A stretch of DNA of 64,000 bases from Candidatus Geocrenenecus dongiae. GTDB lineage: Archaea; Thermoproteota; Nitrososphaeria_A; Caldarchaeales; Wolframiiraptoraceae. Both the position numbers and the translations under genes were made by a program. Each line of letters starts with the position of its first letter. The first letter of the stretch is position 1. The notes under the pieces are model-generated. The model was not told the origin of the DNA. It saw nothing but the letters and a program-made list of their open reading frames with translations, and ran no database searches. Positions 1-64,000 of the stretch are shown in pieces. The stretch lies in the NCBI GenBank assembly GCA_023267855.1, contig JALNLN010000001.1, positions 23,620 to 87,619 on the forward strand, written 5' to 3'.

Positions 1-1
1 A

Positions 2-1078
2 GTTCTAAAAAAACTAAATGGTAAGATAGTTTTAGATAGAGAAGCCATAAAGATAGTTAAAAAACTTGGAGGAAGCATCATGGACAGCAAGATAATTAAT
101 GGCGTAGTTATTAGTAGTGAGTTTGCTCACCCCTCTATGCCACGTATTCTGAAGAATGCTAGAATAGCTGTTCTTAACATGGCTTTAAAGATAGATGAAT
201 TTAGACATCTCCAGCCATATAAGTACTACATAGACATAAAAAAACCACATCATATTAATAGATTCTTAGAAGAGGAAAGAAATATTGTTAAGACAATGAT
301 TGACAAGATAATATCCGTGGGTGCAAATGTTGTTATCTGTAGAAAGAAGATAGGTAAAATCGCTAAACAGTTATTAGCGGAAGCAGGTATAATAGGGATA
401 AGCAGATTGCTTAATGAAGAAGAGTTCATGAGTGTTGCCAGGATCACTGGAGCTAATGTTGTTTCAGACATCGACGATCTTAGAGAAGAAGATCTCGGAA
501 GAGCTATGACAGTTAGAGAAGAGAAAATTGGAGAAGAAAGGGTAACGATTATCGAAGGCTGTAGTGGTCATAGTGGGATCACATTACTGCTGAGAGGAGG
601 CTCTGAAAAGGTACTAGATGAAGTTGAACATACGTTAAAAGATTCTATAAGATATGTTTCCTCACTACTAGAAGAACCTGCTTATCTTCCAGGTGGGGGA
701 GCCGTAGAAGAAGCTCTAGCCGTCACTATAAGACACGAGTCCTTAACATATAGAGGTAAAGAACAGGTTGCCATGCATGCTTTTGCAAACTCTCTTGAAA
801 CTATACCAATATTACTTGTACGAAATTCTGGTTGTAATGCTCTAGATATAATTTCAGAGTTGAGATCTTGGCACGTCAACGGGCAACACAAATATGGCTT
901 CGACGCATTCTCTGGAAAAGTAGTAGATGTGCTCGATTCAGGAATAATTGAATCTTACAAAATGAAAGAACAAGTTTTAAAGACTGCTTTCGAAGTAACT
1001 ACAATGTTGCTGAGAATTGATGAAGTAGTAGATAGGAGATATGCTAAGAGGCATGAAGGAGAACTCGGTGGGCAATAG
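2..1078 (+). CDS. ths: Thermosome (group II chaperonin) subunit, C-terminal about 2/3; the 5' end is cut by the window edge
   Basis: The reading frame is open from nt 2 to 1078 (VLKKLNGKIVLDREAIKIVKKLGGSIMDSK...), so the ATG at 80 is internal. It carries the GGGAVEEALA motif and the apical/intermediate-domain pattern (HPSMP..NA.IA) typical of thermosome/CCT. It ends with a GG-rich tail. Confidence 0.85.
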   Translation, partial: VLKKLNGKIVLDREAIKIVKKLGGSIMDSKIINGVVISSEFAHPSMPRILKNARIAVLNMALKIDEFRHLQPYKYYIDIKKPHHINRFLEEERNIVKTMIDKIISVGANVVICRKKIGKIAKQLLAEAGIIGISRLLNEEEFMSVARITGANVVSDIDDLREEDLGRAMTVREEKIGEERVTIIEGCSGHSGITLLLRGGSEKVLDEVEHTLKDSIRYVSSLLEEPAYLPGGGAVEEALAVTIRHESLTYRGKEQVAMHAFANSLETIPILLVRNSGCNALDIISELRSWHVNGQHKYGFDAFSGKVVDVLDSGIIESYKMKEQVLKTAFEVTTMLLRIDEVVDRRYAKRHEGELGGQ

Positions 1079-1153
1079 AAGGACTCTACGTATTTTTCAA
1101 AATAGTAAAAGATATAATTTCTGTGTTAAACTATAATTATTTAAGGTGATATC

Positions 1154-2701
1154 ATGTATTCTCAGTATTTTATAGGTGTTGATATAGGGACTGCGGGAAC
1201 GAAAGCATCTATATTTGATGTTGAAGGAAGACAGTTAGCTGTAGCTTACGAAGAGTCTAAGCTTTACTATCCTAGAGTTGGCTGGGTTGAGCAAAATCCA
1301 GAAGATTTCTATTTGTCTACTCTAAATACTGTTAGAGAAGTTGTTAAGAAATCTGGTATAGATCCTCGTGAAGTTGCTTCAATAGCTTTTAGCGGACAGA
1401 TGGCTGGGATACTAGCAATAGATAAAGACTGGAAGCCCGTCATGCCGTATGATTCATGGCTAGATATAAGATGCAAAGAATATATCGACTACCTGAAGAT
1501 GAACTATGAAGAATTTCTTATTGAGAAAACCGGTGCTCCTCCCACTGTTGATCATCTTCCAAAGATGATGTGGTGGAAGAATGAGAGACCAGAAGTTTTT
1601 GAAAGAGTATGTAAGTTCACTGTTCCAGCTGTTTATGTAGCCGGTAGGTTAGCTAAGTTAAAGGGTGAAGATGCATTCTATGATTATACGTACGTAACAT
1701 TTACAGGACTTTTCGACATACATAAGATGGATTGGTCTGAAGAACTTGCAGAAACATTTAAACTTCCATTAGATAAAATGCCAAGAATAGTTAAACCATG
1801 GGAGGTTATTGGAGAATTATCTTCAGAAGAAGCTGAGAAGATGGGTTTGGTGAAAGGCATACCAATAGTTGCTGGAGCTGGAGATGGAATGGCATGTACC
1901 TTCGGTGCAGGATTAACAAAAACAGGTTTATGCTTAGATATAGCTGGAACAGCTTCAGCTTTCTATGTTTCGATAGATAGGGTAGTTCCAGACACAAAAT
2001 ATAGGACTCTACTATACTTAAAGTCAGTTGTACCCGAACTTTGGTGTGTTGGTGCTTACATAAATGGTGGTGGATTATGTTTAAGATGGTTTAGAGATGA
2101 AATTGCAAAAGAAGAGAAGAATAGAGCAAGAGAACTAGGTAAAGATCCGTATGAGATTTTAGATGAAGAAGCTTCTAAGATCCCTCCTGGAAGTGAGGGT
2201 CTAATGTTTATACCGCATCTAGGAGGTAGAGCGTATCCATATAATCCAAGAATTAGAGGTATGTGGATTGGGTTCACATGGAGACATACGGTAGGACATT
2301 TCTTCAAATCTATACTTGAAGCAATAGCATTTGAGTATAATCACTATCTCAAGATACTGAGAGAATTATTGAGAGAGGTAACAATAGGTGAGGTGAGGGG
2401 AATCGGTGGTGGGAGTAAGAGTAAGATATGGAATCAAATTAAAGCAGATGTACTCGGTATACCGTACGTTCTACTAAACAGAGAAGAATATGCTGTAACG
2501 GCATTAGCTGTTATAGGTGGGTATGGTGTTAAGATTTTAAAAGATTACATAAAGACTATTAACGAGTGGGTTAGAGAATCTAAAAGAATACAGCCCAATC
2601 TAGAGATACATGAGAAATACAAGAGATATTCAGAATTTTACGAAAAATTAATTAGCAATATAGACCATCTCATGGAAGGACATGAAACCTTACTCCAGTG
2701 A
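1154..2701 (+). CDS. FGGY-family carbohydrate kinase (xylulokinase/glycerol kinase-like)
   Basis: The N-terminus FIGVDIGTAGTKASIFD matches the FGGY N-terminal motif and the length (515 aa) fits. The sugar substrate is not determinable from sequence. Confidence 0.85.
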   Translation: MYSQYFIGVDIGTAGTKASIFDVEGRQLAVAYEESKLYYPRVGWVEQNPEDFYLSTLNTVREVVKKSGIDPREVASIAFSGQMAGILAIDKDWKPVMPYDSWLDIRCKEYIDYLKMNYEEFLIEKTGAPPTVDHLPKMMWWKNERPEVFERVCKFTVPAVYVAGRLAKLKGEDAFYDYTYVTFTGLFDIHKMDWSEELAETFKLPLDKMPRIVKPWEVIGELSSEEAEKMGLVKGIPIVAGAGDGMACTFGAGLTKTGLCLDIAGTASAFYVSIDRVVPDTKYRTLLYLKSVVPELWCVGAYINGGGLCLRWFRDEIAKEEKNRARELGKDPYEILDEEASKIPPGSEGLMFIPHLGGRAYPYNPRIRGMWIGFTWRHTVGHFFKSILEAIAFEYNHYLKILRELLREVTIGEVRGIGGGSKSKIWNQIKADVLGIPYVLLNREEYAVTALAVIGGYGVKILKDYIKTINEWVRESKRIQPNLEIHEKYKRYSEFYEKLISNIDHLMEGHETLLQ

Positions 2702-2784
2702 TGAAAATCGTTAAAAGCCTGAAATTCATAGTTACAAGTTAATTCGTAATCCTAATATAGAGTACGGTACTTCAAAAGTTTGAA

Positions 2785-4638
2785 ATGGATTCGCAGAAGA
2801 AGTTGTACGGATATAATGGTAAGATAGCCCGCATCAACCTCTCAAAGAAAAAGATCTCTATTGAAGAAATTCCAAAGGAATGGTTAAAGAAATATCTTGG
2901 GGGAAGAGGGTTGGCTGCAAGATATTACTATGAAGAACTAGACCCCTCAGTGCAACCATTTTCACCAGAGAATGAGTTAATTATCATGACGGGGCCATTA
3001 ACGGGTACAGGTGTTTGGGGTTCTTCTAAAGCCCACATCGTTACTAAATCACCATTAACAAACATTTACACTGTATCTAACGCTGGTGGAGATTTTGGAG
3101 CAAATATTAAAAGAGCTGGTTACGATGGGTTGATAATAGAAGGCAGAGCAGATAAACCAAGCTATATATCGATAATCGATGGTGAAATAGAAATAAAGAA
3201 TGCTGAGAAATTCTGGGGATTAAAGACTAGTGAAGCTCAGAAAGCACTCTTAGAAGAAATTGGTGAAAAGAAGGCTACAGTTGCATGCATAGGTCCTGCT
3301 GGAGAAAAACTCTCGAGGATAGCAAGTGTCCAAGTAGATTTCCCCGGAGTGAAGAGAGGTGGAAGTTTCGGAAGAGGTGGTGTTGGAGCAGTTATGGGGT
3401 CAAAGAATCTTAAAGGTATTCTTGTCTATGGATCTAAAGAAGTTGAGATAGCTGAACCAGATAAGCTCATAGAATACCTAAGAGCTAACATTAGTCTACT
3501 CAAAGAAACAACCGGATTTCATACAAAGTATGGAACCGCACAGTATATAGATCCACTTTACGAGCTAGGCGCCTATCCATTAATGAATTTTACTAGGACA
3601 CGTGTAGAGGGGGATGAGATCTCTAAACTTTCATCAAAAGTTTTTAGGGAAGAATTTGTTGCAAAAGATGTAGCATGTTTTAGATGTCCTGTCGCATGCG
3701 GTAAGTATGCAAGACCCCGTAAAGATGTCTACACAAATTTTGTAAGTAAGCCTGAATACGAGACGATCTGGTCCTTCGGCCCACACTGTGGTGTCTTTGA
3801 TTATGATATAATAATTGCAGCAAACCATCTAGCAGATGATGAAGGCTTAGACGGTATATCAGCAGGCTATGTAATCGGATTCAGTATGGAACTTTATGAA
3901 AGAGGTATTATTGATAAAGATGATGTAGGTGGATTAGATCTAAAGTTCGGTAATGGTGAAGCAGTGGTAGAGTTAACAGAGATGATTGGGGAAAGAAGAA
4001 ACTTTGGAAACATCTTAGCTGAAGGAGCTGCTAGAGCCGCTAAAGCTATTGGTAAAGGAGCTGAATACTATGCAATGCATGTAAAAGGTATGGAGCTTAC
4101 AGCATATGAGCCTAGAGCATTTTATGGTATGGGTTTAGCGTTTGCGACATCTTCTCGTGGAGCTTGCCATAATGTTGGTGGATGGACTATTAGAGATGAA
4201 CTACTAAAACCTAAAATAGATAGATATGCAGTGAAGGGGAAAGGCGTACTGGTAAAAACCATACAAGACGTTAGAGGTTATGTTGATTCCATAGGTCTTT
4301 GCACCATACCGAGAAGATCTTTAAACTTTACAGATACTCCGAAGCCCGATGTATTAAAGTATGTAACAGGAATAGAATTAGATGAAGACTTGGTAACAAT
4401 AGGTGAGAGAGTATACTGTCTTGAACGATTAATCTTAAATAGAGAAGGAGTAACACGTAAAGATGATCAGCTTCCACAGAGACTTATGAAAGAACCTATT
4501 CCAGACGGTCCAGCTAAAGGTCACGTTCTTTCACCGGAAATATTCAACAGCATGTTAGACGAATACTATGATGCTAGAAGATGGACTAGAGACGGTATAG
4601 TGACTCAAGATATAAAACTTACCTTAAACATACCTTAA
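2785..4638 (+). CDS. aor: Tungsten-containing aldehyde:ferredoxin oxidoreductase family protein (AOR/FOR/GAPOR family)
   Basis: The N-terminus YGYNGKIARINLS...LGGRGLAARYYYEELDP...PENELIIMTGPLTGT closely follows the AOR family N-terminal domain. At 617 aa it is AOR/FOR-sized. Which family member it is cannot be told from sequence. Confidence 0.85.
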   Translation: MDSQKKLYGYNGKIARINLSKKKISIEEIPKEWLKKYLGGRGLAARYYYEELDPSVQPFSPENELIIMTGPLTGTGVWGSSKAHIVTKSPLTNIYTVSNAGGDFGANIKRAGYDGLIIEGRADKPSYISIIDGEIEIKNAEKFWGLKTSEAQKALLEEIGEKKATVACIGPAGEKLSRIASVQVDFPGVKRGGSFGRGGVGAVMGSKNLKGILVYGSKEVEIAEPDKLIEYLRANISLLKETTGFHTKYGTAQYIDPLYELGAYPLMNFTRTRVEGDEISKLSSKVFREEFVAKDVACFRCPVACGKYARPRKDVYTNFVSKPEYETIWSFGPHCGVFDYDIIIAANHLADDEGLDGISAGYVIGFSMELYERGIIDKDDVGGLDLKFGNGEAVVELTEMIGERRNFGNILAEGAARAAKAIGKGAEYYAMHVKGMELTAYEPRAFYGMGLAFATSSRGACHNVGGWTIRDELLKPKIDRYAVKGKGVLVKTIQDVRGYVDSIGLCTIPRRSLNFTDTPKPDVLKYVTGIELDEDLVTIGERVYCLERLILNREGVTRKDDQLPQRLMKEPIPDGPAKGHVLSPEIFNSMLDEYYDARRWTRDGIVTQDIKLTLNIP

Positions 4639-4653
4639 GAGGTGGATTAAAGT

Positions 4654-5241
4654 ATGTCAGAAACGATAGAACCAAGAAAAATAGTAATAGATCTAAAGAA
4701 GCTTATTGTAGAACCATATACACGGAAGAAAGAAGTTAAGTTAAGTGAGTTAAAAGATTATTGTGCGTATCCTGAAGATGCTGAGAAGATATTGGCTAAG
4801 GGCGAAGACCCGGTCATCTACGAATACTATGAATATACACCTACAGAAAAACCAGGCAACATCAATTTTGGATTAACGATAATATATCCGGGAAAGATTG
4901 GAAAAGAATACTACATGACTAAAGGTCATTTCCATGAGAAAGATGCAGCCGAGTTCTATTTCTGTCTCAAAGGTAAAGGTTTATTGTTGATGCAGAATAA
5001 GTTGGGAGAAGTAGCTACAATAGAACTTGAACCTGGTTCTCTAGGATATGTTCCACCAGGTTGGGGTCATAGAACAATAAATACAGGAAGAGGTAAGTTT
5101 GTATTCTTCTTTGCTTATCCATCAGATGCTGGACATGATTACATGCTCGTAAAAGAGAAAGGATTTGCAAAAATTGTTATTGAAGAAGCAAAAACCGTAA
5201 AAATAATAGATAATCCAAGATATCAAAAGCTTTCTCAATAA
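4654..5241 (+). CDS. pgiA: Cupin-type glucose-6-phosphate isomerase (cPGI)
   Basis: Strong similarity to the Pyrococcus-type cupin PGI: DPVIYEYYEY, TKGHFHEKDAAEFYF, KGKG.LLMQ, YVPPGWGHRTINTG, YPSDAGHDY, KIVIEE...IDNPRY. These include the metal-binding His/Glu cupin motifs. Confidence 0.8.
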   Translation: MSETIEPRKIVIDLKKLIVEPYTRKKEVKLSELKDYCAYPEDAEKILAKGEDPVIYEYYEYTPTEKPGNINFGLTIIYPGKIGKEYYMTKGHFHEKDAAEFYFCLKGKGLLLMQNKLGEVATIELEPGSLGYVPPGWGHRTINTGRGKFVFFFAYPSDAGHDYMLVKEKGFAKIVIEEAKTVKIIDNPRYQKLSQ

Positions 5242-5294
5242 AAACCACTATTCTTAATTTAACTACTTTTTTCATTTTACCGTTTTATAAGTTT

Positions 5295-6326
5295 TCATGG
5301 AGTAATCACTATTTTTAATCCTTCAGCTTTCAAAGTTTTTGTAAATGCTTCTATCCCATTCTCTAAACTATATCTATGTGTTAAAAGTGGTTTAACATTA
5401 ATTAGCCCAGAGGCCACTAGTTCTAAAGTCTTCTTAAATTCAAGTGGTGTCTGCATAGAAGTTCCAAGTACAGTTATTTGCTTATAGTGAATAAAATTTG
5501 TGTTTATTGGGACTTCTTCTAATCCAGCTGGAAGTCCTGCAAAGAAGTTTACTCTACCTCCTCTACCTACAATCTTTAAAGCATCTTTTTGTGCATGCGG
5601 AGAACCCACAGCCACCACTACGACATCACTACCACGTCCATTCGTTAAATTTAATATAAACTTCTCAATATCTTCTTCCAGCGGATTAACTATATATTCT
5701 ACACCTAACCTTTTAGCTATCTCTATTCTTTTTCCATCAACTTCACTCATGATGATCTTTGATGCTCCAAACGATTTCGCAAGCATAAAATGCATTAATC
5801 CTATAGGACCAGCACCTATTATCGTTACTACATCGCCTGGACGAATATTCAATTTTAACTGTCCTCGAAAACATGCGGCTAGAGGTTCAATTAAAGATGC
5901 TTCTTCATAACTTAAATGATCTGGAATTTCAAGTACCCCACCTAGATGAAAAGCTTGAGCCGGTATCTTAACGTATTCTGCAAAAGATCCATCAACATCA
6001 ATTCCTATGGCATATCTATTTGGACAGAGAACATGTTCTCCGGAGAGACAGTACTCACACCTACCGCAAAATATGTTAGGATTTACAACAACCCTTCTAC
6101 CAATATAATTCTTAAATTCTTCACTTGCTTCTACAACGTCTCCAGAAAATTCGTGACCTAATGTTATGGGAATCTTGGTTCTAGCACCAGTTACGTAAGC
6201 TTTAACATCTGTTGCACAGATAGACGTAGCCCTAACTTTCACTATCGCTCCAGATTCATCCAGCTTCGGCTCTGGGACATCTTCTAATCTCAAAGATTCT
6301 TTACCATGTAATCTTAAAGCCATCAT
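5295..6326 (-). CDS. Zn-dependent alcohol dehydrogenase, MDR superfamily (threonine/sorbitol dehydrogenase-like)
   Basis: It has the catalytic-Zn motif region (ICATDVKAY...GHEFSG), a structural-Zn Cys cluster (CGRCEYCLSGEHVLC) and a Rossmann GAGPIGL. Confidence 0.85.
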   Translation of the reverse strand: MMALRLHGKESLRLEDVPEPKLDESGAIVKVRATSICATDVKAYVTGARTKIPITLGHEFSGDVVEASEEFKNYIGRRVVVNPNIFCGRCEYCLSGEHVLCPNRYAIGIDVDGSFAEYVKIPAQAFHLGGVLEIPDHLSYEEASLIEPLAACFRGQLKLNIRPGDVVTIIGAGPIGLMHFMLAKSFGASKIIMSEVDGKRIEIAKRLGVEYIVNPLEEDIEKFILNLTNGRGSDVVVVAVGSPHAQKDALKIVGRGGRVNFFAGLPAGLEEVPINTNFIHYKQITVLGTSMQTPLEFKKTLELVASGLINVKPLLTHRYSLENGIEAFTKTLKAEGLKIVITP

Positions 6327-6384
6327 ATTTTCTGATTAAACATAATTCAAGATTAAGTTATTAAATATTTATTATCGTAAGAAG

Positions 6385-7410
6385 TTACTTTAATGGAAGT
6401 GTAACAGGTTTATTAGTTCTTATTGATTCTATGGCAGCTAATACCATTTCTAAAGCTTTCCTTCCATCTTCTCCAGTTACTTCCGGTTCTTTATCTTCAA
6501 TTATTGCTTTTAAGAAGCTTTCAGCTTCATTAATGTATCCTTCACGGAATCTATCTCTCCAACTTGGGAATGTTTCTGTAATTGCTTTCTTATCACTTTT
6601 ACATACTAGGAGGCTGCCTCCTCTTATATCTCCAACTGTTATAAGACCTTCTGTTCCAAGTACTTCTATTCTTGCATCATAACCATAACCTACTGGGCAT
6701 CCTCCATCTACTACACCTATTCCATTATTCTCAAATCTGATTACACTAACGTATACGTCATGATATGTAGGATACTCTTTCTTGAAATCGGGGTTTATCA
6801 ATGCATCTGCTTCAGCATACACCATTTTAGCTTCACTACCCATAAACCATCTAATAGTATCAAAATCATGACTACTTACTTCTGCTATCATACCTATGCC
6901 AGTCTTAGGATCTAAAGCCCATTTAGGTGGTAAGCCAGGCCCTCTCGTAAGACTCTTCACCAACACAATTCTTCCCACAAGCCCTTCCATTATCAATGTT
7001 TTAACTTTCCTTATTTCTGGATCAAATCTTCTCATAAAACCAATCTGCAACTTTACGTTATTCTTCTTGGTTACTGAGATCATTTTATCTGCTTCCTCTA
7101 AACTTAAAGCCATAGGTTTTTCACAAAAAACATGCGCGCCTGCTTCTGCTGCTTCTATAGTTAATGGACAATGGGTAAATGTTGGAGTAGTTATGAATAC
7201 AGCTTCTATTTCTTCATTCTTTAAAGCTTCACTTAAAGTCTGATAACAGTGAACTCCTCCAATCTTTTCTGAAAGCTGTTTAGCGAGACCTAAATCCATA
7301 TCTACTATCGCTACAAGCTCAGCTATAGGAATCCTTCTAGAAAGATTTAATACGTGAACTTCTCCTGCACGTCCAGCTCCAACAACACAAACTTTAACAC
7401 GTCTAACCAT
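6385..7410 (-). CDS. Gfo/Idh/MocA-family NAD(P)-dependent oxidoreductase
   Basis: An N-terminal Rossmann fold (KVCVVGAGRAGEVH) and the EKP motif (CEKPMALS) are typical of the Gfo/Idh/MocA family. Confidence 0.8.
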   Translation of the reverse strand: MVRRVKVCVVGAGRAGEVHVLNLSRRIPIAELVAIVDMDLGLAKQLSEKIGGVHCYQTLSEALKNEEIEAVFITTPTFTHCPLTIEAAEAGAHVFCEKPMALSLEEADKMISVTKKNNVKLQIGFMRRFDPEIRKVKTLIMEGLVGRIVLVKSLTRGPGLPPKWALDPKTGIGMIAEVSSHDFDTIRWFMGSEAKMVYAEADALINPDFKKEYPTYHDVYVSVIRFENNGIGVVDGGCPVGYGYDARIEVLGTEGLITVGDIRGGSLLVCKSDKKAITETFPSWRDRFREGYINEAESFLKAIIEDKEPEVTGEDGRKALEMVLAAIESIRTNKPVTLPLK

Positions 7411-7535
7411 GACTATTCTCTCTTATTATACACAATCCTCTATAAAAGATTCTCGAAATAAAATATAATCCAAGAAACCCTCTCTAAGAGATAAATTGGA
7501 GAAAATAAAAAATGTTAATTTATTTGTAGATTATG

Positions 7536-7609
7536 CGGGCCCGGGGGGATTTGAACCCCCGACCAATGGGTTAAGAGCCCACCGCTCTACCTGACTGAGC
7601 TACGGGCCC
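7536..7609 (-). tRNA. tRNA-Lys (anticodon CUU)
   Basis: The reverse complement folds as a canonical cloverleaf: acceptor GGGCCCG/CGGGCCC, D-arm GCUC-AGUCAGGUA-GAGC, anticodon stem GUGGG/CCCAU with loop CUCUUAA, and T-arm GGGGG-UUCAAAU-CCCCC. No CCA is encoded. The high GC contrasts with the AT-rich surroundings. Confidence 0.85.
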
Positions 7610-7740
7610 CACTCTTAAGAAAAATACCTTTAATATTAAACCTATCCATCTCTAGATTAAGTCTTCCTACTAATAATCTTAGTGATGTAAAGGGCTCCTC
7701 ATAAAAATACGAAATTATGATAATTCTTAAATAATGGAAA

Positions 7741-8757
7741 ATGAAAAAATTAATGATGTCGAAGTATAGGATTCTAATAACGTCGAGATCTTATGGAAGA
7801 TATTTTCCTAACCATTTAGAGGCTTTGAAGAAGGTTGGAGAACCCGTATATGCTGAGAAGGTTCCCATGAAGGAGGATCAACTTCTCAATGTTATTGGAG
7901 AGTATGATGCTTTCATCGCTGGAGTTGATGAGATAACTTCTAAAGTGATTGAAAAAGCGAGGAATCTAAAGATAATTGCTAGGCATGGTGTTGGCGTTGA
8001 TAATGTGGATATTAGAGCTGCTACTGAAAATGGAGTAATTGTTACATATACTCCAGGCGCTAATACGAATGCTGTAGCAGAACATACCTTAGCGTTAATG
8101 ATGTCTATCATAAGAGATATACCGAATGCTCATACACGTGTTAGAGAAGGTAAATGGGGCGGTGGAAGAATGGGAATAGAACTTTATGGAAAAACCTTGG
8201 GGATAATTGGTTTAGGAAAAATCGGTCAAAGAGTAGCAACAATTTGTAAATGTTTAGGTATGGAGGTTATATCTTATAGTCCAAAAGCTAGACCAGAAGA
8301 TGCTGCGAGAATAGGTGTTAAGATGGTATCACTAGAAGAACTTCTAACTAACTCTGACGTAGTAGTTATTACGACATCTTACAGTCCTGAAAAGTATCAT
8401 ATGATAAATGAGGAAAGATTGAGAATGATGAAGAAAACAGCGTACTTAGTAAACACTGCTAGAGGAGAGCTTATTGATGAGAAAGCTTTAGCAAAAGCCT
8501 TAAAGGAAGGTTGGATTGCTGGTGCAGCATTAGATGTTATGGAGAAGGAGCCGCCGTCACCTGATAACGAGTTATTACAACTCGATAACATTATTATTAC
8601 GCATCACATAGCAGCACATACGTTAGAAGCTGTGAAGAACATGGGTGACATGGTTACGGAAGATATATTACTAGCTTTACAAGGAAAATCGCCAAAGAAT
8701 ATAGTCAATCCAGAAGTCCTAGAAAAACCTAATCTAAGAATAAAATCACTGAGCTAG
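7741..8757 (+). CDS. D-isomer-specific 2-hydroxyacid dehydrogenase (glyoxylate/hydroxypyruvate reductase or phosphoglycerate dehydrogenase-like)
   Basis: It carries [10 protein letters not shown], an NAD-binding [13 protein letters not shown] motif and the catalytic His region (ITHHIAAHT). Confidence 0.85.
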
Positions 8758-8869
8758 ATAGATTCAACCTAATCTTATTTCTTTCTTCTGAAATAATGTT
8801 TATTGGAACTCTTTTCATGAATAATCTCTTAAATATAGATATAGATAATGGATAATGATAATTGTTGTT

Positions 8870-9532
8870 CTATTCTTTGGGATTTCGTTTAGGATGTGGT
8901 AGCATTGTTTTTAAAACTCCTTTCATACCACTTGTTTTATAGATGCTGAATAGTTTCTCCCAATCCACCTTAAATAATAATACGCTTATCCCAATCATTA
9001 GAATAACTGAAGATATTATTGTGTAAATGTTTATTTCTGCTCCAAGGTAGTCTCTCAGTATGTAGAAGTATGTTTTACCTAGAACTGCGACTAGTATAGA
9101 AAGTAAGATTTTTCCTAAAGCGTTTGCAAACATAAATTTTATGAAATTCATTTTGGCGAAACCTAGAGGTACGTATATTACATCGTCAGGAAGAGGAGTT
9201 AAGGCGAATAGGAATACTGCTATGGTACCATATTTATTTACATATCTTGCGATTAGAGTGAGGCTACCATCTTTCTTTTTCAAGATCTTTCTTCCAGCAA
9301 GACCTAGAAGGTAGGAGGTTATTTTCCCAATTGCTGCACCTAAACCAGAAAAGATTCCTAGAAGTATTGGGTTGAATCTATCCGCTAATAATACGATCGG
9401 TATTAGGTAGGGGAGAGGGAGGAAAGGGATCAAACTTCCAGCGAGAGATATTATGAATGCTCCTAGATAGGCATGTTTTAAGACAATTGCTATAAACTCT
9501 GATAACCATTGAAGATCCATCTTTTCTGGCAT
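8870..9532 (-). CDS. DedA/VTT-domain (SNARE-associated) integral membrane protein
   Basis: It is a multi-TM protein whose PFLP...LLGIFSGLGAAIGKITSYLLG pattern resembles DedA family proteins. Confidence 0.55.
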   Translation of the reverse strand: MPEKMDLQWLSEFIAIVLKHAYLGAFIISLAGSLIPFLPLPYLIPIVLLADRFNPILLGIFSGLGAAIGKITSYLLGLAGRKILKKKDGSLTLIARYVNKYGTIAVFLFALTPLPDDVIYVPLGFAKMNFIKFMFANALGKILLSILVAVLGKTYFYILRDYLGAEINIYTIISSVILMIGISVLLFKVDWEKLFSIYKTSGMKGVLKTMLPHPKRNPKE

Positions 9533-9690
9533 CTATACTGAAGCTCTATAATTAAAGGATGACGTTAATCATTAGAGCCCTCATGGCCAACCATACTCTT
9601 AAAATCCTAGTCGATCTCTACAAGATTGTTAGATATCTCAAATAGTTATATTCATCTTTGAGTAGTTATCTGCTGATAGGTTAGGGTGGA

Positions 9691-11688
9691 ATGGGGGAGA
9701 GCCCCTCAGATAATGGATTAATTAAACGGCAGCAGGAAAGGTCTAGGGAACAGAAGAATAAACATCGTTTAGGTAAAACTCTTGGACCACTGCAGGACCT
9801 AGAAGAATTTGTATCTCCAGATTGGTGGAAGCAGATATTCAATTCTCTATATCTTAAAACTGATGGAGATGTTGTAAATGATCCAGAGATAACTAAAAAA
9901 GAAGTAGACTTCTTTGTAGATATTCTTGGATTAAAACATGAAGATAGGATACTTGATTTATGTTGTGGTCATGGAAGGCATTCTCTAGAACTAGCTAGGA
10001 GAGGGTTTAAGAATGTTGAAGGATTAGACATCTCCCACTATCTAATTAGAAAAGCTAGAATGGCTGCTGAGAAAGAAGGATTGAAAGTAAAGTTTAGAGA
10101 AGGAGATGCTAGAAAACTTCCATATCCTCCAGATTCTTTTGATGTTGTATTAATTCTTGGAAATAGTTTTGGCTACTTCGAGTCTATTAGAGATGATCTA
10201 CAGGTGTTGAAAGAAGTTAGAAGAGTCTTGAGACCTTGGGGTAAAATATTGATAGATGTTGCAGATGGAAGCTATCTTAGAGAGAACTTCCAGAAAAGGT
10301 CTTGGGAGTGGATAGATAAGAGCATGCTTGTATGTCGTGAGAGAAGTCTCTCATCAGATAAACAGAAACTCATATCACGTGAAGTCATAATAAATGTTAA
10401 GAAAGGAGTCGTAGCAGATCAAATATACGCTATAAGACTTTATGATAAAGAGATGCTTAGAGAACTTTTAGAGAAAGCTGGTTTCGTGAATATTACTTTC
10501 CATGGAGAGGTTACGCCAAATTCTAAGAGGATGCAAGACCTCGGGATGATGGAGAAGAGAATCATAGTTACAGCTGTAGCGAAGAAGGATTGGACTGTAG
10601 TTAGGAAGAAAGTTGATCAGAGAAAAACGGTTGTAGCAGTAATACTTGGGGATCCTATGAAAAACGATTACACAAAACCAGGTGGAGTATTTGATGAAGA
10701 TGATTTCTACACTATAAACAGGTTGATGCAAGCTTTAAGCGAATTGAAGGAATACGAATTCATATACTTAATGAACCATGATACGCTACTCCAAGACTTG
10801 CTTAAACTAAGAAATAAAATAGATCTAGTATTCAATTTATGCGATGAAGGATACTTCAACGATCCTACGAAAGAATCACATGTACCTGCACTTCTCGATA
10901 TACTTGGAATTCCATATACAGGTGCTGGACCAAGATGTCTAGCGTATTGTTATGATAAGAGTCTAGTTAGAGGTATCGCTAGAGAGATGGGGATACCTGT
11001 AGCTAAAGCAGTATTCGTAATGCCTGAAGAAGTAACTGTAAAGATACCTTTCGGGTTTCCAGTAATAGTGAAACCAAACTTTGGAGATAGCAGTTTCGGC
11101 ATCACCTACAAGAATGTAGTTCATAATGAAGAAGAATTACTGAATACTATCTCAGAGCTTAGAGAAAAGTTTAACTATAATAAACCTATCCTGATTGAAG
11201 AGTTCCTTCCTGGAAAAGATCTAACGGTTGGGATAATCGGCAACCCGCCTGAAGACTATCTTGTCTTACCTATCACCGAAGAAGATTATAGTGTTCTACC
11301 AGAAGGTTTACCACATATATGTAGTTATGAAGCTAAGTGGATTCCAAGTTCACCGTACTGGAATATAAGATCTATTCCAGCGAATCTACCACAAGATGTT
11401 AGAGACTACATTATCGAGTGTTGTGTAAAGCTCTTCATTAGACTTGAATGCAGAGATTATGCTAGATTTGATTGGAGACTGGATAGTGAAGGCAATCCTA
11501 GATTGCTTGAAGTAAACCCAAATCCAGGATGGTGCTGGGATGGGCATCTAGCGAAAATGGCCGCTTATGCTGGTATGAGCTACTCGGAGATGCTTAGAGC
11601 TATTTTGAAAGCTGCTGAGAAGAGATTAAAGTTGCAGAAGACACAAATAGAAAGTGTTGAAACAACTGTAAAGCTAACTAACCTCTAA
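9691..11688 (+). CDS. Fusion protein with an N-terminal class I SAM-dependent methyltransferase domain and a C-terminal D-Ala-D-Ala ligase-like ATP-grasp domain
   Basis: Residues about 90-220 carry MTase motif I (ILDLCCGHGRHS) and post-I/II motifs (DVVLILGNSFGY, RVLRPWGKILIDV). Residues about 300-640 carry the Ddl N-terminal/central domain pattern (VAVILGD..KND......DFYTINRLMQAL; IPYTGAGPRCLAYCYDKSLVRGIAREMGIPVAKAV; VIVKPNFGDSSFGIT) and C-terminal ATP-grasp residues (EVNPNPGW). Confidence 0.7.
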   Translation: MGESPSDNGLIKRQQERSREQKNKHRLGKTLGPLQDLEEFVSPDWWKQIFNSLYLKTDGDVVNDPEITKKEVDFFVDILGLKHEDRILDLCCGHGRHSLELARRGFKNVEGLDISHYLIRKARMAAEKEGLKVKFREGDARKLPYPPDSFDVVLILGNSFGYFESIRDDLQVLKEVRRVLRPWGKILIDVADGSYLRENFQKRSWEWIDKSMLVCRERSLSSDKQKLISREVIINVKKGVVADQIYAIRLYDKEMLRELLEKAGFVNITFHGEVTPNSKRMQDLGMMEKRIIVTAVAKKDWTVVRKKVDQRKTVVAVILGDPMKNDYTKPGGVFDEDDFYTINRLMQALSELKEYEFIYLMNHDTLLQDLLKLRNKIDLVFNLCDEGYFNDPTKESHVPALLDILGIPYTGAGPRCLAYCYDKSLVRGIAREMGIPVAKAVFVMPEEVTVKIPFGFPVIVKPNFGDSSFGITYKNVVHNEEELLNTISELREKFNYNKPILIEEFLPGKDLTVGIIGNPPEDYLVLPITEEDYSVLPEGLPHICSYEAKWIPSSPYWNIRSIPANLPQDVRDYIIECCVKLFIRLECRDYARFDWRLDSEGNPRLLEVNPNPGWCWDGHLAKMAAYAGMSYSEMLRAILKAAEKRLKLQKTQIESVETTVKLTNL

Positions 11689-12139
11689 TCATCTTCTTCA
11701 CCTTCTCAATTATTTCCTCACCATATCCTAGCTGCCTCAACCCTTTAATCAACACACTTACATACTGTTCAGAAGGTTTAACAAACCTACCTCTACTACT
11801 TGTCGAAACATATGTTACCGCTTCAACAACACCGATACTCTCAACATCCACTAAAACCTTTCTTCTAGCAAATTGTGAAGGAACACCAACAGCATTATCT
11901 AGCTTAGACATTTGTTCAATACTTAGTTTATAGACAGCTCCATAAACAATAGATTCAGGATCTTCGACTATACTTGCTACACCACCTCTCCAACTTGGAG
12001 AATAAGTATCGAATGAAAGTCTATACCCTCTAAGTAAAGCTTTCATAGGTTCTCCACAATCACCTACAACTTTTTTCAACAAACTTTTATCCATGGCCCA
12101 ACCATAAGCAAAAAACCATACATTATCAACCGTAGACAT
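11678..12139 (-). CDS. Gamma-glutamyl cyclotransferase-like (GGCT/AIG2 family) protein
   Basis: It has the N-terminal VWFFAYGWAM motif (a variant of the YFAYGSNM GGCT signature) and a GGCT-sized 153 aa. Its 3' end overlaps the convergent fusion gene by 11 nt. Confidence 0.6.
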   Translation of the reverse strand: MSTVDNVWFFAYGWAMDKSLLKKVVGDCGEPMKALLRGYRLSFDTYSPSWRGGVASIVEDPESIVYGAVYKLSIEQMSKLDNAVGVPSQFARRKVLVDVESIGVVEAVTYVSTSSRGRFVKPSEQYVSVLIKGLRQLGYGEEIIEKVKKMIRG

Positions 12140-12364
12140 AACCCAGATTTAATACAGTTATTGGAGCCTAAAAGAATTATCCGTAAATGAAGATGAGACC
12201 TTATTGGCCATAAGATATGGACAAAAAACTCTTACTCAGTTTGAATATTCTTCAAAATTCTTTGAAACATTGTCTTGGTATTTATGTGTTGGTTTAGATA
12301 TTCTTTAAAAGTTTAATTAAATATGTAAAGAAAATATATCAAATGCCTTGAAGTTTACATATGT

Positions 12365-13735
12365 ATGAAGAAGAAAATTACATCTAAAGAGGGTCTGCAG
12401 GATAAGATTTCTCGGAGAGAATTTCTCGGTCTGAGTAAAACTGTTGCTATAGGTGGAGTAATTGTTGCAGGTGTTGTAGGAGGTGTAGCAGGATACTTAG
12501 CTGGATCAGCAGCTGCGCCGGCAGTTACTACAGCACCAGCATCTACTATTACAACAACACGTGTAGAAACCCGTGAAGTCACTAAAACTGTCACAGCGCC
12601 TGTTGCTAGGAAGCTGAAAGTTGGTTACGTGTATGTTGGACCGATAGGTGATTATGGATGGACTCATGGGCATGATCGTGGTAGAAGATGGGCTGATGAG
12701 AAATTCGGATTAAATAATGTTGAAAGCATATATATTGAAAGTGTACCAGAAGCTGAAGCAGCTGGAGCTATAAAGAGCTTGATAGAGAAAGGATGTGAAC
12801 TAATAATTACTACAAGTTTTGGATACATGGATACGACAGCAGAGGCAGCTGAAAAGTATCCAGATAAATATTTTGTACATATTAGTGGTTATAGAAGTGG
12901 AGCAGCTGGAAACGCTCCTCAAAATATGAGTGCAGCTTTTGCAGAATTCTACCAGCTATACTATCTTAATGGTCTGGCTGCAGGAGCAGTTACTCAAACA
13001 GGTGTAGTAGGATACGTGGGAGCTTACCCGATACCAGAAGTTGTTAGACATATAAACGCTTTTGTTCTTGGAGCAAATTACGCCTACAAGAAGAGGACTG
13101 GAAAGAACATTAAAGCACATGTAAGCTGGATATTCGAGTGGGTAGCTCCGGAAAAAGCGAGAGCAGCAGCGATAGCTTTAGTAGAAGAAAAGAATTGTGA
13201 TGTTCTAGCATTTACAGAAGACACTCCTGCAGTACTACAAGTTGCAGAAGAGTACCAGAGGAAGGGGAAGAAAGTGTGGAGCTTCAGCCACTATAGTGAT
13301 ATGAGAGAATATGGACCTACAGCCCACTTAACTGGCCAAATAGCTAACTGGGGACCAATATACCTCGATTTCTATAAAATGGTTGCAACCAATACTTGGC
13401 AGAGTGTAGATATCTGGACTAGGATAGGAGATTACATGTCTTGGAGATGGAGGCTTCCGGTAGAGAAGAGTACTGCAGGTTTACCTGAAGGCACAGTCTA
13501 TCTAGCACCTCTAAATCCAGTAATACCCAGCGAATGGCAGCTTGAGATAAAGAAGAGGTATGAAGAAATGAAAGAACTATTATTTGAACCATTTAGTGTT
13601 GAAGGTAATCTCGGTGAACCTATAAGAGATCAAAATGGAGAAGTTAGGATTAAGGCTGGTGAAAGAGCAGATCACGATATGCTCTGGAACATGGATTGGC
13701 ATGTAGAGTATATAGAAGAACCTTTACCAAGATAA
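12365..13735 (+). CDS. BMP-family (PnrA-like) ABC transporter substrate-binding protein, probably for nucleosides, with a Tat-like signal and a Thr-rich linker
   Basis: An RREFLGL twin-arginine motif and TM anchor are followed by a Thr/Ala-rich segment (APAVTTAPASTITTTRVETREVTKTVTAP), then the BMP family core (VGYVYVGPIGDYGWTHGHD). The dual-NBD ABC ATPase and two permeases that follow are typical of the BMP operon layout. Confidence 0.8.
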   Translation: MKKKITSKEGLQDKISRREFLGLSKTVAIGGVIVAGVVGGVAGYLAGSAAAPAVTTAPASTITTTRVETREVTKTVTAPVARKLKVGYVYVGPIGDYGWTHGHDRGRRWADEKFGLNNVESIYIESVPEAEAAGAIKSLIEKGCELIITTSFGYMDTTAEAAEKYPDKYFVHISGYRSGAAGNAPQNMSAAFAEFYQLYYLNGLAAGAVTQTGVVGYVGAYPIPEVVRHINAFVLGANYAYKKRTGKNIKAHVSWIFEWVAPEKARAAAIALVEEKNCDVLAFTEDTPAVLQVAEEYQRKGKKVWSFSHYSDMREYGPTAHLTGQIANWGPIYLDFYKMVATNTWQSVDIWTRIGDYMSWRWRLPVEKSTAGLPEGTVYLAPLNPVIPSEWQLEIKKRYEEMKELLFEPFSVEGNLGEPIRDQNGEVRIKAGERADHDMLWNMDWHVEYIEEPLPR

Positions 13736-13789
13736 AAACCTCCACAAACCTCTCTCCATACATTTTTATTTTTAGTTTTACATAGTATA

Positions 13790-15334
13790 ATGGTGGAGGA
13801 GTTGGAGGAACTCTTACATCTTAAAGGTATAGTGAAAAAGTTCCCAGGAGTAGTTGCTAATGATAATGTTGATTTTACTTTAAGGAAGGGGGAGATACAT
13901 GCTCTACTCGGTGAGAATGGTGCAGGCAAGACAACACTCATGAACATAGTTTACGGACTCTACAAACCAGATGCAGGAGAAATATATGTTGAGGGTAAAC
14001 GTGTAGAGATAAGGTCTCCTAGAGATGCAATTAAACTCGGCATAGGCATGGTTCATCAAAACTTTAAACTCATACCTTCACACACGGTCATGGAAAACAT
14101 TATTCTTGGATTAAAAGATGTAGGGTTTGTGATAAACCGTAAGAAGGTTGGAGAAGAGATAAGGAAACTTTCAGAACAGTATGGCTGGAGGATAGATCCA
14201 TATGTTTATGTCTGGCAGCTCTCAGCTGGAGAGAAACAACAAGTTGAATTACTAAAGATACTTTACAGAAAAGCTAAGATACTGATACTGGACGAACCTA
14301 CATCTGTTCTCACACCACAAGAATGCCGAAACCTATTCCACGCTCTTAGAAAGATGGCGGAGGAAGGTATAGGCATAATCTTCATTACACATAAATTAGA
14401 AGAAGCTTTAAGCATAAGTGATAGAATAACTGTTATGAGAAAAGGGAAAATTGTTGCAACGAAGAATGCTTGGGAGACCAGCATAGAGGAACTTACAAAC
14501 TACATGATCGGAAGACCAGTACTCTTCAAACTAGACAAGAATAAGACAGATTCAAGTGAAGACTTTATCTTAATTAGAAATCTGAAAGCTTATGGAGATA
14601 CTGGAGCTCTCGCATTAAAGAATGTAAACTTAACGATAAGAAAGAATGAGATACTTGGCATAATCGGTGTAACGGGAAATGGGCAACAAGAATTAGCAGA
14701 AGTTCTAGCAGGATTAAGGAAAGCTATTGATGGTCAAGTATTAATAGATGGTATGAATATTTTAAACTATAGTCCTCTAAAATTGATAGAACTTGGAGTT
14801 GCCTACATTCCGCCTGAACCAATAAAGTATGGTATAGCTCCAAATCTTACCATAAGAGATAACCTATTTCTCAAAGCCTACAGATATAAGCCCTACTCCA
14901 GTAGGATATTTATTAACTTAAGAGAAGTAGAGAAGAAAGCGGAAGAAATAATAAGAAGATTTAATGTGGTTTGTCCAAATACTTCTATTAAGGCTAGATC
15001 GCTATCAGGTGGAAATATACAGAGATTAATACTTGCTAGAGAACTTTCAGAATTGATTAATGGCTGGAAGCCTAGATTCATTATAGCAGCTTATCCAACT
15101 AAGGGTTTAGATATATCTGCAGCAGAATTTGTAAATAGAACACTTATAGATTATAGTAAGACTGGCTCAAGTATACTCTACATTACAGAAGATATAGAAG
15201 AAGCTATGATGGTTTGTGACAGGATTGCGGTAATGTATGATGGTAGGATAATGGGTGTCTTCAAACCAGGTGAGGTAAGTATAGAAAAGATAGGGTTAAT
15301 GATGGCTGGCGCAGAAACTCTAACAACATCTTAA
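13790..15334 (+). CDS. ABC transporter ATP-binding protein with two nucleotide-binding domains (BMP/sugar-type)
   Basis: Walker A motifs GENGAGKTT and a second NBD (GVTGNGQQEL) are present, with LSAGEKQQVE and LSGGNIQR signature motifs. The 514 aa length fits a duplicated NBD. Confidence 0.85.
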   Translation: MVEELEELLHLKGIVKKFPGVVANDNVDFTLRKGEIHALLGENGAGKTTLMNIVYGLYKPDAGEIYVEGKRVEIRSPRDAIKLGIGMVHQNFKLIPSHTVMENIILGLKDVGFVINRKKVGEEIRKLSEQYGWRIDPYVYVWQLSAGEKQQVELLKILYRKAKILILDEPTSVLTPQECRNLFHALRKMAEEGIGIIFITHKLEEALSISDRITVMRKGKIVATKNAWETSIEELTNYMIGRPVLFKLDKNKTDSSEDFILIRNLKAYGDTGALALKNVNLTIRKNEILGIIGVTGNGQQELAEVLAGLRKAIDGQVLIDGMNILNYSPLKLIELGVAYIPPEPIKYGIAPNLTIRDNLFLKAYRYKPYSSRIFINLREVEKKAEEIIRRFNVVCPNTSIKARSLSGGNIQRLILARELSELINGWKPRFIIAAYPTKGLDISAAEFVNRTLIDYSKTGSSILYITEDIEEAMMVCDRIAVMYDGRIMGVFKPGEVSIEKIGLMMAGAETLTTS

Positions 15335-16452
15335 TGGTGATTAAATTGTCAAGTCGATTCTTCAAGCAGTACACGGTTAAGATTGAGAAGAGATTAGAAT
15401 ATTCACGTAAATTCGCTATACTGACAACGATTACAAGTATTTTGATAGCTTTCGGCGTGGCCGGGATAGCTCTCTCAATACTAGGTGTAGATGTTGTAGT
15501 AGCTTATACACAGGTACTCACAGTCTTCACAAAGCTACCGCTTCTAATAGAAGCAATCAAGTACGCTATTCCAATAGGATTAGCAGCTCTAGGATTAAAC
15601 ATAGCTTTCAGAATGAATTTCTGGAATATAGGTGCAGAAGGACAGATATACATGGGGATGTTCGCTTCCACAGGTATAGTGTTGCTTCACGTATACTACG
15701 GGCTAATACCAGAATACCTAGTACTCATAACCATGATTGTAGCTTCATTTATAGCTGGAGGAGCTTGGTGTACTCTACCAGCAATCCTTAAAGCTAAAAT
15801 GAAAGTAAACGAGATACTTACCACATTAATGATGAACTACGTGGCAATATATTTCATAGATTTCTTGATATATGGACCTTGGAGAGATCCGAAGGGTTAC
15901 GGGTTTCCGCTTTCAGTGCCTTTCCCAAGTTACGCTAAATTAACAATACTCTTCGGAGACTCCGTATACTTGGGCTCCATACTTCTCTTAACTATGGCTA
16001 TGGTTGTTTTCTTGATATTAAAGTATAGTAAGCTTGGATTTGAGCTAAGAGTTATTGGGGAAAGTCTTGAAACAGCTAGATATGCTGGTATAAACTTTGT
16101 GAAAGCGATTACGCTAGGTGGATTCATATCTGGTGGAATTGCAGGTTTAGGTGGTTTAGCTATAGTTAGTGGTATAATTGGAAGGCTTAGACCTAGAGCG
16201 TCAGCTGGATACGGTTACACAGCAATAATTGTAACACTATTGTCAGCGTTAAACCCATGGTTAATAATACCTACAAGCATATTCTTCGGAGGATTATTCG
16301 TAGCCGGCAACATGCTACAAGCAACGTTAAACATACCTGGAGCTACGATAGACATGCTTCAAGCATTAATATTCTTGTTCCTATTATTCGGAGAATTGAT
16401 TAAACGTTATAAGTTGAGGATAGTTGTAAGGGGGGTTAGCGTTGAGCATTGA
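15334..16452 (+). CDS. ABC transporter permease (BMP-system, first permease)
   Basis: It is a polytopic membrane protein in operon position, and its start overlaps the ATPase stop. Confidence 0.8.
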   Translation: MVIKLSSRFFKQYTVKIEKRLEYSRKFAILTTITSILIAFGVAGIALSILGVDVVVAYTQVLTVFTKLPLLIEAIKYAIPIGLAALGLNIAFRMNFWNIGAEGQIYMGMFASTGIVLLHVYYGLIPEYLVLITMIVASFIAGGAWCTLPAILKAKMKVNEILTTLMMNYVAIYFIDFLIYGPWRDPKGYGFPLSVPFPSYAKLTILFGDSVYLGSILLLTMAMVVFLILKYSKLGFELRVIGESLETARYAGINFVKAITLGGFISGGIAGLGGLAIVSGIIGRLRPRASAGYGYTAIIVTLLSALNPWLIIPTSIFFGGLFVAGNMLQATLNIPGATIDMLQALIFLFLLFGELIKRYKLRIVVRGVSVEH

Positions 16453-17422
16453 ATGGATTGAACAAGTACTCCAGCTAACAGTACAGATGGGGACCGTGTA
16501 TCTTATAGCATCTCTAGGCGAGATATATGCAGAACGTTCAGGAGTATTGAATCTAGGTCTAGAAGGAATTATGATTATGGGTGCAGCGATATCATTTATA
16601 TTCACAGTAGCCTATAACCATCTAATCGCAATACTGGTGGCCGCAGTAGTAGGCATATTGATGAGCTTAATTCTAGCTGTAATGACCGTACACTTAAGAC
16701 TAAATCAAGTTATAGTAGGCTTAGCATTAACACTTCTAGGAATAGGGTTAAGCGGAGTAATAACATCTCCAGGTATAAGAGAGAAGATACTATTAACTCT
16801 AAACCCAAATCTTCCAGAAAAAATGTTAACTATACAACAGGCTGAGAAGCTTCTAGAAATACCTATACCACTACTTTCACAGATACCGATACTTGGAAGA
16901 GCCTTGTTTAATCACAACGTACTCGTATACTTTTCACTCATAACAGCTTTCTCTATGTGGTTTATACTTTTCAAGACTAGGGCAGGTTTAGTGATAAGAT
17001 CTGTAGGTGAAAACCCTTCTATGGCGGATACACTTGGCGTAAATGTATTCCTAGTAAGATACATAACAGTAATCATAAGTGGATTATTCGCAAGTCTAGC
17101 TGGAGCTTACTTCTTCATAGGCTTCCACCCCTTCTGGCGTGAAGGAGTAACTGCTGGAAGAGGGTTCATAGCGATAGCATTAGTAATACTTGCAACTTGG
17201 AACCCTCTTAGAGCTATACTTGGAGCATACCTATTCGGAGGAATAGAAACACTTCAATATAGACTCCAACTCCTAGGTTTGGGAGCGCAAAGTCCATACT
17301 TCCTCGCAATGCTACCTTACATCATAACAATCATAGCACTAATACTAATATCTACTGAAAGTCTTAGAAAGAAGATAGGAGCACCTGCCTCTCTAGGAAT
17401 ACCATACTCAAGAGAAGAATAA
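16442..17422 (+). CDS. ABC transporter permease (BMP-system, second permease)
   Basis: It is a polytopic membrane protein that overlaps the upstream permease by 11 nt. Confidence 0.8.
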   Translation: MSIEWIEQVLQLTVQMGTVYLIASLGEIYAERSGVLNLGLEGIMIMGAAISFIFTVAYNHLIAILVAAVVGILMSLILAVMTVHLRLNQVIVGLALTLLGIGLSGVITSPGIREKILLTLNPNLPEKMLTIQQAEKLLEIPIPLLSQIPILGRALFNHNVLVYFSLITAFSMWFILFKTRAGLVIRSVGENPSMADTLGVNVFLVRYITVIISGLFASLAGAYFFIGFHPFWREGVTAGRGFIAIALVILATWNPLRAILGAYLFGGIETLQYRLQLLGLGAQSPYFLAMLPYIITIIALILISTESLRKKIGAPASLGIPYSREE

Positions 17423-17499
17423 AGAAACACTAATCCTTCAAAGTAACATTTACAACAAAATCTTTATCATAGTTATCAACATGGAGGTGGAGGAGAGAA

Positions 17500-18162
17500 G
17501 TGACGATAAAAGTGGTGATCTTCGATCTAGATGGAACACTAATAGTTTACAAACTTAAAGTTTACGAAGCAAAAGAAGTATTCATCAAGAGATTATCAGA
17601 GATAGGCATAGACTTAAACCACATATCTATACACACACCTATAATCGAGATAATAGAAGGAATAAACGACTTAGAAAGAGAAGAAATATTCAAGATACTT
17701 GATGAAGTATTTTCTAATTTCGAGGAAGAAGCTGCAGAAGAAGCAGAATTGAGAGAACATGTAAAAGAAGTACTCTTAGAATTAAAGAAGACTGGAGTTA
17801 AATTAGCAATAGCCTCTAACAATAGTATGAAGAGTGTTGAAAAATCTTTAGAGAAGACTTCTATTAAAGAATTCTTCGACATCATCATTACACGTAACGA
17901 TGTGATGGATCTAAAACCTAGTGAGAAAATGATAACCGAGATATTGAAGATGATGAAAGTAACCAATAAAGAAGCAGTATATATTGGAGATACAATTTAC
18001 GATATACTAGCGGCACGTAGAGCTGGTGTAAAATGTATAGCAGTAACAGGTGGAGCTAATAGTAAAGACCTTCTCTTCTCACATAATCCAGATTATCTAG
18101 TAGAAGACTTAAGAGAGATACCTAGAATAATCTCTAAATTAAGAGACAATAATGTAAACTAG
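17500..18162 (+). CDS. HAD-superfamily hydrolase (phosphatase, subfamily IA-like)
   Basis: Motif I VIFDLDGTL is at the N-terminus. Motif III/IV follow (K...GDTIYD). Confidence 0.75.
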   Translation: MTIKVVIFDLDGTLIVYKLKVYEAKEVFIKRLSEIGIDLNHISIHTPIIEIIEGINDLEREEIFKILDEVFSNFEEEAAEEAELREHVKEVLLELKKTGVKLAIASNNSMKSVEKSLEKTSIKEFFDIIITRNDVMDLKPSEKMITEILKMMKVTNKEAVYIGDTIYDILAARRAGVKCIAVTGGANSKDLLFSHNPDYLVEDLREIPRIISKLRDNNVN

Positions 18163-18263
18163 ATATATAACCCTATCTTTCAACATTCAATTCTCAAAAT
18201 TCTTCACACTTTCTTGATAATTAAAAATGCTTAAGATCTATTATATTCAAATTTATCTGAAGG

Positions 18264-19157
18264 TTGAAGATGAAGGTATTCATACTTGGAGGAACTGGAT
18301 TTATAGGAAAATATCTAGTTGATTTCTTCTATCAGAGAGGAGTAGAAGTTTTCCTCCTAGTTAGGAATATCCAGAAGATAAAAGAAGTTAAGCCAGGCAT
18401 AAAAATAATTCAAGGTGATGCTTTAGTGAAAGGATACTGGCAAGAGAAAATCTCTGAAATGGACCTCATAATTAATCTTGTAGGTGAGACTATCTTTAAA
18501 CGTTGGACTCCCGAATACAAGAAAAAGATCTGGGACTCAAGAATTCTATCTACTCAAAGAGTAGTAGAAGCTTTAACATCCCGTAATACTCTCTTCAACG
18601 CTAGTGCTATAGGATATTATGGTGATCGTGGAGAAACAATTTTAACAGAAGATAACCCTTCTGGAGATCTCTACATATCCCATCTCTGTAAGACATGGGA
18701 AGAAATAGCTTTGAAAGGAGAAGATAGAGGAGCCAGAATCATAGTAGGCCGTCTCGGAATCGTTATCGGGAAGGGAGGAGGTTTTCTTTCAACAATTCTA
18801 CCTCTCTTTAAGCTAGGTTTAGGAGGACGTCTCGGATCTGGAAAACAATGGATTTCATGGATCCATATAGAAGATTTAGCACGTGTAGTAGAATTCCTAT
18901 ATGAGAAAGATGTGGAGGGAATATTCAACATCACTTCACCTCAACCTATCAGAAACCTAGAGATGACCAAGATCATAGCTAATGTCTTAAGAAAACCTGC
19001 TATACTCCCGACCCCCAAAACCCTACTAAAATTCTTCTACGGAGAACTTTCAGAAGTAATTCTATCTAGTACAAGAGCAATACCTAAGAAACTCATGGAT
19101 CTAGACTTCACATTCAAATATCCAACTTTTAGAGAAGCTCTAACAGCATCGCTCTAA
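18264..19157 (+). CDS. NAD-dependent epimerase/dehydratase family protein (YfcH/TIGR01777-like atypical SDR)
   Basis: It has an N-terminal Rossmann fold (ILGGTGFIGKYL), and its length and C-terminal region resemble the YfcH family. Confidence 0.7.
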   Translation: MKMKVFILGGTGFIGKYLVDFFYQRGVEVFLLVRNIQKIKEVKPGIKIIQGDALVKGYWQEKISEMDLIINLVGETIFKRWTPEYKKKIWDSRILSTQRVVEALTSRNTLFNASAIGYYGDRGETILTEDNPSGDLYISHLCKTWEEIALKGEDRGARIIVGRLGIVIGKGGGFLSTILPLFKLGLGGRLGSGKQWISWIHIEDLARVVEFLYEKDVEGIFNITSPQPIRNLEMTKIIANVLRKPAILPTPKTLLKFFYGELSEVILSSTRAIPKKLMDLDFTFKYPTFREALTASL

Positions 19158-19432
19158 AAATAACCTAGCTATATACTACGTGAAAGATCGTATTCAAAAC
19201 TAAACATAATTACTTCTAGCACTTTCAATATTTCTAGAAAGTCAGGAAAATTTCTCTGTTAGCTCTGTGGATGGTTTTAAGATTAAGCTTAAGTATAGGT
19301 TAATAGCACTTAATAATCTAATAAACCAATATGCATATCGATTTAATAGGTATAGTTAAAGTTTTATTTCGCTAAAACACTCTTTATTAAATGTAATCTA
19401 TATATACATGGATTAGTTCTTAATATATTGGT

Positions 19433-20464
19433 ATGATCCGTATCGGTGTTTTAACAGGTGGTGGTGATTGTCCAGGTCTTAATGCTGTAATTTACGGTGT
19501 TGTCGTGAGAGCTTGCCAATATGGTTTTGAGGTTTGGGGTATTGAAGATGGTTATAAAGGTCTTCTCTCAGGGAAGGTTAGACGATTAAGGAAGGAAGAC
19601 GTCAAAGATATTTACTGGCTTGGAGGTACAGTTTTAGGTACTTCTAGAAAGAATCCTGCTAAGTCTGAAGATGAGCTTAGGACTGCTGTAGAGAATGTTA
19701 AGAAGCTTGGTTTAGATGTTTTGATAACTATTGGTGGTGATGACACTCTCGGTGCCGCCAGGAAACTTTATGAGAGAGGTGTTCCTGTAATCGGTGTACC
19801 GAAGACTATAGATAATGATCTACCTGGTACAGATTACTCTATAGGTTTCTGGACATCTGTCCAGACTATTACAGATGCCTTAGATAAACTTCACACTACT
19901 GCTAGATCCCATAAGAGAGTTATGATAGTCGAGATTATGGGTAGGTATGCTGGGTGGCTTACTCTCATGGGCGGTCTTGCGGGTGGAGCACACATAATTC
20001 TAATACCTGAGAAACCTGTAGATATAGACGAGGTTTGCAGAATAGTTAAAGAACGTAAAGAGAGAGGTGAGCCATACTCTCTGATAGCTGTTGCTGAAGG
20101 TGTTACCATACCTACAACAGGAGATCTTGTAGCAGTATCTGCAGAGAAAGATGAATTTGGACATGTTAGGCTAGGTGGTGTTTCGAAGATATTAGAAGAA
20201 GAGATCAGTAAAAAGACAGGTATGGAAGTTAGATCCGTCATACTTGGACACTTACAGAGAGGTGGAATACCTTCAGCATATGATAGAGTTCTAGGCATAC
20301 GACTTGGATGTAAGGCGGTAGATCTTGTAAAAGAAGGAAAATTCGGTTATGCAGTAGTTGTAAAAGGGATTGAGATAGAGTCTGTCAAGATAGATGAAAT
20401 AGTGAGTGGATTAAGAAGAGTTCCCGAAGAACTTCATGAATATACAAATATTTTCACACTATAA
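19433..20464 (+). CDS. pfk: 6-phosphofructokinase, PFK-A family (ATP- or PPi-dependent)
   Basis: It has IGVLTGGGDCPGLNAVI, TIGGDDTL and a PKTIDNDL-like region, with MGR.AGWL. Confidence 0.85.
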   Translation: MIRIGVLTGGGDCPGLNAVIYGVVVRACQYGFEVWGIEDGYKGLLSGKVRRLRKEDVKDIYWLGGTVLGTSRKNPAKSEDELRTAVENVKKLGLDVLITIGGDDTLGAARKLYERGVPVIGVPKTIDNDLPGTDYSIGFWTSVQTITDALDKLHTTARSHKRVMIVEIMGRYAGWLTLMGGLAGGAHIILIPEKPVDIDEVCRIVKERKERGEPYSLIAVAEGVTIPTTGDLVAVSAEKDEFGHVRLGGVSKILEEEISKKTGMEVRSVILGHLQRGGIPSAYDRVLGIRLGCKAVDLVKEGKFGYAVVVKGIEIESVKIDEIVSGLRRVPEELHEYTNIFTL

Positions 20465-20521
20465 TCAAGATTAAAGCTGAAAGAAGTTTTCTCATTAAGA
20501 ATAATTGTGATGGTGTTCTAC

Positions 20522-21697
20522 TCAGTAGTACTTTATATTCCTCTTCTTTATATAATCATATACTTTCTTAGCAGTCTTCTCCATGCCAAATGCTTTAATG
20601 TGTAGCAGTGTATCAGCATATGCTTTAGCTCTTATCGCTTCTCTCGTTTCATCACTTATCTTCTCAAGATCTTGGAAGAATTCTTTTATAGCATACTTAC
20701 AATTCTCTACAAATATCTCAGCTTCTGACACTCCTTCTCTACCATACTTTTCTAACGTCCATCTATATATTCTTCTGAAGAGTTCTGGTTCATATATTCT
20801 CAATATTTCAAATACCGTTAACATGTAGTATGTTGCAACGTTCCCTTTATTTATCATGCCTTTTGGAAATACTTCAGCTATTAGGTATAATGGTGTTCCA
20901 CTTACACCATGTTGAACTATTCTTGTTGGATAACCCTGACTCCATAATGCTTCAACTATTTCTACTGTTCTCTTCAAGTTTATTCCTAGTTGTGGAATTA
21001 TATTTCCCTGTGGGTCTACTGATACTCCATGTTTTGAACCGTTGTTTATTGCAAGCCAATGTATATCTATCCCGTTTTCCTTCATCGTTTTAATATAGTA
21101 TAATGCTTCTTCAACTTCTGTTAATTCACTTTTACCGATTTCACCTACTTCTCCTTCTCTTCCATAATTTCTACTGCCTATCTTTTCATCTATGTATCTA
21201 AATAACTCTACACCAACTTCTACAATTTTACTCAACTGTTCAGGTACAGTATCCTTACTCAAATCGAAAAGGTATGATGTATCAATTGCATAACTTGTAA
21301 ACCCTGCTTCAATTCTCGCATCTAGTTCTCTCTTCACATTTTCTATCTCTTCACTGGTTCCCTTCTTAACGACCACGTGATCCGCATGTAGAGTGTAGCC
21401 AAACCAATCTACATTCTCAGCTGCTTTCCTAACTCTTTCCGCAAAAGTTTTAGGAGTAAGACCTGTATACCCACCTTTAAGATTCATCTCGGATAACGCT
21501 AACTCTAAGATTACAACGTTCTCTGTATCTTTCGCTGCTTTAAGAACTCCTTCTACAACCTCGATAGTTAGTCTAGGATTAACTGCTAAAATAATCTCTC
21601 TAGGAGGAGTTAACGCTTCAAATAATATATTCCCAGGTATCGGATCTCTAAATTCTTCAAAGAAAGAAATATATTCAGGTTTCATACTATGCTCCAT
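20522..21697 (-). CDS. Class II (metal-dependent) ketose-bisphosphate aldolase-like protein (FbaA/GatY/GatZ-like); the assignment is tentative
   Basis: VVILELALSEMNLKGGYTG and a TLHADHV region resemble the class II FBA PF01116 pattern (..ILQ.S...., ..LHLDHG). Its 391 aa is longer than canonical FbaA. It sits convergent to pfk. Confidence 0.4.
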   Translation of the reverse strand: MEHSMKPEYISFFEEFRDPIPGNILFEALTPPREIILAVNPRLTIEVVEGVLKAAKDTENVVILELALSEMNLKGGYTGLTPKTFAERVRKAAENVDWFGYTLHADHVVVKKGTSEEIENVKRELDARIEAGFTSYAIDTSYLFDLSKDTVPEQLSKIVEVGVELFRYIDEKIGSRNYGREGEVGEIGKSELTEVEEALYYIKTMKENGIDIHWLAINNGSKHGVSVDPQGNIIPQLGINLKRTVEIVEALWSQGYPTRIVQHGVSGTPLYLIAEVFPKGMINKGNVATYYMLTVFEILRIYEPELFRRIYRWTLEKYGREGVSEAEIFVENCKYAIKEFFQDLEKISDETREAIRAKAYADTLLHIKAFGMEKTAKKVYDYIKKRNIKYY

Positions 21698-21987
21698 ACT
21701 TTATACATTTATGCATAAGAAAAATATAAATATTCATTTCTCTCAAAAACATAAGTTAAACTGTTTTTCAAAAAGATGAGAATACTCTTAGTTACATTGA
21801 GATAGGAGAAAATATTATCTGAGTAAATCTCAGACCAACCACTTCCAGAACTCTTCTAACAACATGCACCTTCAACCCAGAGAAGGATCGCCAGGAAGTA
21901 AAATCATAATCTAAGAATATGTTATAAATAGAAAACGTAACAATGAAAAGAAACCGTATTTAAGAAAAATAGATTTGAAGAGTTTAT

Positions 21988-22059
21988 TGGACCGGGCGGG
22001 ATTTGAACCCGCGACCTCCCGCGTGCAAGGCGGGCGATCTCCCACTGATCTACCGGCCC
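21988..22059 (-). tRNA. tRNA-Ala (anticodon UGC)
   Basis: The reverse complement GGGCCGGUAGAUCAGUGGGAGAUCGCCCGCCUUGCACGCGGGAGGUCGCGGGUUCAAAUCCCGCCCGGUCCA folds as a cloverleaf with the G3:U70 Ala identity pair and discriminator A73. The anticodon loop is CUUGCAC. Confidence 0.9.
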
Positions 22060-22524
22060 ACGATAATAATTGTTTAATAAGCTGTATTTAGCTATTTGAC
22101 TTATTTCTTCCTGGCTGATTGTTCCCTATAGAGTTGCCGGTAGGGGGAGCTTCTTTCCAGTATCTTGTCGAGTGCTTCATCTAAAGTCTTCTTTAGTTAG
22201 AACTAAGACTTAAACTCGAGAAATTATTTTTAGAACTCGGTCTGTTGTTGCAATTAAATATTCAAATCCGAATCCTTATGTTACTGTCGTAGTAACAGTT
22301 CTCATCGAACTCGAGTAGTTTTATAACTTCTAAACTATTTCTTAGTTGTTTTACAGCTTGTTACAAAAACTTTTCTTCGCTAGTGGTTGTTTTGATAAAG
22401 ATTGTAGGTGGAGTAGATGTTCTAGTAGTTGTCATGGTCTCTGTAGTTGCATTCATTTTAGTTTTTCAGGAAATAAAAAGAAAAGTAGTACATACTGATT
22501 TTATGTGTTCAGAGTATTGTTTAT

Positions 22525-22547
22525 ATATTGGATGGAGGATCCATCCA
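22525..22547. promoter_or_regulatory. Putative operator palindrome ATATTGGATGGA-GGA-TCCATCCA between a TATA-like box (TTTATATA) and the ATG of the ABC ATPase gene
   Basis: Inverted repeat arms TGGATGGA (22529-22536) and TCCATCCA (22540-22547) flank a 3-nt spacer. The left 12 nt are identical to the second copy at 59201-59212. A TTTATATA box lies immediately upstream and the ATG at 22551 is 3 nt downstream. Confidence 0.4.
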
Positions 22548-22550
22548 TAG

Positions 22551-23327
22551 ATGATCAAAGTTCGGGGTTTGAGTTTTAGTTATGGGGATGTTAAGGTTTT
22601 AGAAGATATTTCTTTCGAGGTTGATTATGGTGAGTTTGTGGGTGTTATTGGTCCGAACGGTTCTGGTAAGACTACTTTATTGAAGTGTCTCTGTAGGCTT
22701 CTTAAACCTTTAGGTGTAGTCTACTTGGATGGTGAGAAGATTTCTGAGATGACTCATGATAAGCTTGCTAGACTTCTCTCATATATTTCTTCTGAAAATG
22801 ATTCTTCAGTAAATAGTATGAGTGTCTTCGATATAGTTTCAACTGGTAGAACACCTTACATGAAGAAGTTTTGGTGGGAGAGTGTTGAAGATGAAGAAAT
22901 AATTTTCAAGTCTATTGAAATTGTAGGACTAAAAGATCTATACAAGAAACGTGTGGGAGAGTTGAGTAGTGGAGAAAAACAGATGGTTAAGATAGCTAGA
23001 GCTCTCTCTCAGTCTCCCAAAATATTCCTCGTAGATGAGCCTACCGTACATCTTGATCTAAAACACCAATTAGAAGTAATGAACATCTTAAAGAACTTAA
23101 CTGTTAGAGAAGGTAAGATAGTTATTGCCGTCCTACATGATCTAAACTTAGCATCCATATACGCTGACAAAATACTAGTACTAAATAATGGTAGGATAAT
23201 CGCGCAGGGAAAACCATATGAAGTCTTAAGAGAAGAACTCTTAGGAAGAGTTTATGGAGTTAAGGTAAGAGTAATTGTTGATTCTGAGTTTGAACAGCCC
23301 ATCATAATACCGTATCTGGGAAGATAG
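22551..23327 (+). CDS. ABC transporter ATP-binding protein, iron-complex/cobalamin type (FepC/BtuD/FhuC-like)
   Basis: Walker A GPNGSGKTTLL, signature LSSGEKQMVKIARAL, Walker B IFLVDEP and an H-loop LHDL are present. There is a single NBD (258 aa). No cognate permease or binding protein lies adjacent. Confidence 0.85.
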   Translation: MIKVRGLSFSYGDVKVLEDISFEVDYGEFVGVIGPNGSGKTTLLKCLCRLLKPLGVVYLDGEKISEMTHDKLARLLSYISSENDSSVNSMSVFDIVSTGRTPYMKKFWWESVEDEEIIFKSIEIVGLKDLYKKRVGELSSGEKQMVKIARALSQSPKIFLVDEPTVHLDLKHQLEVMNILKNLTVREGKIVIAVLHDLNLASIYADKILVLNNGRIIAQGKPYEVLREELLGRVYGVKVRVIVDSEFEQPIIIPYLGR

Positions 23328-23345
23328 TTCTCTAGATCTATCATC

Positions 23346-24701
23346 TTACCCACTACTTTCTTTCACATTTTCTACTTCTATTACAGCTAACTGTATTTTC
23401 AGTGGTTTATTGTTTATTGCTTCAGCAATGTTTGGTTTCGTTCTTCCATTATCACCATCTATCAGCTCTTTCACATATAACCCGCCTTGAGCTTTAATCT
23501 TAAATTTTACAATCTTTTCAGATAACCTTTCAACTTCAACATAGTATAGCTTCTTCTTTCTAAGTTTATCAGAACGTCTCTTCAGAACTCTAGTTGGAGT
23601 CCATTGATCTATAATTATGTCTCTAAATTTTTCTCGTATTGATGCTAGATCTTCTTCCTTCACATCTCTCTCAAATTCTACTATGGCCTCATATGTCTTG
23701 GAGGCTATTGGCGATGAACTTTTAAGTATTCTTAGTTCACGCCTACTTGAATATTCTAATCCTGAAACTTCTATCTTACCAGCTGCTTCAAGATTGATCT
23801 TTTCTTCTAGTTTCTTTAAATCTACGTTCCTTTTACGTGGATGTTTTAATTCTAGTACGAATGGTCTACCTGTTCCTAGAACAATAGCATCTACATCTTC
23901 TCTACCAGCTCCGTGAAATTTGTAGCTTAGAGCTTCAAATACTTCTACTGAAATATTTCCTATAAGCTCACTTATAGATTCAGGATATTCTCTACCGGTA
24001 AAGTTGCATTTTTGGCATCCTCTCCCCCAGCAGTTTCTACAGATCCATGGCGTTTGTGGAAGATCTCTTACAAGTTTCCTGTATCTACCTTTAATAAATA
24101 CGGGGTTTACTATTAATTCATAAGAATCTGTATTTAGATCTACGATTACAACTATATCCGGTGTAGAGTATTCTACTTTTTTGCCAGTTTCTTTTACGAG
24201 AAATCTACCAATCACACGGGTTACATCTTCTTTTATATCTTCTCCAGTAGTTAGCATATATTCTGATCGTATTGAGTCTTCTCTCTCTCTAACATCGGTA
24301 GGAACTCTAGCACCAACCAAGAAATTGTTAAATTCATATTCTTCTAGATCTTTAAGTATTTTTACTGAAAGTTCTCTTAACTTGTCTCTATTTAGGATTC
24401 CTCTACAGATATAACATAGTTCTTTCTGGGGGATTTCATATTTTTGCATTTCGAGGAATTGTACGGCTGGCTGGAATCCCGTAGCTGCTAAACATTTCAT
24501 TAATTTTAAGGCTTCTTCTATATACCCTATCTTGAAGATACTGTGAGCATGCATGTAGAGTATGGTTTTCAGTATTCTGCCTTTCTCATCATTCGGTATC
24601 CCGGCACCTATCGATGCAAACTGTCTTCCCAGACAGTAATCGCATAAACAATACTTGCTGAGAATCTTCATACATAACTCTATTATTTCATATATGTTCA
24701 A
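23346..24701 (-). CDS. pus10: tRNA pseudouridine(54/55) synthase Pus10
   Basis: It has the N-terminal Zn motif LCDYCLGRQF and a second CxxC pair (CRNCWGRGCQKC). The catalytic region GREDVDAIVLGTGRPF matches the Pus10 GREDxD..MLG.GRPF motif. Confidence 0.8.
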   Translation of the reverse strand: MNIYEIIELCMKILSKYCLCDYCLGRQFASIGAGIPNDEKGRILKTILYMHAHSIFKIGYIEEALKLMKCLAATGFQPAVQFLEMQKYEIPQKELCYICRGILNRDKLRELSVKILKDLEEYEFNNFLVGARVPTDVREREDSIRSEYMLTTGEDIKEDVTRVIGRFLVKETGKKVEYSTPDIVVIVDLNTDSYELIVNPVFIKGRYRKLVRDLPQTPWICRNCWGRGCQKCNFTGREYPESISELIGNISVEVFEALSYKFHGAGREDVDAIVLGTGRPFVLELKHPRKRNVDLKKLEEKINLEAAGKIEVSGLEYSSRRELRILKSSSPIASKTYEAIVEFERDVKEEDLASIREKFRDIIIDQWTPTRVLKRRSDKLRKKKLYYVEVERLSEKIVKFKIKAQGGLYVKELIDGDNGRTKPNIAEAINNKPLKIQLAVIEVENVKESSG

Positions 24702-24720
24702 ATCACAACACCTCTATAAC

Positions 24721-26034
24721 TCATGTTGGTAGAAACTTTTTCGGAAGCCTCCTAGCCGTCTTCATAAACTTCTTCATCATTCTATACTGGTTAAGAAGAT
24801 TCTTTACGTCACGTTCACTAGTACCGGAACCTCTCGCAATTCTCTTAATTCTAGACGAATTCAATATGTGGGGGTTAGCTCTCTCTTCTGGTGTCATAGA
24901 GTTTAGTATCGCATCCCACTTCTCAATCTGTTTCTCAGCATTTCTTAAAACTTCTTCAGGAACATTTGGTAACCCTGGGATAGGTAGTCTAGATAGGAGT
25001 TTAGAGAAGGGGCCAGTCTTCCTAATTTCTCTTAATTGTTTAACAAATTGTTCTAATGTAAATTCGCCACGCATGAATGCTTCAGCTTGTTTTTCATCTA
25101 TTTCTAGTTCTGCTAACTTAAACTTCTCTATCAATCCCTTGATATCCCCCAAACCTAGAAGTCTGCCCACGTATCCAACTGGATCAAATAATTCTATTTC
25201 ATCTATTTTCTCTCCTGTTCCAATAAATTTTATCCTCGCTCTAGTTACAGCTATGGCTGATAATGCACCTCCACCTTTCGCAGAAGTATCTACTTTTGTT
25301 AAGAATATTGAGCCTATGGGTGCAGCTTTATGGAATGCTTCAGCATGTGCTCCGGCTTGTTGACCTATCCCAGCATCTATTACAAGCATAACTTCATCTG
25401 GCTTAATAGCTTCCTGGAGTTTCTTCATCTCTTCCATAAGAGTTTCCTGACTTTTATGTCTACCAGCTGTATCTATCAAGATAGTCTTAATGCCTTCAGA
25501 TGTAAACTTCTCTACACCTCTTTTCACAATTTCAACAACGTCTTCAATACCATCAGCCTTGAATACAGGTATACCTGTATCTTTCAATAATTGTTCGAGT
25601 TGAATGCTTGCTGCAGGTCTGTATGTGTCTGCACAGATTACACCAACCTTGTACCCATGTTTCTTCAAATAATATGCTAGCTTAGCTGTGCTCGTAGTTT
25701 TACCGAATCCTTGAATCCCAACCATCATTAGCACATATCTTCTATCTTTTGGTAGGTCTAGTCTAGCAGGTTCTTCACCAATAAGCTTAACAAGCTCATC
25801 GTAAAGAATCTTTAAGAGATGTTCTTTTTTCGACAACCCTGTCGGTATCTTCTCCTGGACAGCCCTCTTCCTAATATTTTCAGAAATCTTCTGTACAAGC
25901 TCTACACTTACATCTGAAATTAGTAATGAACGTTGAATATCTCTAATAAACTCATTTAACGTCTTCTCATCAACACTCGTCGAAGACATAAGCTTACTAA
26001 CAGCTTTCCTAAGTAGCTCACTGAGAGAAGTCAT
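24721..26034 (-). CDS. srp54: Signal recognition particle protein SRP54
   Basis: It has an NG domain with GIQGFGKTTSTAKLAYYLKKHGYKVGVICADTYRPAA, DTAGR, TKVD and a Met-rich M domain. The track ORF extends to 26184, but the conserved N-terminus (MTSLSELLRKAVSKL) begins at the Met at 26034. Confidence 0.9.
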   Translation of the reverse strand: MTSLSELLRKAVSKLMSSTSVDEKTLNEFIRDIQRSLLISDVSVELVQKISENIRKRAVQEKIPTGLSKKEHLLKILYDELVKLIGEEPARLDLPKDRRYVLMMVGIQGFGKTTSTAKLAYYLKKHGYKVGVICADTYRPAASIQLEQLLKDTGIPVFKADGIEDVVEIVKRGVEKFTSEGIKTILIDTAGRHKSQETLMEEMKKLQEAIKPDEVMLVIDAGIGQQAGAHAEAFHKAAPIGSIFLTKVDTSAKGGGALSAIAVTRARIKFIGTGEKIDEIELFDPVGYVGRLLGLGDIKGLIEKFKLAELEIDEKQAEAFMRGEFTLEQFVKQLREIRKTGPFSKLLSRLPIPGLPNVPEEVLRNAEKQIEKWDAILNSMTPEERANPHILNSSRIKRIARGSGTSERDVKNLLNQYRMMKKFMKTARRLPKKFLPT

Positions 26035-26272
26035 CCTAAAACATAACATACCTTCCTCTATTAATTCTTGTCGTAGAACACTCCTAAACCAAAGGAAAAC
26101 GCTAGTAACATAGGATAGAATAAAACCATACTCTACAAGTGGATGAAAAAGAACCCCAACCCAGAACACATAAAATAGATTCAATAAAAATTCTTTTGTG
26201 TAAACGGAAAATGAATATACTGGGATCCTGGATTCTAACTTTATATTTCAGCAATTACTAAAATAGAAAATA

Positions 26273-26345
26273 GGGCCGGTAGATCAGCTGGGAGATCGCC
26301 CGCTTGGCGTGCGGGAGGTCGCGGGTTCAAATCCCGCCCGGTCCA
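26273..26345 (+). tRNA. tRNA-Ala (anticodon GGC)
   Basis: GGGCCGGUAGAUCAGCUGGGAGAUCGCCCGCUUGGCGUGCGGGAGGUCGCGGGUUCAAAUCCCGCCCGGUCCA has G3:U70 and A73, with anticodon loop UUGGCGU. It is nearly identical to the tRNA-Ala(UGC) at 21988-22059 and lies in inverted orientation to it. Confidence 0.9.
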
Positions 26346-26586
26346 ATAACCCACTCTTTTCTGCATACCATTAAAGCTTTCTAATGGATAATTCATCAAA
26401 CTTTTTAGATGATGATTAAATTTGAAATGGTATGAGTTGATTCTTAAACCTTGACATCGATCTCCTTTCCAGAACTTAAGATACGTGGATCTCGTTTCTC
26501 TTTTAATCTTATATATGGAGTAGGATTATGAAGAGATGTAAGAGTTTATGTTAAGCTACCTTGCCGTAAGTTTTATTTTACTACAT

Positions 26587-27531
26587 TTATTCTAAGTTCT
26601 TGATTGCTGCGCCTAACGTACTTGGTTTCGTTATTATGCCTCTTGCTTCTACATTATTTTCTTCGAATTTACTGATTATTTCTTTGAGTAGGTTTTCTGC
26701 TTTTTCCGGGTATGTTATTGCGAAGACTGAGGGTCCCGCCCCACTTATACTGAATCCTAGTGCACCTGATTTTAATGCATGTTCTTTTATTTTGTGAAAG
26801 CTTGGTATCATGATGCTTCGAGCAGGTTCAACTACGTAGTCTCTGCTAATTGCTTCTCCCATCATTTCTAGATCTCCTCTCATTATACCTATTATTAGAC
26901 GTGCCAAGCTTGCTTGCTGTTTCGTCATTAATTCTAAGCTCACATTCTTTGGGAGAAGACTTCTAGCATACTCAGTCTTATTCTTTGGAAGATAGACTTT
27001 CGGTGTAACTAAGACTATAGAGAAGTCTACTGAAGGTTTTATGTTAAAGATTACTGGTTTCTCTACATCCAGTATCATCGTGAATCCACCATAAAGAGCC
27101 GGAGCAACATTATCTAGATGAGGTGAACCACATGCAGCTCTCTCTCCTTCTGCTGCAAGTTTAACTAATAGCTCCATCGGAAGTTTTCCTCCTAGAATTG
27201 TGTTCATGGCGTAGGCTGCTGCGGCTGAAGAAGCTCCAGAACTTCCAAGCCCTATGCCTACTGGAACATTCTTGGTTAAATTCATTCTAAACCCTCTTCT
27301 CACACCTAAATACTCCATGACTTTTAATGCTGAAACTACTGCTGAATTCTTCTCTGGTTCTTCTGATATTTCTACGCCTGTATTATTTACTAGCTCGAAT
27401 TCTATCTTATTATCTTCTCTCAGCTCTAATCTAACTATATCTCTAAATCCTTCTATGGCTAGACCAACTATATCAAACCCTGGTCCTAGATTTGCAATTG
27501 TGGCTGGAGCAGATACTTCCACCACTCTCAT
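26587..27531 (-). CDS. thrB: Homoserine kinase (GHMP kinase)
   Basis: The N-terminus SAPATIANLGPGFD and GHMP motif II PVGIGLGSSGASSAAAA are present, and the 314 aa length fits. Confidence 0.8.
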   Translation of the reverse strand: MRVVEVSAPATIANLGPGFDIVGLAIEGFRDIVRLELREDNKIEFELVNNTGVEISEEPEKNSAVVSALKVMEYLGVRRGFRMNLTKNVPVGIGLGSSGASSAAAAYAMNTILGGKLPMELLVKLAAEGERAACGSPHLDNVAPALYGGFTMILDVEKPVIFNIKPSVDFSIVLVTPKVYLPKNKTEYARSLLPKNVSLELMTKQQASLARLIIGIMRGDLEMMGEAISRDYVVEPARSIMIPSFHKIKEHALKSGALGFSISGAGPSVFAITYPEKAENLLKEIISKFEENNVEARGIITKPSTLGAAIKNLE

Positions 27532-27569
27532 ATCTTATAAGATAATTCTTAAATTGGTTTCTGATAAAG

Positions 27570-28598
27570 ATGTTCATCTCTACCGATATAGACGATAAGT
27601 TTAATAGTCTTCCAAGTTTCTTGTTCTCTGTGAGTAACGTTGATTATGATGTAGTGGTTGTAGGAGCTGGGATAGCGGGACTTACAGCAGCAATATATGC
27701 TTCTAGACAGAAGCTTAGAACATTGATAATAGCTAAAGATATTGGTGGACAATTAAATATAACACCAGCTATAGAGAACTATCCAGGATTCAAGGTTGTA
27801 TCGGGTAGTGAATTGATACAGAGAATTTACGATCAAGTTCAAGCTTTAGGAGTTGAGATACTCTTCGATGAAGTAGTAGGTATAGAAGATTCAGAAGGCA
27901 TCTTCCTAGTTAAGACTAAAGATGGATACGAGTTTACTTCAGAAACAGTTATACTAGCATTTGGAAAAACTCCTAGAGAAATGAATGTTCCAGGTGAGAG
28001 AGAGCTTAAAGGTAGAGGTGTAAGCTACTGTGCAATATGTGATGCACCTCTTTTCCAGAATAAACGTGTAGCAGTCGTTGGTTGGGGGCCACAAGCATTT
28101 GAAGCAGTCTCACTCTTATGCAGATACAACAACTATGTATACCTAATTCATAGAGGCAGAAGTAAACTAGAATTAGAGAAAATACCAGAGAAATGTAGAG
28201 AAAGATTTGAAGAATATCCTGAAACAATTGTAAGAGAAGTTAGAGGCGATGCTAAAATTAGATCTATAGTTTTGGAAAGTTTAGAAAATGGGAAGATCTG
28301 GGAGCTTGAGGTCGATGGCGTATTTGTAGAACTTGGGTATGAAATGAAGACAGAGTGGTTGAGAGGTTTTGTAGAGCTGAGTAGAGAGGGAGAGATAATT
28401 GTAGATATGCTTGGAAGAACGAGTAGAGAAGGAGTATTCGCAGCCGGAGATGTAACAAACATACCATACAAACAAGCAGTAATCTCTGCAGGGCAGGGAG
28501 CAATAGCTGCACTCTCAGCATACAACTATATACAGGAAAAGAAAGGAGGCGCAAAGATAAAATCAGATTGGAGGGAAATATTCAGGAAAGATGTATAA
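27570..28598 (+). CDS. trxB: Thioredoxin reductase-like FAD/NAD(P)-dependent disulfide oxidoreductase
   Basis: It has an FAD motif DVVVVGAGIAGLTAA, a redox-active CAICD (CxxC) region and a second Rossmann fold (VAVVGWG). The true start may be an internal TTG/GTG near 27622-27634, because the first 20 residues are atypical. Confidence 0.8.
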   Translation: MFISTDIDDKFNSLPSFLFSVSNVDYDVVVVGAGIAGLTAAIYASRQKLRTLIIAKDIGGQLNITPAIENYPGFKVVSGSELIQRIYDQVQALGVEILFDEVVGIEDSEGIFLVKTKDGYEFTSETVILAFGKTPREMNVPGERELKGRGVSYCAICDAPLFQNKRVAVVGWGPQAFEAVSLLCRYNNYVYLIHRGRSKLELEKIPEKCRERFEEYPETIVREVRGDAKIRSIVLESLENGKIWELEVDGVFVELGYEMKTEWLRGFVELSREGEIIVDMLGRTSREGVFAAGDVTNIPYKQAVISAGQGAIAALSAYNYIQEKKGGAKIKSDWREIFRKDV

Positions 28599-28627
28599 CG
28601 TCTTACAAACTTTTATAGATAGTCTCT

Positions 28628-28816
28628 TTAAGTGATGAGCGCTATGAGACTGAAGATTGCGATAAACCCTAGTAGAAATATTGTGATAATGTTTAGTAAG
28701 GGATAGACCCATTCGATAGTTGAGACTAGATAGAGAAAGTAGACAGATAGACAGAAAACAATACCACACAGTATCTTGAGAATAATATTTACGAAACTCT
28801 GAACTCTAGCACCCAT
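28628..28816 (-). CDS. Small hypothetical membrane protein (2 predicted TM helices)
   Basis: It is a 62-aa hydrophobic ORF tail-to-tail with trxB. The only support is ORF length and hydrophobicity. Confidence 0.25.
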   Translation of the reverse strand: MGARVQSFVNIILKILCGIVFCLSVYFLYLVSTIEWVYPLLNIITIFLLGFIAIFSLIALIT

Positions 28817-28907
28817 CTATATCAACCAAAAAGAAAAGAAAACCACAACCTATTAAACCCAAGCACCACATTTCCTAAAATTTTAAGAAAAAGGTTTAAT
28901 TATAACC

Positions 28908-29030
28908 ATGAACAAAAATATCATCAAGCTCCAGAGGCAGAGAATTATGGATAAAAATACCAAGACATTAAAGAAAGCAACAACATTCTTTTACAGCTTC
29001 TGGAGCTATAGGTATTTTACCCTAGCCTAA
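28908..29030 (+). CDS. Candidate leader peptide (40 aa) with an aromatic-rich C-terminus, upstream of the lysC-asd-aro operon
   Basis: The ATG at 28908 lies about 22-31 nt downstream of an AT-rich TATA-like element (TAAAATTTTA 28877-28886). It translates to MNKNIIKLQRQRIMDKNTKTLKKATTFFYSFWSYRYFTLA, with 8 of the last 14 codons being Phe/Tyr/Trp. Its stop codon lies inside the loop of a GC-rich hairpin. Confidence 0.35.
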   Translation: MNKNIIKLQRQRIMDKNTKTLKKATTFFYSFWSYRYFTLA

Positions 29031-29064
29031 AGGGCTAGGGTGTAAGTCTTTTATATTTTTCTGT
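29019..29064 (+). promoter_or_regulatory. GC-rich hairpin (9-bp stem, ACCCTAGCC/GGCTAGGGT) followed by a T-rich tract, a terminator/attenuator-like element in the lysC-aro leader
   Basis: The stem arms are 29019-29027 and 29033-29041 with loop UAAAG. A T-rich run TCTTTTATATTTTTCTGTT spans 29046-29064. A 12-bp long-range helix AGCUCCAGAGGC (28927-28938) : GCUUCUGGAGCU (28996-29007) lies just upstream. Confidence 0.4.
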
Positions 29065-29080
29065 TGGGGTGTGTTTTTGC

Positions 29081-30307
29081 ATGTCTGGGGTTATAGTTGT
29101 AAAGTTTGGAGGATCTGTTTTGAAAGATCTATCAGCTATTGAGGAAGCTGCTTCGTGGGTAAAGAAGTTGCTTGCTGGCGGCTATAAAATAGTTGTTGTT
29201 GTTTCTGCGATGAAGGGGGTTACTGATGAACTTGTAAATACAGCTAAGATGTTGGCTGGGAATCCTGATCCAGAGTTGATGGATGAAATTCTCTCGATGG
29301 GTGAGAGGATAAGTGCGAGACTCTTTACACTAGCTTTAAGAGAACATGGTGTAAACGCTATGTTTATAGATCCAGCAGACGATTACTGGCCTATAATAAC
29401 AGACTCCAACCATCTAGATGCAGAACCATTATACATTGAAACAAAGAAGAATGTAAAAGAAAAGATAGTTCCATTATTGGAGAGAGGAGTAGTTCCAGTG
29501 GTATGTGGATTCATAGGTGTTACGGTTGATAGGAAGATAACTACGCTTGGAAGAGGGGGAAGCGATACGACCGCCGTCTTGATAGCTAACTGTCTAGAAG
29601 CGGAAGAAGTAGTACTTGTTAAAGATGTTCCAGGAGTTTTCTCAGCAGATCCAGACATAGTTGGAGATTCAGCTAAGATACTGAGTGAACTAGATTTCAG
29701 AGAAGCTCAGGCATTAGTGAAAGGTGGGGCGAAAATAATCCATACGAAAGCTTTGAGATACCTCGATAGAAAGCTCAAACTTAGAATTGCAAGCATGGAA
29801 GAACTTGCAGCCAATGGTGGAACAGTAATTAGAGGATACGATCCAGAGATCGAGGTAAAAACCTCTCCAGTTAGAATAACCATGGTCACGATAATCAGAG
29901 AAGATCTTGACAGTACGGATGTTCTCGAAAAGATCATGAAGCTACTAAAAAAGAGAGATGTAAAAGTACTTGCAGTAACTTGTGAAGAGAAAGCATTGAT
30001 ACTATACTTAGAAGAGAGGGAGGGGATAATTGTAGATGTACATTCATGTTTGGTGAATGAGAGGTTAGGGAAAGCGGTAAGCTTCTACCAAGACCTAGCG
30101 ATGATCACTGTCTCAGGTAGGATGCTTGAGACAAGTCCAGGTATAATACATAAGATTACGAAACCCTTAGCGGAAAACAACATAAACCTCTACGGGCTGA
30201 TAACGATCTCATCGTCTATTAAATTAATTGTATCTAGCTCGGTATTAGAGAAGGCTAGAGAACTACTTGTAAAAATGTTGAGAGAAGAGGTGGAGGTGGT
30301 TACATGA
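29081..30307 (+). CDS. lysC: Aspartate kinase
   Basis: It has VVKFGGSVL and the amino-acid kinase fold, and the C-terminal regulatory region is consistent with ACT domains. A GGGTG Shine-Dalgarno-like sequence lies 10 nt upstream of the ATG at 29081. The track start at 29069 is less likely. Confidence 0.85.
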   Translation: MSGVIVVKFGGSVLKDLSAIEEAASWVKKLLAGGYKIVVVVSAMKGVTDELVNTAKMLAGNPDPELMDEILSMGERISARLFTLALREHGVNAMFIDPADDYWPIITDSNHLDAEPLYIETKKNVKEKIVPLLERGVVPVVCGFIGVTVDRKITTLGRGGSDTTAVLIANCLEAEEVVLVKDVPGVFSADPDIVGDSAKILSELDFREAQALVKGGAKIIHTKALRYLDRKLKLRIASMEELAANGGTVIRGYDPEIEVKTSPVRITMVTIIREDLDSTDVLEKIMKLLKKRDVKVLAVTCEEKALILYLEEREGIIVDVHSCLVNERLGKAVSFYQDLAMITVSGRMLETSPGIIHKITKPLAENNINLYGLITISSSIKLIVSSSVLEKARELLVKMLREEVEVVT

Positions 30308-31356
30308 AGAATTTGAAGATAGCTCTACTTGGAGCAACTGGGATGGTTGGAGTAGAATACATAGAATTTCTACATAGACATCCATGGTTTAAGATATCAA
30401 ATCTATGTGGTAAGAAGAGTGTAGGAAAGAAGTATGGAGAAGCAGTTAAAGCTTTAAAGAATATTCCTAAGGAAGTAGCAGAGATAGAGGTTGTTGAACC
30501 TGATCCGAAGAAGATTGATGCGGATCTCGTGCTCTCAGCTCTACCTTCGGAAGCTGCGAGAGAAATAGAGAAACAATTTGTAGAAAACGGCTACCCAGTT
30601 GTAAGCGAGGCTTCAGCACATAGAATGGAGCCTGACGTACCTTTAATCATACCAGAAGTTAATCCAGATCACCTAGAACTCATAAATATGCAGAAGAAGA
30701 AAAGAAGAGATGGAGGCTTCATAGTAACTACTCCAAACTGTACAGCCGTAGGTCTAATAATGTCACTAAAACCACTACTAGACAATTTCGGTATAAGGAA
30801 GGTGGTAGTCGCAACATACCAAGCAATAACAGGCGCAGGATTTCCTGGAGTCCCATCCTACTCTATCTTAGGAAACATCATACCATATATCAAGAATGAG
30901 GAAGAAAAAGTTTCACAGGAAACTAAGAAGATTTTAGGTAGACTTGAAAATGGAAGGATAAAGTATGCAGAATTCCCGGTTGAAGCATCTTGCGCAAGAG
31001 TCCCAACCATAGATGGACATCTAGAAGCGGTTTATATTGAAACGGAGAAAACTTTTGATCTCGATAGTGTGGTAGAGGGTTTTAGAAACTTTAAAGGTGA
31101 ACCGCAGACTCTAGGTTTACCTTCAGCTCCATCTGAACCTATAATCTTAACAGATCTCGAAGATAGACCTCAACCTAGACTAGATGTTATGGCCGGGTCT
31201 GTGCCTGGTATGAGTATAGTTATTGGAAGAATTAGACGTGGAGAATCTGAGAACTCTCTCAAATACTTCGTCTTAAGTCATAATAGAATTAGAGGTGCAG
31301 CAGGTATAGCTGTACTAACAGCAGAACTCATCTATAAGAAAGGATACATAGGGTGA
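30304..31356 (+). CDS. asd: Aspartate-semialdehyde dehydrogenase
   Basis: It has KIALLGATGMVG, and the catalytic Cys region NCTAVGL is present. It overlaps lysC with ATGA. Confidence 0.85.
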   Translation: MKNLKIALLGATGMVGVEYIEFLHRHPWFKISNLCGKKSVGKKYGEAVKALKNIPKEVAEIEVVEPDPKKIDADLVLSALPSEAAREIEKQFVENGYPVVSEASAHRMEPDVPLIIPEVNPDHLELINMQKKKRRDGGFIVTTPNCTAVGLIMSLKPLLDNFGIRKVVVATYQAITGAGFPGVPSYSILGNIIPYIKNEEEKVSQETKKILGRLENGRIKYAEFPVEASCARVPTIDGHLEAVYIETEKTFDLDSVVEGFRNFKGEPQTLGLPSAPSEPIILTDLEDRPQPRLDVMAGSVPGMSIVIGRIRRGESENSLKYFVLSHNRIRGAAGIAVLTAELIYKKGYIG

Positions 31357-31363
31357 TGTAAAG

Positions 31364-32155
31364 ATGGTTAAAGGTAAACAGGTTAGGATTTCCAGAATAA
31401 CTTGCATGGGGAAGATGGTGTGCGTACCTATGGATCATGGTGTAACTGTAGGTCCAATAAAAGGTCTAGATAATATCTATGAAACAATAAGGAAAGTGGA
31501 GAGAGGTGGAGCAACGGCAATACTAACACATAAAGGTATATTGAAGAATCTGGAATCAGTTCCAAGTCTAGGCTTAATCATACACTTATCTGCATCAACA
31601 AATCTCTCACCCAATCCTAACTGGAAAGTCAAGATAGGCACTCTCAAAGAAGCTATAAGACTTGGAGCAGACGCTGTCTCAGTACACATCAATATAGGTA
31701 ATAAGGATGAGCAGGACATGCTAGTAAAACTTGGGCTACTTGCAGATGAATGTGATGAATGGGGCATACCATTGATAGCTATGATGTATCCTCGTGGAGA
31801 GAACATTAAAGATCCAAACGATCCATACACAATAGCTCACATCGCTAGAATAGCCGCAGAACTCGGAGCAGATATAGTGAAAGTGCCTATGCCTTCATCT
31901 AACCCAGAAGATATAAAGATCATAACAAAGACCTGTCCAATACCGGTAGTTGCAGCAGGAGGACCGAAGATGGAGGATGATAAACAAGTACTACAGCTGG
32001 CTGAGGCTGTTGTTAGAGCTGGAGGAGCAGGAATAACTTTTGGTAGAAATGTCTTCCAACATGAAAGCCCAGAACTAATGGTGAAAGCATTGAGAGCAGT
32101 GGTTATAGAGAGGTTTTCGATAGAGAGAGCTTTAGAGATACTTAAAGGTGGATGA
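31364..32155 (+). CDS. aroA': 2-amino-3,7-dideoxy-D-threo-hept-6-ulosonate synthase (AroA'), a class I aldolase-like enzyme of the DhnA/archaeal FBA family
   Basis: The archaeal class I aldolase fold (MVCVPMDHG Schiff-base region) is present. The 263 aa length fits, and it sits immediately upstream of 3-dehydroquinate synthase II, which distinguishes it from glycolytic FBA. Confidence 0.7.
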   Translation: MVKGKQVRISRITCMGKMVCVPMDHGVTVGPIKGLDNIYETIRKVERGGATAILTHKGILKNLESVPSLGLIIHLSASTNLSPNPNWKVKIGTLKEAIRLGADAVSVHINIGNKDEQDMLVKLGLLADECDEWGIPLIAMMYPRGENIKDPNDPYTIAHIARIAAELGADIVKVPMPSSNPEDIKIITKTCPIPVVAAGGPKMEDDKQVLQLAEAVVRAGGAGITFGRNVFQHESPELMVKALRAVVIERFSIERALEILKGG

Positions 32156-33188
32156 GTTGGACAAGCAGGTGATAATCTACCCTGAAGAGGTTAGTAGAGA
32201 GTTAGTTCAAACAGCAGTCACGTACGGTATCAGAAACATCTATGCAAAGAACCAACTCCCAGAAGAACTAAGTATAGAACAACTCAACCTATACATAGAA
32301 GAACCAACTGGGCAGATAAAGATAGCTAGTAGAGAAGGTGTAGAAGAATCTATAAAGATAATTGTTAAGGAGCCTGAAGATATTGAGAAGATACTTTCGG
32401 CTGTCGAGAAAGGTTACAGAAAGATATTTGTTGATACGTATAGCTGGAAAATAATTCCTTTAGAAAATATTGTCGCTGAGCTTCAGAAAATGGATGTTAA
32501 ACTTTATGCTTACGGTTCAAATGTAGAAGAAGTTGAATCACTTTTAAATGTTTTAGAGAAAGGTGTAGATGGAGTAGTAGTAAAGATCAAGAAGACAGAC
32601 GAGATAGGTAGGCTCGCCGAGATCTTCAAACAGATAAGATTTCTAGATATTCTTGATGGAGAGGTTACTGAAGTAGAGAATATCGGTGTAGGAGACAGAG
32701 CATGTGTCGATACTGTCTCAATACTAGATCCAGGTGAAGGAATGCTTGTAGGCAATTTTAGTAGATTCTTCTTCCTAATCCACAATGAAGGAACTGGATC
32801 ACCATTTACTTCTCCTAGACCTTTTAGAGTAAATGCTGGGGCCGTACACTGTTACGTAATGATGGCCGATGGTACAACCAAGTATCTCTCAGAACTATCA
32901 GCTGGGATGCGTGTACTCGTAACTACTCTCAGAGGTAGAGCGAGACCAGTAACTATAGGTAGAGTTAAGATAGAGAGGAGACCGTTAAAGATTGTTAGAG
33001 CAAGAGTTGGAGAAGCTGAAGGCTCTGTAATACTACAAGATGCTGAAACAATACGTCTTGTATCTAAAGATGGCGAACAAATATCAGTAACAGAATTGAA
33101 TCCAGGAGAGAAGGTAAAAGTACATGTATCAGAACAGAAAGCAAGACACTTTGGGAAAGCTGTAGAAGAATTCATAATAGAACGTTGA
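32148..33188 (+). CDS. aroB': 3-dehydroquinate synthase II (archaeal-type, AroB')
   Basis: Strong family pattern: GDRACVDT.S.L..GEGMLVG..S...FL.H.E.......RPFRVNAG.VH.Y....DGTTKYLSEL.AG..VL......R...IGRVKIERRPL......A.G......ILQ.AETIRLV...GE.ISV..L.PG.KV.V. Confidence 0.85.
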   Translation: MDELDKQVIIYPEEVSRELVQTAVTYGIRNIYAKNQLPEELSIEQLNLYIEEPTGQIKIASREGVEESIKIIVKEPEDIEKILSAVEKGYRKIFVDTYSWKIIPLENIVAELQKMDVKLYAYGSNVEEVESLLNVLEKGVDGVVVKIKKTDEIGRLAEIFKQIRFLDILDGEVTEVENIGVGDRACVDTVSILDPGEGMLVGNFSRFFFLIHNEGTGSPFTSPRPFRVNAGAVHCYVMMADGTTKYLSELSAGMRVLVTTLRGRARPVTIGRVKIERRPLKIVRARVGEAEGSVILQDAETIRLVSKDGEQISVTELNPGEKVKVHVSEQKARHFGKAVEEFIIER

Positions 33189-33191
33189 GAA

Positions 33192-33872
33192 ATGAAGACG
33201 AAGATATGCGTAAGCGTTAAAGCTAGAACAGTAGAAGAGTTGGAAGATAAAGCATCTAAAGCTTTTAAACTTGGAGGAGATTTAGTGGAAGTTAGATTAG
33301 ACTATCTCGAAGACATATCTATACCGAAAATCTCAAATTTGTTTTCCAAGTATGCTGGTAAGATTATCGCAACTCTTAGACCAAGATGGGAAGGAGGAGT
33401 ATATGAAGGTGATGAAGAATCACGTCTCTCAATCCTCAAATCTATAGCTAGACTTAACCCTAAATTCATCGATATAGAGTATAATGTGGCTGAGAATCTG
33501 GATCTATCTTACTCAAATATAGGGAGAATAATTTCATGGCATAATTTTAACGAAACACCGTCTCTTGAAATTCTCTCCACGATTGTAGATAAATGTTTAG
33601 AGTTAGGCGATATAGTAAAGATAGTAACTATGGCGAAATCTCTGAAAGATTCTCTAAACGTTCTAAAATTGTATAATCTGTATCCTAGAGAGAAGCTCGT
33701 AGCTTTCAATATTGGAGAATATGGATTATTTTCAAGAATATTATCTGCTTCAGCAGGCTCACCTATAATCTACACATGTCTACCAGGAGAGGCTCTGGCA
33801 CCTGGACAACCTGTAGTTAGCGATGTGAAAGAAATACTTGAAGTACTAGGTGGTGGAGAAGTATGGAGATAA
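33192..33872 (+). CDS. aroD: 3-dehydroquinate dehydratase, type I
   Basis: Its size (226 aa), operon position and TIM-barrel type I DHQase-like N-terminus (KICVSVKARTVEEL) support the call. Confidence 0.7.
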   Translation: MKTKICVSVKARTVEELEDKASKAFKLGGDLVEVRLDYLEDISIPKISNLFSKYAGKIIATLRPRWEGGVYEGDEESRLSILKSIARLNPKFIDIEYNVAENLDLSYSNIGRIISWHNFNETPSLEILSTIVDKCLELGDIVKIVTMAKSLKDSLNVLKLYNLYPREKLVAFNIGEYGLFSRILSASAGSPIIYTCLPGEALAPGQPVVSDVKEILEVLGGGEVWR

Positions 33873-34726
33873 ATTCTAAGACTCGTCTATGTTGTCTGAT
33901 AGGTCATCCAGTTAAACACTCTATCTCACCTAACATACATAACACACTCTTCCAGAAACTAAACCTAAACTATGTTTACTTAGCATTCGACATAGATCCT
34001 AAAGATCTACGAAGTACTGTAAGAGGATTTAGAGCAATGAACGTTCTAGGATTCAATGTGACAATCCCCCACAAGATCAATGTTATCAAGTATCTAGACA
34101 AAATAGATTCTTCAGCAAAAGAATCAGGCTCAGTAAACACTGTAGTGAATAGAGGAGGAGAGCTGGTAGGATACAATACGGATATAGATGGGATTATCAA
34201 TAGTTTGAAAGACGTCGAGTACGATAATTGTGGAAGAGCATTAGTAATAGGTGCAGGTGGAGTAGCAAGAGCAGCTATAGTTGCTTTAAGAAATCTTGGG
34301 TTAGAAGATATAATAGTTTGTAATAGAAGATTGTGGAGAGCGGCTGCACTTGTTAGAAAATTTAGGAATGATCACTTGAAGATGAAGGCTATAAGTATAT
34401 CTGAAGCATCAAGATACTCTAGAAACGCATCAATAATAATAAACGCTACACCTATAGGAATGTGGCCGAATGTTGATGAAACACCTTTAAACTCACATGA
34501 AATATCTAGAAACGCTGTCGTCTTAGACCTAGTTTACAATCCTCTGAAAACTAAGTTGATAATTGAAGCAGAGAAAGCAGGTGCTAAAACCATTACGGGG
34601 CTTAAGCCTCTGATCGAACAAGCAGCAAAAGCTTTCATGCTCTGGACATCCATAGATCCTCCTAGAGAATTAATGTGGAGTGTTGCTGAAAAAACTCTCA
34701 AGGAGATTTTTAGAAATGAAGGTTGA
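33863..34726 (+). CDS. aroE: Shikimate dehydrogenase
   Basis: It has CCLIGHPVKHSISPNIHN (substrate-binding motif) and an NADP Rossmann fold (VIGAGGVARAA). Confidence 0.85.
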   Translation: MEINSKTRLCCLIGHPVKHSISPNIHNTLFQKLNLNYVYLAFDIDPKDLRSTVRGFRAMNVLGFNVTIPHKINVIKYLDKIDSSAKESGSVNTVVNRGGELVGYNTDIDGIINSLKDVEYDNCGRALVIGAGGVARAAIVALRNLGLEDIIVCNRRLWRAAALVRKFRNDHLKMKAISISEASRYSRNASIIINATPIGMWPNVDETPLNSHEISRNAVVLDLVYNPLKTKLIIEAEKAGAKTITGLKPLIEQAAKAFMLWTSIDPPRELMWSVAEKTLKEIFRNEG

Positions 34727-35588
34727 AGCAGTAGTACATGGGGCAGTGTCTATAGTAAACGCTATACCTCTAGGAATAGGATCTGCTCTAGGAGTAGACT
34801 TAACCACAAAAGCCATCGTAGAAGTAGAAGAATCAAAGATAGAAACAATCAACATAGACATATACGTAGAAGGTGAAGAAGATGTTGATAAAAGTTTAGC
34901 TGAGAATACTATAAGAGAATTGTTGAGGATAGCTAAGGGAACTTACAGAGTTGATGTTAAGATTTACTCAAATATACCTATCGCAAGAGGGTTGAAGAGT
35001 TCGAGTGCAGCTGCAGACGCAATCGTCTTAGCCGCTTCTAAAGCTCTAGATCTAGAGCTCTCTACAGACCAATTAGTAAACATGGCTGTAGATATATCAA
35101 TAAAGTCTGGGGTAACAGTAACGGGAGCTTACGATGATGCTTTAACATGTATGATAGGTGGGGTCAATATAACGGACAATCTGAAGAGGAAGATACTTGC
35201 GCACTGGGATCTGGATGAAGATATCTCAATAATAATAATGATTCCTCCAGAGAAGTTCTACACGAAAGAAGTAGATGTTGGAGCACTTAGATCTTTCTCA
35301 AACCTCTCTATGAGAGCTGTAGAACAAGCGTTAAACGGGAACATATGGGATGCAATGATAATAAACGGCCTAGTAGTTTCATCAGCATTAAACATAGACT
35401 ATACACCTGTTCTAAGAGCTTTAAAGAAGAAAGCTATCGCTGCTGGGATAAGTGGTAAGGGACCGTCCATAGTTGCAGTTACATATCCAGAGCATGAAGA
35501 AGAAGTTAAGAAAGAATTAGAGAGATTCGGTAGAGTCATCAGGGTTAAGCCTAACAATCGTGAAGCATATGTAAGAATATTAGATTAG
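34716..35588 (+). CDS. aroK: Shikimate kinase, archaeal GHMP-kinase type
   Basis: It has GHMP motif PIARGLKSSSAAADA. The likely start is the Met at 34716 (MKVEAVVHGAVSIVNAIPLG), 11 nt into the aroE 3' end. The track ORF begins at 34680. Confidence 0.8.
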   Translation: MKVEAVVHGAVSIVNAIPLGIGSALGVDLTTKAIVEVEESKIETINIDIYVEGEEDVDKSLAENTIRELLRIAKGTYRVDVKIYSNIPIARGLKSSSAAADAIVLAASKALDLELSTDQLVNMAVDISIKSGVTVTGAYDDALTCMIGGVNITDNLKRKILAHWDLDEDISIIIMIPPEKFYTKEVDVGALRSFSNLSMRAVEQALNGNIWDAMIINGLVVSSALNIDYTPVLRALKKKAIAAGISGKGPSIVAVTYPEHEEEVKKELERFGRVIRVKPNNREAYVRILD

Positions 35589-35615
35589 CTTTTAGAAAAG
35601 CTGTCGATAATCCAT

Positions 35616-36485
35616 TTACGATATGCTTAAGAATCTTCTAAAGATTTTATCTAAACCTACGTCGTACCCGTCCATCAACTTCTTCAGTATACTGAAAAAC
35701 TTCAATCCAACCTTCACTAGAATCTCGTCAATCTTTTCTGGATCTTCTTCAACAGTTATGTGTTCTCCTGGAGAGTATTCACTTACAACGTAGAGTATGC
35801 AGCCGACCAGAATCTTTATCTTCTTTCCCCTAGAAGCTTCATAAAAATCTCTTAGCAGACAGTATGTAGAGAACTCCATCTCGCTCGAGATAACACCCAT
35901 CTTTCTATAAGATTCAAGCCTAGCTTCTAGTAGTTTGCATCTAGGGGAGAATTCAGGTCTTTCCTTAAAGTATAGATCATCTTTAGTGTGTACTGGCCCC
36001 AGCCACAGATTCTTATTTAAACTGTATCCAAGTTCTTCTGCTGCGAGTACTAGTATTGGTAGAAGTTCAAAACTTGAGACAGCTGGATATTCTAATCCTA
36101 CTATAGATTCTGTTGAACCCTCATCTCTAACACATGATGTAGGTATATGTAGATGTCCAGCATGAACATGTTCTTGGAGGGATCCTGATGTACCTATCCT
36201 CAAAATTACCATGAAGTCTTCTTTAACAGATTCTATAATTTCTGGAAGTATTACCATACAGCTAGATGGACCCATACCAGTAGATACAGCAGAAATCTTC
36301 AATCCATCATATAATCCTTCTACTATAACATGACCTCTACGACCTACATACACCTTAGGGTTTAAAATAAATTCTGAAACTTTCTTGATTCTTCCAGCTG
36401 AACCTCCAGTCAAGATATAATTACTTAGCTCGCTGATTTCTAAATGATTCATCTTTCCAGAAGAGGTAGAAAACGTAATCTTCAT
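35616..36485 (-). CDS. PNP/UDP family 1 nucleoside phosphorylase (purine nucleoside/MTA/uridine phosphorylase-like)
   Basis: It has STGMGPSS (phosphate-binding) and RIGTSGSL motifs, plus a C-terminal extension of about 60 aa. Confidence 0.65.
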   Translation of the reverse strand: MKITFSTSSGKMNHLEISELSNYILTGGSAGRIKKVSEFILNPKVYVGRRGHVIVEGLYDGLKISAVSTGMGPSSCMVILPEIIESVKEDFMVILRIGTSGSLQEHVHAGHLHIPTSCVRDEGSTESIVGLEYPAVSSFELLPILVLAAEELGYSLNKNLWLGPVHTKDDLYFKERPEFSPRCKLLEARLESYRKMGVISSEMEFSTYCLLRDFYEASRGKKIKILVGCILYVVSEYSPGEHITVEEDPEKIDEILVKVGLKFFSILKKLMDGYDVGLDKIFRRFLSIS

Positions 36486-36520
36486 AGAGTAGAAGATGAT
36501 TTTGATATAGATTAAGATTT

Positions 36521-36790
36521 CTATTCTTTCTTCTCTGTTTCTAGCTCTTTCTCCAGTTCTTTCTCTATTTCTTCAATAGGTTTTGGAGGAGGAGTGGTTG
36601 CGAGTGTGTATCCAATCCATGCGATTAATGCAAGTAAACCAGTTACAGCAACAAAAGCTGTTAGCTTAAGTATTATTAGATCCCAGTTTGTGAAGAATAG
36701 AAGCCAGCTATACACAACTATCCCTACAAGCGAAACCAACAATATTGTAAAACCTAAGACTTGGTCTCTGCCCATTTTAACCACATCCAA
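36521..36790 (-). CDS. Small membrane protein with a K/E-rich C-terminus (hypothetical)
   Basis: It has two predicted TM helices followed by PPPKPIEEIEKELEKELETEKKE. It sits between two PNP paralogs on the same strand. Confidence 0.35.
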   Translation of the reverse strand: MDVVKMGRDQVLGFTILLVSLVGIVVYSWLLFFTNWDLIILKLTAFVAVTGLLALIAWIGYTLATTPPPKPIEEIEKELEKELETEKKE

Positions 36791-36847
36791 AATTAAGTAT
36801 AGAGTTAAATTTATCTCTTTTTTGTTTGCAATGTATACGAAGTTTTC

Positions 36848-37672
36848 CTATTTCTTAGTAAGAAGACTTGGATAAAAGTATTTTTTACCTTTCTTTTCTT
36901 TTAATTCTCTCCATTCTTCAAGAATCTTTACTGCTTCAATAGCTGTTTTTATTGCATCTTCTTCTCCCTTCACTTCAAAGGTGTCTTTAACACGGTTTGC
37001 AAATACAACACATACTGATCCTGCCTTCAAATTATATATCGCTGCTAGTGTAAAGATTGTAGAAGACTCCATATCGAAATTAAGAACTCTCATTTTCTGG
37101 AGATCTTCTAAGAGTTTTTCAGGATAACTCCACATGTATCCACCGTATCCAGGTCTACTCTGACCTAGATAGAAGCTGTCTGTGGTAGCTGTAACACCCA
37201 CATGGTATTTGAGGTTTAATGATTCAGCTGCTTCAATTAGAGCTAGAGTTACTTCGTAATCCGCGTATGCAGGATACCCGTCTATAACGTAGCTTTTACT
37301 AGTACCTTCAAGTCTTACAGCTGCAACCGAGATTACGAGATCTCCTACATCTATTTCAGGTTGTATGGCTCCTGTAGATCCTACTCTGATGAATGTTCTA
37401 GCACCGGCTCTCGCAAGTTCTTCTATTGCTATAGCTGTCGATGGTGACCCTATACCAGTTGAACACGCACATAAAGGTATACCTGAAGTCTTACCAACCC
37501 ATACTCTAAACTCTCGATGATAAGATAATTCTCTTCCCTCCTCTAAGAATCTAGCTATCTTTAAAACTCTATCAGGATCTCCTGGAATCAATGCGTATTC
37601 AGGTATCTCTCCAGGCTTAACTTTAACATGGTAAAACTCTCCTTCAATTGTTCTAGGCTCGGTAGCTTTCAT
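36848..37672 (-). CDS. PNP/UDP family 1 nucleoside phosphorylase (DeoD/Udp/MTAP-like)
   Basis: It has CSTGIGSPSTAIAIEEL, RVGSTGAI and ME motifs (FDMES), characteristic of hexameric PNP/UDP enzymes. Confidence 0.75.
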   Translation of the reverse strand: MKATEPRTIEGEFYHVKVKPGEIPEYALIPGDPDRVLKIARFLEEGRELSYHREFRVWVGKTSGIPLCACSTGIGSPSTAIAIEELARAGARTFIRVGSTGAIQPEIDVGDLVISVAAVRLEGTSKSYVIDGYPAYADYEVTLALIEAAESLNLKYHVGVTATTDSFYLGQSRPGYGGYMWSYPEKLLEDLQKMRVLNFDMESSTIFTLAAIYNLKAGSVCVVFANRVKDTFEVKGEEDAIKTAIEAVKILEEWRELKEKKGKKYFYPSLLTKK

Positions 37673-37754
37673 ACTTCTACATAATACTGTGCACTGTAAT
37701 AAAGTTTAAGAAAATAGTTAAAGTTATGTGATTGAAGTATTGTTTTAGAGGTTT

Positions 37755-39044
37755 ATGGTGAGAGTTTACGTTGAGCCTTCAAGATTTAGTGGTTTTGTAG
37801 AAGCTGTACCTAGTAAGAGCTATACTCATAGAGTTTACTCTACTTCCCTCCTCGTTAATGGTAGGAGTGTAGCTTTGAACCCACTATTCTCAAGTGATAC
37901 TGAAGCTACATTAAATGCTTGTAGAATGTTTGGAGCAGAAACAATTCTGAGTAAGGGAAAGGTGGAGTTGTCATGTAGGAGGTTGAAGCTTCCAGATGAT
38001 GTAGTGAATGCTCAGAATTCTGGAACAACCCTCCGATTCTTTACAGCACTGTCTTCTCTCGCACCTCCTGGCTACGTCGTGTTAACTGGAGATGAAAGTC
38101 TGAGAAAAAGACCTATGCAGCCACTCATAGATGCGTTGAAAATGCTTGGAGTAGAATGTTGGTCAACACGTGGAAATGGTTTAGCACCGATAGTAGTCAA
38201 GTCAGGTGGGCTTAGAGGTGGAGAAGTAGAGATAAGAGGAGACGTGTCTTCTCAATTCATTTCTGCTCTCTTGATATCTTCTGTGAAAGCTGAGAAAGAT
38301 GTAGATATAATAGTTAGAGAAGAACAAGTCTCGAAACAATACATAGATGCAACTATTAAAGTCTTAGAGAATTTTGGTTTTAAGATCTATAGGGAAGGCT
38401 ACAGCTACTATCATGTAAGAGGGGGGCAGGAGGGACGACCCTCAGTATTCAGGGTGCCTGGAGATTTTAGTTCAGCTTCATTTCTAATAGCTGGAGCATA
38501 CCTGACTGGTGGAGAGGTGGAGATAAGCAATCTTGACACAACTTTACCTCAATCTGATTCCAAGATAATAGATATTGCTAAAGATTTCGGATGCCGTGTA
38601 GAGTTTAGAAGTGGGGACACTATTTACGTGAAGTGTTCAGGCATTGGGGAGGGAGGAGAATATGTTCTTACAGATTCTCCAGACCTACTGCCAGTAGTAG
38701 CAGTTATGGCCGTAAAAACTGTTGGAGAAACGATAATCAGAGGTGTAGAACATGCTAAATTTAAGGAAAGTGATAGAATAAATTCTACGGCTATAGAGTT
38801 GAAGAAACTTGGAGTAGATGTTGAAGTTCTTAAAGATGGTTTAAAGATTAAAGGTAGAGAAGAAGTTGAAGGTGGGGTTGAGCTTTCATCTCATAGCGAT
38901 CATAGACTCTTCATGGCGTTCACAGTTCTAGCTTCAGCAACGAAGAAAGGATGTATAGTAGATGGATTAGAATGGGTTAAAGTTTCATACCCAGAATTCA
39001 TAAACCACCTCAAGAAGCTAAATGTATCTATTAGAGAAATCTAG
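37755..39044 (+). CDS. aroA: 3-phosphoshikimate 1-carboxyvinyltransferase (EPSP synthase)
   Basis: PSKSYTHRV matches the (L)PGSKS.T.R motif, and its 429 aa shows the two-domain EPSPS pattern. Confidence 0.85.
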   Translation: MVRVYVEPSRFSGFVEAVPSKSYTHRVYSTSLLVNGRSVALNPLFSSDTEATLNACRMFGAETILSKGKVELSCRRLKLPDDVVNAQNSGTTLRFFTALSSLAPPGYVVLTGDESLRKRPMQPLIDALKMLGVECWSTRGNGLAPIVVKSGGLRGGEVEIRGDVSSQFISALLISSVKAEKDVDIIVREEQVSKQYIDATIKVLENFGFKIYREGYSYYHVRGGQEGRPSVFRVPGDFSSASFLIAGAYLTGGEVEISNLDTTLPQSDSKIIDIAKDFGCRVEFRSGDTIYVKCSGIGEGGEYVLTDSPDLLPVVAVMAVKTVGETIIRGVEHAKFKESDRINSTAIELKKLGVDVEVLKDGLKIKGREEVEGGVELSSHSDHRLFMAFTVLASATKKGCIVDGLEWVKVSYPEFINHLKKLNVSIREI

Positions 39045-39080
39045 ATAAACTTCTCGTAAACATTTATTTGTCAGAGAGCT

Positions 39081-40190
39081 TTGGCTGGAAACATTCTGGG
39101 GAAATCATTCGTCGTAGTCAGTTTTGGAGAAAGCCATGGTAAATGTATAGGAACAGTTATTGATGGATGTCCAGCTGGATTGAAGATATCTGAAGAAGAT
39201 GTTCAAAGAGAACTTGATTTAAGAAAACCTAGATCTCTACAGATACATACTCAGAGAACTGAAGAAGATAAGGTCGAGATACTTTCAGGAATCTTTAATG
39301 GATATACTACGGGTGCACCGATATGTATGATTGTCTGGAATCGTGATGTAAGGAGCATGGATTATGAAGTAGTGCGTTATCTTCCAAGACCAAGCCATGC
39401 AGACTATTTTGCATACATCAAGTACGGGGGATTCAACGATTATAGAGGTGGTGGACGCTTCTCTGGGAGAATAACTGCGGGATTCGTTATGGCTGGAGCT
39501 GTAGCTAAGAAGTTGCTGAGAGAAGTTCTTAACATAGAAGTGGTTGCATATTCTCTAGAGATAGGTGGTGTTAGAGCAGAGAACTTTACCTTAGAAGATG
39601 CAGTGAAGTACAGGTATGAGAATGATGTTAGAGCACCTGACAAGAGTTCTGCGGAAAAGATGATGGAGAAGATTATTGAAGCGAGGTCAAGAGGTGACAG
39701 CGTTGGAGGTATTATTGAATGTGTGGTTACAGGTTTACCGATAGGCTTAGGAGAACCAGTCTTCGATTCACTAGACTCTGATCTAGCTAAAGCATTATTC
39801 TCTATACCGGCGGTTAAAGGTGTTGAGTTTGGAGCAGGATTTAAGATAGCTAGAATGCTGGGATCTCAAAGCAACGACCCATTCACTATAAGAGATAATA
39901 AAATAGTTGTTGAAAAGAATGATTCAGGTGGAATTGTAGGCGGGATCTCGACAAGCGCACCTCTAGTATTTAGGGTAGCTTTCAAGCCACCTGCATCTAT
40001 AAGCATACCGCAGAAGACTGTAGATATAAGAGAGATGAAGGAGAAGGAACTAGTGATAACTGGGAGACATGATCCATGTATCGTTCCCAGAGCTGTACCT
40101 GTAGTTGAAGCTGTTACAGCAATAGTGCTCGTAGACCACGCAATTAGATCTGGACTCATACCGCCAGTCTTGGAGAAACGAGATGTCTAG
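39081..40190 (+). CDS. aroC: Chorismate synthase
   Basis: The N-terminus has FGESHG and is followed by GRSSARETA-like regions (RPSHADY, GGGRFSGR). The start codon is uncertain and may be an upstream or near-cognate start. Confidence 0.85.
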   Translation: MAGNILGKSFVVVSFGESHGKCIGTVIDGCPAGLKISEEDVQRELDLRKPRSLQIHTQRTEEDKVEILSGIFNGYTTGAPICMIVWNRDVRSMDYEVVRYLPRPSHADYFAYIKYGGFNDYRGGGRFSGRITAGFVMAGAVAKKLLREVLNIEVVAYSLEIGGVRAENFTLEDAVKYRYENDVRAPDKSSAEKMMEKIIEARSRGDSVGGIIECVVTGLPIGLGEPVFDSLDSDLAKALFSIPAVKGVEFGAGFKIARMLGSQSNDPFTIRDNKIVVEKNDSGGIVGGISTSAPLVFRVAFKPPASISIPQKTVDIREMKEKELVITGRHDPCIVPRAVPVVEAVTAIVLVDHAIRSGLIPPVLEKRDV

Positions 40191-40845
40191 AAAAGAGAGT
40201 TTAAAAATTAAGGCCGGAGAAAGATCTAGAGATATTGGGGGATGGCTTTCTGTCGGTGTAGATCTAGCTGGCTCTAGGAAAAACTGGACAGGATTATGTA
40301 AAATGAATGCAAACCTGTTTTGTGAAACAAGTAAAGTTAAGATGGAGGAGGAGATAATCCAATACATCTTAGATGCAGATCCAGAGGTAGTTGCAGTAGA
40401 TGCACCACTCTGCATGCCTCCCCCAAACACTCATCTACGTAAATGTGATAGATGCTTAGTAGAGATGGGTATACATGTTTTACCACCAACACTTTTAGGA
40501 ATGAAGATGTTGACAAAGAGGGCCATGAATCTTAAAGAGAAATTATTGGAGGTGGGGTATCGGGTAATAGAAGTCTATCCAACAGGCTCGCTTAAGATTC
40601 TAGGTCTCCCTGAGAGAAAATTCGGTGTAGAAGATTTGAAGAAGAAACTTTTAGAAATTGGTGTTAGAGGTTTGAAGCGAGAGGGATTAGAAAGCGTACA
40701 TGAAATCGATGCTGTACTCTGCGCATTAACGGGTATAGCTTATCTTACAGGCAAATACATAGAGATTGGATCTCCAGAGGAATGTACACTCATACTCCCC
40801 TCTCCAGACTTCCTATCTTACATAACTAGATCCCTCAAAACTTAA
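40183..40845 (+). CDS. DUF429-like protein (predicted RNase H-fold)
   Basis: GVDLAG...W first-strand motif and VVAVDAPL pattern are typical of DUF429. It overlaps the aroC stop by 8 nt. Confidence 0.45.
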   Translation: MSRKESLKIKAGERSRDIGGWLSVGVDLAGSRKNWTGLCKMNANLFCETSKVKMEEEIIQYILDADPEVVAVDAPLCMPPPNTHLRKCDRCLVEMGIHVLPPTLLGMKMLTKRAMNLKEKLLEVGYRVIEVYPTGSLKILGLPERKFGVEDLKKKLLEIGVRGLKREGLESVHEIDAVLCALTGIAYLTGKYIEIGSPEECTLILPSPDFLSYITRSLKT

Positions 40846-40981
40846 AACATAACTCAATAACCAGCCTCAAAAATTTCTAACTCTGAAGAAGATCATCAAA
40901 TTAGAAATTTGTTTAGGAAAACATTCCCCTATTAGAGACTATGTTTTTAAGCGACTGATACTAGTAAATGTTTGAAGATTT

Positions 40982-41719
40982 ATGGTTGAGAGAGTTGTAA
41001 CTGGAATACCTGGACTCGATGAGATACTTGGTGGTGGGATTCCAAAGAGAAATGTTGTTCTACTTTCTGGAGGGCCGGGTACTGGTAAATCTATCTTCGG
41101 TCAACAGTATCTCTATAATGGTTTAATGAGAGGTGAGCCCGGTTTACTTGTAGTATTAGAAGAACATCCAGTCCAGGTAAGGATATCTATGTCTCAGTTC
41201 GGCTGGGATGTTAGACCATATGAAGAAAAAGGATCATTTGCTGTCGTAGATGCATTTACTGCAGGTATAGGTGAAGCGGCAAAGAGAGAGAAGTATGTTG
41301 TACGTGATCCAAGCGATTTCCAACTACTGTTAGATGTTTTAAGAGATGCTATAAGAGATGTAAATGCTGAGAGAGCTGTAATAGACTCGGTCTCTACACT
41401 ATACATAACGAAGCCAGCATTAGCTAGAAGCATGGTACTCCAATTAAAGAAGATACTTTCCGGAATGGGCTGTACATCAATCCTCGTTTCACAAGTAAGT
41501 GTAACGGAACGGGGGTTCGGAGGACCTGGAGTAGAGCATGCTGCAGACGGGATTATACGTCTAGATCTAGATGAAGTTAATGGAGAATTGAAGAGAAGTA
41601 TTATAGTTTGGAAGATGCGTGGAACGGCTCACTCTATGAGGAGACACCCATTCATAATAACGAACAAAGGCATAGAGATAAAAGCATCAGAAGTGGTCAG
41701 ATTAATAGAAAGAGATTAA
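40982..41719 (+). CDS. KaiC-like single-domain RecA-superfamily ATPase
   Basis: It has [32 protein letters not shown] (Walker A) and Walker B VIDSVS, at 245 aa. Confidence 0.75.
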
Positions 41720-41790
41720 ACATGAAAACCGATCTCCAAGATACATACTCCGAGAAATATTTTTAACGTTCTCTCTCTTAAGATATTACT

Positions 41791-42345
41791 ATGAAACTTC
41801 CACCAAACCAGAAGATTGCTAAGAAATGGAATGTTTATGCTGTTCTAGGCTACCCTGAGATCAGTATAGATAAATGGAGAATACATATTTCAGGTTTAGT
41901 TAAGAAGACTCTCGAATTAAGTCTAGATGAACTATACTCTATGAAGATGATGAGAATTGAAGGTGGATTCCACTGTGTTGAAGGTTGGAGTATAGTTGAC
42001 GTTGTATGGGAAGGTGTGAAGATTAGAGATTTAGCGGAAAGAGCAGGATATGATGAGAAGTCTATGTGGGTTCTCTTTAAAGGTTTAGATGGATATTCTG
42101 CACCAGCTCCAGTAGATTATGTTCTAGAAGAAGATTCTATAATAGCTTTAAAGATGAATGGTAAACCAATACCATATGAACATGGTTATCCAGCTAGACC
42201 TATTATCCCGAAATTATATGCTTGGAAGAGTGTTAAGTGGCTTAAAGAGATAGAATTTAGAGAAGACTATGTAGATGGTTACTGGGAGGAACGTGGATAT
42301 CATCAAAGAGGAGATGTATGGTTAGAGGAAAGAAGGAGGAAATAA
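41791..42345 (+). CDS. Molybdopterin-binding oxidoreductase domain protein (sulfite oxidase-like, YedY/MsrP family)
   Basis: FHCVEGWS and the surrounding pattern are typical of the Oxidored_molyb domain. It is a single domain of 184 aa. Confidence 0.7.
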   Translation: MKLPPNQKIAKKWNVYAVLGYPEISIDKWRIHISGLVKKTLELSLDELYSMKMMRIEGGFHCVEGWSIVDVVWEGVKIRDLAERAGYDEKSMWVLFKGLDGYSAPAPVDYVLEEDSIIALKMNGKPIPYEHGYPARPIIPKLYAWKSVKWLKEIEFREDYVDGYWEERGYHQRGDVWLEERRRK

Positions 42346-42386
42346 ACATCCTTAAATCTTATCTATAATTTAGACATAGTATTTAC

Positions 42387-42959
42387 GTGATGTCGAAGAA
42401 TAGGATACGTAAGATTAAACCGAGAGTATGTTTCATGGATTTAGAAGCTACAGCTCTAGATGGAGACGTAGGAATACTGGTTGGAGCAGGATTCATGGAC
42501 GAAGATGGGAAATTCAAGTGGTTTTATGTTGAAAATCCAAGTGAAGAAAAAGAAGTAATTAAAACAATACTAGACTATGTCTCCAGATACCACATAGTCG
42601 TAACATGGAATGGGAGTAGATTCGACATACCGTTCTTAACGGCTAGAGCATTAAAACATAAACTCAAAGTAGAGTTAATCTATAAACCAACACACTTAGA
42701 CTTAGCAGAATTCACTAGAAATAACGTGAAACTATCTTTTACAACACTTTACCACGTAGCCAGATTTCTGGGAATCCAGAAAGACTTATCAACCGAAGGA
42801 ATAGATGTACCATCACTATACTTAAAAGCAGTGAATGGGGATAGACATGCAGCTTCAATCATAAAGAAGCACTGTAGAGATGATTTAGAAGTTTTGAGGA
42901 AGGTGTACTTAAGAATCTTCCCAATACTTAGAGAGCTTAGATCAGATTTAGTGCTTTAA
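42387..42959 (+). CDS. RNase H-like 3'-5' exonuclease domain protein (YprB/DnaQ-like)
   Basis: CFMDLEAT (the Exo I DxE motif) and a later WNGSRFDIPFL motif give a DEDD exonuclease pattern. Confidence 0.5.
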   Translation: MMSKNRIRKIKPRVCFMDLEATALDGDVGILVGAGFMDEDGKFKWFYVENPSEEKEVIKTILDYVSRYHIVVTWNGSRFDIPFLTARALKHKLKVELIYKPTHLDLAEFTRNNVKLSFTTLYHVARFLGIQKDLSTEGIDVPSLYLKAVNGDRHAASIIKKHCRDDLEVLRKVYLRIFPILRELRSDLVL

Positions 42960-42995
42960 CAGGGAAGTGTTCTAATAAACGTTCTAAGATAAACA

Positions 42996-44408
42996 TTATT
43001 TAACTTGGATTATCTTTACTAGGTGTAGTGGTTCATCCTTCAAACCATATGTTAATACGACGACATCACCTATTTTCAGTTCCCCACGATCCTTAAGTTT
43101 ATTGAATGCTTCTTCCAAGCCTTCAAGATAATCTTCTGAATCAACTTTCACAGTGATGACCCCCCAGAGTATAGATATCTTCCGAAGAGTCTTCTCGTAA
43201 CCAGAAGCTACGTAAACTTTTACGTTAGGTCTATTTCTAGAGATTCTTAAAGCTCCTCTCCCACTCTTAGTGTATATTATTATTGAGGCACCTAGAGATT
43301 CTGCGAGCATTGTTATTCCTTCTGCAAACCTATCTCTAATATCTACATTACTCGGCAATTTTATTCTTCTAGGTTTAATAATTGGTTCATATGTTTCTAT
43401 GACTCTTTTCAACCATTCTACAGCTTCTATGGGATGTTTCCCTACTGCTGTTTCTCCAGTCAACATAAGCATGTCGACGCCATCTTTGACAGCTGTTAAG
43501 ATATCTACTATCTCACTTCTAGTTGGAACAGTGTTTTCCATCATTGAGGCTAGGAGTTGAGTTGCAACTATGATGGGTTTACCTTTAGCTAAAGCTATCT
43601 CAGTTATTTGTTCTTGGAGACGTGGAACTTGCTCTAAGCCGAAATGCATTCCAAGATCTCCTCTAGCAACTAGTAGAGCATCAGATGATTCCGATATATC
43701 TGAGAGGTTGTTTATCGCCTGCACGGTCTCTATTTTACTTATAACTCCAATTTCTCTTCCACCGATAGATGCAAGTGTAGATTTCAGTAACTCAACATCA
43801 CCAATATTCCTAACGTAACTTAAGCCGATGTAATCAAAATCGTTTTTCACAGAGAATCTTAATGCTTCAATATCTCTTTTAGAGAATGTTGGAAGACCTA
43901 TATCCTTACCCTTTATCACAACCGCTTTCCTAGAACTTATTTCAGCATTAGTCAAAGCTTTAACAACAATTTCACGATCTCCTACATCTCTAACCATCAT
44001 CTGTATTTTCCCATCATCCATAATCAATACATCGCCTACCTTAACATTCTTAAAAAATAGACTTAGAGGCATGGGGATGATCCTATCTTCAACATCTCCA
44101 ACCTTCTCAGCGTAAATTATTTTTGCTTCTTCATCTCTATTCAATACAATCTTTCCAGGAATCTCCCCAATCCTAATAGATGGACCTGGAAGATCTCCTA
44201 TCAAAGCAACATGACTATCTAGACTAGTTGAAGCATCTTTCACGAGATCAACATACTTCTTCCATTCTTCAGCATCACCATGGCTAAAGTTTATTCTAAA
44301 TGCAAAAACACCGAGTTTTATAAATTCTTTAATTTTTTCTAAATCAGATGATGAGGGGCCGATTGTTACAGCAATCTTTACCCTTAACATATCTTTCAAA
44401 ACTATCAT
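42996..44408 (-). CDS. pyk: Pyruvate kinase
   Basis: It has KIAVTIGPSS, NFSHG and MVARGDLG, and the 470 aa length fits. Confidence 0.85.
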   Translation of the reverse strand: MIVLKDMLRVKIAVTIGPSSSDLEKIKEFIKLGVFAFRINFSHGDAEEWKKYVDLVKDASTSLDSHVALIGDLPGPSIRIGEIPGKIVLNRDEEAKIIYAEKVGDVEDRIIPMPLSLFFKNVKVGDVLIMDDGKIQMMVRDVGDREIVVKALTNAEISSRKAVVIKGKDIGLPTFSKRDIEALRFSVKNDFDYIGLSYVRNIGDVELLKSTLASIGGREIGVISKIETVQAINNLSDISESSDALLVARGDLGMHFGLEQVPRLQEQITEIALAKGKPIIVATQLLASMMENTVPTRSEIVDILTAVKDGVDMLMLTGETAVGKHPIEAVEWLKRVIETYEPIIKPRRIKLPSNVDIRDRFAEGITMLAESLGASIIIYTKSGRGALRISRNRPNVKVYVASGYEKTLRKISILWGVITVKVDSEDYLEGLEEAFNKLKDRGELKIGDVVVLTYGLKDEPLHLVKIIQVK

Positions 44409-44514
44409 GTCACAGTAAATTAAAGATTTTACCTGATAGCGTTAGTTCGCTGATTCTAAAAATTTTGATGAATCGAGGATTATGTTGTGTAGTTGGTTTT
44501 AGGTTTTTGATTGT

Positions 44515-44985
44515 TTACTCTGTTTCAAGTATTTCTTTTAGAGATGCTGGTGTAAATCCGTAGAGTCCGTCTTCCTTCTTTATGACTAGTCCTTGTTTTC
44601 TAAGATCGCTTAACCTAGCTCTAGTTATCTTCTCATCTATGCCTGTGCAGTTTGATATTTCTTTAGGTGTTAGGAAGTCTTTTTCTAGTAAGCCGAGCGT
44701 TTTCCCAATATATGCTCCTGCGAGACATAGGAGTATCTTCTTCTTCGCATCTCCAGAAGATACTATATTTATTCTGCCTTCTCTTATCTCAATCTTTCCA
44801 GCAAGCTTTTCCGCTAATTCTTTAATATCTACTGCTCCTGTTAGTTTCTTAACTATCTTGAATGTTGGATATAGTTCTGAGAAGTATTTGTTTACACTCA
44901 TCCATACTTCTTCATAGCTTCCTTCGAATTCTATTGTTTTTCCATCGTTTATTATCGTTACCTTGATCTTCTCTGAGCTCAACAC
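44515..44985 (-). CDS. Hypothetical protein with a C-terminal winged helix-turn-helix (downstream member of a paralogous pair)
   Basis: The C-terminal segment LTPKEISNCTGIDEKITRARLSDLRKQGLVIKKEDGLYGFT looks like a wHTH. Its start ATG shares one nucleotide with the stop of the upstream paralog. Confidence 0.45.
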   Translation of the reverse strand: MLSSEKIKVTIINDGKTIEFEGSYEEVWMSVNKYFSELYPTFKIVKKLTGAVDIKELAEKLAGKIEIREGRINIVSSGDAKKKILLCLAGAYIGKTLGLLEKDFLTPKEISNCTGIDEKITRARLSDLRKQGLVIKKEDGLYGFTPASLKEILETE

Positions 44986-45458
44986 TACTCCTCCCTGAAT
45001 CCTGACTCTACATACTTTATTCCTTTCTCAAGAATTCTGAACGTCTTCTTACCATTTGTTTTTCCAGATTCTTCTATGTAGCCTTCTTGTATTAAGTCTG
45101 AGACAGCTTGCCTCGGGTTTGCTGATCTAGGCCAACGTCTTTGTTCATAGTATGTTTCAAGATCATCATAAGTAAAGTCTCTACCTTCATACTTATAGAG
45201 ATAGTATGCTATTGTCAGTATTCTCTGAAGATGGGTTTGAGGATTCAAGTTCGATGAAAATTCTGTGAAAGAAACTTCTTTGCTTACTGGAATATACTTG
45301 TGTTGCACAGCTTGTGGTAGGCTACCGATCTTCTGGAGTATAGCGTCTATCCAATCTAAATTCGATAACTTGGATTCAATGAATTCTTTATCTCCTTCTA
45401 GATCTATCTCAACACCTTTCATATTTATCCTAAGCTTGTATGTAGGCTGTGCGTTCAT
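44985..45458 (-). CDS. Hypothetical protein with a C-terminal winged helix-turn-helix (upstream member of a paralogous pair)
   Basis: It has the same architecture as its neighbour, with the C-terminal segment NPRQAVSDLIQEGYIEESGKTNGKKTFRILEKG. Confidence 0.45.
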   Translation of the reverse strand: MNAQPTYKLRINMKGVEIDLEGDKEFIESKLSNLDWIDAILQKIGSLPQAVQHKYIPVSKEVSFTEFSSNLNPQTHLQRILTIAYYLYKYEGRDFTYDDLETYYEQRRWPRSANPRQAVSDLIQEGYIEESGKTNGKKTFRILEKGIKYVESGFREE

Positions 45459-45571
45459 ATCGTCAATAAGATTACTAGATGGAAGTTATAAGCCTTATAG
45501 AGATACGTAAAAGTGGAATTTATGGAAGAGTAATTTTTTAGAGCACTATGATAGCACATTCAGATCTTTCT

Positions 45572-47479
45572 TTAGTTTCTATCTTTTTGGCCATAGATTT
45601 TTTCGGAGACAAGCTTGTATAAAACCGCTCCATCGACTTTACCTCTATAATTTTTCATTAAGTGACCCATTATTATGGAAATAGCTTTACCAGGATTTTT
45701 AGAAACCATCTCCCTATTCTCATTTACGAGTTTTGCAATCTCATTTTCTATTTCAGTGAGACTTGGAGCTAGAAGACCAAGAGCATTAATAGCATCTTCA
45801 ACAGTCTTATCTGGATTTCTGGAGAGCCATCTAAAAACTTCTATCGCAGCTTCTTTCGCAATCTTTCCTGAAGCTACTTGATGGAAGAATTCTACAAAAT
45901 GTTCTTCTCTAAGATTTTCTACTTTCTCTCCCTCCCTCTTTAAACTTTTTAGATGTTCTGTTAGTGCTGAAGCGACTACAGATGGTTGTAGAAATGTTTC
46001 TTTAACGATCTTCTCGAAGAGTTCAACTTTCTCAGAATCTATAAGCTCGTCTACTATCTGTTTACTTAAACCATATTTCTCTGAAAGAATACTGGCTACC
46101 TCATCTAGAGTTTTTGGAAGTTTCTTCTTTAATTCTTCTATATACTCTGATGGTATTGGGTATGGTGGTAGATCTGTTTCAGGATACATTCTAGCAGCAC
46201 CTGGTCTTGGACGCATATACACAGTTGTACCATCAGGTCTAGCTGCACGTGTTTCAGAAGGAACACCACGTAAAGCTTCTACGGCCCTAATCTTCACATA
46301 TTCTAATCCTTCTCTAGCCCTTTCATACTCATCTACGATTAAGACTACGGCATCTTCTTCTACTGCATCTATTTTCTCTCTAAGTTTATAGACTTCTTCA
46401 CTAGTTATCCCATAGTTTGGAAGCTCGTCTGTATGTAGTATTCCTTCTACTTCAGCCCATGCCTTGGCCCATCCAGCTAATTCAGCTCCAAGCCTAATAC
46501 CTGGAGCTGCTTCTAAACCAATTAAACCAGAAAATCTTGGTAGTTTTAAAGCTAAGACTCTGGCACCTTCATCCAGCTTCTTCTTAATAATCTTAGATTT
46601 CGTGTTTGAGAAGACTTCTGTTACATCTACTATTGGTTGAGAAATTATTTCATCTTCCGTTACATTACGTTTCTTTAACTCATCTCTTATCTTAAGTAAA
46701 TGTAGCTGTCTAATGACTTCAAGTTCTATGACCTTCGGTATTAGTTCAAGTTCTTGGACACCTTTAATCTCTATTAATGCTCCTCCCTCAACCGAGATGT
46801 TTAGATCTTGTCTAACTGTTCCTATACCTCTCTTAACCTTCCCAGTCGCTCTTAGAAGTCTACCGATTTTGTATGCGGCTTCGTAAGCTTCTCTCGGAGA
46901 ATCTATTACTGGTGTTGTTGAGATCTCTATCAAGGGTACGCCGAGTCTCCTCAGATCGTAGTGTACCTCACCTCTCCTCTGTTCAAGTATCCTCGCTGCA
47001 TCTTCTTCTAAGCAGATTGTCTGTATACCTATCTTCTTGCCACTTACTTCTATCCAGCCACCTCTAGCGATTATACATGTTCTCTGGAACCCAGTTGTAT
47101 TCGATCCATCTATAACTATCTTCCTCATAACGTGGATCTCATCTACAGGCGTACTATTGAAGAGAAGAGCTGCTGTTAATGCTATTTCCACTGCTTCTCT
47201 ATTAATATCGTGAGGAGGTTCTTCATCCATCTCTACAAGACATGTTGAGTATTTATCAGTATGGTAGACTATCTTTCTCTTCTTCTTTGCTTCAAATTGC
47301 GCTGCCGGATCTACTTCTCCAAGCTCACTTTGAGCTTCTCTCAACCATCTTACGAAAGTAAATTCTTCAGCATCTTCTACAGATTCTGTTGGACAATCAC
47401 AGAATAGCTTGGTCTTTGTATCTAGTTGTCTATGTATTTCTAAGCCTACCTTTAATCCAATTTTCCTATAATCTATCAT
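45572..47479 (-). CDS. gatE: Glutamyl-tRNA(Gln) amidotransferase subunit E (archaeal GatDE)
   Basis: The N-terminus GLKVGLEIHRQL...LFCDCPT matches and the 635 aa length fits. It lies adjacent to gatD. Confidence 0.9.
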   Translation of the reverse strand: MIDYRKIGLKVGLEIHRQLDTKTKLFCDCPTESVEDAEEFTFVRWLREAQSELGEVDPAAQFEAKKKRKIVYHTDKYSTCLVEMDEEPPHDINREAVEIALTAALLFNSTPVDEIHVMRKIVIDGSNTTGFQRTCIIARGGWIEVSGKKIGIQTICLEEDAARILEQRRGEVHYDLRRLGVPLIEISTTPVIDSPREAYEAAYKIGRLLRATGKVKRGIGTVRQDLNISVEGGALIEIKGVQELELIPKVIELEVIRQLHLLKIRDELKKRNVTEDEIISQPIVDVTEVFSNTKSKIIKKKLDEGARVLALKLPRFSGLIGLEAAPGIRLGAELAGWAKAWAEVEGILHTDELPNYGITSEEVYKLREKIDAVEEDAVVLIVDEYERAREGLEYVKIRAVEALRGVPSETRAARPDGTTVYMRPRPGAARMYPETDLPPYPIPSEYIEELKKKLPKTLDEVASILSEKYGLSKQIVDELIDSEKVELFEKIVKETFLQPSVVASALTEHLKSLKREGEKVENLREEHFVEFFHQVASGKIAKEAAIEVFRWLSRNPDKTVEDAINALGLLAPSLTEIENEIAKLVNENREMVSKNPGKAISIIMGHLMKNYRGKVDGAVLYKLVSEKIYGQKDRN

Positions 47480-47481
47480 GT

Positions 47482-48852
47482 TTATTCACCACATCTCCTT
47501 GAAGGAATACTTCTCTCACCTATTTCTCCAGCAATAGGTGTAAGCATGATCTTTCTTACTTCTTCTATATCTGTTGTTTGAGCTAGAGCCCATGAGAGTT
47601 TTACGTAAGCTGTCTCAGAAATCATGTCGTCTAAAGGTGTAACACCTATCCTCAACAACTCTCTACCAGTAGAGTAAACTCTCATATTCACTCTACCATA
47701 GATACATTGAGAAGTCATTCCTATGAAGACTCCGTCTTTAATCATCTTCTCCAACATGGGTATCAATCTTGCTGAGACATGTCCAAGCCCTGTTCCCTCG
47801 ATTATAACCCCTCTATAACCCTTCTTCCATAGATGCTCAAGTATATCTATCTTCATACCTGGAAAGAATTTTAAGAGTACAGCTTTATCTGAAAAGTTGG
47901 GCTGAAATAGGTATTCATGATTTCCACGTTTGTTTAGATCTCTCCTATTCACTATTATCTCTCCATTTTTATAGAAAGCTATAGGTTCAGAGTTTACTGA
48001 TTTGAAAGCATCTCTACTACTAGTATGGAATTTTCTAACACGTGTCCCTCTGTTCACCGCTATAACATCATCTGAATACCAGTAGTGCATAACTACACAT
48101 ACCTCTGCGAATGGAGCATGTCCAGCTACTTTTACAGCTGCCACCAAGTTTGTCGCTGCATCTGTTGAAGGTCTATCAGAAGATCTTTGAGCACCTACGA
48201 ATACGATGGGTATTGGAGGTTTCTGGATAGCGAAGCTTAATGCTGCTGCAGAGTACCCCATAGTATCTGTACCATGAGTTATAACAATGCCATCGCAACC
48301 TTTCTTAATCAATTCATTTACTTTTAATGCTATCTCAGCCCATTCTTTAGGAGTAAATTCTTCGCTAAATAGGGAGAATAATGTGTGGGTGTCTATATCG
48401 GCTATAGTTGAAAGTTCTGGAAAGATTGAAAAAAGATCTTCAGGGCTCATAACAGGTGTTACAGCGCCCGTTCTATAGTCTATCCTACTAGCTATCGTTC
48501 CACCCACCCCAAGTATCACCACCTCTGGTAATCCTTTAACTACAGGTGGTTTAGGTGGAGGTCTAAAAGAAGGTTTAACAGAACTAGCTATCTTTCTTAT
48601 ACTCACATTTCTACCAACAATTCTTATACCTATATTGTATCCATTTGGAAGTTTTAAGACTATGTAGCCTGGGTCTGCGAGTTCGTATCTCCATATCAAT
48701 ACACCTCTAACTATCTCTCCATTCACCGAGACTTCTACTTCATCACCAATATCAACACCAGCATCTTCAAGAATTCTCCTAACATCTCCATAATAACCTT
48801 CAAGCTTACCCAAATCAACTAAACACCAAAACAAAAAATACAAAAACATCAT
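47482..48852 (-). CDS. gatD: Glutamyl-tRNA(Gln) amidotransferase subunit D (asparaginase-like, archaeal GatDE)
   Basis: It has the asparaginase motif GGTIASRIDYRTGAV and a GatD N-terminal domain. The N-terminal 15 residues of the track ORF are atypical, so the start is uncertain. Confidence 0.85.
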   Translation of the reverse strand: MMFLYFLFWCLVDLGKLEGYYGDVRRILEDAGVDIGDEVEVSVNGEIVRGVLIWRYELADPGYIVLKLPNGYNIGIRIVGRNVSIRKIASSVKPSFRPPPKPPVVKGLPEVVILGVGGTIASRIDYRTGAVTPVMSPEDLFSIFPELSTIADIDTHTLFSLFSEEFTPKEWAEIALKVNELIKKGCDGIVITHGTDTMGYSAAALSFAIQKPPIPIVFVGAQRSSDRPSTDAATNLVAAVKVAGHAPFAEVCVVMHYWYSDDVIAVNRGTRVRKFHTSSRDAFKSVNSEPIAFYKNGEIIVNRRDLNKRGNHEYLFQPNFSDKAVLLKFFPGMKIDILEHLWKKGYRGVIIEGTGLGHVSARLIPMLEKMIKDGVFIGMTSQCIYGRVNMRVYSTGRELLRIGVTPLDDMISETAYVKLSWALAQTTDIEEVRKIMLTPIAGEIGERSIPSRRCGE

Positions 48853-48983
48853 ATATCTATTACCATAAAATCTTCAAAGAGATTTTCTCAAAGATTCGAG
48901 AAAAATGGCCTAACACTGAAAATAGAAACATCTACAATCATTATACAATTTATTATAGAGAATAAGAGAAAATGTATTTAGTT

Positions 48984-49186
48984 TGGGGGCGGTGGGATTT
49001 GAACCCACGTTCTCCGGGTTTCCCCTACTAGAAGTAAAAGCTCCAGCACATCTTCATCCCCAATAAAGGGTCTAGATTGTTGAAATCTTGTAAGCGCTGG
49101 AGCCCGGCGCCGTAGACCTTCAGCCTTTTATCTTCCTGTTTGATCCCCCTCCCTACTCTTTATTTAGGAGTCTGGGCCACGCCCCC
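48984..49186 (-). tRNA. tRNA-Trp (anticodon CCA) interrupted by a 77-nt canonical intron and probably a second intron of about 50 nt in the D-loop
   Basis: The acceptor halves GGGGGCG (49186-49180) and CGCCCCC (48991-48985) are perfectly complementary, with discriminator A. The T-arm is GUGGG-UUCAAAU-CCCAC. The anticodon stem CCGGG/CCCGG (49107-49103 and 49018-49014) carries loop CUCCAG|A, with an intron (49020-49096) inserted after position 37. That intron contains GCUGGAG, complementary to the anticodon loop, as expected for a bulge-helix-bulge. About 50 extra nt lie between the D-stem halves. Confidence 0.6.
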
Positions 49187-49389
49187 TCTACACTTCTTAC
49201 CACTTTTACTTATTTAATGAATTATATAAAGACTTAACTATAGTTTTATGCTGAAGATTTATATATGTACATCTTCAATTCAATTTTTATACCCCCTAGA
49301 TCATTCTTCCAGTTTTTAGACGTTTTTAATAACATTTTTCCAATAAGATAGATATATATAAGACGTTTGCCAAAGAATATGCTAAGAAA

Positions 49390-50835
49390 ATGGTTGCAGA
49401 GATAAAAAGTAGTAGAGAATTGATGGAATTTCTAAGTAGGGAGAACATCAGATTTATTGATCTTCAGTTTACAGATATCCTAGGCAGGTTTCACAGTCTA
49501 ACCGTAACTAGAAATATTATTAATGAAAATTTGTTTGAGAAAGGCGTACCGAAGCTTGATGGCTCATCGATCAAGGGATTTACAGATATTTCTGATTCTG
49601 ACTTATTATTAAAACCCGATCTATCTACTTTCGCTCTGCTTCCATGGTGGACTGGTGAGTACAAAGCTGGTAGAGTGATATGTGATATATATCTTGGCTA
49701 TAATAGAGGCAGGCTTACAAAAGATCCGAGATATGTAGCTCAGAAAACAGAAGAATACTTGAGAGAACATGGATTCGATGCATGTTATATTGGTCCTGAA
49801 GTTGAGTTCTTCGTTTTTGAGAAAGTTTGGTGGGATGTATCTATACCGAGCCGAGGTATTGGATACTATATAGATTCTAGTGAAGCACCATGGGATTCCA
49901 AATCCCCAAGTCAAGACTACAAAATAAGAATTAAAGATGGTTATCTACCATCACTTCCACAAGATACTCTCGTAGAATTCCGTAATAATGTTTCAAGAAT
50001 TCTAGAAGATTATTTCAAGATAATTGTTGACGCTCATCATCATGAAGTTGCTACTGCAGGTCAATGTGAAATAGATCTAAGACACGATACATTGAAGAAG
50101 ATCGCGGATAACGTCCAAACCTACAAGTATGTTGTCAAGAATGTAGCTAAGAATATGGGGTTGATAGCAACATTTATGCCCAAACCCATATATGGAGATA
50201 ATGGTTCAGGTATGCATGTACACATAAGCTTGTGGAGAAATGGAGTAAACACATTCTACGATTCAGATGATCAATACGCTGAGCTAAGCCAAACAGCAAG
50301 ATACTTCATAGGAGGAATACTGGAACATGGGAAAGCACTCTCAGCTATAGTTGCTCCTACAACAAATTCTTACAAAAGACTTATAGCAGGATACGAAGCA
50401 CCAGTATACCTTACTTGGAGTAAATCTAATAGATCTGCAGTAATCAGAATCCCAGCATACCATAAGGGTAGAGATACATCAACTCTTAAACGTATAGAAT
50501 TTAGAGCACCAGACCCATCTGCAAACCCATACTTATGTTTTTCAGCAATAATTGCAGCTGGACTAGATGGAATAAAGAAGAAGATAGATCCAGGAGACCC
50601 GGTAGATGAAAATATCTATAAGCTAGCTGTAGAGAAGAAGAGAGAACTCGGTATAGAGAAACTTCCAAGCGATTTAAGAGAAGCATTACAATGTCTTCAA
50701 TCTGATAGAGAGTTCCTGAAACCTGTAATGAGTGATGAACTCATAAATACTTGGATAGAATTGAAGTTAGAAGAATGTGAGCAAGTAAACTCTATTCCAC
50801 ATCCATATGAATTCCACCTCTACTTCGATATCTAG
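49390..50835 (+). CDS. glnA: Glutamine synthetase (type I-like)
   Basis: The N-terminal domain has IRFIDLQFTDILGRFH (GS beta-grasp), and a C-terminal catalytic domain follows. It is 481 aa. Confidence 0.8.
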   Translation: MVAEIKSSRELMEFLSRENIRFIDLQFTDILGRFHSLTVTRNIINENLFEKGVPKLDGSSIKGFTDISDSDLLLKPDLSTFALLPWWTGEYKAGRVICDIYLGYNRGRLTKDPRYVAQKTEEYLREHGFDACYIGPEVEFFVFEKVWWDVSIPSRGIGYYIDSSEAPWDSKSPSQDYKIRIKDGYLPSLPQDTLVEFRNNVSRILEDYFKIIVDAHHHEVATAGQCEIDLRHDTLKKIADNVQTYKYVVKNVAKNMGLIATFMPKPIYGDNGSGMHVHISLWRNGVNTFYDSDDQYAELSQTARYFIGGILEHGKALSAIVAPTTNSYKRLIAGYEAPVYLTWSKSNRSAVIRIPAYHKGRDTSTLKRIEFRAPDPSANPYLCFSAIIAAGLDGIKKKIDPGDPVDENIYKLAVEKKRELGIEKLPSDLREALQCLQSDREFLKPVMSDELINTWIELKLEECEQVNSIPHPYEFHLYFDI

Positions 50836-50893
50836 AAACAGATAACTTAAAAATACAAATCGTTAAACTTTTTAAGACATAGAGTGAGTTTAT

Positions 50894-51481
50894 ATGCCCT
50901 TAACTTTTCTACATGTAGTCTACGTCTGGTATATTCTGAGAAGGATGAATAAATTTAATCTACATGTGGTGGTTGGCTGCATGGTTCCAGATCTAGAGAT
51001 CCTAATACTCTACATACTAGGTTTCGGGATTCCTAGAAGTTTTCTCCATTCACCAATCGGAGCATTCATACTTGCTTCAGCAATCTCAATACTAATAATC
51101 TACATACTATTGAAGACAAAATTCATGGAGAAGGTCTTTAACGTAAATGTTATCCGGAGACCTAAAGAATTAAGAGAATATGTAAACCTGTGGATTGTTA
51201 CTGGATTATCATCACTCACACACGTCTTTATTGACTATCTACATCATTCTTATAATCCTATCTTGTGGCCTATTTATCCAATCTATATTGAAGGGCCGAT
51301 AGCCTATCTCATCGGTTATCTAAATGCTACTTTAGTTGTTCATCTTGCTTCAGTTATAATCCTCGTAATTATACTAGCTTACGCTAGTTGGAAGATGAGA
51401 ACTTCTATCCTAAAGATTATTACATCTCTACAGAAAATGTATAAAGTGTTTGTTGAGCCTGGATCTCTACAATTCTCCTAG
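50894..51481 (+). CDS. Membrane protein, possibly a YdjM/DUF457-like membrane-bound metal-dependent hydrolase
   Basis: It is a multi-TM protein with conserved His residues in loop regions (HVVVGCMVPDLE, LHSPIG). The assignment is weak. Confidence 0.35.
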   Translation: MPLTFLHVVYVWYILRRMNKFNLHVVVGCMVPDLEILILYILGFGIPRSFLHSPIGAFILASAISILIIYILLKTKFMEKVFNVNVIRRPKELREYVNLWIVTGLSSLTHVFIDYLHHSYNPILWPIYPIYIEGPIAYLIGYLNATLVVHLASVIILVIILAYASWKMRTSILKIITSLQKMYKVFVEPGSLQFS

Positions 51482-52642
51482 AAGCCTTTTGAATACTTCT
51501 TCTACGTACGGGTATCTCTCTGTAAGCTCTTTCATAGTTAGCATTTGTCTCTCTATTCTATCTAAGGCTGACTTGGCCGCTAAGCTCGGTGTCCAGGCTT
51601 CTCCTATACTTGTAAAGTTTACTCTATCTGTGGTAAGTTTGGCTCTACAATGTATTAAACGTTCTTCACCATGTTTTTCTTTATGTTCTTTGAAGTGGAG
51701 TAAGAGATACCCGTTACCTATAAACTCTCTAAACTTCTTAACGAAACTCTCTGCAACATTCATTATCTCATTCTTTTCTTGTTCTGAAATATTTGAGATC
51801 TTAAAGCTAACCTGGATGTTTACTGGAACTTTTTCACGTTCTTCAAGTGAAGCAATAACTTCCAGAATATCTGTCCACGTTATTATACCTATAACTCTTC
51901 TATTATGAGTTACTATGAGACATGATATGTCGTTGTCTATCATTTTCTTTACAGCATTCTCTAAAGTATCTTCTGGAGATGCTTCTACAACCTTTCTCGT
52001 CATTATGTTTGAGACAGGATAGCTTAGACTCTTAATTCTCTCTCCGACAACTTCTCCTAGTGTAGCTCTGGTTCTAGGTTGAACAACTTTCTCGAGGATA
52101 TCTCTTATAGTTACGATCCCAACCAGCTTATTATCCTTTATCACAGGTAGTCTCGAGATACCGTTTTCTCTCATCAAGACTAATGCTTTACCTATCGTTG
52201 TATCTGTAGTAATAGTGATAGGATCTCTAGTCATGACATCTTTAACCTTCATGTTCATCTTCAATTTCTCAGCAATAACCCTTCCCACATCTTCAACAGA
52301 TATTGTCCCGATAAGCTTACCTTCTTCATTAGATACAGGTAGACCTTTAACAACATTCTCTAACATATATCTTGCTGCTTTAGAGATTGTATCAGAAGTC
52401 TTCACTATAGGAGCTTTAATAGCGGCGTTCCTTGTTTTTAATGATTCTAAGTTTACTGTGCTTCTAATAACAACTCTATCAACAACGACCCCTAGATAAC
52501 GTCCCCTCTTATCTAAGACAACTACTATTGGTAAACCTGTTTCTCTAAAGATGCCTACACATTTACTTACAGGATCATCTTCATCAACAAAATAGATTTC
52601 ATATCTCATATAATCTCTAATAAGAGGGATCTCGTGAGACAT
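51467..52642 (-). CDS. CBS-domain protein (tandem CBS pairs)
   Basis: It has repeated CBS motifs (..TI...A...M.......LPV........G.V...D..) across 391 aa. Confidence 0.75.
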   Translation of the reverse strand: MSHEIPLIRDYMRYEIYFVDEDDPVSKCVGIFRETGLPIVVVLDKRGRYLGVVVDRVVIRSTVNLESLKTRNAAIKAPIVKTSDTISKAARYMLENVVKGLPVSNEEGKLIGTISVEDVGRVIAEKLKMNMKVKDVMTRDPITITTDTTIGKALVLMRENGISRLPVIKDNKLVGIVTIRDILEKVVQPRTRATLGEVVGERIKSLSYPVSNIMTRKVVEASPEDTLENAVKKMIDNDISCLIVTHNRRVIGIITWTDILEVIASLEEREKVPVNIQVSFKISNISEQEKNEIMNVAESFVKKFREFIGNGYLLLHFKEHKEKHGEERLIHCRAKLTTDRVNFTSIGEAWTPSLAAKSALDRIERQMLTMKELTERYPYVEEVFKRLLGEL

Positions 52643-52728
52643 ATTCTCAGCCTTAACATCTCAATCCAATATTATAATCTTAACTAGCATGTACTCCATT
52701 CAACGATCACGTTAATATATTTCTATAC

Positions 52729-54213
52729 GTGTTATCCCATGTAGAGTTGGCTTATATACACATATATGGTGGTTTCGGAGAGATTGGAGGAAACAAAATA
52801 TTTATCTCTAGTAGAGATGGAGCCATATTTCTAGATTTTGGATTAAACTTGAAAAAGAAGAGAGAGTATAGTTTAGGATACGGTGTGGAAAGAACATCCC
52901 GTATACTGAAGAACTATTTACTCATAAACCTACTCCCAAATATTAGAGGCATCTATAGATCAGATCTATCAGAAGAGATTGAGATTAAACATTCTGAGAA
53001 AGTAGATGTGGACGCATGTATAATATCGCATGCCCATTTAGATCACTATGGTCTAGTAGGATTTCTAGAAAGTAATGTAAAGATAGCTGTCAGTAAGAGT
53101 ATGAAAGCGTTAATTGAGCATTCTATAGAGACTTCTGGTAGAACTGGTGTTGAAGGAGAGGTATTCAACTATAGAGATAAGAAGCTGGAAGAAGAATCTA
53201 GGAAGCATAAGTCTAAGAGACATGCGAAACATGTTGAGAGACCTATAGTCATCTTTGAAGAAAGAAGGAAGATTCCCAATATACCAGTACATATCGAGCC
53301 GCACCCCGTAGACCATTCTATTCCAGCATCATTCGGATTCATAATAGAAGTCGATGGTGTATCAATTGCATATACTGGAGATATTAGATTACATGGAGTA
53401 GTCCATCATTATACAGAATCTTTCATAGAGAAAGCTAGAGATGTAGAATACTTAATAGTGGAAGGAACTAGAATAGAAGACTCGGGTTCATTCTCTGAAG
53501 AAGATGTAAAACAATCCATGATGAAAGAAATTCAAAAGAAGTCTGGGAAATTTGTAGCTGTTTTAACATCATCTCTAGATATAGATCGTGTAAGAACAAC
53601 AATAGAAGTTGCTGAAGAATGTGGTAGAACAGTAATACTGTCTCCTAGAATATTCCATCTAATCTCAACACTCAAATCTGTGGAAAGTAGAGTAAAGATA
53701 CCTGAGATAACTTATGCTAAAGTTTACTTTGAGAAGAGGTCAATTATAGATGGTGGATACTTTCTCGATTCAAGTCACTATAGAAGTTGGTTGAAAAAAC
53801 TATACAAACAATTAGCGGATAAAGATATGTTGGTTAAATCTGAAGAAGTAAAGAGATGTCAGGAGAAGTACTTGATGATCTTTACGGGGCCACAGTATCT
53901 CTACGAGTTCATAGATATCGAGCCTTCGCCTGGATCACTATTAATAATCTCTACTAGCGAGCCTCATGATGAAGAACAAGAAATAGAGTGGGAAAAAGCT
54001 GAGAACTGGATAAATCTACTCAGACTAGATAGTAGATGGATACATTCTTCTGGACACGCTAATAGAGAAGATCTGCTAGAAATCATAAAAAAGATAAATC
54101 CAAAAAATCTAGTACCTGTACATACAGAAAATCCAAGAGAATATGTAAAGCTAGCGGAAAAAGAAAATCTTAAATGTAGAATCCTGCTAACAGAAAGAAT
54201 AAATTTAGAATAA
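52729..54213 (+). CDS. Metallo-beta-lactamase/beta-CASP ribonuclease, RNase J-like
   Basis: The N-terminus YGGFGEIGGNKIFI..DGAIFLDFG matches, followed by the HAHLDHYG motif. The 494 aa length fits. Confidence 0.7.
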   Translation: MLSHVELAYIHIYGGFGEIGGNKIFISSRDGAIFLDFGLNLKKKREYSLGYGVERTSRILKNYLLINLLPNIRGIYRSDLSEEIEIKHSEKVDVDACIISHAHLDHYGLVGFLESNVKIAVSKSMKALIEHSIETSGRTGVEGEVFNYRDKKLEEESRKHKSKRHAKHVERPIVIFEERRKIPNIPVHIEPHPVDHSIPASFGFIIEVDGVSIAYTGDIRLHGVVHHYTESFIEKARDVEYLIVEGTRIEDSGSFSEEDVKQSMMKEIQKKSGKFVAVLTSSLDIDRVRTTIEVAEECGRTVILSPRIFHLISTLKSVESRVKIPEITYAKVYFEKRSIIDGGYFLDSSHYRSWLKKLYKQLADKDMLVKSEEVKRCQEKYLMIFTGPQYLYEFIDIEPSPGSLLIISTSEPHDEEQEIEWEKAENWINLLRLDSRWIHSSGHANREDLLEIIKKINPKNLVPVHTENPREYVKLAEKENLKCRILLTERINLE

Positions 54214-54282
54214 ATGATTTAGGAGAACTAAGTAAATCTACGGATACGTTAGTTAAAATAATAGTTTCAATCTCTACTAAAT

Positions 54283-55479
54283 ATGGATTGGAGAAGTAAG
54301 CTAAATATTGACCGAGTTTTCACATTAAGATATGGTGGGACACAGCTTTTCTTTGGTGTTGGAGCAGTAAGTAAAATCTCTACAATATTTGAAGAATTCA
54401 AGAAAGAAGGTTTAGATAGAGTTCTAGTAGTTACTGGTAAATCTTCTTACAAGATTTCAGGAGCATGGAATTATGTAGAGAAGGCGCTCATAGAATCTGG
54501 GTTAGAATACTATGTTTACGATAAGGTATCTCCAAACCCTACTGTAGATACTGTTGATGAAGCTGTAAAAATTGGTAGAGAATTTAATGCTAGGATAGTT
54601 TTAGGTATAGGTGGTGGGAGCTCTATAGATACGGCTAAGGCTGTTGGATGTCTCTTAGCTGTAGGTGGAGATGCTAGAGAACTGTTTATGAAGAGGGATC
54701 AGCCTAACAGATCTCTACCAGTTGTAGTGGTAAATCTTACACATGGAACCGGCTCAGAAATTAATAGATATGGTGTAGAAACTATACCTGAAAAGAATTA
54801 TAAGATCGGCATGCCTCTAACATACCCAGCATATTCTATAGATGATCCAAAGTTGATGATCAAGCTTGATAGATGGCAGACCATAGCTACCGCTATAGAT
54901 GCTTTAAATCATGCGACAGAAGCTGCAACAAACAAGCTTACCACACCACTCTCAATAAACCTGTCTAGAGAATCTGTACATTTAATCTTTAAGTATCTCC
55001 CAACGGCCATAGTTGAACCAGATAATTTACTAGCTAGATACTATCTTCTCTATGCTTCTATGTTGGCAGGTATAGTAATAGATCATGTAGGAGCACACAT
55101 CACCCATGCTTTAGAACATCCTATAAGTGGTATGAACCCTGAAGTTCCGCACGGCATAGGTCTCGGAATACTCTTACCTTCTGTAATAAGAATAATGTAT
55201 CTAGCTGTACCAGAAATACTTGCAGAACTCTACAAACCTATAGCACCACATCTAAGAGCTGAGCCTGGAGAAGCACATGAACTAGCTACAAGAGTAGAAG
55301 AATGGCTACTCAACATAGGATTGAATAAGAAACTCTCAGACTATGGTTTTACTGAAAAAGATTTATCAGACTTGATAAGATTAGTGAACGAGACACCAGG
55401 ACTGAAAAGTAGATTAGAACTATCACCAGTAACTGTAAATGAAGAAATCATTAAGAAAATATATACAGAATCACTATAA
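54283..55479 (+). CDS. Iron-containing alcohol dehydrogenase family protein (Fe-ADH/glycerol dehydrogenase-like)
   Basis: It has GIGGGSSIDTAKAV and metal-binding His residues (HVGAHITHALEHP). Confidence 0.8.
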   Translation: MDWRSKLNIDRVFTLRYGGTQLFFGVGAVSKISTIFEEFKKEGLDRVLVVTGKSSYKISGAWNYVEKALIESGLEYYVYDKVSPNPTVDTVDEAVKIGREFNARIVLGIGGGSSIDTAKAVGCLLAVGGDARELFMKRDQPNRSLPVVVVNLTHGTGSEINRYGVETIPEKNYKIGMPLTYPAYSIDDPKLMIKLDRWQTIATAIDALNHATEAATNKLTTPLSINLSRESVHLIFKYLPTAIVEPDNLLARYYLLYASMLAGIVIDHVGAHITHALEHPISGMNPEVPHGIGLGILLPSVIRIMYLAVPEILAELYKPIAPHLRAEPGEAHELATRVEEWLLNIGLNKKLSDYGFTEKDLSDLIRLVNETPGLKSRLELSPVTVNEEIIKKIYTESL

Positions 55480-55527
55480 CAAATTATCGAAAACAATTAC
55501 GATCTCCCTAAAGGATGTGGAATGTAG

Positions 55528-55614
55528 TGCCCCGGGCAGGATTTGAACCTGCGACAACCCGGTCTCCACAATTCTTCTTCAGCCGGGCGCTCTCCCAGAC
55601 TGAGCTACCGGGGC
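55528..55614 (-). tRNA. tRNA-Phe (anticodon GAA) with a 13-14-nt canonical-position intron
   Basis: The reverse complement folds as acceptor GCCCCGG/CCGGGGC with discriminator A, D-arm GCUC-AGUCUGGGA-GAGC, anticodon stem CCCGG/CCGGG with loop CUGAAG|A, an intron of about 13-14 nt after position 37 (boundary ambiguous by one A), and T-arm GCAGG-UUCAAAU-CCUGC. Confidence 0.8.
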
Positions 55615-55652
55615 TATCTTAAGATATTCTTAAGTTTCTAAAAAACCTTAAT

Positions 55653-56957
55653 CTAGATCTTTAATTGTTTAGCGAAATCTTCTATTACTTTTAGGAAGTT
55701 CTCTACGTCTTCTAATGTGTGGGAAGCGGAGAGAAATAGATGTAGGCTATCTTCTGTGAGAGCTATTATCTGATTATTTAATAGGTGTTTGAAAAGTTGT
55801 TTAGTTTTTTCTCGATCTTTTTCTAGTTGAGCTGTTTTTACATCTCTAGGCTCGGTTGGTGTGAAATGTATTCCGATTAGTGAGCCTATTCCAGTTGTAT
55901 GGCATGCTATATCTTTTTCTTGGAAGATCTCTCTAACCCCTCTTCTAAACTTTTCTCCTAGTTTTTCTAGATATGTGTAGACCTGCGGATTCTTCTCTAG
56001 TTCTGATAGTAGCGTGTATCCTGCACATGTCATGAGGGGGTTTGCTGAGAATGTTCCACCTTGAAATACTCTCTCAAAGTAATCTGAGTACTTCAATTGA
56101 TCTAATAACTCCATGATTTCTGTTCTTCCACCGAAAGCTCCTACTGCGAATTCCCCTCCACCAACTATCTTTCCAAGAATCGTTATATCTGGTGTAACGT
56201 TATAGATTTTCTGTGCCCCTCCCTCTGAGAGTCTGAAGCCTGTTATAACTTCATCGAAAATCAATACAATATTCTTTTCATTACAGATTTCTCTTAATCC
56301 TTTTAGGAACTCTTTATCTGCAGGTATCATTCCACCTGCTCCAGCTACAGGCTCAACTATGATTCCAGCTATCTCATTATTCTTAACTGCTTTCTCAACA
56401 CTTTCTAGATCATTGTATGGTAGAGTTAATGTATATTTGGTTGATTCTTCAAGGACTCCTGCTGGTAGTTTTCTATATGGTGGTTTCACGGCTATATGTA
56501 AAGCATCATATCCACCATGCCAGCACCCTTCAAACTTGATTATGGTATTCTTCTTCGTATATGCCCTCGCAAGTCTAACAGCATACATATTTGCTTCCGT
56601 GCCACTATTCGTAAACCTAACCATCTCTATACTTGGAACCATACTGCATATCTTCTCCGCCAACTTTACTTCCCACTCATGGGGGAGACCGAAGTGTCCT
56701 CCAAATTCTATCTGCTTTTTTACAGCTTCCACTACAGGTGGATAAGAATGCCCCATCAATTTAGCTCCATGCCCCATCCAGTAATCTGTATACTCATTTC
56801 CATCAATATCCCATATTTTCTGACCTCTTGCCCTAGATACGTAAATAGGGTATGGGTTGAAATATCTTATCGAGTATGAGACACCTCCAGGTAGAACTTT
56901 TCTAGCTCTCTCAAACATTCTACGTGAGGATTCTGTACAAGACACATAGTCAAACAT
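55653..56957 (-). CDS. Class III pyridoxal-phosphate aminotransferase (glutamate-1-semialdehyde 2,1-aminomutase-like)
   Basis: It has the class III aminotransferase fold with the PLP Lys region (DEVITGFR...) and its 434 aa is HemL-like. The function is not proven. Confidence 0.75.
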   Translation of the reverse strand: MFDYVSCTESSRRMFERARKVLPGGVSYSIRYFNPYPIYVSRARGQKIWDIDGNEYTDYWMGHGAKLMGHSYPPVVEAVKKQIEFGGHFGLPHEWEVKLAEKICSMVPSIEMVRFTNSGTEANMYAVRLARAYTKKNTIIKFEGCWHGGYDALHIAVKPPYRKLPAGVLEESTKYTLTLPYNDLESVEKAVKNNEIAGIIVEPVAGAGGMIPADKEFLKGLREICNEKNIVLIFDEVITGFRLSEGGAQKIYNVTPDITILGKIVGGGEFAVGAFGGRTEIMELLDQLKYSDYFERVFQGGTFSANPLMTCAGYTLLSELEKNPQVYTYLEKLGEKFRRGVREIFQEKDIACHTTGIGSLIGIHFTPTEPRDVKTAQLEKDREKTKQLFKHLLNNQIIALTEDSLHLFLSASHTLEDVENFLKVIEDFAKQLKI

Positions 56958-57023
56958 ACGTAGTAGATAACTTAAGACTAGTATTTTAATGGTGAGTTGT
57001 TATGGAGTCTATAGAAGAATTTT

Positions 57024-58082
57024 TTACAATGTTCTTTGAAACCTTCTGTAGTTTTTAATATGTAGTGCGAGGAAGAATGGGGCTCCTATAGCTGATGTTA
57101 TCGCACCTATTGGTAGTTCTGCGGGAGCTATAGCTATTCTAGCTATTATATCTGCTAGTACAAGTATTGTTGCTCCTGTAAACATGCTTGAAGGTATTAG
57201 GAGCCTATGGTCTTCACCTACAATTAAACGGGAGATGTGGGGGGCGAGGAGACCTACAAAACCTATTACACCATTAAAAGCAACTGTCGTAGAAGTAAGG
57301 AGAGCGAGAGAAGTTATTAAGGAGTATTTGACCAGCTTTACGTTTAAACCTAGTTGACTTGCTTCCTCATCTCCAAGTATTAGCACGTTTAGATTTCTAG
57401 CATTTAAGAGAACGTAAACCATCACTACAATTGAAACCGGTATCAATATGCTTAGGAATCTCCATGAAGCTGTTATTAAGCTTCCGAATAACCAGAAGAT
57501 TATTCCGAAACTCCTACCAGCTGTAAGCGTAATAACTATGGTTGTAGCTGAAGAAAAGAGAAAACCTATAGCTAAACCCGAAAGTAGAAAACTTAAACTA
57601 GATCCTCCACTTAAACGTGTAAATAGTAGTGTTAAGATTAGTGAAAACAATGCTCCCAAGAAAGCTGTTACAGGATAAGCAAAGATGGATGAATGTGATG
57701 TAATTGTTATTCCTAGTAGTATAGATGTTGAGACAGCGAAAACAGCTCCAGAAGAAATACCGCCGATAAACGGATCTACTAGAGGATTCTTAAAGATTCC
57801 CTGCATTACAACCCCAGCAGTTGCCAGAGAAGAACCTATAACAATAGCTGTAATTATCCTAGGTATCCTAGTACTCCAGATAACATCAACTCCATACATA
57901 TTACTACAGAGAAAATTAAGACGTGTTAAGATACATGGTAGATCTTCTATCTTCAAATCAATAACACCAGAAAAGAGAGACAATATACTTGAAGCAAATA
58001 ATGCTAGAAATCCCGTGAAGATTATCAAGATTAAAGTCTTCTTCTTATATTTTATGAAAGATTCTTCCACCATCTCCAGCAC
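57024..58082 (-). CDS. ABC transporter permease, FecCD family (iron-siderophore/cobalamin type)
   Basis: It is polytopic with a FecCD-like pattern (about 9-10 TM). It sits immediately downstream of the binding-protein gene with a 1-nt gap. Confidence 0.85.
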   Translation of the reverse strand: MLEMVEESFIKYKKKTLILIIFTGFLALFASSILSLFSGVIDLKIEDLPCILTRLNFLCSNMYGVDVIWSTRIPRIITAIVIGSSLATAGVVMQGIFKNPLVDPFIGGISSGAVFAVSTSILLGITITSHSSIFAYPVTAFLGALFSLILTLLFTRLSGGSSLSFLLSGLAIGFLFSSATTIVITLTAGRSFGIIFWLFGSLITASWRFLSILIPVSIVVMVYVLLNARNLNVLILGDEEASQLGLNVKLVKYSLITSLALLTSTTVAFNGVIGFVGLLAPHISRLIVGEDHRLLIPSSMFTGATILVLADIIARIAIAPAELPIGAITSAIGAPFFLALHIKNYRRFQRTL

Positions 58083-58083
58083 G

Positions 58084-59202
58084 TTAACTTGAACCTATCT
58101 CTGATATAGAGTATTCTAGATATTTCCTATAATCACCGCCTAAAACATTGGGTATCTTTACATTGAATAATTCTGGATAAAGTATCTTAGCTAGTATCTC
58201 TACTGCTTCATGCGCTCTCGGCCCAGGTCTTGCAAATATGTTTTCAGCTTGATCATATAGTATATAGATTCTTTCACTCTTTACTGCTTCGACTTTATCT
58301 ACTCCAGGCAGGTTTCTAAGTTTTGCAATAATTTCTTCTGGACTCATTCCAAGCATTCCCGAGAGTATGATTATGGTTTGCGGGTTTTTCGCAACTATGA
58401 CTTCAGGGCTTGTCATGAAGAAGCCTTCTGCATCACCCATAACATTGTATCCATCTGCGGCTCCTATCAAGTCATCTATGAATGTATTTCTTCCAGCAGT
58501 CCATATAGGTTCAATCCAGCCAATATAGAGAACACTAGTCTTCTCTCTTACAACGTTAAGCTTAGACTGTAAATTACTCAAAGTATTCCTCATACGGTTC
58601 ACGATCTCGAATGCCTTCTCCTTTACACCCATTATCTCCCCAATCAATATCATCCCATTGTAGATGTCTGTGAGTGATGCTGCATGTAAGGCGACGACCT
58701 TCAATCCTTTCTCTTCTAGTATAGCTACATAGTTGCCCTGTAATCCAGCATCTATAAAGACTATATCTGGTGAGAGTGAAACAATCTTCTCTATACTTAA
58801 AGTTACAACACCTCCAACATCTTCTATCACGCCTCTCTGCTTAAGTGTCAGTAACTCTGGAGGATAATCGCTATAACTATCTACTCCAACAATCTTTTCT
58901 AGTAATCCTAAGTATGCGAGCATCTCAGTTATACTTGGAGCGCATGAAACAATCTTCAAAGGCTCCTTCTCGATTACAACCTCCCTACCCATAAAATCGA
59001 TAAACTTCTTTGGATAAACTTCCACACCAACCTGAACTACAGAAGAAGTAGAAGTTACAGTATACGTCACGGTATGGTAAGATGTAAAAGTCGTTGTCGA
59101 AATAATAGTTTGAGAACTCGATAATAAAGCAAACTGAACACCATTAAAAATCAGGCTTAGAATTAACAGAGAAAGAAGTATCACAATTTTCCTTTGAATC
59201 AT
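58084..59202 (-). CDS. ABC transporter substrate-binding protein, class III/type 8 (iron-siderophore/cobalamin-type). Proposed start at the Met at 59202; the track ORF begins at a TTG at 59241
   Basis: After the Met at 59202 comes a signal/anchor peptide (MIQRKIVILLSLLILSLIF), a Thr/Ser-rich linker and a FepB/BtuF-like fold. Upstream codons of the longer ORF coincide with a 27-nt palindrome (see the regulatory feature). Confidence 0.8.
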   Translation of the reverse strand: MIQRKIVILLSLLILSLIFNGVQFALLSSSQTIISTTTFTSYHTVTYTVTSTSSVVQVGVEVYPKKFIDFMGREVVIEKEPLKIVSCAPSITEMLAYLGLLEKIVGVDSYSDYPPELLTLKQRGVIEDVGGVVTLSIEKIVSLSPDIVFIDAGLQGNYVAILEEKGLKVVALHAASLTDIYNGMILIGEIMGVKEKAFEIVNRMRNTLSNLQSKLNVVREKTSVLYIGWIEPIWTAGRNTFIDDLIGAADGYNVMGDAEGFFMTSPEVIVAKNPQTIIILSGMLGMSPEEIIAKLRNLPGVDKVEAVKSERIYILYDQAENIFARPGPRAHEAVEILAKILYPELFNVKIPNVLGGDYRKYLEYSISEIGSS

Positions 59203-59227
59203 ATTGGATGGATGATCCATCCAATAT
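59201..59227. promoter_or_regulatory. Putative operator palindrome ATATTGGATGGA-TGA-TCCATCCAATAT overlapping the proposed start codon of the ABC binding-protein gene
   Basis: It is a perfect 12-bp inverted repeat with a 3-nt spacer. A TATA-like ATAAATAT overlaps the promoter-proximal arm on the minus strand. The 12-nt half-site is identical to the one at 22525-22536. Confidence 0.4.
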
Positions 59228-59458
59228 TTATCCATTACCAAATTGTGGAGAGAGAAGTATTACTAACATGAATCCATAATTTTATTAGGTTAAGTACTGA
59301 ATTTTGGAAAAACCTAATGTATGGATTTACCGTTAGTTTCTATGTTTACTGATTTTTGTTGAAGATTTAACTTTACTTAAGATCGAGGTCTTTCAGATTG
59401 ATACGATCACATGGATGAGGTAAGAATTATTAAGAAGTGGTGGAGAATATTGTACATG

Positions 59459-59779
59459 ATGGAGTTTATCCAGGTAATAACTACAATTGACAGTAAAGAG
59501 AAAGCTGAGGAAATCTGTAGAATACTTCTTGAAGAAAGATTAGCGGCCTGTGTACAGATAATTGGTCCAGTAGATAGTTTCTACTGGTGGAAAGGAGAGA
59601 TTGAGCATAGTAGAGAATGGATATGTTTAATAAAATCTAGTAGAGAAGTTTATGGAGATTTGGAAAAGAAGATCTTGGAGCACCACCCATACGAGGTACC
59701 TGAGATAATAGTACTTCCAGTAATAGAAGGATATCGGAAATATCTAGATTGGTTGAGTAGTGAGTTAAAAAAAGAGTAA
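59459..59779 (+). CDS. cutA: Divalent-cation tolerance protein CutA
   Basis: The CutA1 pattern (IQVITTIDSKEKAEEICRILLEERLAACVQI; W.GEIE...E..LI.K; HPYEVPEI) is present. The likely start is the Met at 59459 (MEFIQV...); the track ORF begins at 59411. Confidence 0.75.
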   Translation: MEFIQVITTIDSKEKAEEICRILLEERLAACVQIIGPVDSFYWWKGEIEHSREWICLIKSSREVYGDLEKKILEHHPYEVPEIIVLPVIEGYRKYLDWLSSELKKE

Positions 59780-59789
59780 GTGGAGATGG

Positions 59790-60251
59790 TTAAACTTTTT
59801 CAAGTTTCTCCATGAGCTGCTTTAAAGATTCCTTAACATCTTTTAGAGTGTTTTCTAGTATCTCTATCTTCTTCTTTTCTTCTTCAAGTTTCCTCTTAAG
59901 TTCTTCCAGCTCCTTCGTGGATGGAATCTCGATCTTTATACCTTCTCTTAAGAATCTTTCATATGTTTGTCGGATTAATTGACCTGCTTTCGTTTTTCCA
60001 GTTAGATGGTTACGAATTGTTGCTTCACTTCTACCGATATCTTCAGCTATCTGTGTTATAGTCATTTTTGCTTTCTCCCGGGCTAATGCTGCAGCTGCAA
60101 CTGCTAGTGAATCTACCCATGTAAGTCTTTCAGCAGGATTCTTTAGTTCCTCAATTACTTCTGGACTGAGGATTGTACTTATCAAGAGAGCTGTCTCAAG
60201 TTTATGTATCTGTTCTCTCCCAATAGGTGTTAAAGAAATTTCCTCACTCAT
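59790..60251 (-). CDS. HTH-domain protein with a C-terminal coiled coil (putative transcription regulator)
   Basis: It has a central HTH-like segment (MTITQIAEDIGRSEATIRNHL) and a C-terminal charged heptad-repeat region (KELEELKRKLEEEKKKIEILENTLKDVKESLKQLMEKLEK). Confidence 0.45.
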   Translation of the reverse strand: MSEEISLTPIGREQIHKLETALLISTILSPEVIEELKNPAERLTWVDSLAVAAAALAREKAKMTITQIAEDIGRSEATIRNHLTGKTKAGQLIRQTYERFLREGIKIEIPSTKELEELKRKLEEEKKKIEILENTLKDVKESLKQLMEKLEKV

Positions 60252-60305
60252 ACCAGACTCCTACAATAAATTTATGGAATAACTAGTTTTTATCTATGAT
60301 GTTGG

Positions 60306-61685
60306 TTAAGATACTGGTGGTTTTGGAAACCTCTTAATAAGCCTCTCTACATGGCTAGCAATCTTCAGCAGCTTTTTATCTTGTCCTGGTTCTGTGACTA
60401 TCTGTAAACCTATTGGGAGATTGTTTTTCGACAATCCACAAGGTATTGAGATTGCTGGAGCGTAGAGAGAATTGAAGACTTCCGTCATACAGAGTAAAGC
60501 ATACCTAACACTAACTTCCTTCTCTTTAACCTGAACTTTCTCTTCATCTATTCTAGGTGCTTCTATTGAAACTGTCGGTAAGAGGATTGCATCATGATCT
60601 TTCATCACCTTCTTGAATTTTTCTATAGTCTTCATTCTAACTCTTTGAGCATGTATGTAGACAGGAGCCGGTATGAAGTATCCCATCAAGATCCTGCCAG
60701 CAACATCTGGATCATACATACTCCAATAATCTCTAATCCATTTTAAATGGTATGTAGCAGATTCAGATAAGACTATGATGTATCTAGAGTTGGATGCATG
60801 CTTAAACCAGTCTAAATCCTCTAGATAATCTACTTTATGTCCAGCAGAAACGATCTTGTCTATAGTTCTCCAGAAAACCCCCTCAACTTCGCTTGAAGCA
60901 AGTTCTTCAATTATCTTTGCAGGTACAAGAAATCTAAGTTCTCTATCTATTTCTTCTTTGAGATTTTCTGCGAAACCATGTCTGCCCCCTGTCATTATGT
61001 CTAAAACTAGAGCGGTGTCTTCTACAGATTTTGTTATTGGTCCAACAGTATCTAAACTCCATGAGAGAGGTACTACCCCTTCTAAACTCAATAATCCATA
61101 GGTTGGCTTAAATCCTACCACACCACATAGAGCAGAAGGTATCCTAATGGAGCCAGCTGTATCTGTTCCCAGACCTAGTACTGAGATTTCAGTTGCTACT
61201 GCTACAGCAGATCCACCACTAGATCCACCACTAATACGTTCTAGATCCCACGGGTTTCTAGATGTACCATAGTGTGGGTTCTTGTTAGTTACTCCGAAAG
61301 CGAATTCATGCATATTGGTTTTACCGATAATTATGGCTCCAGCTTCTCTCAACCTACCTACAACTTCAGCATCGTAAGATGTTTGGAAATTTCTAAGAAT
61401 CTTAGATCCAGCTGTAGTAGGCATATCTCTGGTATAGAATACGTCTTTAACAGCTATGGGGAGACCGTGTATCAAGCTACGTTGTACGCCTTCTTCAAGT
61501 TCTTTCTCAAGTTCTTCAGCCTGCTTATAAGCTAAGTCTTCAGCAACATATATAAACATGTATAGCTTATTGTTAAGTTCTCTTATCTTCTTTAGTGTGT
61601 GCTCGATAAGTTTCGTAGGCTTCAATTTTAAATTCTTCAATTGGGATGCAAGATCCCTCAATGTATATCTCCATAGATCTAGCAT
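60306..61685 (-). CDS. Amidase-signature family protein (GatA-like amidase)
   Basis: It has the amidase signature GGSSGGSAVAVA and the Ser-cisSer-Lys triad region. It is 459 aa. Confidence 0.85.
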   Translation of the reverse strand: MLDLWRYTLRDLASQLKNLKLKPTKLIEHTLKKIRELNNKLYMFIYVAEDLAYKQAEELEKELEEGVQRSLIHGLPIAVKDVFYTRDMPTTAGSKILRNFQTSYDAEVVGRLREAGAIIIGKTNMHEFAFGVTNKNPHYGTSRNPWDLERISGGSSGGSAVAVATEISVLGLGTDTAGSIRIPSALCGVVGFKPTYGLLSLEGVVPLSWSLDTVGPITKSVEDTALVLDIMTGGRHGFAENLKEEIDRELRFLVPAKIIEELASSEVEGVFWRTIDKIVSAGHKVDYLEDLDWFKHASNSRYIIVLSESATYHLKWIRDYWSMYDPDVAGRILMGYFIPAPVYIHAQRVRMKTIEKFKKVMKDHDAILLPTVSIEAPRIDEEKVQVKEKEVSVRYALLCMTEVFNSLYAPAISIPCGLSKNNLPIGLQIVTEPGQDKKLLKIASHVERLIKRFPKPPVS

Positions 61686-61844
61686 TCTAATTACCTCCAG
61701 ATTTTATTTTAATTAATCTCTAGTTCGAGAAGTTGAGAATCTTCTATAAATTTAGATATATTTTCAGAAGCTTTTCTTAATAATTGTTCATCTATAGATT
61801 CCAGTCTAAATATCTTCTTCACAAACTCCACTCTCTATTCACCT

Positions 61845-63239
61845 TTACTGATTCTGCTGTACTTCCTCTTTTATAGGTATCACTTTGATGTACTCATCTG
61901 TACACTCTATCCTAACCTTACCACCCTCCACTATACCAAACTTCTCTACAACATCTTTAGGTAATGTTATCCTTCTTCCAGAAAGAACTTTTTGAATCTT
62001 CCCATTTGTAGAGTTCTTTACTTCCATTTCACTATTTACTTTTTCGGAGACTGGAGGAGGTGGTGGAGGCGATGGAACTATTGGAGGCGGGGGACTTACA
62101 GTTTTCCCTCTTCTTCTTAAGATATTCAAGACTAGTAAGCTTGCAGCTATACCTCCAATAGCTGCTGACTCAGCGTAGAGGATGTATTTAGTCATGGTGT
62201 TCTCGTTTGTGAGAGATGTGTACGCTAAGTTTAACTCTGAGAGTTGATTCTCTTTCTCCGTAACTTCTTCTTTCAAGTTCTGGATAGTTGATTTAAGCTG
62301 ACCTATTAATTCTATGTTTTCCTCATGTCTACTCTTTAAGTCTACATATCGTTCATAAACATTGTTGTAAACGCCCTGTAGCTGATAGTATTCTTTTAGT
62401 AGAGTTTGATAATCTTCTCTAAGAGAATTGTATAGTGATTGTAGTTGTTTATTATCTTCTATCAAATCTTCATAGAGTGTTCGTAGTTTCTCGTAATCTA
62501 TCTGAAGCTTCCGATACTCTTCACTAACATCCTTATATGCTTCTTCAAGCTTACCATATTTCTTCTTCAATTCTTCATAATCGGCTTGAAGTTTATTAAA
62601 ACTATTTACGAGAGAGTTGTAGCTACTTGAAAGCTTACTATAAGATGAAGATAAAGAATCTAAACTATCCTGAAGCTTGCTTATCTCTGATTTCAAGTTA
62701 TCTATCTTCTCTTCTAAAGTCTTTATTCTCTTCTTCGCTGATTCAAGATCTAATAAAACTTCATTGTAAGTGTATCTTCTAACTGTAGACATGTACCATT
62801 TAACGTAAAGTGCGATTGGATCTGGAGTTATAGAAGGATCTATAATAACCGTGTAAGTTACAGCGAGTTCAGCTAGAAGATATGGATCCGGTCTTCTAGG
62901 GCTTGGAATACAAATCTCAATATTCTTACTATATACATCGCTAGGAGATAGAGTTTTTCCGCTAAGAATCGTTTGGCTATAAATGGTTTCAGTTATACCG
63001 TCTCTATACAATTTTATCGTTAGCACTAGTTCATCTACGATGAGCTGTTTAAGAGCTTCTACTTTAAGTGTAAATGTATAACATGATTCAATCTTAACTT
63101 CTGGTGGATAGTAGAGAGAGATCTTAATGTTCTCGTCTTCCATTATGGTAGTGTAAGCTTCAGCAGAGACAGGTGTTACTAAGACAACTAGTAAACTCAA
63201 TATAATCAGTGGTATCAACGATAGATATCTATTCGTCAT
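61845..63239 (-). CDS. Membrane-anchored protein with a signal peptide, extracellular beta-rich domain, long Tyr-rich coiled coil, single TM helix, poly-Pro linker and C-terminal AbrB/SpoVT-like domain
   Basis: It has a signal peptide (MTNRYLSLIPLIILSLLVVLVTPVSAEA), heptad repeats (about residues 170-340, LxxxYxxL periodicity), a TM helix (YILYAESAAIGGIAASLLVLNIL) followed by RRRGK, then PPPPIVPSPPPPPPV and a swapped-hairpin-like segment (RRITLPKDVVEKFGIVEGGKVRIECTDEYIKVIPI). Confidence 0.55.
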   Translation of the reverse strand: MTNRYLSLIPLIILSLLVVLVTPVSAEAYTTIMEDENIKISLYYPPEVKIESCYTFTLKVEALKQLIVDELVLTIKLYRDGITETIYSQTILSGKTLSPSDVYSKNIEICIPSPRRPDPYLLAELAVTYTVIIDPSITPDPIALYVKWYMSTVRRYTYNEVLLDLESAKKRIKTLEEKIDNLKSEISKLQDSLDSLSSSYSKLSSSYNSLVNSFNKLQADYEELKKKYGKLEEAYKDVSEEYRKLQIDYEKLRTLYEDLIEDNKQLQSLYNSLREDYQTLLKEYYQLQGVYNNVYERYVDLKSRHEENIELIGQLKSTIQNLKEEVTEKENQLSELNLAYTSLTNENTMTKYILYAESAAIGGIAASLLVLNILRRRGKTVSPPPPIVPSPPPPPPVSEKVNSEMEVKNSTNGKIQKVLSGRRITLPKDVVEKFGIVEGGKVRIECTDEYIKVIPIKEEVQQNQ

Positions 63240-63313
63240 ACCTTAAGATTACGCATCCACCTTAATATCTTTTAATACATGTATCTTGTAGTTCAACGCT
63301 ACAGCTAGCTACA

Positions 63314-63820
63314 TCATTTAATAAGTATATTCTTAACGTTTTGTAGAAGATTCCATATCTTATCATTTACATAGTGGATATTCTTCGCCACCTTCCCCTT
63401 AACCATTGTTTTAAAAGAATCTACATCTACTAGTGCTGTACATATAGCTATAGGCTTACCATGTCTCTGATCTCTAACAACTACTAAATCTCCTTCTCTA
63501 AAAACTCCGATTACATTTATTACGCCTGGACGCATAACATCTGCTCCATTCACTATATGTGGAACAGCGCCCATATCAACTATCAATGTAGGTAAACTAT
63601 CTAGAATATTCTTAGAAAATTCTTCCAATAATGTTGGAAGGAAGATATTGTTCTTTTCTAAGATGATCGTTTTCCCCAACTTATATATCTTCAAATCATC
63701 TATTTCTATCTTAAAAACGTTCTCTATTTTCTCTTCTAGATTCTTCTTAAACCAATCTAAACTCTTTAGTTTTTCTATAAATCTAGCAGAATCCTTCTTA
63801 CTTAGATAGTTTGCCTTCAA
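63314..63820 (-). CDS. PUA-domain protein (archaeal DUF1947+PUA type), TTG start
   Basis: The C-terminal PUA pattern (GADVMRPGV....F.EGDLVVV.....KPIAIG) is present. Its first codon is TTG at 63820-63818. Confidence 0.65.
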   Translation of the reverse strand: MKANYLSKKDSARFIEKLKSLDWFKKNLEEKIENVFKIEIDDLKIYKLGKTIILEKNNIFLPTLLEEFSKNILDSLPTLIVDMGAVPHIVNGADVMRPGVINVIGVFREGDLVVVRDQRHGKPIAICTALVDVDSFKTMVKGKVAKNIHYVNDKIWNLLQNVKNILIK

Positions 63821-64000
63821 TTAGAAATCCCCCGATCTTCTAAAGAATCTTTCTCACACTCTTTTAGAGATCTAATTATGAGATAAGCTTCATCTAGGTT
63901 TTTCACTCTCTTAACATGATCTCCTTCATTTATATTCCTATTCCATGGTTGATCGTATATCAAGATGAGGCTTCTTCTCGCAGGATCTAAATCGGCTAGT
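63817..64000 (-). CDS. 3' end of an unidentified ORF; its 5' part lies beyond the window
   Basis: The minus-strand frame is open from the window edge to a TGA at 63819-63817 (…LADLDPARRSLILIYDQPWNRNINEGDHVKRVKNLDEAYLIIRSLKECEKDSLEDRGISN). It overlaps the PUA gene start by 4 nt. It is not in the supplied ORF track. Confidence 0.3.
   Translation of the reverse strand, partial: LADLDPARRSLILIYDQPWNRNINEGDHVKRVKNLDEAYLIIRSLKECEKDSLEDRGISN

Follow-up and report, generated by a model that had tools for sequence, protein, structure and literature searches.

A gene block from aspartate kinase to shikimate kinase

The DNA considered here is a stretch of 64,000 nucleotides (the window) from Candidatus Geocrenenecus dongiae, a hot-spring member of the Caldarchaeales ('Aigarchaeota') within the Nitrososphaerota. 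At positions 29081-35588, the plus strand carries seven closely spaced genes, which are given below together with the neighboring genes that matter for the discussion.

26587-27531, minus strand: thrB
29081-30307, plus strand: lysC, aspartate kinase (408 aa) with AA_kinase and ACT domains, of the aro-linked clade
30304-31356, plus strand: asd, aspartate-semialdehyde dehydrogenase of the archaeal/eukaryal type (TIGR00978)
31364-32155, plus strand: aroA', predicted 2-amino-3,7-dideoxy-D-threo-hept-6-ulosonate (ADH) synthase (TIGR01949, NF005556, MJ0400 match)
32148-33188, plus strand: aroB', 3-dehydroquinate (DHQ) synthase II (PF01959)
33192-33872, plus strand: aroD, type I 3-dehydroquinate dehydratase (TIGR01093)
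33863-34726, plus strand: aroE, shikimate dehydrogenase (NF001319)
34716-35588, plus strand: archaeal GHMP-type shikimate kinase (TIGR01920), with ATG at 34716
37755-39044, plus strand: aroA, detached rest of the ancestral operon
39081-40190, plus strand: aroC, detached rest of the ancestral operon

A sequence-only reading had already proposed this gene order, its tight packing, and a separate position for thrB. All of this holds, as the open reading frames (ORFs) lie at these coordinates, profile scores confirm the families, and thrB sits apart on the opposite strand. Four of the six junctions are overlaps and the widest gap measures 7 nt (from lysC to the shikimate kinase: -4, +7, -8, +3, -10, and -11 nt), with lysC and asd sharing an ATGA overlap. 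The -8 nt junction on the asd side of aroB' (aroA'/aroB') relies on a GTG start for aroB' at 32148; gene callers place this start in two sister MAGs at the equivalent of window position 32157, turning the junction into +1. For the shikimate kinase, a GTG at 34680 (mechanical ORF) is an alternative start.

The kinase scores 282 against TIGR00657 (cutoff 208.7), with PF00696 covering residues 4-238 and ACT_7 residues 337-396, and it stays below the cutoff of the aspartokinase equivalog models (354 versus 379). High scores were likewise obtained for asd (TIGR00978, asd_EA: 437, cutoff 301), aroD (TIGR01093: 159.7, cutoff 139.3), aroE (NF001319: 282.6, cutoff 252), and the GHMP shikimate kinase (TIGR01920: 237, cutoff 126.85). 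Although aroB' reaches 344.9 bits with PF01959 over profile positions 13-344 of 344, it misses the cutoffs of the NCBIfam equivalog models (best 329 versus 392), which points to a divergent subfamily of DHQ synthase II.

The 31364-32155 product had been taken for an ADH synthase, and the comparison bears this out. It exceeds the equivalog cutoffs of TIGR01949 (304.1 versus 299.45) and NF005556 (326.5 versus 241) and is far nearer to MJ0400 (structure 2QJG, 250.8 bits) than to class I fructose-bisphosphate aldolase (FBA; structure 1OJX, 100.2 bits). Its GADIVK motif aligns with the GADIVK of MJ0400, and we take the lysine in this motif to be the Schiff-base residue. As a predicted activity, ADH synthase is a sound assignment. 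A class I FBA was rejected in view of a score of 161.7 with the archaeal class I FBA model (cutoff 430) and only about 100 bits to 1OJX.

Leader ORF and predicted stems upstream of lysC

Several short features precede lysC, which we list in the order of their positions.

28887-28904, plus strand: putative archaeal BRE/TATA-like promoter element (AAAAAGG TTTAATTATA), read from the sequence
28927-28938, plus strand: stem 1, 5' arm (AGCTCCAGAGGC), RNAalifold consensus of six loci
28947-29030, plus strand: leader ORF of 27 codons, MDKNTKTLKKATTFFYSFWSYRYFTLA and stop, upstream of lysC
28996-29007, plus strand: stem 1, 3' arm (GCTTCTGGAGCT), RNAalifold; codons S-F-W-S, where the aromatic run begins
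29019-29041, plus strand: hairpin 2 (ACCCTAGCC taaag GGCTAGGGT), RNAalifold; the leader stop TAA (29028-29030) lies in the loop
29047-29061, plus strand: T-rich tract (TCTTTTATATTTTTC) following hairpin 2, which might serve as an archaeal oligo-T termination signal, by reading of the sequence

The sequence-only reading had also assumed an aromatic-amino-acid leader, and such an ORF does lie upstream of lysC. Its tail (FFYSFWSYRYFTLA) holds Phe, Tyr, or Trp at 8 of the 14 final residues, and among the 969 small ORFs of the window it is alone in having at least eight F/W/Y there. Across some 170 kb of related loci, no small ORFs other than these leaders reach seven aromatic residues within their final 14; the scan took in about 3,700 small ORFs. 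A GAGG Shine-Dalgarno (SD)-like motif sits in the 5' arm of stem 1, 9 nt before the leader ATG; another ATG in frame, at 28908, probably precedes the transcription start. The likely promoter would be the element at 28887-28904; the promoter-like block AAAGGTTTAATTAnAAC is kept at equal distance in loci L007, L097, and L101, and the region is A/T-rich in L008 and L099.

Stem 1 pairs in five of the six loci compared with RNAalifold and is lost in L099; its sequence is invariant, so it offers no covariation. Hairpin 2 was predicted in every single-sequence fold, and of its nine pairs two show compensatory changes among the six loci. Five or more consecutive T follow hairpin 2 in the window and L099 but not in L007, L097, and L101, thus the T-tract is not a conserved feature. 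In Bathyarchaeia, runs of T4-T7 lie inside the hairpin loop.

Homologous leaders ending in YF[AT]LA-stop are found in L007, L008, L097/L098, L099/L100, and L101, while aromatic leaders are weak in the more distant Nitrososphaerota (L010-L013). In total, 8-10 F/W/Y among the last 14 leader residues characterize six Caldarchaeales and four Bathyarchaeia loci with aro-linked kinases, compared with at most three upstream of general and haloarchaeal kinases. The two-stem layout was predicted independently in Caldarchaeales and Bathyarchaeia, whose primary sequences are unrelated.

Conservation of the gene order and the aspartokinase clade

The identical order lysC-asd-aroA'-aroB'-aroD-aroE-aroK occurs in 12 distinct Nitrososphaerota lineages (found in loci L007-L013, L097-L101, and L103), with kinase identities of 45-68% and unrelated flanks, so the arrangement is not due to chance. 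In relatives, the order may run on (-aroA-aroC-CM/aminotransferase-tyrA), and in L012 the trp operon lies divergently upstream. Since aroA and aroC adjoin aroK in L008-L013 and L099, the seven-gene block of the window is the front of a longer ancestral operon. Here, aroA lies about 2.1 kb beyond the shikimate kinase, with two opposite-strand genes of the nucleoside-phosphorylase family in between. The detached aroA-aroC pair (37755-40190) has its own A/T-rich upstream region, in which a leader is absent. On the other side of the block, thrB is a conserved divergent neighbor (window, L007, L097, L098, and L101).

The linkage has one exception, a Caldarchaeum MAG (L102) with a stand-alone kinase lacking asd or aro genes. 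Outside this group, aro and asd genes are absent within 10 kb of the haloarchaeal kinases in L022 and L024, and lysC-asd adjacency without aro genes was found in 11 bacterial loci and in archaeal L019 and L020.

A simple neighbor-joining tree of 27 kinases (393 columns, 200 bootstraps) unites the aro-linked kinases of Nitrososphaerota, Borrarchaeum, and Bathyarchaeia in one clade, with 74% at this key node. Within it, those of Nitrososphaerota and Borrarchaeum group at 99%, and the asd-linked 'general' kinases of Bathyarchaeia form a separate group at 100%. The loci of Bathyarchaeia and of the Asgard archaeon (Borrarchaeum) lack asd beside the aro-linked kinase. Both kinase types share a contig in L016 (Bathyarchaeia) and L014 (Borrarchaeum), where the second one belongs to a lysC-asd pair; asd is not duplicated in these loci and sits with the general kinase. 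Within the 64 kb window, no second aspartokinase or asd was found, and a profile search with general-type kinases returned Bathyarchaeia only, with no match in Nitrososphaerota.

With phmmer, mainly the catalytic half of the kinase (residues ~4-261) aligned to 5YEI, 3L76, 3C1M, 2HMF, 3AAW, and 3AB4; Escherichia coli AKIII (2J0W) was the weakest match, yet its alignment reaches residue 369. The allosteric effector cannot be read from the sequence, and effector-site residues of the solved structures cannot be transferred to this enzyme. The lysC product itself may be under aromatic feedback.

Aspartate semialdehyde supply and leader-based control

In the archaeal route to aromatic compounds, ADH synthase condenses aspartate semialdehyde (ASA) with 6-deoxy-5-ketofructose-1-phosphate. 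The block would thus encode a continuous pathway: lysC would convert aspartate to aspartyl-phosphate and asd would yield ASA, which ADH synthase would join to 6-deoxy-5-ketofructose-1-phosphate, with DHQ synthase II then forming 3-dehydroquinate. From there, aroD would lead to dehydroshikimate, aroE to shikimate, and the GHMP kinase to shikimate-3-phosphate. We consider it likely that the block is the front of an aromatic super-operon running from aspartate to shikimate-3-phosphate and tuned by the aromatic leader, without claiming that its ASA is used exclusively for aromatics. Coupling of the operon's kinase to aromatic biosynthesis is well supported, owing to the aro-linked clade and to leaders that precede the aro-linked and not the general kinases. 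As asd is part of the operon and thrB its neighbor, there is a hint of shared use, and Thr/Met synthesis, too, may depend on the lysC-asd pair as the sole supply of ASA in the cell.

How far this coupling goes can be judged by comparing the alternatives. The sequence-only reading saw the pair as a dedicated supplier; in its strict form, lysC-asd would serve aromatics only, and Thr/Met would be fed by another aspartokinase elsewhere in the genome, whether or not accompanied by another asd. The coexistence of aro-linked and asd-linked kinases in L016 and L014 fits such a division of labor, as does the precedent of Ask_Ect, the specialized kinase of ectoine clusters (PMC5924519), and an aromatic leader on a sole pair would starve Thr/Met synthesis. 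However, the two-kinase lineages keep their single asd with the general kinase whereas here it lies in the aro operon, so that one shared asd explains this no less well than a dedicated asd would. Taken together with the conserved thrB, the window's lack of a second kinase or asd, and the profile search that gave Bathyarchaeia alone, this makes strict dedication rather unlikely. Alternatively, a sole general-purpose lysC-asd pair of bacterial type may have been fused in front of the aro operon, feeding all ASA products with aromatics as one large consumer. We rate this as a credible option that falls somewhat short of probable: lysC-asd pairs are frequent without aro genes, asd is in the operon with thrB nearby, and L102 demonstrates that a kinase of this clade is able to work as a stand-alone gene, but the kinase is phylogenetically apart from the asd-linked general kinases, is preceded by aromatic-codon leaders, and has stayed in front of the aro genes in lineages whose kinases are only 45% identical. 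Separate transcription of lysC-asd and the aro genes, with the packing merely reflecting a compact genome, is highly improbable; internal promoters within coding sequence may exist, but the overlapping junctions and an order retained in 12 lineages while flanks change speak for co-transcription of all seven genes.

Returning to the super-operon, its control can be envisaged as follows. In this route, aspartokinase catalyzes the ATP-consuming step that commits carbon, hence the kinase gene, and here also asd, would be placed under one promoter with the aro genes. The leader, whose 3' end packs in eight Phe/Tyr/Trp codons, would apparently tune expression to the aromatic amino-acid supply. A ribosome stalled at the last aromatic codons would cover the 5' arm of the GC-rich hairpin spanning the leader stop, and this hairpin may act in termination, processing, or something else. 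All this presumes that the leader ORF is translated.

That the aromatic leaders of Caldarchaeales and Bathyarchaeia are ribosome-sensed regulators (attenuators or arrest peptides) is a tentative proposal, to which we give slightly less than an even chance. Instead of acting as a leader, the conserved sequence might form a structured RNA or bind a protein, its reading frame being incidental, or it might encode a small hydrophobic peptide that does something else. In five of six loci the DNA of stem 1 and of the FWSY codons does not vary, so an RNA constraint could account for the peptide conservation. Moreover, mutually exclusive terminator/antiterminator pairing was not found (only two independent stems were predicted), masking simulations gave no systematic change in accessibility of the lysC ribosome-binding site, and an Rfam scan of 28500-29200 (E<=1) produced no leader family and two chance-level matches only. 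Nevertheless, L099 keeps ten aromatic codons despite the loss of stem 1, Bathyarchaeia leaders of unrelated nucleotide sequence share the crowding of aromatic codons, the start codon, and the SD-like motif, and the enrichment is unique among the ~3,700 small ORFs, leaving the non-leader explanation unlikely. If ribosome sensing is true, Archaea would gain their first described case of leader-peptide control specific to amino acids. It would act on the kinase committing carbon to the ASA-dependent shikimate route, through a layout (a stem that sequesters the SD motif, plus a hairpin next to the stop) unlike the bacterial terminator/antiterminator scheme.

Parts of this picture have relatives. 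Lo, Bonner, Xie, D'Souza & Jensen 2009 (Microbiol Mol Biol Rev 73:594) reportedly described ask genes in aromatic contexts, sharing the idea that an aspartokinase among aromatic genes implies specialization for the ASA-dependent dehydroquinate route. The linkage here belongs to this known kind, and lysC-aro linkage as such has probably been described already. What is added is its breadth (12 Nitrososphaerota lineages, Bathyarchaeia, and one Asgard MAG), the separate aro-linked clade, the presence of a general kinase on the same contig, and the leader ORFs rich in aromatic codons. Novelty lies in the leader; leaders of this sort seem unreported for Archaea.

Ask_Ect, a specialized aspartokinase co-transcribed with ectABC(D) (PMC5924519; PMC3187862), is likewise a paralogous aspartokinase inside the operon of an ASA-consuming pathway, securing the precursor under that pathway's regulation. 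The lysC described here shares this feature of specialized aspartokinases, lying inside an operon for the pathway that uses ASA. Ask_Ect clusters normally lack asd, like the aro operons of Bathyarchaeia, whereas the present operon includes it; furthermore, Ask_Ect belongs to an osmolyte pathway of Proteobacteria and is invariably accompanied by a LysC, while primary aromatic biosynthesis is concerned here. Bacterial ask-asd operons also have asd directly after lysC, but neither these nor L019 and L020 continue with aroA'/aroB', and the archaeal cases checked have no aromatic leaders in front.

The archaeal DKFP/ASA route to 3-dehydroquinate is known from MJ0400 and MJ1249 (White 2004; Porat et al. 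2006, listed in PMC9012536). The present genes resemble it in that aroA' matches MJ0400, aroB' belongs to PF01959, and aroD, aroE, and the GHMP kinase form the archaeal set. In model methanogens and haloarchaea, the genes of this route are not known to be linked to lysC or asd.

Bacterial leader-peptide attenuators include pheL-pheA and trpL-trpE, and TnaC is a ribosome-arrest leader. The conserved C-terminal YF[AT]LA-stop recalls arrest peptides. With pheL/trpL, the leader shares a short ORF between promoter and first gene, full of codons for the end products of the pathway and followed by a GC-rich hairpin. It differs in its archaeal host and its two noncompeting stems (an SD-sequestering stem and a stop-codon hairpin), without a conserved U-tract. 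Finally, Phe, Tyr, and Trp codons occur side by side in it, in keeping with an operon of the common pathway.

The seven-gene operon and its relatives

Aspartokinase is classically under the control of Lys, Thr and Met. In the archaeal route to the aromatic amino acids, aspartate semialdehyde is a direct precursor of dehydroquinate, and thus aromatic control must reach back to aspartokinase. The established pathway leads from aspartate semialdehyde and DKFP to ADH and on to dehydroquinate (White 2004; Porat 2006; cited in PMC9012536). A mechanical ORF list places seven successive plus-strand ORFs at 29069-35588 of the window, which NCBIfam and Pfam scans assigned as follows.

Genes of the operon and their family scores
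29081-30307, +, lysC, aspartate kinase with amino-acid-kinase and ACT domains (TIGR00657, 282 vs 208.7)
30304-31356, +, asd, archaeal-type aspartate-semialdehyde dehydrogenase (TIGR00978, 437 vs 301)
31364-32155, +, aroA', ADH synthase (TIGR01949, 304.1 vs 299.45)
32148-33188, +, aroB', 3-dehydroquinate synthase II (PF01959, 345 bits)
33192-33872, +, aroD, type I dehydroquinase
33863-34726, +, aroE, shikimate dehydrogenase
34716-35588, +, aroK, archaeal GHMP shikimate kinase (TIGR01920, 237 vs 126.85)

The six junctions measure, in order, -4 (ATGA), +7, -8, +3, -10 and -11 nt. Together with the family scores, this range of -11 to +7 nt bears out the gene order, identities and tight packing described in the sequence-only reading, as well as its separate thrB (26587-27531), which lies on the opposite strand and is separated from lysC by a thioredoxin-reductase-like gene. 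A glycolytic aldolase in place of ADH synthase had been named beforehand as a possible point of refutation. The aroA' protein scores 250.8 bits to the structure of M. jannaschii MJ0400 and about 100 bits to class I fructose-bisphosphate aldolases; these values and the family scores rule out the glycolytic aldolase and identify ADH synthase at the sequence level. Synthesis of 3,4-AHBA of the GriI/GriH type was rejected as well, with the BagB and BagC models far under cutoff and aroD, aroE and aroK following the genes. The exact ADH synthase sequence recurs in the same gene neighborhood in several hot-spring MAGs at NCBI (GCA_038853185.1, GCA_023268075.1 and others).

Elsewhere in the window, an ATP-PFK-family gene (19433-20464, +) adjoins a divergent class II aldolase or GatZ-KbaZ-like gene (20522-21697, -; 68 bits to PF01116), and the latter might offer a lead on the source of DKFP, the co-substrate of ADH synthase.

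To survey conservation, we examined the genomic places of kinase homologs at falling identity, the closest of which carry the labels Nitrososphaerota, Aigarchaeota or Caldarchaeales. The order lysC-asd-aroA'-aroB'-aroD-aroE-aroK is kept in the Nitrososphaerota loci L007-L013, L097-L101 and L103, with varying flanking genes, at kinase identities to the window of 68% (L007), 66-68% (L097/L098 and L101), 62% (L099/L100), 60% (L008), about 52% (L009 and L103) and 45-49% (L010, L011, L012 and L013). L011 is a complete genome (CP066694.1) and L012 a Nitrososphaerales MAG, in which a divergent trp operon lies upstream of the block. This operon offers a clear, broadly conserved example of precursor supply wired into an archaeal shikimate operon. 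There is one exception, the Candidatus Caldarchaeum locus L102, where a kinase of the same clade (9001-10239) stands alone as a monocistronic gene with a convergent deoxyhypusine synthase gene downstream, and neither asd nor aro genes were found within 9 kb.

In most of the conserved loci the block continues unbroken into aroA, aroC, a chorismate-mutase/aminotransferase fusion and tyrA. The window differs downstream of aroK.

Features downstream of aroK
35616-37672, -, two PNP_UDP_1 (uridine/purine nucleoside phosphorylase-like) genes and an ORF of about 85 aa, between aroK and aroA-aroC
37755-39044, aroA
39081-40190, aroC
40183-40845, +, DUF429 gene

The same phosphorylase insertion is present in L097, L098 and L101, and the aro genes are contiguous in L008-L013 and L099. 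Since the block runs into aroA, aroC, the fusion and tyrA in most relatives, the seven genes of the window are best read as the leading part of an ancestral aromatic super-operon of eleven genes, split in this sublineage by opposite-strand phosphorylase genes. Against the uridine phosphorylase cutoff of 280, the second copy (36848-37672) passes with 301 and the first reaches only 103. In this species, the DUF429 gene shares 8 nt with the 3' end of aroC and takes the position of the chorismate-mutase/aminotransferase fusion in other Nitrososphaerota aro operons.

Lineage of the aro-linked kinase

Further archaeal and bacterial kinase loci came from a genome-collection scan with the kinase alignment, and their gene content was established by tblastn with the window's proteins. 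The matches listed, which leave out the window's own genome and its close relatives, are mostly bacterial kinases; lysC and asd are adjacent in 11 of the 62 bacterial loci among them, and aroA' or aroB' joins them in none. A metagenome scan with the kinase protein returned four loci, none of them relevant.

Four MAGs of Bathyarchaeia (L015-L018) and one of an Asgard archaeon, Candidatus Borrarchaeum (L014), have an aspartokinase immediately 5' of aroA' and aroB', without asd in the interval between kinase and aroA'. The Bathyarchaeia block goes on through aroD-aroE-aroK-aroA-aroC. Two of these genomes carry a second lysC-asd pair on the same contig, a few kb off and on the other strand.

Contigs with two kinases, one asd-paired and one heading aroA'-aroB'
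L016 (Bathyarchaeia), 5349-7563 (-), with 10001-17870
L014 (Borrarchaeum), 7585-9729, with 75-3199

In the archaeal loci L019 and L020, lysC-asd stands on its own, and the surroundings of the haloarchaeal kinases (L022, L024) lack both asd and aro genes.

A neighbor-joining tree (27 sequences, 393 columns, 200 bootstraps) unites all aro-linked kinases in one clade with 74% support, within which Nitrososphaerota and Borrarchaeum group at 99% and the aro-linked Bathyarchaeia at 100%. The asd-linked Bathyarchaeia kinases (100%) fall outside this clade, grouped with haloarchaeal enzymes, and the asd-linked kinase of Borrarchaeum (470 aa) groups with bacterial ones. On this tree, the window kinase is orthologous to enzymes that elsewhere in the archaea form an extra aro-operon isozyme beside a general kinase, which is the strongest support for the idea of a dedicated supply. 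The two PGAP names for Caldarchaeum proteins, "aspartate kinase" and "ACT domain-containing protein", were set aside as labels of paralogs: the proteins are sister subclades in one genus-level clade, a pattern compatible with either orthologs or recent paralogs.

The aromatic leader upstream of lysC

The 483-nt spacer between the upstream gene and lysC holds a short ORF ending in ...TTFFYSFWSYRYFTLA*. Comparison of the window with its relatives defined a conserved leader unit.

Elements of the leader unit in the window
28887-28904, BRE/TATA-like element, the first part of the unit
7-11 nt 5' of the leader start codon, CAGAGGC motif with an SD-like GAGG
28947-29030, leader ORF, MDKNTKTLKKATTFFYSFWSYRYFTLA

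Leader regions and leader peptides
Window, 28887-29061
L007, 9808-10003, MRSRENKTKVVFFTFWSYFYFALA
L008, 9806-10003, MAGFSLTGWRFFFGFWSYGYFALA
L097, 7806-8003, GSPNITARTFFYGVWSFYYFALA (TTG start)
L099, 1990-2184, MNPWKNAEVIGHRFHTYFFYYYTYFALA
L101, 7812-8003, MELTKNACIVFFFSFWSYYYFALA
L015-L018, 9760-10006: MLNAKTKTDIAALQFSSFDYYFYYYHFP (L015), MSNHADSQTSWQMRFFSFGYYFYYYFR (L016), MNNLQVNPKRFQNYSFEYCFYYYY (L017), MNTKEANQHVNAWQRDSFDYGFYYFGYFP (L018)

Another in-frame ATG, at 28908, would fall upstream of the expected start of transcription or coincide with it. The leader ORF has 24-28 codons in the unit shared by the window and its relatives; across the Caldarchaeales and Bathyarchaeia loci, the leader ORFs have 24-29 codons with 8-10 F/Y/W in the last 14. 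The C-terminus YF[AT]LA is invariant in the window and its Caldarchaeales relatives, and the leaders of the Bathyarchaeia aro-linked kinases are of the same character and unrelated in sequence. An empirical control supports the aromatic leader: of the 969 small ORFs in the window, counted over the two strands, it alone has 8 or more aromatic residues among its final 14. At a threshold of at least 7, five of 1,245 small ORFs qualify in the Caldarchaeales loci and three of 1,466 in the Bathyarchaeia loci, all of them leaders. Nothing similar lies in front of the general kinases (L016, L019, L020) or the haloarchaeal kinases, where no more than 3 of the final 14 residues are aromatic. Weaker ORFs with some aromatic residues are present upstream of lysC in L009 and L103 (...LFLT[AS][SG]Y[RS][WY]YRYSELDASL*), L010 (...TVFRFF*) and L013 (...IFGFRY*), and upstream of the stand-alone L102 kinase (...NVFRFTCYS*), whose ORF has the 11-mer GTCTTCCGCTT in common with the L010 leader.

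For the Caldarchaeales alignment, the structure predicted by RNAalifold contains two stems. In stem 1, the SD-containing AGCUCCAGAGGC pairs with GCUUCUGGAGCU, the S-F-W-S codons that open the aromatic run, an arrangement that would sequester the SD-like motif; this stem is invariant, hence without covariation, and missing in L099. Hairpin 2, which is GC-rich and has two compensatory pairs, spans the leader stop codon, held in its loop, and is followed by 35-50 nt up to the ribosome-binding site of lysC. The same two-stem layout is predicted for the Bathyarchaeia from different sequences: AGGUUCGAAGC, directly 5' of the leader start, pairs with GCUUCGA within the leader, and a GCCCAGAAC...GUUCUGGGC hairpin with a T-rich loop starts immediately 3' of the stop codon. 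In both lineages, the distance between the final aromatic codons and the 5' arm of this hairpin is 0-12 nt.

Archaea couple transcription and translation. Ribosome-sensed control by aromatic amino-acid supply is a likely model. A ribosome stalled at these codons, short of Phe-, Tyr- or Trp-tRNA, would block hairpin 2, and one that terminates and leaves would free it to form; the output step could be termination, factor access, processing or stability. An oligo-T tract follows hairpin 2 in the window and L099 and is lacking in L007, L097 and L101, and a search for a competing antiterminator, or a classical terminator-antiterminator alternative, found none. Translational sequestration was rejected: when a ribosome footprint was masked in folds of ten loci, whether over the first or last aromatic codon or over the stop codon, the accessibility of the lysC ribosome-binding site did not shift consistently. 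An arrest-peptide mechanism may also apply, as the invariant YF[AT]LA-stop suggests. The leader region matched no Rfam family. Farther upstream, in the spacer that separates the lysC promoter from the thioredoxin-reductase-like gene, 28629-28687 (+) weakly matches the C/D-box sRNA family sR5 at a score below threshold (18.1 bits, E about 0.1), with a C-box-like GTGATGA visible.

Dedicated or shared supply, and relation to known systems

That lysC-asd is functionally coupled to and co-regulated with the aro genes seems to us a good working conclusion, and probably a correct one. The sequence-only reading cast the pair as a dedicated aromatic supplier, for which the aro-linked clade and the aromatic leader speak; that reading is supported in part, and on strict dedication the evidence is divided. 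A strictly dedicated pair would agree with the aro-linked kinase clade, with the second kinase beside the aro-linked one in Bathyarchaeia and Borrarchaeum and with a leader that links expression to aromatic supply, yet we consider it rather unlikely. It is quite possible, if still doubtful, that lysC-asd is the sole pair and shared: the two-kinase genomes have a single asd, which accompanies the general kinase, while the asd of the window belongs to the aro operon itself; thrB is kept as a neighbor in the sublineage (window, L007, L097, L098 and L101); and a kinase of the clade is able to stand alone (L102). Apart from the lysC and asd of the operon, the whole 64-kb window yielded neither an amino-acid-kinase/ACT protein nor an asd, and hom, thrC and dap were likewise absent from it. 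A profile search with the general asd-linked kinases gave at least 120 matches; those listed are apparently of Bathyarchaeia type, with identities to the Bathyarchaeia query of 57-100%, and wherever a source name among them includes a taxon, it is Bathyarchaeia. In alignments of the window kinase to solved aspartokinases, the regulatory half is unaligned for most, only the weakest match (E. coli AKIII, 2J0W) extending further, to residue 369, and the allosteric effector is therefore not readable from sequence. If supply is coupled in this way, the kinase should be subject to feedback by Phe/Tyr/Trp or chorismate-derived signals, and expression should be polycistronic and respond to aromatic supply.

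The locus and its relatives show how genomes bring aspartokinase under aromatic control: the aro operon has taken in a kinase lineage of its own, which sits behind an aromatic-codon leader. In Nitrososphaerota asd accompanies this kinase; in Bathyarchaeia and one Asgard MAG it does not, and a second, general kinase is located close by. Lo, Bonner, Xie, D'Souza and Jensen reportedly noted in 2009 ask genes in contexts implying specialization for ectoine or aromatic amino acids. For ectoine, a pathway-specialized aspartokinase is established as Ask_Ect (PMC5924519). Given that report and this precedent, linkage of lysC, with or without asd, to aro genes is probably already in the literature and is not presented as a discovery; our literature search found no description of lysC-asd-aroA' linkage. 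It also found no aromatic or any other amino-acid-specific leader peptide in Archaea, and we know of none that has been demonstrated there. The leader could thus be the new part of the locus. Recurring with different sequence in Bathyarchaeia, it is a candidate for ribosome-mediated leader control and a tractable sequence element for asking whether Archaea use such control at all.

Other features of the window include two ARAGORN calls, tRNA-Thr(AGT) (80 nt, 48983-49062, -) and tRNA-Ser(AGA) (88 nt, anticodon at position 37, 55527-55614, -). A34 anticodons are unusual for Archaea, and both may be intron-containing or mis-parsed tRNAs. At 9691-11688 (+), a 665-aa fusion combines a SAM-methyltransferase domain (residues 82-201) with a C-terminal ATP-grasp domain of the D-Ala-D-Ala-ligase type (432-639).

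Follow-up and report, generated by a model that had tools for sequence, protein, structure and literature searches.

The window analyzed here is a stretch of 64,000 nucleotides from the genome of Candidatus Geocrenenecus dongiae, and all coordinates below are positions within it. An open reading frame beginning with ATG was found on its minus strand at 61845..63239, with boundaries exactly as reported in the first-pass annotation of this DNA. The encoded protein of 464 aa is identical to MCF8884198.1, which is listed as a "hypothetical protein" from metagenome-assembled genomes of Candidatus Geocrenenecus dongiae/Aigarchaeota. Judged from its predicted topology, it is a type I membrane protein of this hot-spring archaeon (Aigarchaeota/Caldarchaeales). 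Arranged from the N- to the C-terminus are a signal peptide, an Ig-like head, a coiled coil, a transmembrane (TM) helix, the sequence RRRGK, a proline-rich linker and an AbrB half-barrel, which correspond to the following features:

61845..63239, minus strand: whole coding sequence, 464 aa plus stop.
63162..63239, minus strand: signal peptide, residues 1-26, from hydropathy and alignment, with the cleavage site inferred.
62769..63161, minus strand: Ig-like/arrestin-like beta-sandwich head, residues 27-157, predicted to be extracellular, from the AF2 model and invariant alignment columns.
62193..62768, minus strand: coiled-coil stalk, residues 158-349, predicted to be extracellular, from the AF2 helix, register statistics, indels and length classes.
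62112..62183, minus strand: TM helix, residues 353-376, from hydropathy, alignment and conservation.
62004..62111, minus strand: juxtamembrane RRRGK and proline-rich, low-complexity tether, residues 377-412, predicted to be cytoplasmic, from alignment and conservation.
61869..62003, minus strand: AbrB/MazE/SpoVT swapped-hairpin half-barrel, residues 413-457, predicted to be cytoplasmic, from PF04014, profile comparison with the PDB and AF2 topology.
61845..61868, minus strand: acidic/polar C-terminal tail EEVQQNQ and stop codon, from sequence and alignment.

No paralogue of the head or of the AbrB subfamily was found within the 64-kb window.

Kyte-Doolittle analysis revealed exactly two hydrophobic segments, at residues ~5-24 and 353-376. 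The first belongs to the putative signal peptide, in which R4 precedes a hydrophobic core (residues 5-24) that is followed by V-S-A and, beyond the putative cleavage site, by E-A-Y; position -1 of this site is Ala or Gly in 17/17 aligned homologues. The second is the TM helix, directly after which comes RRRGK. In all 42 full-length members of the family, the net charge of the 12 residues after the TM helix varied from +2 to +5 and that before the helix from -3 to +1, from which we infer an N-out/C-in, type I topology. Thus, the earlier placement of the head and coiled coil outside the cell and of the C-terminus inside it is backed by hydropathy as well as by charge asymmetry. The TM helix is rich in Ala and Gly and bears the conserved motif (Q/E)(T/S)AA(V/I)xG. 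Between-clade identity is 0.50 for the TM helix, 0.49 for the AbrB module, 0.36 for the head, 0.31 for the stalk and only ~0.05-0.06 for the linker.

In the AF2 model of the full-length protein, residues 28-154 form an all-beta sandwich with a pLDDT of ~90, and the head modelled alone had a pLDDT of 88.4 and a pTM of 0.81. Cys53 and Cys110, which are invariant in 17/17 aligned homologues, likely form a disulfide, and the motifs YPxE, DP(F/Y) and EWYMSxVR are also conserved. A Foldseek comparison of the head with known structures returned generic sandwiches only (TM-score ~0.5, 6-16% identity). The head had no match in Pfam or NCBIfam and no recognizable relationship to a ligand-binding or sensor family.

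The head is followed by one continuous helix (residues 158-344 in the AF2 model), and the 189 residues from 161 to 349 constitute 27 unbroken heptads in a single register. In this register, Leu is found at 21 of 28 d positions and Tyr at 15 of 28 a positions, the g positions are mostly acidic, and a Tyr/Phe ladder spans residues 200-298. The Tyr-periodic coiled coil noticed earlier is therefore present, although the ~170 residues first assigned to it were too few. If fully helical, the stalk would be ~28 nm long. It consists of exactly 191 aa in 11/11 members of the close clade despite ~50% identity among them, and every stalk indel in the family comprises 7 residues, with the register kept from the head to the TM helix. 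Two length classes, of 176-198 aa and 130-149 aa, are found in the family, and the length is fixed within lineages. The heptad make-up, with Tyr at a, Leu at d and acidic residues at g, permitted no confident choice among dimer, trimer and tetramer. Matches to SMC, Rad50, JetC, LmuB, crescentin and EzrA in Pfam, NCBIfam and PADLOC were confined to residues ~160-350 and far below the cut-offs, and these identities were rejected as compositional. The names "regulator of replication initiation timing" and "YhgE phage infection protein", under which relatives are found in databases, were attributed to the same compositional noise of the coiled coil.

The last ~45 residues had been likened to the AbrB/MazE fold in the first-pass annotation, an identity borne out by profile searches. 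The PF04014 (MazE_antitoxin/SpoVT-AbrB) model scored 25.2 bits with the whole protein, above its gathering score of 24.7, and 30.6 bits (E 3.3e-7) with the isolated C-terminus, and this domain is annotated in nearly all homologues. TIGR01439, the looped-hinge-helix AbrB domain, scored 26.7 bits with the isolated C-terminus and 21.6 bits with the whole protein, just under its cut-off of 28.3. A profile of 20 C-termini of the family matched the PDB structures of Sso7c4 (2l66/5itj, E 1.6e-5), Abh (2k1n, 1.7e-4), AbrB (1z0r, 2.2e-4), MazE (1mvf/1ub4, 2.6e-4) and SpoVT (2ro5, 1.7e-3), Sso7c4 being the closest solved relative; the same profile also matched the double-psi barrel of the Cdc48 N-domain (7dg9, E 1.5e-5). 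The AF2 model displayed a beta-beta-alpha-beta-beta topology over residues 414-455, with strands at 414-419 and 422-427, a helix at 428-433 and strands at 442-446 and 451-455. Swapped-hairpin AbrB-type domains are obligate dimers, and the pLDDT of 59-68 in this region is as would be expected of half of such a dimer. Foldseek with the full-length model returned no AbrB structure, and the structural support is the topology only. Judged by the sequence comparisons, assignment of the C-terminus to the AbrB/MazE type is nevertheless well beyond chance. A disordered or non-AbrB-like C-terminus had been named beforehand as the result that would speak against this assignment; the C-terminus was instead found to be AbrB-like and the best-conserved part of the protein, equalled only by the TM helix.

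Q416, K417, L419, S420, G421, R422, R423, I424, T425 and P427, together with K433, G439, V442 and P455, are invariant in 17/17 aligned homologues. The AbrB domain carries a net charge of +4 in the window protein and of +2 to +6 among the homologues; the half made up of b1, b2 and the helix carries +4 or +5 in 17/17 of them. The invariant K417 aligns with K8 of Sso7c4 and R8 of AbrB, and the invariant G421-R422 aligns with G14-R15 of AbrB. The helix arginines R22 of Sso7c4 and R23/R24 of AbrB align with V431/E432 and are not conserved. The Sso7c4 residues compared here are those named in PMC5222340. Sso7c4 is a dimeric DNA-binding chromatin protein, and by homology the AbrB end of the membrane protein probably binds DNA as well.

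The same domain is found in antitoxins. PF04014 is the MazE/VapB/PrlF antitoxin family, and some databases automatically name homologues of the window protein "antitoxin component of YhaV-PrlF", both of which would suit a membrane-anchored type II antitoxin that, from its place in the membrane, sequesters or neutralizes MazF, VapC or a similar toxin. Inspection of the gene neighbourhoods, however, revealed no toxin gene adjoining the stalk gene in the window or at five homologue loci (L001-L005), and PADLOC gave no match for the AbrB domain. After the AbrB fold, the window protein and the close clade have a tail of only 7-10 residues, and members of the distant clade an acidic one of 21-25 residues; from the sequences, the short tail is too short for a toxin-binding arm of the MazE/VapB type. 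Moreover, in the close clade this is a stable, syntenic chromosomal gene, located between a gene for a PUA protein and, beyond a small ORF, a gene for an amidase (L001, L004, and L005). With neither a toxin neighbour nor a toxin-binding tail, we rejected the antitoxin reading, for which the chance that it is correct appears negligible.

The synteny with the PUA protein and amidase genes is restricted to the close clade; it is lost at L002 and L003, and the Thermofilum-type loci have unrelated neighbours. No neighbour or partner gene conserved between clades was found in the window, at L001-L005 or at the Thermofilum-type loci, and no gene for a large, slaA-like surface protein was found nearby in the window or at L001-L005.

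The AbrB-bearing protein is encoded in the genomes of 18 Caldarchaeales species, and an exhaustive search with the head profile retrieved only ~32 family representatives. The AbrB domain is kept in 27/27 long representatives, so that among these no orthologue lacks the C-terminal domain, an absence that had been considered evidence against the original interpretation. Remote homologues without it do exist, however: in Thermofilum/Thermoprotei and in two Aigarchaeota lineages, the same head, stalk and TM helix are found without AbrB. The 15 AbrB-less representatives, including A1RYX0 of the cultivated Thermofilum pendens, have a cytoplasmic tail of only 5-65 residues, and AbrB-less relatives carry a poly-proline tail in the cytoplasm. 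Neither an AbrB ORF nor a frameshifted remnant was found downstream of the genes for the AbrB-less Aigarchaeota members P0028 and P0025. The AbrB-less remote relatives with the same ectodomain suggest that AbrB was added later, in the Caldarchaeales lineage, to an older family of envelope stalks, and the AbrB-less forms within Aigarchaeota show that the function, at least in part, does not require the cytoplasmic module. The AbrB subfamily, with the signature QKVLSGRRI(T/S), also occurs in Nitrososphaeraceae and metagenomes, as free-standing proteins of 49-94 aa. Besides fragments of the stalk family, a search with the subfamily profile yielded only free-standing proteins of 47-97 aa, in agreement with the earlier view that the architecture is unusual. 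In the literature, no description of an AbrB domain fused to a membrane-anchored protein was found, nor was any paper that joins AbrB with Aigarchaeota. The combination of stalk, TM helix and AbrB is thus an architecture for which we found no earlier description.

Between the TM helix and the AbrB module lies the tether of residues 377-412, which varies in length from 16 to 36 residues among 17 aligned homologues. It includes the poly-proline stretch PPPPIVPSPPPPPPV at residues 383-397, where the first-pass annotation had recognized a poly-proline linker; poly-Pro is missing from the distant clade of the family. In the AF2 model, the pLDDT is <50 at residues 387-412. The tether is flexible and unconstrained in sequence.

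This tether bears on the suggestion, made when the gene was first annotated, that the protein signals directly in the manner of ToxR. It would then be a one-component sensor in which ligand binding by the head is transmitted through the coiled coil and TM helix to alter AbrB dimerization or DNA binding and thereby transcription. The predicted layout agrees with this suggestion, in that one chain carries a domain outside the membrane, one TM helix and, in the cytoplasm, a domain of DNA-binding type, and the register preserved from head to TM helix, the indels of whole heptads only and the conserved TM helix would suit the passage of a conformational signal. A Pro-rich tether that is ~5% identical and variable in length, however, would uncouple such a signal from the AbrB module. 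Further arguments against sensing are a head unmatched by any family of sensors or ligand-binding domains, a rigid 28-nm stalk that is unlike known sensor domains, the existence of the same ectodomain without an output domain in 15 representatives, and the lack of a conserved target or regulon gene nearby. The sensor reading is thus only partly supported and is unlikely. With its fixed, heptad-stepped length, its lack of a ligand family and its AbrB-less counterparts, the outer part reads as a structural strut or ruler like SlaB, the S-layer stalk of Sulfolobales, and not as a sensor.

The tether could also be a site of cleavage. The protein would then be a latent, membrane-tethered transcription factor: envelope damage would trigger a cut within or close to the TM helix or linker that frees a soluble AbrB dimer, following the logic of SREBP/ATF6 or of regulated intramembrane proteolysis of anti-sigma factors. 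A disordered linker (pLDDT below 50 at 387-412) would be exposed to proteases, small-residue-rich TM helices are typical of substrates of intramembrane proteases, and the free-standing homologues demonstrate that the AbrB module can work as a soluble protein. Nevertheless, the ~5%-identical linker contains no visible conserved cleavage motif and no protease gene is conserved nearby, and release by proteolysis is very improbable.

Our preferred reading, tentative and with somewhat less than an even chance of being right, is that of a strut across the envelope with an AbrB dimer at its cytoplasmic end that binds DNA next to the membrane. Self-anchored S-layers like that of PySLP have been predicted by others for Caldarchaeales (Wolframiiraptor, Terraquivivens, and Caldarchaeum) and Thermofilales, and the lineages carrying the stalk family overlap with those predicted to have such S-layers; PySLP of Pyrobaculum arsenaticum was measured to extend 37 nm from the membrane. 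As the S-layer in these lineages is predicted to anchor itself, the stalk would not be needed as an anchor. The proposed protein would be homo-oligomeric and span the envelope with its DNA-binding end in the cytoplasm. Its 27-heptad stalk, of the parallel type, would act as a strut or ruler of fixed length in the pseudo-periplasm, similar to SlaB and to the secondary S-layer stalk Saci1846, and would place the head near the underside of a tall PySLP-like S-layer. Inside the cell, two AbrB half-barrels, from one stalk or from neighbouring stalks, would pair as a swapped-hairpin dimer, which would bind DNA at the inner face of the membrane via the invariant K417, R422/R423 and K433. The envelope would in this manner be physically coupled to the chromosome, the protein either tethering the nucleoid to the membrane or regulating from within the membrane with a DNA-binding valency set by stalk assembly; its role would be one of coupling rather than that of a ligand-sensing receptor. 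Several observations stand against this proposal. The helix arginines of Sso7c4 and AbrB are not conserved, TIGR01439 is below its cut-off, Foldseek found no AbrB match, and the gene neighbourhood, which is not conserved between clades, gives no functional clue. A SlaB-like trimer would also mismatch a dimeric AbrB, unless the AbrB domains pair between stalks.

An extended version of the same proposal is a trans-envelope tether in which the head engages the S-layer canopy from below, or some other structure of the pseudo-periplasm, and the AbrB dimer holds chromosomal DNA at the membrane, so that it would be functionally an archaeal counterpart of LINC-type bridges. It is quite unlikely in this full form. 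Were it true, Caldarchaeales would have in such a LINC-type tether a means to couple the geometry of the envelope with the positioning of the nucleoid, with segregation or with gene expression.

The strut could instead lack any hold on DNA; its AbrB domain would then clamp stalks together by dimerization, linking them into a lattice, or offer a docking site to a cytoplasmic protein, for instance a cytoskeletal or division factor. From what is known of the fold, and as exemplified by the Sso7c4 dimer, obligate swapped-hairpin dimers are natural cross-linkers. With the family profile, the protein-binding double-psi barrels of Cdc48 N-domains reach scores as high as AbrB does (7dg9, E 1.5e-5), the arginines of the helix that matter for DNA binding by Sso7c4 and AbrB are absent, the poly-proline cytoplasmic tail of the AbrB-less relatives is a typical protein-docking motif, and a TM helix as conserved as AbrB suggests specific packing. 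On the other side, the module is consistently basic and has four invariant Lys/Arg residues on the elements expected to face DNA, the proteins closest to it are small, stand-alone AbrB proteins of DNA-binding type, and no conserved neighbouring gene for a partner was found. To our knowledge, every characterized swapped-hairpin domain of the AbrB/MazE/SpoVT type binds DNA. A clamp or docking function is thus a doubtful alternative, though one to be kept in mind, to the DNA-binding strut.

How the S-layer envelope of archaea is linked to the cell interior is largely unexplained, and no molecular link is known. In Sulfolobus, S-layer mutants are reported to have division defects and a changed chromosome copy number (PMC10903991, PMC6712394, PMC12207459). 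A conserved protein predicted to extend ~28 nm beyond the membrane and to carry in the cytoplasm a domain from a DNA-binding family is a candidate for a link between envelope and interior. It is unusual for a type I membrane protein to end in the cytoplasm with an AbrB/MazE fold, and the presence of the fold there widens the architectures of the superfamily as well as those known for membrane-tethered DNA-binding proteins of archaea. The AbrB-less A1RYX0 of the cultivated T. pendens offers an experimental entry point to the stalk family.

Among known systems, the cytoplasmic end resembles Sso7c4, AbrB, Abh, the N-terminal domain of SpoVT and MazE, with which it shares PF04014, the b-b-a-b-b topology, the G-R loop and a basic face. 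In those proteins, however, the fold either forms a small, soluble protein of the cytoplasm or is the N-terminal domain of a soluble regulator, whereas here it stands at the C-terminus and is joined by a tether to a TM helix and an extracellular stalk. One-component regulators bound to the membrane are known from bacteria (ToxR and CadC) and Crenarchaeota (ArnR), and they too combine an extracytoplasmic part, a TM anchor and a cytoplasmic domain of DNA-binding type in one chain. They differ in having an N-terminal winged-helix or HTH domain, a type II or C-terminal-anchor topology and compact sensors; the stalk protein had no wHTH match in Pfam or NCBIfam.

The outer part has its closest likeness in SlaB, which also consists of a signal peptide, N-terminal Ig-like sandwich structure, a long parallel coiled coil and a single C-terminal TM helix. 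The two are alike in height, with SlaA held ~30-37 nm above the membrane by SlaB and a ~28 nm stalk plus head in the protein described here. The coiled coil of SlaB is a trimer that contacts the S-layer canopy. SlaB has three sandwiches and a coiled-coil helix of 132 aa, compared with one sandwich and 189 aa, and it ends 5 residues past its TM helix (residues 448-470 of 475), while 88 residues, including the AbrB domain, follow the TM helix of the stalk protein. The genes for SlaB are linked in slaA-slaB operons, in contrast to the PUA protein and amidase neighbours found here. The SlaB model NF040788 scored 24 bits against a cut-off of 700, with the coiled coil only, and no SlaB-like three-sandwich protein was among the ~32 family representatives found with the head profile. 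Despite the similar body plan, membership of the SlaB family was rejected on sequence, C-terminal architecture and gene context.

Ig-like heads on membrane stalks are common to SlaB and Saci1846, which keep SlaA at ~37 nm; SlaB has a coiled coil as well. Saci1846/M164_1049 of Sulfolobus is similarly membrane-anchored, has Ig-like domains and supports the canopy beside the main anchor, by which it shows that archaeal envelopes hold auxiliary struts. It belongs to the thermopsin family and has three Ig-like domains, and neither a coiled-coil stalk nor a cytoplasmic domain has been reported for it. Tetrabrachion of Staphylothermus marinus is a very large S-layer protein whose tetrameric, ~70 nm stalk belongs to the lattice-forming molecule; it lacks a cytoplasmic domain, and no homology to the stalk protein was seen. 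Like the proposed strut, however, it extends a long, membrane-anchored coiled coil across a wide pseudo-periplasm, in a hyperthermophilic member of Thermoproteota, and the stalk family may be an unrecognized part of the tall envelopes of PySLP type that recent work has described in this phylum.

The stalk gene lies on the minus strand, exactly where the first-pass annotation had placed it, and is followed by a small ORF and an amidase gene:

61845..63239, minus strand, stalk protein CDS, 464 aa, ATG start
61709-61822, minus strand, 37-aa ORF (VKKIFRLESIDEQLLRKASENISKFIEDSQLLELEIN), flanked by the stalk and amidase genes
60306-61685, amidase gene, downstream neighbour of the 37-aa ORF

The identical protein is deposited as "hypothetical protein" from Candidatus Geocrenenecus dongiae and several Aigarchaeota/Nitrososphaerota MAGs, and the window is therefore that of a thermophilic Caldarchaeales archaeon; its GC content is ~0.37. 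Annotation of the stalk family in public databases is purely automatic.

Hydropathy analysis revealed only two hydrophobic segments in the stalk protein (residues ~5-24 and 353-376). The first ends in V-S-A|E-A-Y, where a signal peptide may be cleaved, and the second is followed directly by RRRGK. The 42 full-length family members all carry a net charge of +2 to +5 over the 12 residues after the TM segment vs. -3 to +1 before it. By the positive-inside rule, this bias places the N-terminal part outside the cell and the C-terminus inside, as previously annotated. With an alignment of 17 sequences, AlphaFold2 predicted the head as a confident all-beta sandwich (residues 28-154; pLDDT 88.4 and pTM 0.81 when modelled as a lone domain). 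The head had no match in Pfam or NCBIfam, and Foldseek matched it in the PDB only to generic Ig-like/E-set sandwiches (TM ~0.5, 6-16% identity), among them arrestin lobes, TRAP-beta, ML/Der p 2, ApaG and the Wzt C-terminal glycan-binding domain. The 17 aligned homologues all have Cys53 and Cys110, which, judging by their spacing and their placement on two strands, may form an inter-sheet disulfide.

From the same alignment, the stalk was modelled as a single helix (residues 158-344). The coiled coil annotated earlier is present, but its length of ~170 residues was an underestimate, as 27 heptads run in one unbroken register (residues 161-349). In the window protein, Leu occupies 21 of 28 d positions and Tyr 15 of 28 a positions, with a Tyr/Phe ladder at residues 200-298; in the 17 homologues together, Leu makes up 82% of d, Tyr 51% of a and acidic residues 40% of g. 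Each indel in the stalk region is exactly seven residues, and the stalk has exactly 191 residues in 11 of 11 close-clade members, at ~50% identity. Taking 0.148 nm per residue, it is ~28 nm long.

Between the close and distant clades, the TM helix (identity 0.50) and AbrB (0.49) are ahead of the head (0.36), the stalk (0.31) and the linker (0.06). The TM helix with its preceding turn (window 62112-62192, residues 350-376) is thus level with the AbrB domain, and most homologues carry there the motif L-T-K-x-I-L-Y-A-Q-T-A-A-V-A-G; this conserved helix, rich in small residues, points to specific packing between helices in the membrane. On the cytoplasmic side, the helix is followed by RRRGK, a Pro-rich low-complexity tether (PPPPIVPSPPPPPPV...) and the AbrB-like segment.

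The earlier description of the C-terminus as AbrB-like holds at the level of sequence profiles and predicted topology. PF04014 (MazE_antitoxin/SpoVT-AbrB) matched it with 25.2 bits in context, above the gathering score of 24.7, and with 30.6 bits (E 3.3e-7) when isolated; by the Pfam criterion, the stalk protein belongs to the AbrB/MazE/SpoVT superfamily. TIGR01439 fell slightly short of its cut-off (26.7 vs. 28.3). A profile built from 20 stalk-family C-termini matched the solved swapped-hairpin proteins Sso7c4 (1.6e-5), Abh, AbrB, MazE and SpoVT, and also the evolutionarily related Cdc48 N-domain barrel. AlphaFold2 predicted a beta-beta-alpha-beta-beta unit at residues 414-455 with moderate confidence, which is expected because half of an obligate dimer was modelled alone; a Foldseek structure search did not confirm the AbrB assignment.

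Characterised swapped-hairpin members of the AbrB superfamily are dimeric DNA binders. In the stalk protein, no run of invariant columns is longer than Q416-K417-x-L-S-G-R-R-I-T-x-P427. Every member has a basic AbrB module, with a net charge of +2 to +6 in all and +4 or +5 for its strand 1, strand 2 and helix together. Invariant in the family are K417, which aligns with Sso7c4 K8 and AbrB R8, G421-R422, aligned to AbrB G14-R15, and R423 and K433; in the alignment, the arginines of the helix (Sso7c4 R22, AbrB R23/R24) are not conserved. Sso7c4, the closest solved relative of the module, is a dimeric chromatin/regulatory protein that binds DNA via K8, R11 and R22 on its top face (PMC5222340).

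A word-index search found 16 full-length relatives (31-54% identity). When GTDB species genomes were scanned, 18 proved to encode the AbrB-bearing protein, and each of these belongs to Caldarchaeales/Aigarchaeota (Ca. Geocrenenecus, Wolframiiraptor, Terraquivivens and other Nitrososphaeria); the protein is also present in Ca. Caldarchaeum. An exhaustive search with a head-only profile recovered just ~32 true family representatives in 1.84 billion, in each of which the head lies at residues ~25-155. Sequence classification gave 27 AbrB-ended long forms (stalks 176-198 aa) and 15 AbrB-less forms, mostly from Thermofilum/Thermoprotei (stalks 130-149 aa); the C-terminal domain emphasised in the first-pass annotation is therefore present in these 27 long forms and missing from part of the family. 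The cytoplasmic tail of most AbrB-less forms has 5-65 residues (median ~27) and is often poly-proline-ended; one such form comes from a cultivated organism with a complete genome, Thermofilum pendens Hrk5 (ABL78400.1, UniProt A1RYX0). Two Aigarchaeota lineages have a long stalk without AbrB (P0028, in two assemblies, and P0025), and no AbrB ORF or remnant was found downstream of these genes. A 50-aa ORF downstream of the P0028 gene (L029 5318-5470) has a small coiled-coil look (MSVDKELADLRERVARLEAKVDEMSKRLDALSNYAKELYQYIQKLSRPLV) and is not AbrB-like. In the AbrB-less P0044, P0045, P0049, P0038 and P0025, a poly-proline run follows soon after the TM helix (e.g., "...RRKASLPPPPPPPPP"). Given these ends, the juxtamembrane cytoplasmic poly-Pro motif seems ancestral to the family, and it may be a docking site for some partner.

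The "QKVLSGRRI(T/S)" AbrB subfamily also occurs free-standing (49-94 aa) in Nitrososphaeraceae and metagenomes; a search with it found no other long or membrane architectures, stalk-family fragments aside. Two free-standing Nitrososphaeraceae proteins, of 59 aa (L024 1960-2139) and 49 aa (L025 5980-6129), share the signature "YQKVLSGRRI(T/S)L" with the stalk C-terminus. Near the L024 gene lie a 404-aa ORF (375-1589) that by eye resembles a tyrosine recombinase and small ORFs that by eye resemble RHH proteins, which suggests that it sits within an integrated element. The simplest history for these sequences would be that, in Caldarchaeales, a soluble AbrB gene became fused to an envelope-stalk protein of older origin.

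In its properties, the outer part resembles a structural strut or ruler rather than a sensor, because its length is fixed within lineages, its indels are whole heptads, its head is small and of a binding type, and forms without a cytoplasmic output domain exist. The ligand-sensing, ToxR-like mechanism of the first-pass annotation fits poorly with such an outer part; further weakened by a tether without sequence constraint, a generic head and homologues without the output domain, it appears improbable. Given that the AbrB module is the most conserved, consistently basic and from a superfamily of dimeric DNA binders, we tentatively favour a strut that would span the envelope and whose AbrB ends would pair and then bind DNA at the membrane, coupling envelope to chromosome as a tether or an assembly-dependent regulator. 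That the AbrB module of the same strut serves dimerisation or docking only is a more doubtful proposition. All the evidence is computational, and AbrB dimerisation, DNA binding, oligomeric state and S-layer contact are what we infer from it.

In the window, a PUA-domain protein is encoded upstream of the stalk gene, and the conserved 37-aa ORF, the amidase, an HTH/coiled-coil protein, CutA and an ABC transporter downstream. The PUA protein/stalk gene/amidase synteny is kept in close-clade loci (L001, L004 and L005), distant-clade loci (L002 and L003) no longer have this gene order, and Thermofilum-type loci have other neighbours. No toxin, protease, S-layer gene or regulator adjacent to and travelling with the stalk gene was found in the window and homologue loci, and no stalk-protein paralogue in the window. 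With no adjacent toxin gene and the toxin-binding arm missing, a membrane antitoxin is hardly credible; a latent AbrB factor freed by proteolysis is very unlikely.

A Nitrososphaeria MAG has a conserved counterpart of the 37-aa ORF in the corresponding place, 49 aa long (L001 9368-9517); the 37-aa ORF may be a small subunit or GatC-like remnant accompanying the amidase. A 153-aa protein (59790-60251, minus strand), with weak sub-threshold helix-turn-helix matches and a highly charged C-terminal coiled coil, looks like a small, uncharacterised regulator. ARAGORN called an 80-nt tRNA-Thr with anticodon AGT (48983-49062, minus strand), which Rfam did not confirm at its gathering score. It also called a tRNA-Ser with anticodon AGA (55527-55614, minus strand). 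Because an A34 anticodon is unusual in archaea, either gene may contain an intron or have had its anticodon miscalled. In two Thermofilum-type MAGs (L026 7611-7991 and L027 6739-7119), a 126-aa soluble ORF without a Pfam match is translationally coupled to the AbrB-less stalk gene by stop/start overlap, and could be a separately encoded cytoplasmic partner. On one Thermoprotei-type contig (L028 8048-8821), a BacA-family (polyprenyl-diphosphate phosphatase) gene, of envelope/glycosylation function, immediately follows the AbrB-less stalk gene, a pairing seen once and possibly by chance.

In SlaB, a signal peptide is followed by Ig-like sandwiches, a trimeric coiled coil of 132 aa and, at residues 448-470 of 475, a TM helix (PMC10903991). 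The stalk protein has the same body plan outside the cell but differs in C-terminal architecture and gene context, and it was rejected as a SlaB, as NF040788-type SlaB models match its coiled-coil composition only (24 bits, cut-off 700) and not its head. The Sulfolobus canopy stands ~37 nm above the membrane, held by SlaB and the auxiliary stalk Saci1846/M164_1049 (PMC12207459; PMC6712394). Self-anchored "colossal" PySLP-like S-layers are predicted in Caldarchaeales (Wolframiiraptor, Terraquivivens and Caldarchaeum are named) and Thermofilales, and Pyrobaculum PySLP was measured at 37 nm out from the membrane (2026 preprint, 10.64898/2026.08.21.746120). These are the two groups in which the stalk family is found, so the stalk protein is probably not the S-layer anchor; a 28-nm stalk plus head would be the right size to span most of a PySLP-type pseudo-periplasm and might contact the S-layer. 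Its overall logic is like that of membrane-bound one-component regulators, but it is no member of them: ToxR-type proteins carry N-terminal winged-helix domains and have a topology opposite to that of the stalk protein with its C-terminal AbrB. We found no literature on an architecture of extracellular stalk, TM helix and cytoplasmic AbrB. The stalk protein is a new combination of domains of known kinds that defines a small, lineage-restricted family, for which the mechanism outlined here is a proposal.
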